From positions 310,001-374,000 of the forward strand of contig NW_020846737.1 of assembly GCF_003704095.1 (NCBI RefSeq): a DNA stretch of 64,000 nt, in the 5' to 3' direction. The stretch comes from Pocillopora damicornis (lineage: Eukaryota). The notes beneath the pieces are model-generated. The model was given only the letters and a program-made list of their open reading frames with translations, was not told where the DNA came from and ran no database searches. Positions within the stretch are counted from its first letter, which is position 1. Each line of letters opens with the position of its first letter. A program made the position numbers and the translations under genes. Positions 1-64,000 of this stretch are shown here, one piece after another.

Positions 1-249
1 TGCTGACATTCGCAAGGAGAAAGTGTTTGATTGAAGACAACACTGCAAATAGTTAGTTTCACGCTCCAGATCTGACAAACAGTTACGCGTCATCACGTAC
101 TTTGTAAAATAAAGTTTCTGAAAAAAAGGACAACTGGCATCATAAAAGCCATTGAATTGAGTAATCGCGAAAGAAAATTCTATACTCGACACTCCACCAA
201 CTTTTATATTCAACCCACGCAATTACGTGTTTGGAGTCGATTAAGGGAG

Positions 250-2050
250 GTTTCCAGATGGAATATGCGTCCGCTTGGACATCTCTGATCTTTCGTGCCT
301 AGAATTTGAACCGGATGGGCTCCCAGCTGGTATCAACGGAAAAATCGATCAATTTGAAAATTTAGGGCCACCGGTAAACACATTATAAACAATTTTATTC
401 ACCCATTTGGTTCAATAACCATCTCCTTCTGTGATAACAAACTGTCCAACCTACAACACTGTAAAATAGAAACAAGTGACAAAGCGTTCTTCATGGCAAA
501 ATAATCAATTTTAGAAGCAAATGGGAATAGAAAGCATGCAAGATTCTTTAAATCCAGGGATCTTGCGGAAAATTCATTGATTACTACACCGCTAATCGTT
601 TTCTCGGTAATGCCAATGTAACGTTTATCTCGTATATTCTCGCCTAAATATTAAAGCTGTGGGCTGTGTAATTTTAAAACGTCACAATGATGCAATGAAA
701 CAATTAGAGCTGAAAAATACTCTTTTAAAAAACATGTTTTTGTCGAGTCATAATTTCAATGCGTAACTTCACCTTCCATAAATCAAATGGAAAACATCTA
801 GGTGAAATTGAACCTCCTAAAATTAAGGATTATTTAAATTTGTCGTAAACAGGATACATTTTGTTGACTTATAACGACTCATCTTGAATCACGAATATTT
901 GTTTTGAGAATTTGCTGGATTTTCAGCTGTTGTTCGAGTTCATGATAGTAGACGCACCTATTGCAGTCTTGCAAAACCACATTAGAAACTTTGAATTAGT
1001 CAATAACTCATAATCTACATCCGGTAAAATTCCCTTCTAAACAATCTCTCCGTAGGCAAAAATGGGTGGGTACTGACTTTTTTTTAAGCAGAAACTATAA
1101 TAAATATGGAAAAGGTTGGTGATGTCAGGCTACAACTATTTATTTATTTCAATAGGGTGTGTTGGCGCTTTAAAGAGGTACATGGAGCTACTTTTCATGA
1201 CTCGGGAAATACTGATGTTTTCAAAGAAGATATCTGCCCAAGGAGATAACATTCTAGGTCATTAATAGGGCTGGACCACGACATAGCTACACGTGTCCAT
1301 GCACATACTGACAACCTGATGAAAGGTTTCATTAAAAGGACGGAGGAGGGTAATAATTAAACACAGAAGAAATTAATACACAATCTATCCGGACACCACT
1401 AGATTCCTTATTAGAGTTTTTTTTTTACATAAATGGATTTGGTTATAGAAACTGTTTTGATTGTGACACAAGATGTCAAGGGTTTATCAAGAGCACGGCA
1501 AGGTAAAAATATATCGATGTTCTATAGGATTCGAGACCAAGCTAAGAAATTTTGCATTTGTATGTTCCCCTGCCTGCGCCAAACGCTCGCTTGGAGGTAA
1601 ACTAGCGAAAAAGTGAGTGCGCGAAAGACTTCTTCAGCGCAGATAGAGTAAAAATGGATGGAGCTTAAATGGAGAGCCGGTTTTATTTCATAAAGATGTC
1701 ATGCCATTTTCCTTCTTATTCCTAATAGTAATAACCATGGGGAGATGGGATTTTCATTCTCCTCCCATAGGAAAAGCTCGCCGGGCCCCTTCTATTGCGG
1801 CTGTCATAAGCGATATGATTCAGGGATGACTGAAAGTTGAAATAAATCAACCAAAATAATTTATCCCAGTCGTGTTTTCTAGGAATAAAACAGTTGTTGT
1901 AAACTTGTCCCACTTTTAATCAAAGGATCTCCATATTTTATACCAAAAATTGTTTCTAAGAGACAAGAGACTAGTTTAAAACCTTTTAGCAGTATTGAAC
2001 CTAGGTCCGTTTAATGAAGCCGATTGTCTTAAACAGGAAATTTATTTTTT
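250..2050 (+). pseudogene. Possible decayed LRR-LRRCT-TM receptor gene
   Basis: FKSRDLAENSLITTPLIVFSVMPM* (547-621), GYILLTYNDSS*ITNICFENLLDFQLL (852-932), LRRCT-like YRNCFDCD (1444-1467) and CAKRSLGGKL (1575-1604), then a hydrophobic stretch at 1700-1763. Many stops and frameshifts; read by eye only. Confidence 0.35.
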
Positions 2051-2246
2051 ATATCGATGACGAGTCAGGTGGTGAAGTTTAACCCCAAACACCGCACACA
2101 GATTTTTTTTTTCATTACGTAGTCGATGGCCCGTCCGAAAGATAGCACTAGCTGACTTTTTTCCACTGATCGCTTGAAATCATTCTTTGATGGCGTTCAG
2201 TGTCAGTTATTGACGATGAGGAACATTGCAGAGATTGTTTGTGTGT

Positions 2247-2458
2247 TTAACCCTTTTACTCCCAAGATCTCGATAGTAATTCTCCTTACTTTCTGCCATA
2301 CAACTCATATGATGTTTGTTTGAAGAATTTGGTCTTGGATCAACTAATTGTCCCCTAATTGATATTTGTGATTATTCTCATCACTTGTCTTCTTAGTATT
2401 GTATTGATATTGTAAGGAGAAATTCTGTCTTGGTCACTCATGGGAGTTGAAGGGTTAA
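2247..2458. mobile_element. piggyBac-type MITE (~210 bp)
   Basis: TTAA|CCCTTTTACTCCCA...TGGGAGTTGAAGGG|TTAA: TTAA target duplication and CCC/GGG termini. A close copy lies at 9187-9398. Confidence 0.8.
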
Positions 2459-4859
2459 AACACTTTTCTTTTAGGTTTTGCTTTAATTATGAATTAAATT
2501 TTCAAGATTTTAACTTATCGAAACCACTGAAAAAAGCTTAAATATCACAATCGCAACGTGAACAATGCTGTTTAAAGTGAAACCGGGAAAAATGCAGCAA
2601 ATGTTACAGAACGAAATGTAAATTAAGTATATTTTTCAAAACAAAAACGAGATGTATTTTGACCTCGCATTATGACTAAACGTAATTGCCTATTAATCAA
2701 CTTGTTTTCTAAGTTAAAGGCTGACAGGAAATTCCATATGAGCGTCAGTTCTTACTTCATCTCTGTCAACAGGGTGATTTAAAGAGTGCTCTTTGGACTT
2801 CACTAACTTCGCTCTTTTTACGTTACTAACTATGCGCAAAATCTCCTTAAAACGTACTACAGCGCCAAAATTTTATGGTAAATAAGACCTCGAGGAATTG
2901 TCAGCATGTGCGAAAGTTTGAGGCCACTAAAGCCAGAAATCGCCCCTCACTCCGAATACGAAAACCACAATCTTCAACGAGAATTCCTTTGTCAACGCTA
3001 CATTTAATTTAAATTGACTTTACACAAATAATTAATGTTTAAATCTCCGGAAACGTTCTCAAAAGGAAAAAACACCTCCCACAAAGGTAATAAACAAGTG
3101 TATGTGACTGGAATTCTCAATGAGATGTATTTTTGTTCGAGGATTTTTAAGCTTTTAATATCCTTCAGAATAAGATGCTACTTAAACTTAACCGCTCTCG
3201 AGGAAGGGCCAACACTGAGGTACCTCGCCGAATTAAGGGTCAATCAGTGGCTGACTATTGTCGTGTTTTATTCCGTCAAATAATTACGAATTATTTACGA
3301 CAATGACTACGCGTTTGTTAAACAAACGTTTGTTATACTCAAAATTAGCTTTTTCATCGCAATGAGTATGCAAATTTGCGACAGCTTAGGTTCTCTTAGT
3401 TGCTAGGAAAACTAGAAAAAAATAAACGGTAGCTTTTTCATTTTGTGTACCGTTTGTACGTTGTTGTGGACGTATTTGTGAAAATCATGGTTGTACTGAT
3501 CAAAGTAACACTTTATTCCGTCAAATATTTCACAGAGTTTTAATGATATTAACCCTGAGTTTTTGATTGATCGAGTAAGTTTGACCTCAATTAGCTTTTT
3601 ATGGTCAACAGAGCTTCTCGGTTACTGCAAAAACTAAAAGAATGAACATCAGCCCCGTAGTTAAAACTTACCTAAGTGAAAATCAAGGCAGGGTGGAGTG
3701 ATAACAGTCTTTGGGGTGAAAAAGCTTCTATGAGTTGAAAGAATGTGCGGTCGCTAATTGCATGAAACAACTTGTAAAACTCCACCTTTTTTTTTGTTTT
3801 TGTTTTTTTTGTTTCATTTATGACGTCATAAATGGACTCTGAACTGTTTGTGAGTTGCGCGAGCAAAAATTGTTTCTTGTTTCAGTGTAATGGGATTTCT
3901 TATTCTGACAAAAAAAAAAAAAAAAACCTTAAACAGTATCACTGTAAGACGACGAACAATCGAGAATACTTTAGAATAACTCGGCCATAAAACGAATTTG
4001 CAATCAAATCTAGCGTAAGAAGTTTCAAAGCCACAGCAAGATTTCACCGCGCACTGCTCGGTGCCTTAAAAGGAATGGTATTATTGTGTCAAGCCAACTC
4101 AACTTGCACGTGCGGTACAACATATTTTTCATATTGTTTTTTTTAAAATTAAATTGAGTCTCAAATAACGGGGTTAATGGACAGTCAAGTAAACAAAAAA
4201 CACTTAATTTTTCAACTTTCTCTTTTTTTCAAGATTTCATTTCTTTGAAATCGCTTCGAAGACGGGAACATTCAGGAAATATTTCAGCTGAAAACTGTAC
4301 GTTTATCGTTGAAACAATATTACGATTTTGAAAACTAAATAGGAAATGGTTTGCAGCCTTCTTGCTAGTTATATTGATTTATAAATTCCACTAGTAGAGT
4401 GGATAAAAAATTCAAAAGATCGGACCAGAAACGGAGAGTGACTGAAAAAATAAAAACAAAAACAAGAAAAAAACACCATCTCAAATTTACGTTAAGTGAT
4501 GTTTATCTGATAAAATCTGATCGATTTAAAAGCCGATTGAGGCTTAAGTAGGTTACGATTAAAAGCTTTTAAAACACTTTGACTTCCTTAAATTCAATCT
4601 TACGATTGAGATAAACCAGAGAAATATTATCATGATAAACCCACCGAAGCAATTATAAAGTAAAAATCGTGCTCGCGACCGCACCTTAGGTGAAAATGGT
4701 ATCTGTGAACGCATGCCAAATATTTAGGGCTTTAATTATATTTGACTGAATTAAGTGAAAGGCTGCTCTTATCTGTGGTTTTTGAGATAAGAATAAAGAC
4801 TAATTCAACCATAAATAGTATCACGTTTACTACCGACCCAGAAGGTCGCCCAGTTATTA

Positions 4860-7250
4860 CGGCGGCAAATCTTCACAAACATCACCGCGCATAACGTTTT
4901 AAACCGTTCTTGTTTACTTTTGGTTTCCATATATTTTTACCCACAATAAAATGAAACGGTTTCAAAAGACCCCAGCAAAAGTTCTCTCGTTTTATTTAGG
5001 GTGTATATCAAATACTATGGTTTATCACCCTTTAAACGGGGCTCTCAACCTATATCGGTATATTGCGGGAGTTCTTAAAAATAACAGTTTTGGTGCGCAA
5101 CTGCCAATGTCTAGGCAGCATGAACTGTTTCATAGACTAACTTTTTTTATCGTAATGCTTTAAGTATGACAAAAGGCAACTAAAAATCTTTCTCACCTGA
5201 TGCATCGACGACCCTATCTGTTCTTGAATAAGTATTTTAACCCCCATAATGAGAAACTCATTTTAAGCCGATTCACTCCGTCTAAAATAAATTATACACA
5301 TCGTTTTAAAAGCGTTTCAATTTTGTCAACTTTTCCTCCACCGCATCATAAAAACAACGTCCCTCCTACTTCTTTTATTGCACCACTCTTTCTATACAGA
5401 AAATATTTATTGGGGATCTTAAAAAATTGTGAACATTAACAAAGCTTGACCACAACACTAGGAACTGCGTTCCCAGCTCTTTGCGAGAAGTGCGTGGGTT
5501 CTTTATCGTCCACTGCTAACCAGTACAGAGAAGCTCACGGTTTATCGTCCTTAGCCAAGAATGTGATACCAAAAGAAGTATTGTTTGCGTGGTGGTGAAT
5601 TCTTCGGTCGGCACGCTAGCGAAACGCAGTGACACTTTTCATTAATACGTAGAAGATGAGTTACGAGCATGATTTACCGCAGTAATTAATTCAGTTCAAC
5701 AGCCCTTTCGAACTAAACAGAAAATAAGCTCTTTTTTCAGCCGTTTTATTTCATTTGTCTCAAGACCTTGCGATTGATATCTGCTAGAGCAATAAATTAA
5801 ATAAACAGAGGGGTTAAAAAGAAGGAAAATCACGATTCACATTCCTAACGAGCCTGTCGGCCATAGTAAACGCTGTCATTTTCTCCTTGTGCACGGGATC
5901 CTCCCACGCGCTAATTACACTCCGTAAAGATGGATTTTCAGTGCCATGCACGTTTTACCGTTCGTAAAAAGGACGTAAATTAAGCCAGCTGGGAGATGCA
6001 CAAAACAACCTGATCCCACGTGGTGCAATAATGATTTGATTGATTGATTGCTGCATCACGAGGGAATCTCAAAGGTCTCCGCGATTTCTTGTACTAACTC
6101 TTTCATCAAGTGGATTCGAAAAGCCAATAACTTTCATCACTAAGTTTTTCCCTACGTCACTTCTGCTAAAAATGTTCGGAACTTTGCTCCTCACTAATCG
6201 ACGTACGTAGGTTTGATGCTGCGCAGTTTGACTTGTACTGTGACTGGCATTCCTGTTTGTGCGACAATAAGACTTTGAGGCCTTGCAATCTTTGCTCATG
6301 GATTTTCTGTGTATGTGTGAATAGGTACGCTGCTTTCACAAGATTACTTGACAGTTTTCAAGGAGTATATCACCACATTCATGGATTTTTATTCTTCTCT
6401 GTGTTCAATTTTATAATGCATCAATTCAGTGTCCGTTATACAGAAAGAGTTTATAGGATTTCTTGATCGGCCTTACTCTAATTAAAAAAAGTTTCCAACG
6501 TCGCTTTTCTCTTCTATTTGCAAAAGCGAGGGCGGGACACTTCAAAAATAGAAAATACGTGGGAACGCTGTCTCCGAATTTTCCGCATTCGGAGACAGAA
6601 TCTTCGATTAAACCTCACAAAAATGGTGTCAGCAGAAAGGTAAAACAAGGGGTATGAATGTTGCAACATTCTTTTAGTTATGTTGCTGCTTCAGTCCTTT
6701 GCAACAGGAAATAACTGTCCAGACTGGAAATAACTGTTCACAAACTTTTCACGGTTGTTTCATCACAAAATAAGACCACACTCTTCGCCACCAGCGTACT
6801 GATGACCCTCTTAGGAAATCGGAAGACTCACGAAAAGCTTGTTGACAGTACTAGTTCTCCCACTGACATCCTACGTCGAGAGCCCATTGCTCCTGCCTGC
6901 GTGAGTTATTACGCACGTAAAACGATAGAAGATGCGGTCTGTTGTTTAATCCATATATGGTTAGAACAGAAAGAAGCTAAGGGATGCATGAAAAAGAAAA
7001 ATAAAGTTTTAAAACAAAACATAGAATACCTTTCATTGGCTCAGCGTGGTAGAGAGAGCAGAAGTTGCCTGCAGTATATTATAAAATGTAAATACTCTCT
7101 TACCAATTCTTTCGAGTTGAATTTGGAAATGTGAGGAAGCACTACGTTAACAAAAGTAACTAAGGTTTTAGACAACATTCAACTCAAGTGAATTAGACAA
7201 CTATGTTTGACTTTCCCGGTCGAGTAAATGTAACGAGTCGATACAGTAGA
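4860..7250 (+). pseudogene. Possible decayed Toll-like receptor gene (LRR-like, Cys cap, TM-like, TIR-like)
   Basis: ORF 6802-7134 has TIR-spaced anchors ACVSY..LEQKEAKGC..ESRSCLQYII..FELNL but lacks the RDxxPG box. It is preceded by NILLVMLLLQSFA (6665-6703) and FDLYCDWHSCLCD (6227-6265). Confidence 0.35.
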
Positions 7251-7883
7251 CTGCGTCCAATAAAAACCCAATAGTTTGACATCGTACTAGAAAAAAAGTA
7301 AAAATTTGAGTCATCTCATAACCCATTAAAATAAAGAAATTCGAAAGGATGGGTCAAGAATGAGTTAAAATTCGGCCGGAATGTACTGGCCTTTTCTGGA
7401 CTTTAAGTGAATAGAAATGTAGTTTCCGCAACCTTCAGCTACTGAATCGTGAGTTGAATAACAAAAGGACCAGTCTTGGTGGGATTATTAAAAAAGCTAC
7501 AGAACCATTTTACAGTCAATTTTGGCCTTTGAATACAGTAAACCCAACCCTGAAATATTCGTGGGTTCTCAAAGATTGACAGGGATAAGTTGAAATATCC
7601 TGAGAAATCTCGAGTGTTATCTTAAGAATCTTGCATATCTTTGAAATATTGTAACTTTTTTTAATGAAGTGAAATGCAATTAAGAATACCAAACTTCCTC
7701 GATCAAACTTCTTTTCCTTCAAAATATTAGTGTCCAAAAATAAATTTTTTCATCGAACAAAATGAAAGTAAACGCTGCAGAAATCTACAATGAACACATG
7801 CAAGTTGCATTAATGCGCCCTCTCCTGGCAGCGCTAAAAAATCCATCTCACAATCTCTCCCAAATCTTTCTTTTTTTCCTCAA

Positions 7884-10800
7884 TCACACGCGCATTACTT
7901 CTGTAATATTTCTCCAAATTCCAATGTAATATGGTGTACTAGTCCTCGGAGATGGCAATTTTTCGGTAGCTACTACATCATTAGTCGAAGTTCTTGACGA
8001 GGTTTCTTTGTTACGGGTTAAAGTCCTTCGTCTCGTCGTTCGTATCATTGTTTTCTCAGTCTGAGACGAGACGATTTTTGACTGCCGAGATAACTTTGGG
8101 TGGGATTTACCATAATAATGACGTTTGTAAAATTCATTCGTGGTCTGATTTGTAAGAACAAGGTAGAAATGAAATAAGGAGAACCCTGTCATGGCCACAC
8201 CAAAGAACAAAACAACAAGGAAAAGTATTGCCAGCAAGGGTTGCCGAACCAGCAAATACTGCAAGGAAAAGATAAAAGGAGTTACTGCTGCAGCAATTTC
8301 TGTCGTTGCAAAAATTTTCAAGAGATTGACGAAAGTTATTCAGGGTTGCTCTGGTTTTGCTTTAATTCGCTTTGTAATTGGTCTAGAAAACACGCGCCAC
8401 TTTCTCAGCCAATCAGATCTGACACTAAGGTCATTTCGTGGTTTGGCGCTTCGGGTAGTTTCCAAGTTTTTACCCCGAGGTCTCATTTTCTGCTCGTGTT
8501 AATGGTAGCAGAAAATTGGTATGCAGGGAAATTTGATGAATTTCTAGTGGCTGATGGTGATGGGATGCATTCTACCTAAAGGTGTCCCCAAGGGTATAAA
8601 TGAGTAGGGTTGAACTGTAGGGAAAGGCTGACAAAATGCAGGGGAATACCCTGTTAGGGGCCAATCCCTCAGATGAAATATTATTCCCAGATGTTTCATG
8701 CTAAAGAGGCCAGAATAAGTTCCAACAGCTATGCAAGTTGGCCTCAGGCACAAGATTTATCTATAATCTACTCTTCATCATGAAGTTCTGTTCATGATAT
8801 AATGTAGAGGGGTATGCAGTGGATCTTGTATGACAATGTAAATTATACAATTTTAATATGAGTTACCTGGGTTAAAAATCTGATTCCTACTGGATAATGC
8901 TTTCCATCATAGGCCTCATAATTCATGGTGATCAGGCCTTTTGAGAGCACAATATAACCAAACACAACTGCTGTCACAAGTGTCCCATACACGCAAAGTA
9001 TTGCAGTACTTATGATGAAACACAAGAAGAACTTGTAGTTTTTCTTTCCAATGCAATTGTTCACCCAGGAGCAGTGATGGTCAAAACGACTCACACACAC
9101 ATCACATAGAGCTGTTGAAGTAAAATAATGGAGTCACCAGAACATGTCAATGGTTAAAAGCATAACTGGGGTGATGTCAGGCTGTATTAACCCTTTAACT
9201 CCCAAGATCTCATAAGTAATCCTCCTTACTGTCTGCCATACAATTCTTGTTATGTTGATTTTGAGAAATTGGCATTTGATCAACTTATGATTCCCTAATT
9301 GATATTTTTCTTTATTCTCATCATTTGTCTGCCTGGTATTGTATTGATATTGTAAGGAGAAACTCTGTCTTGGTCTCTCATGGGAAATAAAGGGTTAAAC
9401 AGGGTTTTCTCTCAATTTGTAATAATATACAAGAAAAAATTGCAAATGTCTGATAAGCTGAAAATGAGTGCATTTTTCATGTAAATTGAGTGCAAAGTCT
9501 TAACAGGAGTGCAAACAATAAAAATTTTATGTCAAAATTATGTCCATGTAGATATTCTGTAATGCTTTTTTTCACATAAATCATTAAAAAGTGACAACAT
9601 GATTTTGAGTGCAATGTGGTGTCAATAAGCATAAGTAAGTTTAGTTGTCTTTGAAAAATTTACTTGCACTTATTAACACAAAATTGTACTCAAAATCTCA
9701 TTGTTATCTACACAAACAGGCTGCTGTTGCCATCATAGATGGCCTAATGCTGAGCAAGCTGGACTCCAGGTGAAGAGGTGTTGATTCAAACCCTTACCCT
9801 GTCATGTTGTTGTGATCTTAGGTAAGACACTCAACTCTCTACACCTTGACATCAATATGGTTATTCTCCAAACTTTCCTCTCTACATTTCTTGTCATACA
9901 TGGGGAGAATTTGTTTCAAACAGTCAAGAGCCTCTTAAGAAGAGGGGGTGAGGGCACTGGGGTCATTAGAAAATGCAAAACCATAGAAATCCAAAATTGC
10001 AAAACCAAAAAAAATTTGATCAAAAGCCAAAAACCCTATGCAAAACCATCAAAACCGATAAATTTTCACATCCCAGTTGTCAAAACCCTAATCGATCCAC
10101 AACAGTGGTGACAAGTGGAGCATACAGAGGTTTTGAAACTATTCCAGATCAGTAGAGGCCCATAATTGCCACTCAGATCAAAGAGAAACTGGAACCCAAA
10201 TAGGAAAAACCAAAAACCACATAGATATTAAATCTGAAAACCTATTAGCATTTTTCACAAAAACCGCAAACCAAATGCTAAAAAATAGAAAATATGCAAA
10301 CTGCGTGAACACCAAAACTGAAAAACTGAAGTTTTTTGACACAACAATTGAAAAACCAATCTTAAAAATAGTCAAAACTGCAAAAGTGAAAATCCCAATG
10401 CCCCCCACCCCAGATAATGGTGATCAATTCCTTTGTTCTTAGACCATTTGGTTCAAAAGCAGACTTGAATTTTTTTGTTTTCCCAGATATTAGTTGGTAT
10501 TAAGTTTTACAGCCAATCAACATGCATGGCTGAACCTCTTAACCCAGAGTCCAGCATGCTAGCATCCAAGCCACCACATCTCCCACACACTCTTTTGGCA
10601 CCTGTATGTAGTTTCAGATAGTGTCAAATAATTAATAACAACCTGGCTTGAACTTGATGTTTTAAAGAGACTACTGGGAAGTAATAGTTAAGTACATATC
10701 AACAATTAATGTACTTACAGCAATGTTTTGATCTTGCTGGCTTAATAAACTTGCATGTAGAACACTCTTGTGTTGTGTAATATACACCATCAGGGTTATA

Positions 10801-11982
10801 GTCATTCATGTACTCAGTGTGATTTGTCACTTTTATCACACCAGGATCATGTGTACAACAAACCAAAAACAGCATCACATTGATGGCTATAAGAATATAT
10901 GTAACAATGCTAAATGTATTCATTTTGTCAAAGTAAGGAATGACTTTGAAGCTGTAGATAGCAGTCCCTCCACTCATAAGGAAGCCATAAAGAAGCTGAA
11001 TACAAGGATTTCTAGAAAGAGACAAAATTAGATTATCTGAAATGAAAGTTTACAAAGTTATCAATTCAAAACACTCTTAATGTCAGCTTTAGAACTTCTC
11101 TACCAATTCCCACCATTTATCATTTGATAAAATTCATTATCTAACGGGTAAAAAGTCTGGAGAAGAAATACAGCAACATCCACTACAAAAAACAGTTCAA
11201 GTTTCCTACCAGATGGTAATAGGCTTGTAATTTTTCAAATGTAAGTGTTATAACATGTGTGGCGTCAAAGGGAAGTGAAGAGAGGAAGGATTGACATTAG
11301 AATGAGACTGCAGTATGCAGACAGTACGGCAGAACTCGTCGAGATCTCATGCATGCAAAAGGGATTCTGCCACGTGGAATGTACGTTTAAGTAAGACAGG
11401 AAGAAAATTGAGCACGCATCTGCCATGCTCTGCAGACAGGTGTTAAGAACAAGGAAGCTGTTACTCTCATGTCAGGCGACTGACTTGTCACGCGACTTTT
11501 AAAAGTCAAACACTACCTTGCTCCTAAATCAAAGCCTTTAAAATAACTTAGCATACCTTTTAAACAAGAGATAAGTTGTAGCACTTCTTATGATGCCAGT
11601 TAAAGCTGCTGGAACGCACTTTTCAAAAGTAGACTTCGTCAAATGGGAAACCTAAATTAAAGATAAATAACATTGCTTTAATTTCATGGACAAAGACATC
11701 TACGTGCTTACTCAACCAACAAAGGCATATCTGACACAATTCCGCAATTGCTTATTTCAATGATAATTGATTAGTTTTGCTTAGCGTTAAAAAAGACTTA
11801 ACTTCAGCTATATATAAGCGCAGAGGAGCTACACAAAAAGACAAGGCACTCACTGAAAACAATTTTCTTCGTAGAAAACCTACTAAACCAGTTCGATGAA
11901 AGTCAGTACTTCCAAAAAAAACTACATATGATAGGGTAACAAAAATTAAAGTATATATAAACGCCATGAAGAGAAAATCCAT
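7884..11982 (-). CDS. ZDHHC4: DHHC palmitoyltransferase, ZDHHC4/SWF1 type (378 aa, 5 exons)
   Basis: Exons 11854-11982, 11557-11651, 10719-11011, 8867-9111, 7884-8258; all GT-AG, phases consistent, 1137 nt total. DHHC-CRD: [40 protein letters not shown]; TTxE motif (NQTTNE). N-terminus [10 protein letters not shown] and YLLFKRNP resemble ZDHHC4. Confidence 0.9.
9187..9398. mobile_element. piggyBac-type MITE
   Basis: TTAA|CCCTTTAACTCCCAAGATCT...TAAAGGG|TTAA; internal sequence aligns with 2247-2458. Confidence 0.8.
9737..9846 (+). mobile_element. Degenerate tRNA-head SINE fragment
   Basis: TGGCCTAATGCTGAG (A-box-like), GATTCAAACCC (B-box-like), then GTTGTGATCTTAGGTAAGACACT. Related decayed pieces at ~8540-8750 and ~21350-21600. 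Confidence 0.5.
9944..10410. repeat. Repeat with iterated AAAACC(G) motifs and G-rich/C-rich ends (probable non-autonomous DNA element)
   Basis: Many AAAACC/AAAACT units; ends GGGGGTGAGGGCACTGGG ... CCCAATGCCCCCCACCC are imperfect inverted repeats. Confidence 0.5.
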
Positions 11983-12016
11983 CCTTTTCGACTTTGACAA
12001 AGCAGACGATTGCACA

Positions 12017-12034
12017 TCAGTCCGCATCCGCCAT
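12017..12034 (-). promoter_or_regulatory. Short upstream ORF (MADAD*) overlapping a YY1-type AAGATGGCGG motif in the ZDHHC4 leader
   Basis: Minus strand reads aacaaag ATG GCG GAT GCG GAC TGA, 52 nt upstream of and out of frame with the ZDHHC4 ATG. Whether it is transcribed is unknown. Confidence 0.5.
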
Positions 12035-12137
12035 CTTTGTTTACCGTTGGAAAATATTTGATGTATGGGTACATGTATGGTCCCGAAAACGACCACTGAC
12101 TATCCTGCGGGCTCAAAGATTATTGATTGTTTTTCAC

Positions 12138-12170
12138 GTTGTTATAGCAACTAACAATGAGCCAATCAGA
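12138..12170. promoter_or_regulatory. Divergent ZDHHC4/MEIG1 promoter with RFX X-box and CCAAT box
   Basis: GTTGTTATAGCAAC (12138-12151) resembles the palindromic X-box GTTGCCATGGCAAC; GAGCCAATCAG follows. A non-coding MEIG1 exon appears to end at donor AAG|GTAAGT (12275/12276), with the acceptor at 12695-12696. Confidence 0.65.
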
Positions 12171-12707
12171 AGGCAATCAGACATCTGTTGCATAGCGCGG
12201 ACAAAACAGTTTCAGACTGTTTATATCAGAGAGTTTTACGTTTGACTATCATTTTTGAAGACAAGGACTGTTAAGGTAAGTTCTTTCGCTTTGGTGTCCG
12301 CGATTTTTCCGAGAAATATTCGTTTCTTGGCGAATTACGTCCTCCAACAGAGTGCAATCAGATTGCATGATCTCCAATTTCCCCTATCGTGACGGAGATA
12401 TTGTACACGTTGCAAATTTTGTTTCAAGCAATTTTTTTGCTTTTCTGTTGCACTAGAATCGCATTTAAGCGAATATGAACATCGTTTCATTCCATTATTG
12501 GCTCTCTGTGTTCCTCACTAAGACTGCGGCTGATTTAAAACCACAGAACGGCTACGAAACTCAATTATCTCTTTGCCACAAGATTTCATCTCGTGCTCAA
12601 GGCAACTTGCCATCAAATATCAAAGAGAAGCCTTTTTTTCTTGTGGACACAAACCTTTTTCAACCAAATTATTAAAACATTCTTGTTTCCTTGTAGGATC
12701 AAACAAT

Positions 12708-24593: not shown

Positions 24594-27500
24594 TCAGCCA
24601 GTTTGCCCCTCAAGTATATCCCCCTTAGAAACAGGCACTTCTCCTTTTTCAACCCTTCCCCGTGTCTTCCCTGAGTTTTTGTATTTCTTCTCAGGGAAAA
24701 TCTCCCCATACAACTCTTCAGTTCGATCAATAAGTTTTTCAAGTCGGTTCTCCAGCTTTGAAACTGAATCTTCGTGCAGACCTGCGACATCTGAGGTTAG
24801 GTGGCTCTTGGTAAGCACGTTGACGGCTTTGACACGAGACGTAGCCGTCTCCCAAAGGACCTTGCCTCGACTCTGTGGTCTCCGAGTCTTTCCGATTCCC
24901 GACCATAGCTTAAAGCGCTCGATGATGAAGTCGACGATTTCATATTCGTTCGATTGCTTGTCATTGTCGTGCTTGACGACGATGAACGAGTCCACCACGA
25001 TGGAAAGGAACATGTTGATGAGCACAAACGACATCATGAACATAAAACCGAAGAAAAAAAGAGGACCGAGGACGCGATTGGTGTCACGCATCTCAAAGTA
25101 GGCAGTCCTTCCCAGCATAAGGCTTAACAGAGACGTCAGCGAGGCCATGATGCTGCGGTAGTTGTACAGAACGGGTCCGAACACTAACGACGCGAACATC
25201 GTGTAAGCGAGAAAGACGATGCCCCAGACAATGCTGAACATCAGCAATGGGTAGTACGCGTACTTAAGTGTGGAGGACAGGAGCGAGAACCGCTTGTTAA
25301 ACCGGAGGAGCTTGTTCAGTTTAATGTTTGCTAGGAGAACGATCATAGCCAGGACAAACGTGTACGTCTCGTTCCAATACCCTGCGAACTGAAAGCTCTT
25401 GAAGTTGAAAGGGTCGTGTCGCACTAAATCCAACACATTTCTAATGGTGAGCGTGCGGTAAACATACATCGCTATGGCAGCGAAGGTAAACAAACTGATC
25501 CCCATCTCCACACAGTTCCAAAACTCTTTCAGGTAAGCCTGGATTCCAAGTTTGTAAATATGTTTCACTTCACGATAAAAGAAAAACAACGTGAACAACA
25601 CAAACACGACCTCGATCGTTAATACAAAGAGCATGATGGTCTTGTTAAAGTCGTACAGGCGCGCAGTCTGGATGCTAACGTAGGGAATAGCCGCGCCAGT
25701 GGCGGGATATTCTGCCGCCAGAGTAACAATAGAAAACAGGTTACTCTGTGCATTGTATATTGTGAATTCAGTCAGCACAGCCCGTGTGCGCCGCTCGATC
25801 CACATATTTTTCTCAAGGACTCTGACACGTCTGAAGTTCTCCAACCCAGGTTCAAGAACAATTACGTACCTGTGGAAAGAAAATTTACACGAATGTATTA
25901 CACTAAAAAAAAACAATGGTGCAACAATATAGTCAAATTTGGAAGAAAGAGAAACTCGCCTTTGGTTTAACTCCAGACAATGACTGTGCGATTAAGAACG
26001 GAAAGCATTTTAACTAGTATGTCCATGAATGCACATGCAAGTCTTTAACCCGTTAGAAAACAAAATTGTGAAAAGCAGTTTTTATTCTCTTTGGGAGTAG
26101 ACGGGATCTTCTTTAGACATTATGTGGCTTTGAGCAGAAACAGAACTAAACAACTGTGTCCAGACAAGAAATCCACGAGAGTTCTTCTTTTCACTGTGGG
26201 AACACACATGGCTCAAAAAAGAGCTGATATTTTTCAAGTTCATCATATGATTTTACAGTATTTATCTTAACCATATTTAACCATTTAAATCTTAGAAGTG
26301 ATTTTCAAACATTAACTTCCAACCCTATTATATACGTAAATTACCCAGCACAAAGGTAATAAGAATACTCAAACTTATAAGGTACAATTTGTGATCTTAA
26401 TCCATAAAAATTCGTAAAATGTGTTGCTGCAAGCGGGGAGAATTAACGATCAGATCTCGGTGCTGAAAGGATTAAGTATCCTTTCCTTGACGTAAGTCTA
26501 CACTTGCAGATTATTTGTTTAAAAGTCCTTTTTTAAATTACAATTCTCGCGCCAAAATGAATCAAAATCTAAGCGTAAGTCTTGAAGAGTCTGCCTTAAT
26601 ATTTTTTTTTCAGCTAGGCAATACGAGCGCGTGCTTATCTCTCGCGATCGACATTTTACGATAGTTAGCTTTAGAACAACTTTGAACGTACCCTCCTCCA
26701 CTGTAAGTGGTCAGAGTGCCCAAGAAGGGGTACCCATCAAGCTGACTGCTGTTTTGATATCTCCACGGCATGTCATCCCAAGACACTGGAGTGTCGTATG
26801 TAGTGATGTTCTCCCATCCCTCTGTGTAATCATTCTTGTCGTTCTTGGTCACAAAATATTCTCCGTAGCATTCTTTTGTGATGCCATACAACTCGGTTGG
26901 AACCCGGCAGGATTCTGGGAATCAAATATGTTGTTATGAGTTCCATGGTCAGCATGGACTTAGTATAGGGGTGAGGTAGGGGAAGGGAAAGTCACTTGGC
27001 CTGTTGTGAGACGCTAAGGAAGGGCCTGTTAGCAAGTAAATCTTTGGTAACCGCGCTGGATTCCTGATCCCGAGGTCTGGGCCCCGACACTGGCCAGATT
27101 ATGGTAATATGTCATTGGCCAAGATAAGGTACCACCACAGTGCCTCTCTCTTTCGAGGAGAGATAACAAATACAAGCGAAATGCCACGGAAAGCTGACGA
27201 AATGCTTGGAGGCCTGACATGCATCCTGCAGGAGCGGTAATACCCGCAGACGATCCTTGCAACAGAAAAGCTGGATGAGCCTTGGTAAATGAAAAATTGC
27301 CGACATATAAAACAGACAAATAAACAAACAAGCAAACAAACCTCTTTTTACTCTGAGGAGTCTCATCCTTGCCCCGCCCACCATCTGACTGTAGCCATCC
27401 ACCATGAACCCATCGGGTTTTCGTTCTTCGCCGTTGTACCATTTCTTGGGGAACAAGCTCGTCAAGAGCTCACTTTGAGTCCAATTCCAAAACTCTTTTT

Positions 27501-30500
27501 CATTTGTTATCTGTGGATGTGAACAAGAATTCGAATGACGTTATTTAAAACATATACTAGTAGAACACGATAGCAGGAACATTCATAGATACAAAATGGC
27601 CTTCAAAAAAGGAATCTTTTAAAGTTAAAATACTCTGTGAAACTAGCGAGGTCTCTGGGTCACTCGGAGTCGAGGCCCACAAGCTAACAAAGAAAAAGGC
27701 TTCCTCTCTTCAACTGGCGATGACGAATCCGTGGTCGAAGAGAAAGTATTATCTTGTAAAATTTTAGCAGCCAGACTGCGATGCAAGGATAAAAGGCATA
27801 ACTCAATAGGGTGGATGTACGTATATATATATAACACCAGGGGAAAAGTCATTATTTATCGCTAAGGTCGGAAGATTTGGGAAGGAGGTTACGTGGTTTT
27901 CAGGGAGAATGCGGGAGAGGGGGGGGGTGCTTATCGTCGCTGACAGAGTATAAAAGTAGGACAGAATAAACTTGACTGCCAATTAGGGTGGATCATTAGA
28001 ATACTACAGAGTCTAGGGAGGGGGGGGATCAGGTGAATTTTATTGTGACACTACCAAGATCCTCTGACCCCTCGATGATAAATAACGACATTACATTATT
28101 CAGAGGTTTCATTTAGTACTCACTTTGGAAAAGTTATCTCCCATAATATCGAAAAGGTGTTTCGTCTGGAAGTAAGCTGATTTGTCTCTGTGCGTGTAAG
28201 CGATCGTTAGCAACAGGGCGAGAAATATGTAGTAAGTGGCGACCTCGCGAATGACAGAATACATCTTTCGTTCCTTCATTCTCGCTGCTCTCATAGCAAT
28301 CAGTCTTGCTTGGTCTGGAGGGAAAAGCTTCGCTTTCTTTGTCTTTGATCCTCCTGAGTTGAGGTCCGATTGTTGGCCGAGAAATTCTTCATCCTCGGCG
28401 AGTTTGAGCACCTCTTCAGTTACCTGAAATTCACCTTTGTCTGGCTTTTTAACGACCAGAGCAAAGAATACTGCCAAACCGAGCACCTGTGTCAACACAA
28501 AAATTAAAAAAGGGAGCACTTTATAAGTAAACTTCACAAGTAATACTGCATTACATCGGTTTTTTTCAAATCTTTACAACGCTCTGTGATAAAACCAGAA
28601 AAGTCACGCCACTCTCTCAACGAATCAGACACAAAACTAAAAACCAGTTTTCCCGCGCCTCAAGACAATTTTCTTTAACCTAATTTGAGTTCCTATCAAT
28701 GAGTTCCTTTTATGTTTGAAGATTTGTCTTATGGTGCCCAATCTGTCAAGGAAATGCTGCAGAAAACACTTTCCTCTAAGGAGAACACTGTAATTTAGCA
28801 TTCATAGTTCTCACTTTACTAGAAGGCAAGAGTAAGCGAGAACGAAAGTCGGAACAGATCGTAAGAATTGTGAGTTGAGAAACTGCCCGGAGGCAGCTAT
28901 ACCTGAGGAGGAAAGAGCAGCCTTTTTCTCCACGAAGAAATATACGTTATGATTATGATACCCTTATGTGCTTTTCCATCGACATTTACCTACCCCTCCT
29001 TTCACGTTGTGAATCCAATCTCAATCTCATTTTCTTCATGTTAAATTTCCAATTTCCTCCATAATTTAACCTACTGATATGGTACTACTCTTTCTTATTA
29101 GCCCCATACATATTTAATATCATCAGTTCTTCCCATTTCGTTCAGTAACTTGCTCGATGAGTGTTCTATCTTTTCATTGGGGCCTTCCTCTCACAACCAC
29201 AATGAACCAGCAAAGTCATTAATGGACGTACAATGCTATGCAGCATCTCCATAACGGACCAGTCNNNNNNNNNNTGTACCTGAGGGATGGGGGGGGAGGG
29301 GAGGACTTCTGGGGTGGATCACATGGTTTTCAGGGAGAACGATGGGGGATCAGTCGTCACCAGCAGAGTATAAAAGGGGGGACTGTGGAACATTTGACTG
29401 CCAGTTAACTGCCAATGGGGTGTATCATAAGAACATTTACAGACCTTGTAGGAAAATCAAGGCAAATGTTAATGTGACACAACCAAAATCATCCGACCCC
29501 TCCCCCCCCGGCATTAAATAAATTACCGGTACCTGAGAGAAAATGAACTAGGTGTCAAAGGCTTACCTTGAGGGGTTGAGTGATGAACACATCTTGAACA
29601 AAAGACACACAGGACGAAAATAACCACTGCAAGGACTTTTCGTTTTTAAACTCCATGCCGTAAAATACAATTACAGCGGCTGACCCAGCTGAGAAGATGA
29701 AGACGAAAAACCATGCCACGTACACGAAGTAAAAAGGCAACGTGTTTTTCTTCTTGAACCACAACAGCAAGCGGCGTGCACGGGACGTAGGAGCTAAAAA
29801 AAGAGGGAAATGTCATTGAGTATTCCCTCGATGCCTTTGAATTTACGCAGTGTCGGCGCCGGTTATAAAATGATTCACAACGGTGGCGAAAGATAGTGGA
29901 AGAAATCAATGAAATTATATAAGGAACAGATCACTTTTACACTCTGTTGGTGACGACTACTCTCCCCTTTGTTCCCCCTGAAAACTATACGACCCCCTTG
30001 CCTACCCCCCCCCCCCAAAGGAAAGAAAAGAAAATCCTCCAAGCCCCCAGGTGATAAATAATGACTACTCTCTAAAAAGTGAAAAAATAGGATAGATAGC
30101 AAGAAAAAAAGAAAAAAACCGGAGACGAATGGGACCGTTGTAATTCATGTAAGTGTTAGGCTCGCCGCCGTTTATGTGGATGTCACGTTATGCTCCCCCT
30201 TGGATGTCGTCGCATGACATCCCAGAATACAGGTGCGAAGGAGACTAGATAAAAATTCAGCCTTGTGACGAATGGTATCAATTTGTATAAGTATCCTGTA
30301 ATAGTAGTAGTTCACACTCAACAATAGAAATCACAGTTGTTTTCTTCTCTAAATTTTCTAAAAGCAGCGCGAAGCACTGTTGCAGTCAAGATTGCCTCAA
30401 CTCCTCTATAAATAAAAAAAAAAGAAAATTTTTAGTGAGACGCCAACGTGTTTCCTTACCGATGTCGTATGTGGTACTGAGCCTACGATCAATCAGCAGT

Positions 30501-33500
30501 GGGCTGTCGGTAAAACTTGTGCGGTCCACGTCAGTATGCACATCATTAATTGACAACCGAGTCTTGTTGTTCTTTTCTCGTGAGAAATCTAGACTGTTTC
30601 TCGATCCCTTAGCAGAGTCGTCCGACGATTCTTTCAGGTTATTGTAATTGTCCAGGCTGTCCTTATCAAAGGAAAGAGTCGGCAGACAAGGGGTGGGAGG
30701 TGGCTTTTTCGGCTTGACTTTTGGTTTAGGTCGGACATTGCGAAAGATCTGCACCACTATCAGGTTAATTGGGAAGACTATGAGACTCGAAACGATCCCG
30801 ACCAGCACCTGTACGGATTGAATTAAAAATTGGTTAACAAACGAGTCCTCATTTATTTTAATATTCTGCACGTATTGCGTACCTGTGGACAGTAAACAAT
30901 ACGTTACGATTTGAATGTGGAACTCACCTGATTCCAGGTGAAAACAATGGAGCCAATTTGCTGCGTGTTGGAGGGGTCGCCTCGTGGGCCGTAGTACATA
31001 CCACTGGTCATCATTGACATAAGTAGAAGACACAGACAACAGGACAACCGCTGTACTCGCGTGAATCGACTGCCGGCTGGACGGGCGAGGACTGAGAACC
31101 ACAGATGACTGTCGCTAAGGTTACGGCGCGTTCTGGCAACAAATAGATGACCAAACTCTGTAAGCTCCGCTTTACTGGCCAACATAACGAGACGTTCAAC
31201 CTAACCAGAGAATAAAAATAAAAATCTCTCAAATAAGATCCAAGACTAAAACCAAGTGGACTTGGTCACTCGCATTTCCATGCACCAGGCTACAGGCTGT
31301 TTGGTTCCTTGTAACTACATTGCTGAGGGACAATCAATCGGTATGCGCTTTAAATATGATCACAAACGGTATTCTTCAAATTGGTTTCTTCCTCCATCGT
31401 AAAATGTTTTAAGTTTCCCTGATATCAGATCAACTTCTTGGGGCGTTCAACAGCAAGGGGTTTGCGCAGGTTCTAGAGTTGCGGAGCGCTATGAGAAGCC
31501 GGATCCAGTGGAATTTAGAAGCATCCTAAATTGTCTCTCTCCTCAAGAAAGAGGGTGTCGTATGCACTTTACAACCTTACTTCATAGATACACCCCACCA
31601 CATCATACCTGGCCATCTTCCTCATCCACAGCCAGCCACCTGTTACAGATGAAGTAAAATCTCTCCTCTGTTTGTAGATCAATCACCATAATTCGACTCA
31701 GAAACCACGAGCCACCTGCGTTATCGTGCCACACCCGGATGTAATGAATGGAGCCTAAGTCAAAGGGCGTGGTCAGAAGAAACGAGTCCTGGCTACCACG
31801 TTGAAAAGGGTTTCTCTCAGGATCATGCAAAGCGCGCGCCTCACTGTCCTGTTCGTCACCGTACAGTATAATGCTGACTTTGGATTTAGTGCCAGCATTA
31901 CGGCGCATGCCCGTCCATAGAGTCACCTCGTAACGGTACGGGTCTGAGGGCTCATTATCCCGTAGTGGACAGACACCAACCTAAATGAAAAAAGGATACG
32001 TATATTCAATTTTTGGGGCTGAATTAAAAGGCAAGCTTTCTATGTTTTTGGTCGGCCCATTCTTTCCTTAATAAGCCTGGACCCAAGAAAAGTAGACCCT
32101 CACCATAAAACCAACCCGTCGATATGATTACGTCGATATGTCCTATTAAAACTGAACGTTTATGGCCTAGAAGAAGTTCGTATTTACAGGATTTCTCTGA
32201 ATACGTCTCTAATTGCCGAAGGAATAAATGGATAACTTTAGTTCCAAAACACGGGGTCTATCTAATCAATATAAAATTGAACATTCAGCAGAACGTGAAC
32301 CAAAAGAAATCATCATCATGCAAATTCACTTGGTCTTTATTCTCTCTTTCTGACCTTTTACGACCTTTCTTTCCAAATAAATCGCTGTTAACTAAAGCCA
32401 ACCCCCTTCCCACCCTACAAACTGTTGCATTCTTTAATCGCTTGTTTCCCCCCTGGAAAATATTCAAAGAAATTAACACTTACCCTAACGACGTCAGCTC
32501 TGTCTTTCCTTCTTGCCCAAATAAGGGCTAGGAAATACAGCGCAAAGATGATGCTGACAAACACCAGCATGGCATACCCATCTTTAAGTTTGGCGTATGA
32601 CAGAGGACCAATAGGGTTAGGTTTTACGTTCAGGGAACCAAAAAAAGTGGCGTGGTTACACAGGCAGTTTGTGGCAGCGATTGAAGTCGCCTCACCAACC
32701 TGACCAAAATAGGTCACAAATTATCACTTAACAGTACTTACGTTAGCTAAAAACGGAATCGACTGCACTAATCTTTGACTCGGGATAAAGAAAAATTTCT
32801 CGTGTTCTCCCCAACATCCAGTGCAAGTTTTTACGCCGAGAAAACGATCTGATAAAAAGTAGGATTTAGTGCTCAATTATATATGCTAAGCTGAATTACA
32901 CCTGCATTTTTACAACCTACGATCTATTAGAATGCAGATGCATAGATGACTTCACCATTATCAAAACTTAGCGTTTTTTTATCATGTAAAACAAATAGAT
33001 TCCATGTTACCGCGTGCCTGTTCAGTGACAGATCACAGATGACGTCAAAATGAACTTAGAACACCAGTGACAAACTTAGCTTCGCCTTGTTTGCCACTTT
33101 TTTGTTCTTGCCACATTTGGAAACCATGTGACTTTAACTGAAGTGAAGCACGCCAATATAGATTCTAATTGATTATCACAGTGCTCTCCGTTCACACTCT
33201 CTACTTAACATAGCTTCTCGAAGTACTCTATTCTTAAGAAGTAGAATATAATAATCTTTGATAAATTTGTCCTCACCTTGCATCCCTCATCAAGCCATTT
33301 CTTTTCCTCCATACCCCAATACATACATCGCACAGGATAAATGGCCACTGTGTAATTCACAACACGTGGTTTTTCCTCTGCAAGCAGCCCAGGTACCTTG
33401 ACAGTCAAGTTGAAATAGACAGGTCTTTGAGGTAGTCCCCAGGCCATGTAAGTAAAGTTGTCGACTTTCCGAAAAGTTGCAGAGACGTCCTCATCAGGGA

Positions 33501-36500
33501 ACGTGGGAGAGAATCGAAGCATGTACTTGCTAGACGTTCTTCCTTCAAAAGTGATATGAAGCAGGCCAGTTAAGGTTGTGTTGTCGTCCGATTTAACGTA
33601 AACTAGCAGTGGCGTGTACGGTTGACCGGGTGGAGACTGGAAACGATGACTTTTTTCCGTGTCGGCTGAGAACTGTTCGCTGAAGCGGCTAGACACGCTT
33701 TTCAAATCGGTGAGTATGTTGACTTTAAGATCATCGGTGAGATTTTGTATTTTGATCTCTCGCTTTCCTTGCTTTAGGGCGAAACCTTGTATCTTAGTAA
33801 TATACGGTGAGCTCGTTTCGTCGGATCGGAAAATGTTATCCATTGTGGTATACTGAAACGAAAGGAAACACTTCAATAATCTTTAAAAAAATAGGTTAAA
33901 GGAGAGGACCTTGTGAGCAACGTATCCATCCTCTTCACATTCAATACACCATTATGAAGTGTTATAAACATAGAGAAAAAGAGCTTGACAAGGGAAGGGG
34001 GTTATAGTGGGTAGTTGACACGACACCCTGCGTTTTCGTTCTCCTCAGATTGCCTCGCACAATCATCAAAGTTTTCGGCGCAACACGATCGAAGGTGAAG
34101 TCAAATTCATTTAAGTATATATAACTGTATAGAACCACCTTCCCATTCTAAAAGAAGCGAAACAGACCTTCGCAGTATCAGAGCGATTTTCTAACAAGTG
34201 ATTAGACTCAATACTCGAGAACGCGGTTTATTGTAAATGCCAAAATGGAGTGATTTATCACATACTCCTCCTCTCACGGCGAAAGCGACCAGTTTAATTT
34301 ACGATGAAAGAAGCTTGAAATAATCCTTTAAACTCCAGGAATTTTTATCTTAATTTTATATTTGGTCACTTTCTCAATTCTCATCATCTGTCTCCTTTTG
34401 TATAAACGTACCATGAAAGAGTAAAACAGACATTTATCGCTTAAATTTCACCTACCTCTAAGTCAACAGGGTCTTTGTCATTTGCATCTTTAAGGACGAC
34501 ATCGGGATTCGGAAGGCTAACTAGCAGCTGCNNNNNNNNNNNNNNNNNNNNNNNNNNNNNNNNNNNNNNNNNNNNNNNNNNNNNNNNNNNNNNNNNNNNN
34601 NNNNNNNNNNNNNNNNNNNNNNNNNNNNNNNACTGTGTTTACACTAACCCTCACCCAAACACACCTATCAAGCCATGAGAGAGCGCCTTTCTCAGTTAAA
34701 TGATACTCCTTGGTTAGTTTTATTCATGGATTTTTTTTCAGTTCTCATGAACCGGTCTGCCTCACGTAAAGCGAAAAAGCGTAAAAGGGTCAATCAATGA
34801 ACCGGATCAATATAAATATCTGATGAACTGCACACCTCCCCAAACAACACTCAACTGATAACAAGTTAGGGTTAAATTTAGTCAAGGGGAGAGGTAGGTG
34901 CGTAGATGCTCAGATACTAACATTGACCCAGTTACCTTATGGAAAGATACAAAGATCATATTAATGGTAGAGGGAATTTCTCTCGCACGCAGAGGTTTAA
35001 TAGCTGTTTTTTTCTTCTTCAGTTTTCTTTGGTTTTTGAGTACTTTTTTCAGTTATTATCACAAACGATATTCCTTACGCTGAGCAGTGTAATCAGCTGT
35101 AGTTTCTTTGCTGGCTTCTAACGTGTTTGAGGACGCCGTGTAAATCTCTCGTGCTATTTCTTCAACCTTCACTGCGCCCAGATTTTTGGCAGATTCCTTT
35201 AAGACAGAGGCTGCTCCTTTTGCAATTCCTGCTGCTTGGTTCTAATTAAAAAAAAAAAAAATGACAATAATACAACTGGTAAAATGTTGGGTCTGCATTT
35301 TCATCTTAGCATAGGCAAAAGCACGTAAATCCTTGTGAGGGTGAGCACATCACAATCATAAACACAAGCGCAACCAGGACAATATCGCAGTGAGAAGGGG
35401 GTCTTATAGCTATTTCTCTGGTATTGCATTGCCTTCTCACTGACGAAACGAAATGGTCTATTATCCAAGACCCAGTAAAGGGAATGAAATGGTGGTTTTC
35501 TTATTTCTTTAACCGAAAGAAGAACAAACGGCATAGATATTCTTATCTTTCAATCTTTCAGTTCTTCCTCTTGAGCGTTATAACTTTAAAAGCAAAATAT
35601 GCAATAGCAATATATTGTGCGCATGAGTGGGTTGATAAAGTAAACGAACGCACATATGAGTGAATAAATCAAAGAATGATTGAGAGAATGACTGAAAGAA
35701 TGAATTAAAAAGTGGATGAACGATTGAATGATTGAATAAATAAACGAATTAGTTTATTTATTAGACTGGTGCTAGACGATTGTACTTACTTGAGTATTTG
35801 ACGTCACTTCCGTTTTGTCTTTGGTGACTTTTATCAAAGCACCAATGGTCTGTTGAGCCAGTGATGTATCCGTTATGTCGACTTCCGAAAGTTTAGTGAC
35901 CAGCTTCGATTTTTCCTGAAAGGAAGGAACAACTGAATATTCAAGGCATCACTGTGGAAACTGCAGTCGTTTCACATGACTATGTTTTCATGTATTCACA
36001 GTCATTTCTTCATTACATCACGGGTTTATTACGAACCTAAAGAAATAGCTCCCAGTTGGCTTGTTAGCTTAGTTGGTAGAGCGTTACACCGATATCGCAG
36101 AGGTCGTGGGTTCAAATCCCGTACAGGCCTGAAATTTTTTTCAAGCCTCATTTTCACCACTGCCCAAGTAGTGTCCATTACTGCGAAGTACTCATACACG
36201 ATTTTAATATATTCACAGTCATTTCTGATTGGCTGTTGTGATAACTTTGGTATTGGGAAAAAAACTAAATTGAGATACCCTCATAACGCGTTAAATACCT
36301 TAGTTTGCTGTCCTTTATTTGTAGTTTCCGACTTGTTGCCTTGATCTATGATGGATATCAGAGAGTTCACCACCTGGACGACCTTTTTGGGGTCTTTCTT
36401 GGCATCCACTTCCTCCAGTTGTTGAATAGCTTTATCTATTTGCCCCGTCTCCGGTTTTTTCACCTACAAGAAAAATCAGTTCAACTAGAAAGTTTTTAGG

Positions 36501-39500
36501 CGATTTAATTTGCATGTTCGCGAGGTCATAGGTTCACTCCTATTGAAGATCTACTTTTCAGGCTTGATTTGAAGTGCAAATCAACCCATAATTCAAGAAC
36601 TTGTGACTAAAACAGACTTTTTGTTCCTCCTCTGACAATTCTACGGGATCTACGTTTTTACATTTCACGTCATTTTTTGGGATATTCAAACCACTTTCAA
36701 CCTGAAAGAGATTACGAATAATCGATATCGCCGCTGGGGCACCAAAATAGGGAAACAGATAGTGATAAACTGGAAAAGAACGAGGATGGAAAATTATGGA
36801 GAATATGAGGTGCAAATGGCGAACTTCAAAAAATCAGTCTGAGGTTAAGAAAACCCCAAAACCGTGACGTGGTGCCTAAAGGATATACTGATCCACGGGC
36901 ACGCTTCATTGTAGTCTTTGAGTAGCCCTTAAATGTTATCACTAAAGATTTTAATTTGAATTTCAACTCACCGTGGCGTTTAGTGGAAAAGTGGCACAAC
37001 ATTGATACTTGTTGCAAATACGTGCAGATAGCTGGAGTTGGAAACCATTCTTTGGATCTCCGATAGGTAACACTCTCGATGGAGTAGATCTCTCCCCAAA
37101 GTACCAAACCTGATTTGCCTGTGACTCCGACGATAATGAATTAATCTGAGCTAAGTTGTCTATCTTGGTTTTGTAACGAAACTCGTACGAGATTGGGTTG
37201 TCTATGGTTACCCAGTTTTTACAGTTGATCTTGAACGGGGTTTCCGCCGCAAAACCCTCTTGTGGACTGAAGTGAAAATTTCAAATACACACGTTAATTC
37301 TACTTTTTTTCCCCGAAGTTTTCTAAACACATCCTTTACAACCCTTGTGCATTCTGCCCTCGTATTAAAAGCAATCTCTTGATCTAATCTGAGAAAATGG
37401 CATAATATTGGAATAATGATAATAAAGCAGTAGAAGTGGCAGCGGCGGCGATTACGACCACTATAACGACGACGATAGCTTTAATGATGACAATAACTAT
37501 AATCATTACGATAAACAAAACGATACTGACTACGAAAATGGAAACATTAAAGACAAAGACGACGACAGTAACGATAACGATAAGGATAAGGATAACGACA
37601 ACGACAACGATAACCGCAAAGACAACGACGGCAATAACGACTACGACGAAGACNNNNNNNNNNNNNNNNNNNNNNNNNNNNNNNNNNNNNNNNNNNNNNN
37701 NNNNNNNNNNNNNNNNNNNNNNNNNNNNNNNNNNNNNNNNNNNNNNNNNNNNNCCTGCTATACTCTCCCACCGACGCAGCACCATAGTTTCTTTAGAAAC
37801 TTACCCCCTTAATACGATGTTCTATTAGAACCTCGCCAGATGATACACAGTCATTTCTCTTGAGTTACAAGTGCGCGCTATTCGCCATCAATCCCTCGAG
37901 CTCTTTGGTGTCTCAAAATGCTTTCATTTCCTTGGGTAGCAGATTCATCATCGCGACTGAGAAATACAGGGTTAAATCCCCCTCTTACATGCGGGCGATT
38001 TTCGTACGATCTTAGCGCCAGTATTAACGGGATTTTAGGCGCGATTTCAAATGGCACAAAAAAAGTCGTGAGCGATTTCGAATTTCAGTTCCACGACTAA
38101 ATAATTACAAATATAGCGAAAAACAGTACAACATCACAATATTTCTGCAATGCTTCTGAATTCATTTTCCCAAAATGTTTCGCCAGTCCAAGTTTAATAT
38201 TGACCATGAAAATGACTTGCTATTATACAAAACAGCAAGCTTCTTCAATCGTCACGGAAAGGATTCGAACTTGATTTCGCTGAGGCAGAGATATTAGGAT
38301 CGAATTCAACTGGAAAGAACCAACTAACCTTATTTCCAGTTGTGGGATATTGGGCTCCAGCATCACTATTTGTTGTGCAGAGGATGAACGTGAACTTGCT
38401 TTCTCGGTTACGTTCACCTGGAAAGTGTATTTCACATTCGTCCGAAACTTGTTTGTACGTAATTTTATGGTTTCGTTACTTTCTTGGTCAATTATGTCCA
38501 CGAACTCTGTTGAATTGCAAAGTTCATCTGGAACTGCTGGTGAAGAGTTATTCTCGACTTTACACTGCCATTTGAAATTTAACTTAATATCTTTATCATC
38601 CGGGTCGAAAGACTGAGAGGCATTCAATGTCAGCTGAGTTAAATTCGAATCTACTTGTCGAAAGCTGCCGCCGGATAGATATGCTACAAGCGGTGAGCTC
38701 ACCACCCGAATGAATGTTTTGAACGGATATTTTTCACCATTGTAGCTTACGTTCAATGTGATAGTATAGTCTCCAGTGTCTAGGCTTCTGGCTTCAAACA
38801 CGAAAGATTCTTTCTTCTTTTCAGCCTCAGAAATGGCTTGTGATGGAGTAATGTCCCATGAATAAACAGGCTCACCCTTCGGACATTCCTTCTTCGTTTC
38901 CACATTAACTTTTAAAAAGTTGATGGTAGTGCCTCGGGTAACAATTTGTGGATCTTTTTCTGTATACTTGTTGAGAAAATTTATGGCTGGTGCACAGGAG
39001 TTGGCTATGACATGCACAAATTTACTCTGAGAATATCCACTTGCTTTTATGGAGATGTTAAAGTCAGTCGGGGTGTCGTATTTGTGGGACCATTTTGTGT
39101 AACCCTTCTCGGTACGAACAGATTCAGAAGCCGACTCGCCATATGTAAATGTGTAGTTCACCTCTTGCTCATTTGATACGGAGACCTCAATTTCAAAAAG
39201 TTGTCCGGTAGAAACATGAAGAACTTTGTCGGCATTTGCTGGCGGGTCCAGCCGTATTGAGATGTCTCCAACAACCTTCAGTGAGAACTTTAAAAGCGCT
39301 GCGGAAGACGATATGTTGTTCCGGGCTTCGATTGAAATTTCGTATTCTCGATCTCTGGTATAACTGAAGGAGAAAAAGTGGAACAATGAAAAGTAGTAGT
39401 CAGTAACTGCAAAAGTCTGCAGATAGAGGGCAAGATCATCCACGCAACAAAAATATTGTGCGTCTATTTTATTTTGCACTTGCTAAGATTTATTACCAAA

Positions 39501-42500
39501 TATGTACGTAAATTTATTATAAATACAAGAATCTTAACCCATAGTTTGTACACGAGATTGCTTGAAGATCAATTCCAAGCCGTCTAAACTCAAGTGTTTG
39601 ACATTTTTCCTGCAAACAAAAGTGAGTTTGGCCTTCTAACCCTTTTACGTGAGAAATTCTCCAGTTGGGTTTCCCTCCCTTTACGTGTGCTGATCATGAG
39701 AAGACGGCTTACATTTCAGACATGCTAGTGCGCTGATTCAAAAATTAGAATTTCCGCCACTATTTGCACAGCAAACTACGGCTTGACTTATTCCAAAGGT
39801 TGCCTTTTCCTGCGTTCCATAATTTTTCGAAATTCCAGTCTTTTCCTCAAGTTTACCTCATTTGGGACAAAAAATCAGACTTTGCTGCCAGACGCTTGGA
39901 ATGGGATCCAAGTCACTTACTCGTGATTGGTCAAAATCCTTCTTTTCAAACAAAACATATTTTAGAAAGTCTACGAAAAAGCTTTTCGGGATTTTTGAGT
40001 ACTGAATAATGGCAGTGATGGCTCAAAACAATTTTCAATCCTTCCAGTATCGACAACGCGCGTAAGAGTCCATCCAGCACCTTACTCACAACGAGCTGGC
40101 TTCCTTCAGTTTTAGATGATTAACAGAAACTACCTGCAACGTTACCTTCCAAGTTTGGACTTACTTGTGCGTAATGTTCACAACAGTATTCAGGGCAGAA
40201 GTATAAAACTTTTCATAATTAGAGCCGTCTTCAAATTTTACAGTCAAAGTGACGTTTGTTCCATTCAGGACCACAGAAAAGTTGAATTGTGCGCCAACGT
40301 CAATCTTGGTCGGCGGTTTCTCCCTCCAAGCTACTGACGCTGGTTCGAGTATCCTAACTACTGAAGAAGCGTGTGCAGAACTGATTGCATTGTGGACGTA
40401 GAGCAAGACTGGGTAAAAACCTGCAAAGTAGAAATAGCATGAAAATCAGTGACTGGGTAAAGTAGATTTTACAGAAATTCTCCATTATTGCAGAAAGGAC
40501 TGAGTCTGTACTGTAAAAGTCACATTGTCAATCATCTGGGTGGGTTCCTGTAAATGAATGAAGGGGTAAGTTTCAAAGGAAACTGTGGTGCTGCGTTGGT
40601 GCGGGAGGAGGGGGGGGAGGAATTACGAGGTAATTTAGTTTGATAAACTGAGTTGATAATGTAAATTGGCCTCCGTAAAGAAGTCGAATGCATTTGTAGC
40701 CTTACCAGTATTGTTGTAAAGTACTTTAGGGTTTTTTACGTCGTACGTTGCCCCGTCTGTGGTCCACGTATAGTTTATGTCACTTCCTTTGTCCACAGCG
40801 CTCGTCAGAATAATTTGTTCTCCTTTGGGATAACTTATGTTCGTCAAGGGCTCTACAATGCGGAGACTTTCGATGCGCTCCTAGAAAAGCATCATAACTA
40901 TCTGTTAAAACCTTTTATCAACATTTCAACGTCCAATGAGATTTAGAAGACGTAGAATTAACGGCGCAAAATTCCTAGGTGACAGACTTCCGCTCGCGAC
41001 TAGTGGCGTGACGCCCCATGTGCGATAAAAGAGAAACTCCCCCAACTCCTGATGCCGCGCGTGAGACCCTTGCTGAAAATTCAGTGCCTTAAGCCTTTTC
41101 CGAGGTTATTGTGAGTTTTGACCCTTCAGTTAAAATCAGTAGTCACTGCAATCATGTCAATCATTAACATATAACACAGCACCTGCACGGTAATTTTGCA
41201 ACTCCTCAGTTCACTTTCAGCCACATTTCCCACAGAAACCGACACATTGTAAACTCCTGCTTGGGTATATTCCACAACAACCGCTGCTTGTGAGGGCTGA
41301 GAAACATGAGCCCGCAGAACATGTTTGATTTCGTGCCGAGTGGCGCTACCTTTTGTCAAATCGCTTCCTACTGCAAAACTGGACGATGAACTAGAAAAAT
41401 AGAACGATGGGTCATTAATAGTTTTCTCAAAGGCCAGCGTCCCAGAAGAACCGTTTCCAACCCATCCTATGACGTCACCAGCTTTCACTTCGATGGCTTT
41501 CTGGGAAGCAAGAGGGAAAAGATTGTTGCCGAGTTTTGTGATGTTCACCACAGTTTCTGCAATTGAGAAAAAGAAAGAACAAACGAAAACGCTCGTCAGA
41601 TTTTGTTTGTCCTCTTGGTTGGTCAGTATTATACGAAAGACGTTGCACTTTAATACTGTTTAATCTATAGGTAAAAGGTATAAATAGGGTATTAAAAAAC
41701 TCCTCTTTCATATTATTCACGTAATGTCCAATATTTATTTAACCCGTCACGCTCAATCCTGAATCCCTACGCCATTTTTTACTGTCACGCAAAGCTCGAA
41801 GCAAGCGCTTTAATTCAGTCACCCAAGGTAACACACTCAAAAGTCTACCTGCTACGACGACGTAGTCGGTCACAGGAGACGAAATGGCCAGAAATGATTT
41901 GTTCGGTCCTTGACAAGTAGACAAACAGTGACCAGTTCCTACGCAGATGCTCTTGTTCCCAGGACAACTGAATAGACTGGAGTCGACACAGGAGTCTGCC
42001 TTGGGTATACAGGAATAATTTCTCGGGCAGAAATAGCTGTCGAGCGAGGAACAGTTGGGACGGTAAACCTAAAAACAAGTGTCACATTAGAAAAATAATT
42101 GTTTAAAAGCTACGGAATGTATTCAGAGTCTGATAAGTCGCGCAACTCGCACAAGTCGCTTTCGAGGACTACAAATTTCAACATGTTATGCCCCCAGGAG
42201 TCGAAACGCAAGCAAATAATACTCTCTGAGAGGGCTTTATTAAGTATTCCTCCCTATCCCGTCTTCCCCTTAGCTTGCGACAAGGCCGTTTCGCCTATCA
42301 CTCTAAAGGGGCAAAGTCTCATCTGGTTTATCCTGAAAAGTATTGACAAATTCTTTCAGATTTGACGTCTACAATCCGTTTTCATCTTTTCCATCTTGAA
42401 CCATTCTGATTTCTCTTTGGTTTTATAACTGCTTCTTTGGCGTTTTCCTTGCCCATAAGACGGCAATTTTAAATTCTCCATTCTAAGAAAAATAAGTGGC

Positions 42501-45500
42501 GAATTTTTAATCTCAGTGGTCAGCGGTTTTCGAATGTATTACACTGTGCAGTGTAAGAACCACTGACCTGTAACTGAATGGATCCAAGTTTAGAGGCGAA
42601 GAATTCCCAGGCTAGTACAAAACCGTCTTTCTTCAGCATAGCAGATGGGATTACGTATGCGCCGTCCGTTTCGGGGGAGTTGCTGGAATTTCCAAACGTT
42701 GCAGACGAACCTATGTCGTGGATTATGGGGTCTGAGGTAAAAGAAAATATCCTATTCAATGATGAATAAACAAGAAATAACCAAGAGCCCCTGTCTAAAG
42801 GATCACTGCACAATGGCCTAATATACTAACCACAAGGGTAGGGGTGTTTGGCCTCATACCTTGTAGACTGACGAAAGCCCCCCTTACCCTCCCCTCGCGC
42901 GATGGCCTAACATACTAACCACAAGGGTTGGGGTAGGGGTAGGGGTAGGGGTAGGGGTAAGGGGAGGTTGGCAATTTTCCTATTCTCCACAAACTCCTGA
43001 AACGAAAATCTGCGCCATTAACGGCCTCATACCTTGTAAGCTGACATTAACCCCCTCACCCTCCCCCTGCGCGATGGCCTAACATACTAACCACAAGGGT
43101 AGGGGTAGGGGGGAGGTTGGCAATTTTTCTATTCGCCTCAAGCTCCTGAAACGAAAATCTGCGACATTAGCGGCCTCATACCTTGTAAATTGACTCTAGC
43201 CCCCTCACCTCTCCCCCCCGACAAACAACACGTCCTCTCACTCACCCGATACGTTAAATGACTTTCTATTCCTCCCATCTTTCTGGTGTGTTGTATGCAC
43301 TAGAGCTGTCATCCACGTGCCTTGGCTGACACTCAAGACAATCTCAGTCTCGTTTCCCACCTCAAGAATCTCTTTGGGGTAGTCTAAAGTTAGTTTACCC
43401 GTTGGATTTTGAATTAACACCCACGTGGACGCCAGTATCGGGCCTGACTCGTTTGACCTCGCAGACGCCTTCACGTGGAACTCACCCACGCGCGTGTACA
43501 CGTGTGTGGCATTAGGACACGTGGTCAACACGTAGGAGCCGTCACCAAAATCGAAAGTGTAGGACAGATTGTTGAGATCACCTAAAATTACGTACAAAAA
43601 AAACTTTCAATCTAAAACCTGGAAACTTTCAAGGAACGTGTATAGACTACGTTACTTTTGAGAAGGAAAGATCACGAGTGGGTATACTTAGAAACTATAT
43701 CGAATCCGGTATGCTTGTAATGTTACAGTATTCGAAAAGAACGCTGTAACTAAGTGTGATACAACCCCACAAGAAATTTGTAAATCATGTTCTTTGCATC
43801 TGTTATTTAATTTCGCCACAGATCACTATCTCTTCCCAGGTAGTAGAGGGGAAGTTCGTGTCAACCCTAAACAAAAGTTACAAAAAGGAGCAGCAAAAGT
43901 AACTACATTCGAACCTGTATAGAGCGGCACCGTATTAAGCGGTCTGTTTTCAAAGTCCCGAAATTGTGACGACTTAATAACTGTAATTTTTACCTTTATT
44001 TAGCGGTCACCTCTAGAAAGCGGTTTGTATTGTCCTCCAGCTGTTTTAAACGGTCACGTAAAGCGAACCACTCATAAAACTAGGAATAATCTTTCAAGTA
44101 AAGATTAATCCATTTTTATCTCCCGAAATCTTAGCAATATTTTGAGCGAGTTTTTGGATACTAAGTGGTCCATTAAGGCGTAAAGTGGCGATTTTTATCG
44201 GTTTTAAAATACCCCTATTCTGTAGAAGCTGTATTAAGCGGTCTCACCCCGCCATTCCTCGTGGGTGACTTCCTAATACAGGTTTGACTGTATCGACAGC
44301 TATGTTAAATGAAATCAGTGAGATTGAAAACCTGCGATAAAGTGAGAGAGAGCTCGTTCTTTTCCATTACCTTTTCCAAGAACGGTCGAAAAACTGACTT
44401 CACGAAACATCCATCCAACCTTTGGACCGTGAAGTTTGAGTTCACCAATTGCGCCTTGGGTTGAATACACTCGCACGTATGACGTACTATCGCATGATTG
44501 GGCTGAACATGTGACGTCACACTGGCTGTCATTAGTGGCTTTGCCATACACGTCATAATTACCGTTGCTACAAAAACACAGGTTCCCTTCAGTGGCCGCA
44601 TATGACTGCTTTAAAAATGCGCAAGAGGAGGTACACTCTTGAGCGGAAGTGTCCGACACGATGTAGTTTCCGGCCGAAATGTTGATTGCGCGGTTTGCAA
44701 TATTTTCTTTGTAACATCCCAAGTACCAACCTAAAACGATGAAAAAGATATCATTAACTCTTTCACTCCCAAGATCTAATTGTTAATTCTCTCCACTAGC
44801 TGCCAAACATTTCTTTGTACATTAGTTACAAGAATTTGGTGTTAGATAAAGATAGCTTCAATCTGATAAGTTTGATTATTCTCATTACGAGTTTGCTGGA
44901 TAATGTATGGATTTTATGGGGAGAAGTTACATGTTAATCACTACTGATTATGGGAGTTAAAAGGGTTAACTGGGAAATACAGAAGCCAGTGAAAGCTCAA
45001 ATTCAAGACAATCAGCTGTTTAAATCGCAGAAAAACACCTGGGTCCTAGTTGGGTTGTGTTTTTATTTGATTGGTTGAGAGGGTGCCACGTGTTCCTTAG
45101 GCCACACGAAAAAAGACAAGGCCGATGCAAAAACCGAACCGAACGCTTTTCTCGCACATTCAGTCAAATGTCACTGTTCTAAGAGAGCTGTCAGGTGTTG
45201 AAATGGGCTATGGAACAGTGTTTCTTCGTCTATAGACACTTATCACACTCGAATCGACAAAGCAGCAGCTGAAACTGTTATTACGACCAACGAGGATTCA
45301 TTCTGACGGAGGCTGTTTTCGAGTCATGAATAAAGTTTCGTTATTAGTTATATTTTCCATCTCTTATTTGTCTTCTAACAGGTGGTGGTTTTATTTTTCA
45401 GGCAGATATCACGAATTTTAGTTGTAATTGTGCCCCATCCTAAATAGCTTCAAATTGCTTTCAGCCAATTTCAGCCAATAGTAGCTTCCAATTGCTTTTT

Positions 45501-48500
45501 TTTTTTTAGTCCTTGAAAAAATATATTCGTACTTATTTATTCCAAATTTCACTCGAAATCAAGTGATTACCCATACTCAAAATATAATCCATAAAAAAAA
45601 CGCTCTACATTATCCACAACTTGGAATACACGTGGATACATAAGATCAGATAGGCTCAAACAAAAACATCGTTTAGAAGCTCAGACAAAGATTAAAGCTT
45701 TCTCACAAAAATAAACCGCTTAAAACCTGTTTTTGGACTAATGCAGTGTAAAGGGAAAATAATAAATTGATGAAAGCAATGTGACGTGATTTTTTTGCCA
45801 AATTTACAAGGCAAGTAAACTGCGAACAATTTTTTTTTAAATCGCGATATTTAAAACAGGAAGAACTAAACTTGTTTCAAATTTCAAACAAAAGATAATC
45901 TTTTTTGCAGGTAAATTTTGTAAGATCGAAATTCAATATGTATAGAGAAGACTGCAATTTCGTTATGCCAGAGATTTGTTTTTGCTTTTTGCCTCTCTCC
46001 TTTGAAAGGAAAAAGAAAAAGAAAATTACGTCTCTTGATTAAGTTTTTACTCCGTGCACGCGACCTTAACGAGAAGCTATAAGGGGTACGTATGTATAAT
46101 TCATTTACACATCTTGGCTTATAAGGCATTTAGTGCGATAACTCTAGATTGTAAAATTTTTTTTTGAAAAACACCTGCCCGCTGACATCGTTTTCTCAGG
46201 AAGTGATGTCGAAGAGACCTTCAGAAATATTCTGGAAATTGGTTAAGGACAATAACATATCCTGCGGATATTGGTAATTATCATGATAAAAATTATGCTG
46301 ATGAATTAATTTCGACTTGAGAAAGGTGTGCCAGTTACAAGTTTCCAAGCGTATTGAGCGGTTGATTAACCCATAGATGTTTTGCTGGGGTTTAAAATGC
46401 AATTTTAATAAACAAAGGGGTTGATTTAATAACCAAACACTTTGCCTTGTGACTCTTAACAACAATTATACATGATCCTGTTTTTGACGACTTACCTACC
46501 CCTGCGAGGAACTATGTGTGTAATCCAGTATAATCGATATAAATGCCTTCAGCTAAAGTTTTCAAACTTTCATGTCAGAAGATATGACATCCGTTGTTAA
46601 CATTAAACGTGTGATAAATTTTTTTTTCGATTCTGACTAAAGTTCGGACTCAGGTTTTTATGGTGGTGACGATCAGACGGAAGACCTGAGTTGTACCCTG
46701 AGGGTGGTTTGTCGCAGTAGATTTCATTCCGGTTTATTCTACATTATCAAAACTTTCTTAGCGAAGAGAGCAATTAAATGATTTGCCCGCAAAAACAAAA
46801 AGCGATTTAGATATCAGCTATACAAACGATGTTTACACTGGTTTCTTTTGGTTATAATTACAAATAAGTAGTTTTGTTCCGTAGGTCTTGCTACTTTTGA
46901 GATGTTTCCATCAAGCTGCCTTCACAGGGTTTAGAAGGCATTTCTAAATTTCAAAAAACTTCCCGCAAAGTTGTTGGCTGAGCAAGATTTCAATATTTGT
47001 TACTGTTAAACAAAACCTCTTTGATCCTTCACAGATACATGCAAATTAAAATCGAAATTTTCAACGGAAATGGCTGGATGACATAAAAATTGGTTCTCAT
47101 TTCGGGAAAGATCTTTCTCAAAAATCAGCTGCTAGGCAGCTTTTCTTCTTTCTTTCTTTTCTTGTCTTTTTTTTTTTTTTTAAAGCAGACCCTGAGGTGA
47201 TGTCTACATGGCACCAGTTATCAAACTAATCTTTTTGTCATCGTTGCTAGTGTTAGGAAACAGTACCAAACCATTAAAAAACAAACAAAATTCAAGCATA
47301 AGATTCGCTTTAGTCGAGGCCAGGGTTTGGATAATAGATCCATATTTATTTTGGTCTGATGAGCTCATTCAAAATACGTGTCGTGAAACCCTTAATAAAC
47401 GTTAAAATGACTAGGACCTGACAGAAAAATGACAGGTATTACGTCAGTCCACTTGAATAAATACGCGTTTGGCGCAAACACTGATGTCGGCAGAAGATCT
47501 GAGAAAATGAACACCTTTTCTTCCATCTTTGGTTCGGTCAAAGATACTGACTTCGAAAGATGCTTTTAAAATTTGTTACAATCTTGTTATTCCTGACTCA
47601 CTACCCTCGGCAAATCTTTAGATAACGTTTTCCGCTTCCCCTCAATTCGTATTGTTAAATCACTGGACAATCTGCCATGCGTTTTTTTGAAATGATAGGT
47701 TGTGATAAAACAGATCAATTTTTTTTTAGACTTTAATATCCTTAAAAGAGAAACAAGACACAGTTGGATCGCTAAAGAAAGACGAAAACATATTCTGAAT
47801 GCAAATTAACATATTGAAAACTAATTTCTTGGTCATGTCACGTTATTGGTAATCCAAGCTTTTCTGCCAAGCTGTCGTCCACCTTTACATTAAAAGATTT
47901 ATATTAAAAATAACGATCTCTTTCCCGTATGCCCTTTGGAAGCAGCGATCAGGATTTTTCATGCGACTAACAGAACTTTGAGCATTAATTCTTAACAGTC
48001 TATGCACTGTTGAGCCAGTTGTGGCAATTAGTTTACGCAAAAAGGCGTCAAGTGGGAGTACATGACAGAGATACAAAGAGATCTAAGAATAAGACGAATA
48101 AAAGAAAAAGATAATATAATTTTTAGTTGAAGCGTTGATGAATGAATGAAGGAATGAATAGGCGCCTCTCTCCGACGGCCAAAACAAGGTTGGCAGAAAC
48201 GCTCTAACTGTGAGACAATGCGTAATTCTACCACTGGTGGCGTTTGTTTTGAAATTTGCCCAGTTCGAAGAAATTCACCGAAATTCGCTCCAAAACCCAT
48301 TACGCGACATAAAACATACAACGGCGATGCTTCAGGTGAACAAAGAGGCGAATGTAGGTTACAATGCTGAAAATTTAAAGCAACGGCTACTTCTAGGAAT
48401 TGGTTGTAAATCGGCCGATGGTAACGTTCAGTATTGTTCAGTCTTGTAATTAAAGTTAGACACTGTTAAGGAAAGCAGTTTGAATTCTGGTTAGTATAGA

Positions 48501-49302
48501 TTAATCCTTGAGTAAAAGAGAAGTGAGTCCCACTCGCTAATGATGGATTAAAGCTTTTAAAAAAAATTCCATTTACCGGAGGAAATGAAAAGTTGTCGCC
48601 TGTACCTGAGAAATTCATAAATACTGAATACTCGTGGCGCGAAATTCTCAAATGAAGATTTTCCTGAGAACCTATCCAACTTCAGGAAATTCTGTGGTTT
48701 AATAGAGTCCTTGTGGTTGCGAAATAAAGAGTTTATTTGCGTGTGGTACCAATTTTGCAATGAAGACATGAAGTGTCGTACTTTTTTTTGGAAGAAGAAA
48801 CCATCCGCTCGTAGGCCGGCTGTGTCAACAAACTGAACCAAAGATTGAAAATTTCCACTATGCTGCATCTGATATAACCGGATGGTTTTAGAGTTAATAT
48901 TTCGCAGGGTTAGACCAGCTCAGAATTATAATTGAGGAAGAATCGAATAATCATGACGCGACAAAATTAGAGAATTCAGCGTAATGAACGTGAAGATAAA
49001 ATGGGCTGGTAGTGACAATTTCTAACGCTAGCTAGGTAAAAATTAATAACGATATAACTTACCGGCCATAACTTGTTTCGTTTCAAGTTGCAGAAGGGCA
49101 AGCTAATTGTAAAATTAAAGGAAAAAAAGTAGAAAATTTTTAGATTTGGAGGCAAGCATAACGCGAGAAGACCTTTTTTTAAGGATTAAGTGTACATTTA
49201 AGGTACTCCATGTTCAGGTTAGTACGAATTGACTCAAATTGAACTTACCGTTAACAAAAGCAGCCCATCCATCGTCCGCTTTGAGAACAGAGGTTTAACC
49301 AT
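24594..49302 (-). CDS. Polycystin-1 family protein (PKD1-like/REJ): SP-WSC-PKD repeats-REJ-GAIN/GPS-TM1-PLAT-TM2-5-TOP-PKD channel TMs-coiled coil
   Basis: Exons 49249-49302, 49063-49102, 44371-44730 (WSC, WYLGCYKE), 43246-43581 (PKD, YTFDFGDG), 42568-42731, 41849-42068, 41183-41556, 40706-40880, 40165-40420, 38329-39363 (REJ, LNASQSFDPD), 36972-37266, 36299-36463, 35790-35915, 35079-35241, 34456-34531 (cut by gap), 33277-33852, 32484-32699 (GPS CLCNHATFF + TM1), 31609-31980 (PLAT), 30928-31200 (HLWFSV, FTRVQRLSCC), 30460-30808, 29567-29793, 28124-28486, 27342-27510, 26692-26914, 24594-25869 (WIERRTRAVLTEFTIYN, LINMFLSIV). About 7.9 kb coding visible. Subfamily orthology not assigned. Confidence 0.93.
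26279..26475. mobile_element. Degenerate piggyBac-type MITE
   Basis: TTAACCATTTAAATCTTAGAAGTGATT...GATCTCGGTGCTGAAAGGATTAA; reverse-orientation relative of 44754-44969. Confidence 0.55.
29283..29528. repeat. Interspersed G-rich repeat (GGATCACATGGTTTTCAGGG family)
   Basis: Shared blocks with ~27876-28087, ~29894-30068 (inverted) and ~14553-14660. Confidence 0.6.
34532..34631. other. Assembly gap (100 N) cutting a polycystin exon; other gaps at 20305-20738, 29265-29274, 37654-37753, 58825-58924
   Basis: Runs of N in the sequence. Confidence 1.
36058..36190 (+). mobile_element. tRNA-derived SINE / tRNA-like repeat
   Basis: Acceptor stem GGCTTGT..ACAGGCC (36058-36129), A box TAGCTTAGTTGGT, B box GGTTCAAATCC. 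The anticodon stem pairs poorly, and a non-tRNA tail (CACCACTGCCCAAGTAGTG) follows. Confidence 0.7.
37410..37653. repeat. Degenerate (ACG/ATA)n trinucleotide microsatellite adjoining a gap
   Basis: Runs of ACGACG, ATAACG and GATAAG; these explain the Thr-rich and Val-rich spurious ORFs. Confidence 0.85.
42808..43220. repeat. Tandem repeat (3 units, ~90/170/150 bp) with (GGGGTA)n G-quadruplex-like tract
   Basis: ATGGCCTAA(C/T)ATACTAACCACAAGGGT occurs three times and GGCCTCATACCTTGTA three times; GGGGTA repeats at 42929-42965. Confidence 0.85.
43904..44292. mobile_element. Tc1/mariner (pogo-like) MITE
   Basis: TA|CATTCGAACCTGTAT ... ATACAGGTTTGACTG|TA, with internal TTAAGCGGTC subrepeats. Confidence 0.7.
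44754..44969. mobile_element. piggyBac-type MITE
   Basis: TTAA|CTCTTTCACTCCCAAGATCT...TGGGAGTTAAAAGGG|TTAA. Confidence 0.75.
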
Positions 49303-50432
49303 GTCAGTCTGATTTTAGAAACTGTAGATTCTGTTAGAAAACCACTTCATTTTCCCGCCTATGTGAGATGGTGAAATGTACTGACATATATTATGGCGAA
49401 GATCTGAGTGTTTCCCGTCCCTAACAGCATAAAACACAATCTACAGCACCAGCTGTCATACTGACATATTGACGTTTCAGCATTTGTAATAAAAGGAAAA
49501 CAATATAGATTTAATGAATTTGCATAAAATGAGCCGGCTATCTAGCCTGATATATGTGTTAACCGTCAAAATCTACTGATCCCATTGGATACTTCTATTG
49601 TGATTCCGTGCGTACGACACCTCGATTCTCAATTCAATTTTTTTCTTTCATGCCACCAAGAAACGTAAACAAAATTTTCCGAAAGCTTGACTTTACTAAC
49701 AACCGTTTCTTCCAAAGTGCGGGAATAAGTGATGCATTTTGCCTAGAAACCGGTGGCACTTGTTCTCCAGTTTAACCTTCGATCCCCTGTGTTTACACAG
49801 TCGAAAAAGGGAAATACAAACCACAGTGTTTTCCGAAACTAACGATATCAACTGTGTCAGAAATCTTAAAAAAAAAATAACGTCTCTCAAATAATCCGAA
49901 CCAGGACGAAAGAGAGACATTTTATATTAGTGCTTAATGTGGAAAGTTAGTCAGAACAAAAGGCAAGCGCGACTTCAAATGCTTTCATTTCGTCGCAAAT
50001 GTTGAATTTGATCTCGTGGTCATGCAAAATTTACGAATTCTTGTCACGTATTTTGAATATTTTTTTCGAAGATCATTATTTTCTCCGTCTTTTCCACTTT
50101 TTGATTGAAAATATTCTGTTTTTTATTACAAACGCCTTTTATCACAACTGTTAATTGCTAGTCTAGCGCGCAAAGAAAACTCGCCCCTTCGTTTCTATAC
50201 AGTCTTAGTAGATATTGTACTGACTACAGAATCTCTTTTTTTTTTGCTTCATAATCTAGTTGAAAATCACAACGATAATCAGCGATTATAACCCACTCGG
50301 AAAACTGAATTCCTATTCAATCGAACGAGTAAGGATGAAATGGAAAAATAAAACAATCCTGCTAAAATTCAGCTTAACCCCTAACCTACTTCATTACCAA
50401 CAATTAATCCTGAAGTTTGCAGGGGTGTTCAT

Positions 50433-50460
50433 GTAACTATGGTAACACAGGGTGACGTCA
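50433..50460. promoter_or_regulatory. Candidate polycystin promoter: RFX X-box plus CRE palindrome
   Basis: GTAACTATGGTAAC (50433-50446; reverse GTTACCATAGTTAC) and TGACGTCA (50453-50460), about 1.1 kb upstream of the ATG at 49302. A possible non-coding exon donor (GAA|GTAGGT on -) lies near 50389. Confidence 0.5.
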
Positions 50461-53400
50461 GTGACGACGGTGACGGAGACGTAAAAAAAAAAATTAAAAA
50501 TTGACATTAGATAAGTAAACAAAGCCGCGAGAAAATTAACTGTCGTTTAGTTTGAAAATAACTATTTGAACCGCTTTCAAAGACATACAATTGACATGTA
50601 TACACCCTATGGTGAAAATTTATTATTGAGCTAGAGCTTGGAGTAAGATGTTAGTTTTTCGCTGGCGAAATGCTGTTTTTATTTTGTTTAAAACTGAATT
50701 TTTATCAGACTCGTGGGAATCTCTTGCTACACTTATAATTGCGTTTGGCTGAAGAAAAGGTGTTAGGTCTGAATCTCATATTTATTTCATCATCATTCAT
50801 CTTTTCATTTCTGTGCGCCGGGTGTTAAAATGGTTTTAAATATCTCTTCTTTTCAACGAAGATTTTATCAAGCTCAAGCTTCATCCCGTCTGCCAGCTCA
50901 TTTTGAGCAACGAAAAAAAAGCAAGCGAATAAGCGTAACTGTTAAAACCCAAGGGGCTCTAGTGACAAATAACCAGCTTGGAATGAATTCTGAGACACAA
51001 AAACTGAACAACACTTTATTCGTACTGGGTAGTGACAAATTTAGAACAGCTTTGTTGCATAATATCCGAACTTTTCTTTCGACTCAATTCCTATTAGACT
51101 AAGAATAATTTCGCGTTGCACCTGCAAGCTTGCTAAAAATTATCGTCGCAGGAGACCATTTCGGCTTAGTTCATCACGCAAAAAAGGAATTTTAATGTCT
51201 GAGGAAATTTTCTATGGAAAATGATTCCTTAGTTAGAAGAAGGAAATTCACCATTCGCGCAGAAAATTTATCGAACACAAAGTCAAATACACGAACTCGA
51301 TTCTTATATTTCATTTTTTAGCATCAAGAGCAGCTGAAATACAAAGATGGAATCTTATCTCCATAAAAACAAGGACTAATATTTAGAAACCTAACCTAAA
51401 TAACATCTTTCTTTGTATGCATAAGAATCGAGAGCTAAAGGTCACAGTAATATTACTGAAGAACCATTAGCTAAACTTTGGTCTCCACTTAAAAACTGTG
51501 GTGAAAGAAAAGTATATTTTTGAATAAAAGGTAAGTCTGTCCCGCATAAAGTGTGCTAATTTACCACGGTATATATCCCGATAAGAACCCCGGGGCCAAT
51601 AAAATGCCGTAGGAATTCTCGGCAGTTCTGTCTCTGAGGAGGCGGCTTATACACGGGATTAAATTAAAAAAGACAAGCGTTTCAAAACAAGCCGATAACA
51701 AACCGTTTTTTTTTTGTTTCATCACAATAACTCTACAGTTAGTGTTCGTAAACGGAACCGATAAGAATATAGTGACAGACTTCGATCTTAGTTTTCATGC
51801 AAGCTTCACAAGGCTTCAAAAGACTCCTCATCATAAAGTTTTAAACTATACAGCTCACGGATTAACCTGAACCGGACCAAAAATTATAACAACTAAATTC
51901 ATTTCTTTTTTATCTTTCTTTCAAACAACCTTTTTTTCATTTAATTTCTGGAATAGTCGCAGGAAATTGACGCACTTTTAAAGGAGTACTTCTCTTAATT
52001 TAGAGTCCATAATCAAAAAATCAACGTGAAAACAGACAAACGATATAAGGAAAGCAACGGGAATAAGTTCCTGCAAAAACTGTTGCTTTCCCGGGGTTAA
52101 TCATTCACCAGAATCTCTGGTTTTATGAAAGACAATTTGCCAATGTGCTCGAGTTCTTGAACACTATCCGCAAGAAATTCCCTCATTAAATATTGGCTAC
52201 ACTTCCGACAAATTTCTTACAGTCATTAATTTTCTCTCGACAGTTTGAATCCTCGAGGAAAATTCTATTAATCACCCACAAAATTGAACACAATTTCACC
52301 AAAGAACAGTCATGACGGTTAGATTTATGAGCGCAAAGAACGGCCCGCGGCCATGAGGGTTATAAATTTTGTCTCGATAGACTTAATTGGGGCAGCGAAG
52401 TTGATTACTGTGGATTTCAAAAGTGCCAAACTTGACACAATTCCTGAAAGCATCAGAGGGAAAAACACATCACAAGAGCAAACACTTCAGAAGGGATGGA
52501 AACAATCACGGAAGCCTCGATGAGCTTTCAACCCTAGTCTAAATATAGTTCCTTAGATATTTTTCACTTGACTGTGACGTTGTAGGCAACATTTCCTGTT
52601 TAATCCATCAAACCAATAAGGCCAGGTTTAAAATTTGAACTCTTCATGAGCCGAACCAAATATCTTAAATCATGAGTAAGAAAAGTCTGGCGTCTGACCT
52701 TAATTAGGAACGACTTCAATATTAAGGCGGATTAGGTGTTTTCTCCGCTCGGTTCGAGCGGAAAAAAAAAGCTTGGGAGAGTCTTATTATGTAACTTTTT
52801 TGATTGACAACGGAAACATTGAATGAATGTCATTTAATAATAACAACACATTGAGCTGGCAACTATCAACTCATAGTAACCTATGAAATTCAAGCAGTTT
52901 ATTTTTACTAACAAAAAAAAAACGCAATCAAAACCCACTGTAAAAAACTCAAGTCACATCAACGTGAGTAGAACACGGCAGGGCGGGAAACAGTTCTTCG
53001 AATGAAAAGCGCGAGAAACGCGCGTGCGTTGAGTTGCAGCCTAGCTCGTGATTGGTTGAAGTGACAATGACACCCTTATCAGTTTTTGTAACCCAGTTTC
53101 CTCATTGCATTAAATGACGCAAAATTGATCACCATAATAGTAATACATTTTCTTCAAATTCGCAGGACCTTAATACTATTGAAAGACTAAAGTTCATTTC
53201 ACTACGACTGGGTCAAATATCGTCACTTCTTGTTAAAGAAGTAAGCTTTCTTGTTTTTGACATATAATTTGCGAGGCCGTTCCACTCTAGAAATTATTTT
53301 TACCTTATAAAATATATATTACTCGGCAGAAAGCCTGTATTGAGACGAAGTCTCTCTTTCTTAATATACATTTGCTTTCCTGAAGAGGTCTATTTTCATA

Positions 53401-53773
53401 AATAAAAAAAAACGCTACAATGAGACCAAGAACTGTCCCTCCTTTTCAGAGAGGTCTTATTGCGCGACGGACTTCACAAAAAAGGAGTGGCATCTCATAG
53501 CCTACATCTCCTCTTGTAAGATATGGTAGTGACACAAGTAGGAGAATCCTCATTCTGCCTTTTACATTCATAAGATAACTCGCTTTGTTTCTCATCCCAG
53601 CTAACTTTACAAATTACAAAACCCAAAGACTTGATAGTATCTCCTCAATTGATATTAACTTCACACCGCGATACAAACTTGAACATTCAGCAATTATGCT
53701 AATCTTCTACAACACCAAACACAGTTGTGATGTCAGTAATTCCCCATAAAAGTAGTAATGAACACTCATTCCA

Positions 53774-56700
53774 TTAAACTTCTTGAACGATGGTATCTTG
53801 TGTCAATATCCCGCCTAGTGCCTTCATAACACGATCAGGCATGTGATCGCTCAGCATGCTGGGATGGATGACAAGCTTGACGTAGTTCTCTTTGTCTGCC
53901 CACATGACGTCAAACTGCGGGCTTTCCAACCTTTCAAAAAGAGAACCAGTAAAACGATTAAATTTCCTGATTTATATATAATATTATATAGCTTGTTCAA
54001 GACTCAGTCTAAAGCTCAACTAGGAGCCCTCGTTCGATTCATAAAGTTGGGGCTCAACAAGACGAGATCGACCTATCTGCAAATTTGTTTCCGGAAACTT
54101 AACCAGTAAAACCCTTTCTAAGCGTCTTTTCTCCGATTTCAGTGGATAGGAAAAGATGACGGAAATCAAAATCTCGGGTTACCTGCGGACAAGTCTAAGG
54201 ATATCAATGAGGTTGGGAGGGGAGGTGCACTTTTTAGCTGGGGTTGCAAAACAATAAACAGAAACAACCCGGCCAAATTGGGAAATTGCAATTTTCACCT
54301 GACAGACGGCCTCTCGTCGATCTGTAATATCTTTCCGGCTGGGAATAACTGTTCAGCGGAGACTGGTGTCAAGGATGATGTCGGGGCCGATTCCAGTTCG
54401 CCTTCAGTAAAGTATCCAGTGGACGGCTCTCCGGGGGTCAGAACTAAAGTATCGTCTGGTAAACAAACGAAGAGCAAAGATTTACTGGTTGGATATAAGT
54501 AAGGCTGATAATTGATCAAGAAAAAATTTAAGACCCTTGGTGGTTAAATGGCAATTGAGATGATGGAAAATGGGTGACGAAGTCGTGAAGTTGAATCATT
54601 TTGTTTAAAGACTTTTGACTTATTAGCAGATGCTAGGCAAAGTGCATTAAATAGGTCAAAAATGGTGAAATAGCTTGAGCTGTTATTATACCTTGCAAGC
54701 CTTCTAGAAGAGGTTGGGTCAAGTTAGATTCCCACGAATGATGGTTAGAAGTTGATCTGTACTGGCGAGTGCGAGTAAAAAAATGCCGATCTTCACCTTG
54801 TCCAGCTCTGAGACTGGGACCCAGAAAGAAACACAGCGCCTGCCAACAGCCGTTCATAAGAACACGGTACTGCGAAGAGGTATAAATAAATAAAATGAGA
54901 TGAAAAACGATGTACAAGAAGGATAATCAAAAATGTCTGGGCCCGAACCATGAAAACTGAACCAAAAACATAAATTGGAGGCTTACTGGAAAACTTTCCG
55001 GGAAAAATTAGTAAAAAAAATTAAACCTTAAAGATTTCTATTTTGTTTTATCTTCTTTCGTTTGCCTCTTCCTATCTTTATATAAGTTCCCAATCCTACC
55101 AGACATGTTTTTCAAATGCGATGGAACTTGGAAAAAACAAAAGTCCCGTTTCAAGTAACCAGAAGTAGTAGACGACAACCCGGACATATGATTGGTTCAT
55201 TTGAGTCACGTTAATGGCTGTGTACCATAATGCCCCCGTTTACAACTGCCAGGTTACTCAACTTCATGTACACGACCCATTTTCCTGGCTCGCGTCTACT
55301 GATTATATCGAACGTGCCTTATTCTACCGCATACCTTAGGGAGGGAGCATTTACAAATAACAGCCACTAGATCTTGACGGAGCTCATCCCCGCTTTTAAC
55401 TCCCATTCTACGTGATAAAAGTAGATGAAGGTGAGTATACTAACTTTTCGTCAATTAATATTTTCGCAGCATCAACCAGAAAAAATTTACGTAACCAACA
55501 TAACTTGAGTGAAAATATGCGAACAATGTCAGTATCTGGGCAATTGCGTTCCTACCCCTCCCCTAACCCCAATACTAACAACGATCGAAAATATGTAAGA
55601 AATGTGCAACATAGATCAATAATCTTACCAATGACTGAAATAAGCAGGGAAAAAAATCTAATTACTTGCAAGCGCGGGAAGAGTTTAGCTGATAAATACA
55701 AACTGTAGAGGTACGGAAGCGAGAGAGCGAAGAAATTGTAAAATGGAAAACGCGAGAGTACGTTTATTTTGACGAAAGCAGGGAAAATCTTGCTCAGTTA
55801 CGGCATTGGCACATAAGGTGACGTTATCATGCGAGCAAAAAAGAGCAAATTTTGTAACAAAAACAAGGCAAAAATTCTACCACTGAGCAAAACCACTTTA
55901 CTTCAAGAAAACTTTTGAAAATTTATTTAGCTCTGAAGGAAAACAGGCTCTTACCTAGGAACGACGTCCTTTCCGAGAACAACGGAAATGATAAATTCTT
56001 CACAAAATGGAGTGGCTGGAGCACTATGAACAAAAATTAAATACGGGTGCAATTATCTATGAATAACGCCATTTTAAAAACCAGCTCACATTCACTGCTT
56101 TTAACTCAAATTCAAACGCAAACAAGAATACAAGATGAATTACGTACCTGAGCACGCTGGGATTGGAGTAAGCGAAACAAATCAATTCTGGGTAAGTTGG
56201 TTTGAGAAGAACGGACAACAACGAGGCAGTTCCAGCCCCGAGAGAATGACCAACGATTACGAGACGATAATTCTATGAGAAGAAATTCTATCTTTAGGTG
56301 CATTTCTATCGAGTGTTGTGAAAACCGAAAAAGGTTATCACAACGGCCAATAGAAGCAAAGAAAATTTCTAAAGGAGCCAATGAGAAATCAAAGTCATTA
56401 TAAGCCAACTGCCTGAAGCGCGGGAAAACGCGGGTGACCAAGTCGCGATTGGTGTAAGTTTTGCATCTGATTGGTGAGGGAAGTGACACGAGTTTACTGG
56501 ACCAATCACAGAGCGATGTAGGCAAAACCTGCACAATCCTAATTACTTTCGACACTAGTTTGAATATTACTCAAAATATTGAAATCAATCTGAATGCAAA
56601 CCCTTTAAATTAGCAGCAGCATTCTTGCGGCAAGGTAAAATAAGCTAAATGACACGCGTGCAATTGATAATTACAATCACACACAGAGCTTTTCGCGAGC

Positions 56701-59700
56701 ATTTCAAGACTTCTAAATCCTACGCTAAAAACGGTGATGGCGTTTGATAAGTCAGCTAGAGCAGTTTAAAATTCTGAAATTATAGAATACTAAATCTCAC
56801 AGAACAGCTACATTGCGCAGAATCGTTTCATTTTAACAAGAGTTCACTCCTACTTTATGTACACTACCTGGCCAGCTCTCGAGAAAGCACGCTCAAGTAG
56901 TTCCTCCTTTTCTAGCTTTGACTTGACATAGCGTGCACAAAGCAAAATACCCTGAGAAGTAAAATGAAGAGTGTGTCAAAACAAACCAAGAAAACTTAAG
57001 GGGCAAATAACACCACGAAGAGAAAGATTCATGCTATGAAAAAGTAAATAAAGCAAATCAGCATTAGTTAACTTTCTTTGACCATTCTATAAAATAAAAA
57101 TTTCATGCTTTTGAAGCCGGCGACACACCTTGCGAATTTATGTGCGGATAGCGGCGATCGGCGAGGTGTGCCCATTGCGGCGATTGCGATTTTCGCTGAT
57201 CCCCGCGACATGCCAGATATCGAAGATTTTTATAGGTCGATCAAGGTCGCCGCAATCGGCGAATAAACTCGCCAGGTGTGTCACCGGCTTAACGAGCCTC
57301 TGGAGTATTATTGGTTAGAATGCGCTATGGTCTAAAACTGCGCAATTTTCCGAACGCCCGAATAGCTTTTCGCCCCCTTTCTGAACATTTGAAGAAAAAT
57401 AAATGGTGTTAAACCTCGCCGTTTTCTTATTCTCTAATATCCATTCCCCTTAACCCTTAAACGCTCAAAAGTGATTAACATGTAACTTCTCCCTATAGCA
57501 TCCATACGTCATCCAGCAAAAAAGTAATAAGAATACTCAAACTTATCATGTATCAGTTGTTATCTAGATCTAATGCCAAATTCTCTTAACTAATTTACCA
57601 GGAAACGAGTAACAGCTAGAGGGGAGAAAAAAAAGTCAGATCTTGGGAGTTAAAGAGCTAATAAACTTATTTTGGCAAAAAATGCATGCGCTGGCTGTCG
57701 AATTAATTACAAATTATTTTACTCTATCAGCTACAGCTCACAATAACACGACTGAATCTCGATTTCCCCTCCTTGACTCCCCTTCTTTTTTTTTGTAATA
57801 CGTAAGTCACAAGAGCTACGCGTTCAGAGACTTCCCAAAGCAAAATCTTGCATGAACATTCGAAAAGAGTGCGATTGTATACCTTATGCGCATAACAAGT
57901 AATTTCAGTTCCTTCAATGCTAAGTTCTTCTTGCTGCCCAGTCAGGTCAGTCAAAGCATCCTGATGAGAAACAACAAGTGTTACATATAATAAGTAGCTA
58001 TGAGGTTAAGATTATAATCACCTCCAACGACCATAAAAAATGGCACAGCCTGACCTAAAAAGCTGCCTAGTGTTGCCCACGTAGGGACGGAAGATAACCT
58101 CTTGAATGAAGTCAGGATGGAGGAGGAGGCAGACCATTTGGTTGTTTATGAAAGGCAGATTCAGAGTTGAACACAATACAAAGGGCTTGTTCATGAACGC
58201 AGCCAGCGTCCACAGTACTTCGCCATATTGCCTCCCACTGCATTTAAAGAGTTAGCGAGGAAAGGAACCTTGATCCCGTTTCTCGAAAGTCCCAATAACT
58301 TAACCGGCCCGAAGAAATGATTTAAAATCAAAATTTTAAGAGATGCGGGTTCCGACACTTTAAAGAATCTATTTTGTTTCTTCAACTGATAGTTTTATTA
58401 CAGAAGTTTTAAAAACTTTTGAAACTCCCACCTTGAAGAAAAACAAAACAGCTTTACGAGCCTGTTAAGTTATCGAAACTTTCGAGAAACGACCCCTTGA
58501 GCCGTTCCCAGTCGTAGTCATTACGCTGTTAGCCAACGCAAGTTGCTCAGGAGTAAAATACGTATAAACATATTTACACAACATCACACCCCCGTGCACT
58601 GCACGTTTTGTACAGGGGCGATTTTAACCCCTTTAACCCCCAAGAGTGATTGGTTACTATTTTCCCCTATCATTATCCCCCCTAAAACAAACATTGAGGT
58701 CACGAGAATAAAAGAAATGATCGCCAACTAAAGAAACTCTTGATTTTATACAAATTCTCCTTATCAGTACTATAGGGAATGCATAGAGAACAGTACGGAG
58801 AATATGGATACTGATGTTAGGGGGNNNNNNNNNNNNNNNNNNNNNNNNNNNNNNNNNNNNNNNNNNNNNNNNNNNNNNNNNNNNNNNNNNNNNNNNNNNN
58901 NNNNNNNNNNNNNNNNNNNNNNNNCAAGGATAAGCACGAACATAATACTACTTAAATTAACTTTCAGAAAGTTTTTTTTCCTAGTTCTAAGACCTTAATG
59001 TAGTTGCTGTTGTTTTTATTTTGTTCCACTCGCATAAGCGGCTGCTTTTCACTTCTCCCTCACAGTCAGTATTGATATCCTTTCTTCTCCCAACGACGTC
59101 AATTAGATCAATATACCGACTGAAATGACTATTTCTATTTATTTTTGCTAATGCCTTTCTAACTTGTTGATAAGACGGAAACACTGGAAATTTGCATAGT
59201 GTGTTCTGAAACAAAAGCAAAGTAATATCATCGATTGCGCTCACTCAACTGCTAATCAACTCTCTCGTTGGCTCAAAAATCGCTTATTAACGAGTCTTTT
59301 GAAAAGCTTTTTGGCCCACTGTCAAGTTAATTACCACCGTACTTAATAAGTGCATGAATTTTTGGCACACAATTACCAGCAATTGTCAAACGCTACAAAA
59401 AGAGACAAAAAGTACAACTGAAAGACAATACTTTGACATACAAGGATAAATCTTGGTGGGAATGTTGACAACGTTGATTGGAAAGGGGTTGAAGCATTTA
59501 AGTCAAGAGGCAAAAGCAAGAATCGGATCTTAAAACTAATTTTCATAAAGATTTCCGTAGAATCTATCGGATCACAAGAATAGAAGGGACAGTGATGAGT
59601 CAGAACAAAAATATCTGCGAACACATAAAGTTAACCAAGAGAACATGGAATGATGAGCGCGAGAAACGCCGAGAGGGCAAGCTTCGTCGCGGAAGACCGC

Positions 59701-62700
59701 AGAAATTAAACACTGAACAAGCAAAAAATCATGGAGAAACTTTAGAACTGCAGGGAAATCGGTATTATGACGCTACAACGATAGTGCAAAGTTTGGACAT
59801 TTCAATGGCGAGACAAGCGAAGCAAGGAGATCATAGTCACAAACAAAGTACAGTTTTCAAATCGGCAAATAACCGAACTAATAACTACATCGTCCCAAAG
59901 GCAGACGAGATTCTCGTCGATTTACACAAGATATTGGTTTTTCGCGACAGAGATCCCTTCATAAATGCCGTGTGCACCAAAAGGCGTTCAAAACCAAAAG
60001 GAAACGAGAAGAAATTCTCCAGGGAACAGCGTCGTGTACTTGTAAAAAATGCTTATTTTAGGAAAACTTCTATGACGGTCGGAGAGCTAGCGCTTGACAA
60101 AGGGAAAGCTGCTAATTCCAGCAAACAAGGACGTGTCCGATATAACTTGAAGAACTCTGAAGGCAACAACAAAAGTTGTAATGACTCCGAGCGACCAGAA
60201 ACAAACAACGTCGGCATAGTCGACAAGGAATCGCAAGAACCTCAAAGAGAGCCAAAGTAACAGCACGTTTGTGCATGTATGCATTTGAAGGAAAAGAAAC
60301 TGTTCAAACAAAAACAGGCTAAAACACTAAAACTGGACGCAATCCCGTGAAGAGTGGACTTATTCTAAAACTATTTCCACTAAACCTAACAGCGGAGTCA
60401 CCTCAAATATAATAGCATACGGCATGAGTTTGATGTATTACTATTGGAAAAGAACTCGGCATCGCCATAGTTTCAATTTGCACACCAGAGTCAAACAAAC
60501 AACAAAAACTAGAGGCAGGAAACGTAAAAGGACTCAGTAAACACTAAACACTTTCAAGAAAAAATTAAAAAGGATTTTTCTCTCTCCCCTTGTCTTGTTT
60601 GTTTGTTTGTTTAAACCTTTACAAACAAATAGGTAACAAAAAAATAGTAGTCTTCATGTTTCTTTTACAGTCAACTTGTGAAAAATTGTACAGAAACGCC
60701 GGTGTTTTCAAGGTGAATGCGAAGGAATACCAAAGGAGTATTGTGATCACCTTGCGTTACTCGTTTAAAACAAAATTGAAGCTAATCTTTACAGGCCTAA
60801 TAACACTAAGGTCACGTTACTTCGGCAAAATGATATTATTATTCGCCTTGTTGGCATGCTCACAGAATCCCACAAGCAAGCATGTGACCTAAAACATCTC
60901 TTTACAAGTTTCTCAACCCGTCCACGATAACGGGTTAATTTTTGATTCCCTATTGCCTCGTCTTTAATATAAATTGTACGTGGTGTTCAGTCACCAAAAG
61001 GAGAAAACTCCCACTTTCTTAATCAATCAGACTCAAAACTAAACCTTGGTCACTCGCGTTTTCCCGCGCCTTAGTCACCCGCGTTTCCCGCGCCTTAGTC
61101 ACCAGCGTTTTCCCGCGCCCTGAGCACTGTGAGTTCTCATGGCTCCGTGTAATATTTACCCTTCCTCTGATTGGGTGCTGTCATTTTATAATCACTTTGG
61201 TTTGGGTTTTGTTTTAACGACATTCAGTCGAAGGACATAAACGGGTAAGAAATACGGTAAACTGAATGAAAACCAAAACAACGGCTTTATCCGTCAAGGT
61301 AACACCAATATTTCACCTTGTTGTGGTAAGAACAATATACCAAATCGACATCCTCTAAATGAGCTTGAAGTTTTAGCCCAGCAGAGTTACAATAACAGCA
61401 GTTGTCTTCAAAAATGTGCTCTCCCACTGGACGGCAACCCCCAAAACACCTGTGCAATAAAACAGATGAAGACATTTTTGGAAATATTTCTCGTTCAGAG
61501 CTATTCTTTTTTGAAGAGTGCAATTTTCGCTGGCATCTGTCAACCCAGACTACGCGCATTCCCCCCTTTCCGTTAACGTACGTCGTATAAGTCAAAATTG
61601 CGCTTCGTGGAACACTCAGAGTGAATTAGGCCTCACTCACAGAGTTCCGCATGGGGCGCTACAATCAATGTTTTTTTTTCACAAAAATGTTTTTATTTTC
61701 ACTCGCGCGAAGCACTTCGCCGGAAAGAAAGGACTTCTCGTAGTCTACAATCACACTTCATCAATGCATCAATATTCGGTACTGCTAACACTACAAGCTC
61801 GTGCACTGGGGTTAGGGAAGGAAGACTGCGCTACCTCTAACGAAGACTGGATAGACGCCAATACTGTAAGGAGAAATTAGATGCTAGTCACTCTTAGGGG
61901 ATAAAGGCTTAAGGACAAGAGAGTTTCCAGGGGAGTTGAGACGGGCCGTTTTTAAAGGGGTGGCTGTTAATAGGTATCGTCTCCTAATGGCCACAGCTGT
62001 AGTTTACTTCAAATACCTTATTCCACTACAAAGGTTACCAGGCCCAACACAGGGATTCATAAACACGTACAGAGGCCAACCATAGGAACCAAGGGCAAAC
62101 TGCATGAAATGAGTGGCATCCTGTACCAGGGATTTCTCTTTCTAAAAGAAAATGTGATGGAAATATCCAACCTTCAACGTTTTCACACTTATGATGGTTG
62201 TACAAAATTACGTAGGCATTTTTAGATAATGTAGTGACAGAGATGGAAAGCTAAGGCTTAGGTTGGTATTGTTTTTATCCTCATTCATAGATGGAGGTCA
62301 GGGGCATAACCAGCCTCATGTCTTGTTGTAGGCCTGTACTCTTAGAAAGTTCCACTATTTTTTTTTGTAAATTTTGCAACAATTATTTTATAAAAGTCAA
62401 GTGACGGAAAAGATTGTATGCCCAGGGTCTACAGGACGATAAGCTGGCTATGCCCCTTGAGGTGAAAATCTGTTTCCCCAGCTATTCACATGGTGAATTT
62501 TTGTTAAAGGAATACCCTTTTCCTTCTTTCTCAAATTATTTTCAACTACAATAAAAAAAGTCATGACTTATTTTCAGGCTGCCTGCCTTTACATCTTAGG
62601 TAAGACATCAGATGGAAAGAAGCCTTCATGTGGCATCATTACAGACCTATCTGTCACCACATTTTCTTTAAAATCATTTAAACATACAACACATTACAAA

Positions 62701-63579
62701 ATAACATAAAAAACCTTTCAAAATGATTTCAGTACAGTACTGGTATCTGTCCAAAAAAATTACCCCAAATTGATCCTATTTGTTTGAATTCAAGATCTCT
62801 AGATCTTTAGCCAAATTGTATCACATTGTGGCCCATGTCAATTACAGTATTTCTGCATTATGCTCTAATGTAGTCTTTATAATTATTACTCACAGGATCA
62901 CTAAGATTTACAGGAGTCCCTTTCTGAAGATTCTGAAAATGATGAAATACAAGTGCAATTAGAAACAGGTTATCAGTTTACACTTTTTTTTCGACATTTA
63001 CATTATAAAGGTCAGTGTATTACAAAATTTTGCAAAAACTAATGCTATCTCAAAGTTTCCTACTTAAAACTGATGAAACAACACTGTTTGGAAGTAACCA
63101 ATCAAATTACAAACACTGTGCTTTGATTAGATGCATTTTCAGATGTGGGACGGTGATGGGCTCATTGTACATCAAGTCAGGTATACAAAAATCCCAAATG
63201 TTTCCAAACGGCTTCTAATTATGTCACTGAAACAAACAAACATCTGCAATTTCAACAGTAACGGTTCAGTATGTCCACAATGAATTCTTTACAATGTATC
63301 CTGTATGTAAGCAGTTGTTTGTAAAAGGCCTAGTTGCAGCTACAAAAGCTAGAATTTATTCTATAGATCTCTTACTTCTCCCTTCATCTTTCTTTCCATC
63401 TGCTCATGATCTTGTTCTTCTTGAAGAAGAATGAGCCCAACAGCAACATCAGAAGCAACAATGTCCACCCCATGCAATCCGGAGGCTAAAATATCTGCAA
63501 TGTCTGACACTGCACTGAGGTACTGATCATCTCTGCCAGTAAAGAAGCAACACAACCAACGACATCTCTTCTCCCAAAG
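53774..63579 (-). CDS. DAGLB: sn1-specific diacylglycerol lipase, beta-like (short C-tail); 5' end outside window
   Basis: Exons 63376-63579, 62894-62932, 62017-62141, 61317-61449, [one expected exon not seen], 57883-57960, 56868-56951, 56148-56272, 55955-56023, 55335-55407, 54692-54869, 54299-54455, 53774-53930. Motifs LWEKRC, DIVASDVAVGLILL, FALGSYGWPLY, EDNCCYCN, DALTDL, AHKGI, GHSLGAG (Ser), GKDVVPR (Asp), MLSDHMPD (His). The protein ends soon after the His, unlike long-tailed DAGLA. Confidence 0.88.
56294..56566. repeat. Interspersed repeat rich in CCAATCA and CGCGGGAAAACGCG motifs
   Basis: Relatives at ~8335-8500, ~28570-28680, ~45000-45150 and ~60990-61230. The last has a local 24-bp tandem, GCGTTTCCCGCGCCTTAGTCACC. 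Confidence 0.6.
57114..57291. mobile_element. Palindromic MITE (Harbinger-like)
   Basis: AAGCCGGCGACACACCTTGCGAATTTA ... TAAACTCGCCAGGTGTGTCACCGGCTT; CpG-rich interior. Confidence 0.75.
57450..57661. mobile_element. piggyBac-type MITE
   Basis: TTAA|CCCTTAAACGCTCAAAAGTGATT...AGATCTTGGGAGTTAAAGAG. Confidence 0.7.
58272..58497. mobile_element. TIR-bounded MITE
   Basis: CCCGTTTCTCGAAAGT ... ACTTTCGAGAAACGACCCC terminal inverted repeats. Confidence 0.65.
58624..58824. mobile_element. piggyBac-type MITE truncated at gap
   Basis: TTAA|CCCCTTTAACCCCCAAGAGTGATT...ACTGATGTTAGGGGG, then N. Confidence 0.7.
59502..60260 (+). other. ~253-codon stop-free frame (222 aa from 59592) antisense within a DAGL intron; Lys/Arg-rich with AT-hook-like RRGRPQK
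   Basis: Frame is open from after TAA at 59499-59501 to TAA at 60258-60260; purine-rich and coding-like. No family recognised; may be a pseudogene. Confidence 0.35.
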
Positions 63580-63659
63580 CTGATATTGGGGATTTGAAAA
63601 TCAAAAAATTAGAGAGAAAAGTGTTGTCTAAAGATAAATGTATCACCTTTTTTTTCAGC

Positions 63660-63856
63660 TTAATTTAGTCTAACTTATCAACTGGGTTGATAATGTAAAT
63701 TGGCCACTATATAGAGTTTAAAGCTGATGTTTCAAGCAAATGACAAAGGGCTTTATGTTATCGACTGAGTTGATAGTACTAAATTACATGTACACTGCTA
63801 TACTCTTCCACCAATGCAGCACCACAGTTTCTCTGGAAACTCACTTCCTTTATTCA
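63660..63856. mobile_element. Penelope-like repeat fragment with internal inverted repeat
   Basis: TAATTTAG..TTATCAACTGGGTTGATAA ... TTATCGACTGAGTTGATAGTACTAAATTA, ending GCAGCACCACAGTTTCTCTGGAAAC; same family as 18968-19143. Confidence 0.6.
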
Positions 63857-64000
63857 TTTATCTTTTTTGTTCATTTGTTTATTTGTTAGATGCACAAGAT
63901 ATAAATTTGCTGAGTCATAGAAAAAGACTCCACCATAACACCGGTACCAAGAGCTTTGTGTTTGTGTTATTTTAATTAATGTCTCCTGCAAACTGTAATA

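Follow-up and report, generated by a model that had tools for sequence, protein, structure and literature searches.

A polycystin-1-like gene of the coral Pocillopora damicornis encodes an ectodomain unit that, judged from profile comparisons, is a widely conserved and unnamed module of polycystin-1 (PKD1)-type receptors. Polycystin-1 is the receptor of polycystic kidney disease. A predicted structure makes it very probable that this unit is nested and not serial: two distant halves form one PKD/Ig domain, which carries a jelly-roll, which in turn carries a Cys-rich insert in one of its loops. The coral unit is likely homologous to the region of vertebrate PKD1 that is annotated as LDL-A. Our literature searches found no description of the nested unit; structure and domain databases may already show the fold.

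Host gene and nested layers

The gene lies in a 64,000-nucleotide stretch of contig NW_020846737.1 (the window). All motifs named in an earlier note on this DNA are found on the minus strand, at the positions it gave. Exons 44730-44371, 43581-43246, 42731-42568, 42068-41849, 41556-41183, 40880-40706, 40420-40165 and 39363 onward have GT-AG ends and yield a single open frame when spliced; the exon structure was worked out down to 38329. RNA contigs in 4/4 runs, from four studies, span every one of the six joints between 44371 and 40165, and the joint to 39363 is exact in three of the four RNA runs. A signal-peptide exon was looked for upstream of the gene and none was identified. The segments are as follows.

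44371..44730, minus strand: WSC domain (Pfam WSC, E 7.6e-08) and the beginning of the intact first PKD domain; RNA contigs of 4/4 runs cross the joint with the following exon
43403..43581, minus strand: remainder of the first, intact PKD domain (Pfam PKD, E 2.1e-10)
43246..43402, minus strand: outer layer, first half (aa ~180-231), predicted from the orthologue model as the N-terminal strands of the split PKD/Ig domain, with a phase-1 intron at its end
42568..42731, minus strand: middle layer, first part, jelly-roll strands up to ...LQ (aa 232-286); phase-0 intron, RNA contigs, matched by the profile of free jelly-rolls (probability 99.3)
42057..42068, minus strand: VYRP, strand end with the family's most conserved Arg, aligned to sheep PKD1 Arg611
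41871..42056, minus strand: inner layer, Cys-rich insert (aa 291-352), with 8 Cys in aa 291-338; a loop of 4-16 residues in free jelly-rolls
41849..41870, minus strand: jelly-roll restart, TDYVVVA (alignment and profile match to the free family)
41303..41556, minus strand: middle layer, second part, jelly-roll with GDVIGW up to HVLRAHV (aa 360-444; orthologue model compared with the Cwp84 lectin-like domain)
41183..41302, minus strand: outer layer, the split PKD/Ig domain's second half (aa 445-484, with the final 3 residues on the following exon; match to positions 45-80 of Pfam PKD, E 0.007, and model)
24597..40880, minus strand: remaining host gene, where Pfam (PKD, REJ, Polycystin_dom, PKD_channel) identifies more PKD repeats, REJ, the polycystin domain and the cation-channel domain

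In the spliced translation, LTLDYP is located at aa 183, DGFVLAW at 267, VYRP at 287, GDVIGW at 386 and EYTQAG at 455. The 48-residue stretch with 8 Cys (aa 291-338) follows VYRP within exon 41849-42068, as the earlier note had placed it, and these exons are RNA-supported. Its figure of ~220 aa between the PKD halves was also fair; the distance is ~215-250 aa, set by the end that is chosen for the first half.

PKD repeats followed by REJ, identified by Pfam on the window exons, make the product a polycystin-1-like receptor, and it also has a polycystin domain (Polycystin_dom, E 2.3e-16) with a six-transmembrane channel (PKD_channel, E 1.2e-47). An orthologue from Oculina (P0002; 2825 aa, 57% identical to the window gene over the 975 aa compared) has GPS (PF01825) and PLAT (PF01477) domains listed. 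No C-type lectin is present in this region of the coral protein, in agreement with the earlier note. The PKD array is short in the window gene and long in paralogues on C4289, C1038, C1436 and C666; an intron matching that at the end of the first PKD half occurs in the C4289 and C1038 paralogues.

Nesting was assessed with an AlphaFold model of the Oculina unit, which is 66% identical to that of the window, using a 50-row alignment. The model (pLDDT 89.2, pTM 0.85; 87.5-89.2 across five models) has three nested layers: a two-ended PKD/Ig domain, a jelly-roll of the Cwp84-lectin-like/PHR class, and a Cys cluster in a jelly-roll loop. Residues 1-54 and 271-310 pair into one PKD/Ig domain, and the whole model (1..310) aligns to single PKD/Ig domains over just ~90 residues (4xed: Z 10.9, rmsd 2.0, 90/97 residues; SorCS2 PKD 1wgo: Z 10.5). 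Superposed on 4xed, the outer layer of this predicted orthologue model is a seven-stranded beta-sandwich of ~80-90 residues. Residues 55..270 match the Cwp84 lectin-like domain (Z 11.3, rmsd 2.8, 138 residues). The model and these fold comparisons bear out the nested arrangement proposed earlier. The coral copy also gives domain boundaries for potentially foldable constructs, in which the halves could not be cut as serial domains.

Pfam sees little of this unit. Its sole PKD signal in the split domain of the window is the second half in exon 41556-41183 (profile 45-80), and the exons carrying the Cys cluster or the first part of the beta unit have no match. The WDFGDG-type core motif is absent from the split PKD domain of the window protein; some homologues have degenerate forms such as DMGDG, DFDDG and DFGNG. 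The split domain would still function as a PKD domain. Foldseek returned no match at E<=0.001 for either the Oculina-unit model or a model of a bacterial free copy.

The complement C3 CUB/TED domains are an example of domain insertion into an Ig-like scaffold, where a beta-sandwich of two distant halves likewise bears a side-branch domain. The coral unit differs in having three layers, with four elements in vertebrates, and no conformational switch is known for it.

The jelly-roll family and its Cys insert

Without nesting, the jelly-roll occurs as a free domain, bacteria included. The pattern W..F..LQ(V/I)(Y/W)RP..GD.IG, which the earlier note linked to unannotated invertebrate secreted proteins, indeed marks a family of unannotated proteins, and its view of the beta unit as an uncharacterised domain also held: no Pfam or NCBIfam entry in the copies scanned covers the jelly-roll. 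The unit thus defines a domain family missing from these collections. Free and nested profiles match with probability 99.3, with the alignment gap falling exactly at the Cys insert, where free jelly-rolls have a short loop in 26/26 cases. Among the best 150 library matches, 36 have an uninterrupted copy and 74 match the Cys-insert profile. The Arg of the VYRP strand is present in all 26 free copies and in 25 of the 44 nested rows that have a residue there.

An uninterrupted bacterial jelly-roll modelled alone had the same fold class (pLDDT 87.3). The closest solved domain, Cwp84's lectin-like domain (PDB 4ci7; Pfam Lectin_like PF18560), shares a beta-sandwich with both models (Z 11.3-11.5, rmsd 2.8-3.0, 138-142 residues; for the bacterial copy Z 11.5, rmsd 3.0, 142 residues), but identity is 9-10%, Pfam Lectin_like does not match, and the available passages on Cwp84 describe no Cys insert. 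Those passages call the role of this lectin-like domain unclear, with the usual sugar site absent. For the bacterial model, the top structural neighbours are surface or phage-tail domains; at lower ranks (Z 6-7) many are discoidin domains, F-lectins or carbohydrate-binding modules, and the fold is also that of the PHR domains in ubiquitin ligases (3no8 and 3gbw, Z 7.2-7.9). The middle layer belongs to the Lectin_like/PHR fold class (Cwp84 Z 11.5; PHR Z 7.9), with no solved DUF4082 entry among the rows compared. At the sequence level, 0/26 free copies match Lectin_like, PHR or DUF4082 at E<=1; none of 50 nested rows match Lectin_like or PHR, and one matches DUF4082 (E 0.021). A match of the Atlas model to Lectin_like clusters gave TM 0.63-0.64. 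Atlas feature matches to DUF4082, PHR and Lectin_like (0.80-0.86) are leads only.

Sequence queries of the PDB (the exon, P0001, the first profile) produced chance matches only; a pterin-synthase match (E 0.009) was rejected since it rests on spaced cysteines. The matches listed for P0003 were C-terminal polycystin-1 constructs, channels, and WSC, PKD and PLAT relatives, so that among them no solved ectodomain segment was available for comparison.

The window insert, probably a disulfide-bonded knob, reads as two 4-Cys repeats. Among 40 complete inserts the number of Cys varies from 2 to 10, and length varies as well. The spacing C-x-[FYW]C-x5-C-x3-7-C, present in 35/50 rows, is similar to that of the first four Cys of LDL-A, which is likewise a short Cys-rich module. 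LDL-A has an acidic calcium-cage motif, DCxDxSDE, and the disulfide pattern I-III, II-V, IV-VI. In contrast, the repeat of the insert has four Cys, not six, and lacks the cage: SDE occurs in 1/50 and DCxD in 2/50 invertebrate rows, and SDE in 0/6 vertebrate inserts. Pfam Ldl_recept_a matches 0/50 unit members at E<=0.1. The fold lists of the unit models contain no LDL-A or EGF structure, which says nothing on the fold of the Cys knob because larger domains fill these lists. The earlier remark that LDL-A is not seen in the coral protein is therefore correct for Pfam, but misleading, because Ldl_recept_a also misses vertebrate PKD1 (0/3 scanned) and the vertebrate Cys segment after the lectin appears to be the homologue of the insert.

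Vertebrate PKD1

The P. damicornis genome has the nested unit in 4 further paralogues. Elsewhere it occurs in proteins that are polycystin-1-like or unnamed, from hemichordates, echinoderms, amphioxus, molluscs, a brachiopod, a nemertean and a spider. Profile comparison also detects it in fish and mammal PKD1. The earlier note had regarded the unit as a lineage-specific ligand-binding head. A reading on these lines, in which the head of the coral gene is unrelated to vertebrate modules, would fit the absence of a covering Pfam family; its distribution refutes the lineage-specific part, and we consider the reading highly improbable.

Published descriptions of the vertebrate PKD1 ectodomain are serial: LRR, WSC, PKD, C-type lectin, LDL-A, PKD array and REJ (PMC2775119, PMC10487028). 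Other reports state that the N-terminal region has no complete experimental structure (PMC13755561) and that the presence of LDL-A is "still a debate" (bioRxiv 10.1101/2024.03.21.586139). Like the coral protein, vertebrate PKD1 has WSC, one intact PKD domain, a Cys segment ahead of the PKD array, REJ and channel domains; the coral protein differs in lacking LRR and, in this region, a C-type lectin, and in its far shorter PKD array. Since it lacks the lectin, the coral copy lays open a simpler form of the polycystin-1 ectodomain.

Profiles for the vertebrate comparison were built without vertebrate sequences; the vertebrate alignment, of 5 mammals and 1 fish, has little depth (Neff about 2). 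Against the whole 4303-column alignment, the invertebrate-only profile picks sheep aa 538-829, the post-lectin region, with probability 96.3 and E 1.9e-09 over 257 columns. With the PKD halves and the Cys segment removed, only the two flanks of the Cys segment match among 19 vertebrate windows (E 5e-05 and 1.2e-04; next 0.065), and the joined flanks score 51.7, compared with 10.5 +/- 2.0 (maximum 15.8) for 40 column shuffles. The top of 75 vertebrate windows for the Cys profile is aa 644-664. For the first-half-PKD profile, the top of 100 windows is aa 357-388, directly before the lectin, an assignment that is weak in vertebrates, with other PKD N-halves near (E 3.3e-05 vs 1.3e-04; probability 21). 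Sheep aa 352-400 and aa 535-823 predicted as a complex, with the alignment not used, scored 0.21 (mark 0.34), a result that counts neither for nor against.

The vertebrate match might instead be partly coincidental, the invertebrate unit being real and LDL-A an independent, degenerate LDL-receptor repeat, with the first PKD half not completed across the C-type lectin. Single-sequence scores are weak in mammals (1.7-14 bits; fish 24.9), the first half is poorly discriminated, and the spacing of the 4 Cys is like that in the first half of an LDL-A repeat. However, each of four independent sub-profiles is best matched at the expected place and in the expected order, the whole-protein match has E 1.9e-09, fish PKD1 keeps 10 Cys straight after its YRP motif, as invertebrates do, SDE is absent from all 6 vertebrate inserts, and Ldl_recept_a matches 0/3 vertebrate PKD1 scanned. 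We hold coincidence to be improbable.

Under homology, the vertebrate C-type lectin appears to have been inserted into the same split PKD repeat, so that lectin and LDL-A segment would both be insertions in a single split PKD domain, the LDL-A segment being surrounded by an unannotated jelly-roll. By the profile evidence, the lectin would occupy the insertion's N-terminal junction, and mammals would show decay of one Cys repeat, leaving a remnant annotated as "LDL-A". One mammal has just 2 Cys left in the insert, and this speaks against the knob being essential in mammals. The "divergent" PKD repeat, given a start at human aa 743 in PMC10487028, would correspond to the last jelly-roll strand plus the half domain. 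Sheep Arg611 aligns with the most conserved Arg of the family, and R611W of human PKD1 is classed as likely pathogenic (PMC4190876, in its Table 2). The nested layout likely explains both the long-disputed "LDL-A" segment and this neighbouring disease variant, and it offers a structural context in which missense variants can be read, R611W among them. On balance we suspect that the serial map of human polycystin-1 is wrong at ~355-~820, where one split PKD domain would bear the C-type lectin as well as a jelly-roll, an undescribed ligand-binding domain common to bacteria and many eukaryotes, with the so-called LDL-A inserted in it; ADPKD missense variants "outside known domains" in this stretch, of which R611W is an example, would break this domain.

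Putative role

It is somewhat probable that the split PKD/Ig domain with its jelly-roll and Cys knob forms a ligand-presenting side branch near the receptor tip; for a binding role of the unit as such we see an even chance, and a shared fold by itself shows no function. In the model, the PKD halves are predicted to refold around the insertion, which would keep the rod of Ig-like repeats continuous. The jelly-roll would then project from the side of the rod next to the WSC domain, not in series, because its entry and exit strands neighbour each other. As the most variable part of the unit, the Cys knob would be the likeliest specificity surface. Its putative partner would be extracellular, a glycan or a matrix or cell-surface protein, and the PKD-REJ stalk may pass the binding on to the polycystin channel complex, as polycystin biology suggests.

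Alternatively, the architecture is as described and the jelly-roll and knob are structural, serving folding or trafficking or acting as an elbow that places the WSC and lectin domains, with no outside ligand. Free copies have a nearly invariant Arg..Asp pair and C-terminal Arg (23, 24 and 24 of 26), which, with alignments judged by eye, are not visibly kept in the polycystin copies, so any ligand site of the free domain may be lost there. The conserved positions of the nested family are Cys, Gly and Pro, and Cwp84's lectin-like domain packs onto its own protease domain with no ligand shown. Against a purely structural role, which we hold to be rather unlikely, the unit is retained in five coral paralogues and across phyla while the knob varies in length and Cys count, an elaboration beyond what a spacer would require. 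Secreted-looking proteins also contain free copies in tandem, and PEP-CTERM surface proteins carry free copies too, a pattern that would be typical of binding modules. For the ligand-presenting side branch, the small free members from bacteria and hemichordates are suited to ligand-binding tests.

The nested unit and its host gene

The unit is a real, conserved module of three layers within a known receptor family, of a known fold and unnamed as a family: a split PKD/Ig domain is predicted to enclose a jelly-roll, which in turn would carry a Cys-rich knob. Its host gene is multi-exon, lies on the minus strand and encodes WSC, PKD, REJ, polycystin and channel domains (Pfam, window exons). The closest named proteins belong to two stony corals, Oculina and Desmophyllum, and sequencing runs with this DNA bear mostly coral or marine labels; the gene is a coral polycystin-1-like receptor. 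Pfam also recognized three neighbouring genes.

Neighbouring genes in the window
7887-12099, minus strand, DHHC palmitoyltransferase gene
12534-13155, plus strand, meiosis-expressed gene, MEIG1-like
54298-63600, minus strand, class 3 lipase gene, probably a diacylglycerol lipase

Eight spliced exons (44730 to 38329) form a single open frame, with 975 codons translated, and six joints (44371-40165) are spanned by RNA contigs in all four runs, from four studies. In three of the four runs, the contigs carry 9 in-frame bases more than the window at position 39270, probably an allele or species difference. In the intron following the first PKD half, a G-rich repeat recurs several times in imperfect form (42800-43215). 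Motifs quoted in the earlier note are all present in the spliced translation, at aa 183, 267, 287, 291-338 (8 Cys), 386 and 455. Within the split domain Pfam scored the second PKD half alone, and the beta unit and Cys stretch of the window protein had no Pfam match.

We aligned 50 homologous units or part-units and predicted a structure from the first row, the Oculina orthologue (66% identity to the window unit, 309 residues). The model is confident (pLDDT 89.2, pTM 0.85) and was compared with 48,161 solved chains. Most top matches placed about 90 residues from both model ends (range 1..310) on one PKD or Ig domain, including 4xed (Z 10.9, rmsd 2.0, 90/97 residues) and the SorCS2 PKD domain (Z 10.5), and the middle (55..270) matched the Cwp84 lectin-like domain (Z 11.3, rmsd 2.8, 138 residues); further structural comparison agreed. 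Together, these matches argue for a PKD domain split in halves, two distant segments being predicted to complete one domain, with a single jelly-roll, broken by the Cys stretch, between them. The model thus bears out the earlier proposal that an uncharacterised domain with an 8-Cys insert sits inside a PKD repeat.

The eight Cys of the insert encoded in the window can be read as two repeats, C-x-[FYW]C-x5-C-x3-7-C, a pattern strictly kept in 35 of the 50 aligned rows. SDE is part of the acidic calcium-cage motif of LDL-receptor class A repeats; this cage is absent from the insert (SDE in 1/50 rows), which never matched Pfam Ldl_recept_a. Judged by its sequence, the insert falls outside that family. 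An annelid protein (P0010, Dimorphilus, 3417 aa) contains a long tandem array of 4-Cys units like the insert's repeat.

The jelly-roll as a mobile domain

The jelly-roll of the middle layer is mobile. A profile searched against 1.84 billion representatives yielded 273 matches at E<=0.001; among the best 150 of these, 36 had at least one uninterrupted (free) copy (66 copies), 74 matched the Cys-insert profile and five had both. Hemichordate proteins have free copies in tandem, and hemichordate polycystins have them at the N-terminus; Entotheonella, deltaproteobacterial and PEP-CTERM proteins also carry free copies. Free and nested profiles matched with a probability of 99.3, and the sole gap fell exactly at the Cys insert. 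The loop at this site is 4-16 residues long with 0-1 Cys in all 26 free copies; in the 40 complete nested copies it spans 39-114 residues, mostly with 6 Cys (19) or 8 Cys (16). A lone free copy was modelled (pLDDT 87.3) and is predicted to share the fold class of the nested jelly-roll.

Structural matches of the free-copy model
Cwp84, Z 11.5
Cyanophage capsid protein, Z 10.4
Esterase N-domain, Z 10.3
Phage tail tip, Z 10.2
PHR, Z 7.9
F-lectin, Z 7.0

No Pfam or NCBIfam family covers the free jelly-roll, and Lectin_like, PHR and DUF4082 matched 0/26 free copies. Three hemichordate polycystin-1-like proteins (P0003, P0004, P0005) have two uninterrupted jelly-rolls (aa ~35-360) N-terminal to WSC, and therefore the domain is present three times per receptor.

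Distribution and the vertebrate polycystin-1 map

The unit also occurs in four other polycystin-like genes of the same coral genome; two of these paralogues (contigs C4289 and C1038), read base by base, share two intron positions with the window gene, one following the first PKD half and the other following LQ. The unit is also present in named proteins of hemichordates, crinoids, sea urchin, starfish, amphioxus, scallop, oyster, snails, brachiopod, nemertean and spider. This spread over paralogues and many phyla refutes the earlier view of a lineage-specific head. Unnamed Logan, ENA and JGI records (P0055, P0091, P0097) show WSC-PKD-nested unit, and their sources could include non-animal eukaryotes. 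Two coral paralogue loci, L014 (G000:C1436) and L015 (G000:C666), show additional lectin-type exons ahead of WSC that may belong to the same transcripts: both have a LamG-like exon, L014 has F5/8 type C and L015 has a C-type lectin.

For vertebrates, a conserved membrane-region query found eight PKD1 records (seven mammal, one toothfish), of which six were aligned for profile tests and two further hippopotamus isoforms omitted. An invertebrate-only profile scored 24.9 bits against the toothfish (aa 415-616; E 6e-10 for a single sequence) and just 1.7-14 bits against the mammals (about aa 567-802); with the whole 4303-column vertebrate alignment, the best match was sheep aa 538-829 (probability 96.3, E 1.9e-09, 257 columns). 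A profile without the PKD halves and Cys, run on 19 windows, scored on the two flanks of the Cys segment alone (E 5e-05 and 1.2e-04; the next best window 0.065). The free-domain profile also picked out both flanks (E 9.5e-04 and 0.011), and the joined flanks scored 51.7 versus 10.5 +/- 2.0 in 40 shuffles. The top of 75 windows for the Cys profile was aa 644-664 (E 0.0024), the Cys segment labelled LDL-A after the lectin. The first-half PKD profile placed aa 357-388, directly before the C-type lectin (aa ~403-531), top of 100 windows, other PKD N-halves scoring close. The placing of these sub-profile matches suggests the order half PKD, lectin, jelly-roll part 1, Cys knob, jelly-roll part 2, half PKD, and by homology the two halves would pair. 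The vertebrate insert has 10 Cys in the fish, 4-5 in four mammal records and 2 in one mammal.

Sheep LQVYR occupies aa 607-611, and this numbering probably applies to human PKD1 because of equal length and a matching Arg; Table 2 of PMC4190876 classes human p.Arg611Trp as likely pathogenic. Reviews name the Cys segment after the lectin LDL-A (PMC2775119). In the openly accessible full-text literature searched, only a serial map (LRR-WSC-PKD-lectin-LDL-A-PKD array) appears; one paper describes a 'divergent' additional PKD repeat from aa 743 (PMC10487028), and one preprint calls the LDL-A 'still a debate' (bioRxiv 10.1101/2024.03.21.586139). The human AlphaFold model may already contain the fold, uncommented. 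The unit matters less for the coral itself than for the revised vertebrate polycystin-1 map that it implies.

Possible role of the projecting layers

The Ig rod would stay continuous through the split PKD domain, and the jelly-roll and Cys knob would project sideways, near the WSC domain. There they may offer a putative binding surface for a glycan or extracellular protein, and binding could be relayed along the stalk to the channel complex. A binding surface is proposed because the fold class includes many surface and carbohydrate-binding modules, because free copies stand in tandem or are attached to cell-surface anchors, and because the knob is the variable part. The main rival is that jelly-roll and knob are purely structural. 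Counting against a binding surface are a Cwp84 lectin-like domain without a demonstrated ligand in the accessible part of its literature, a fold common to PHR domains, Arg/Asp/Arg residues that are kept in free copies but not visibly retained in polycystins, and a knob almost gone in one mammal. Three bacterial PEP-CTERM-type surface proteins (P0125, P0128, P0144), in which NCBIfam families matched only the anchor, each consist of a single free jelly-roll and are good test proteins for this domain.
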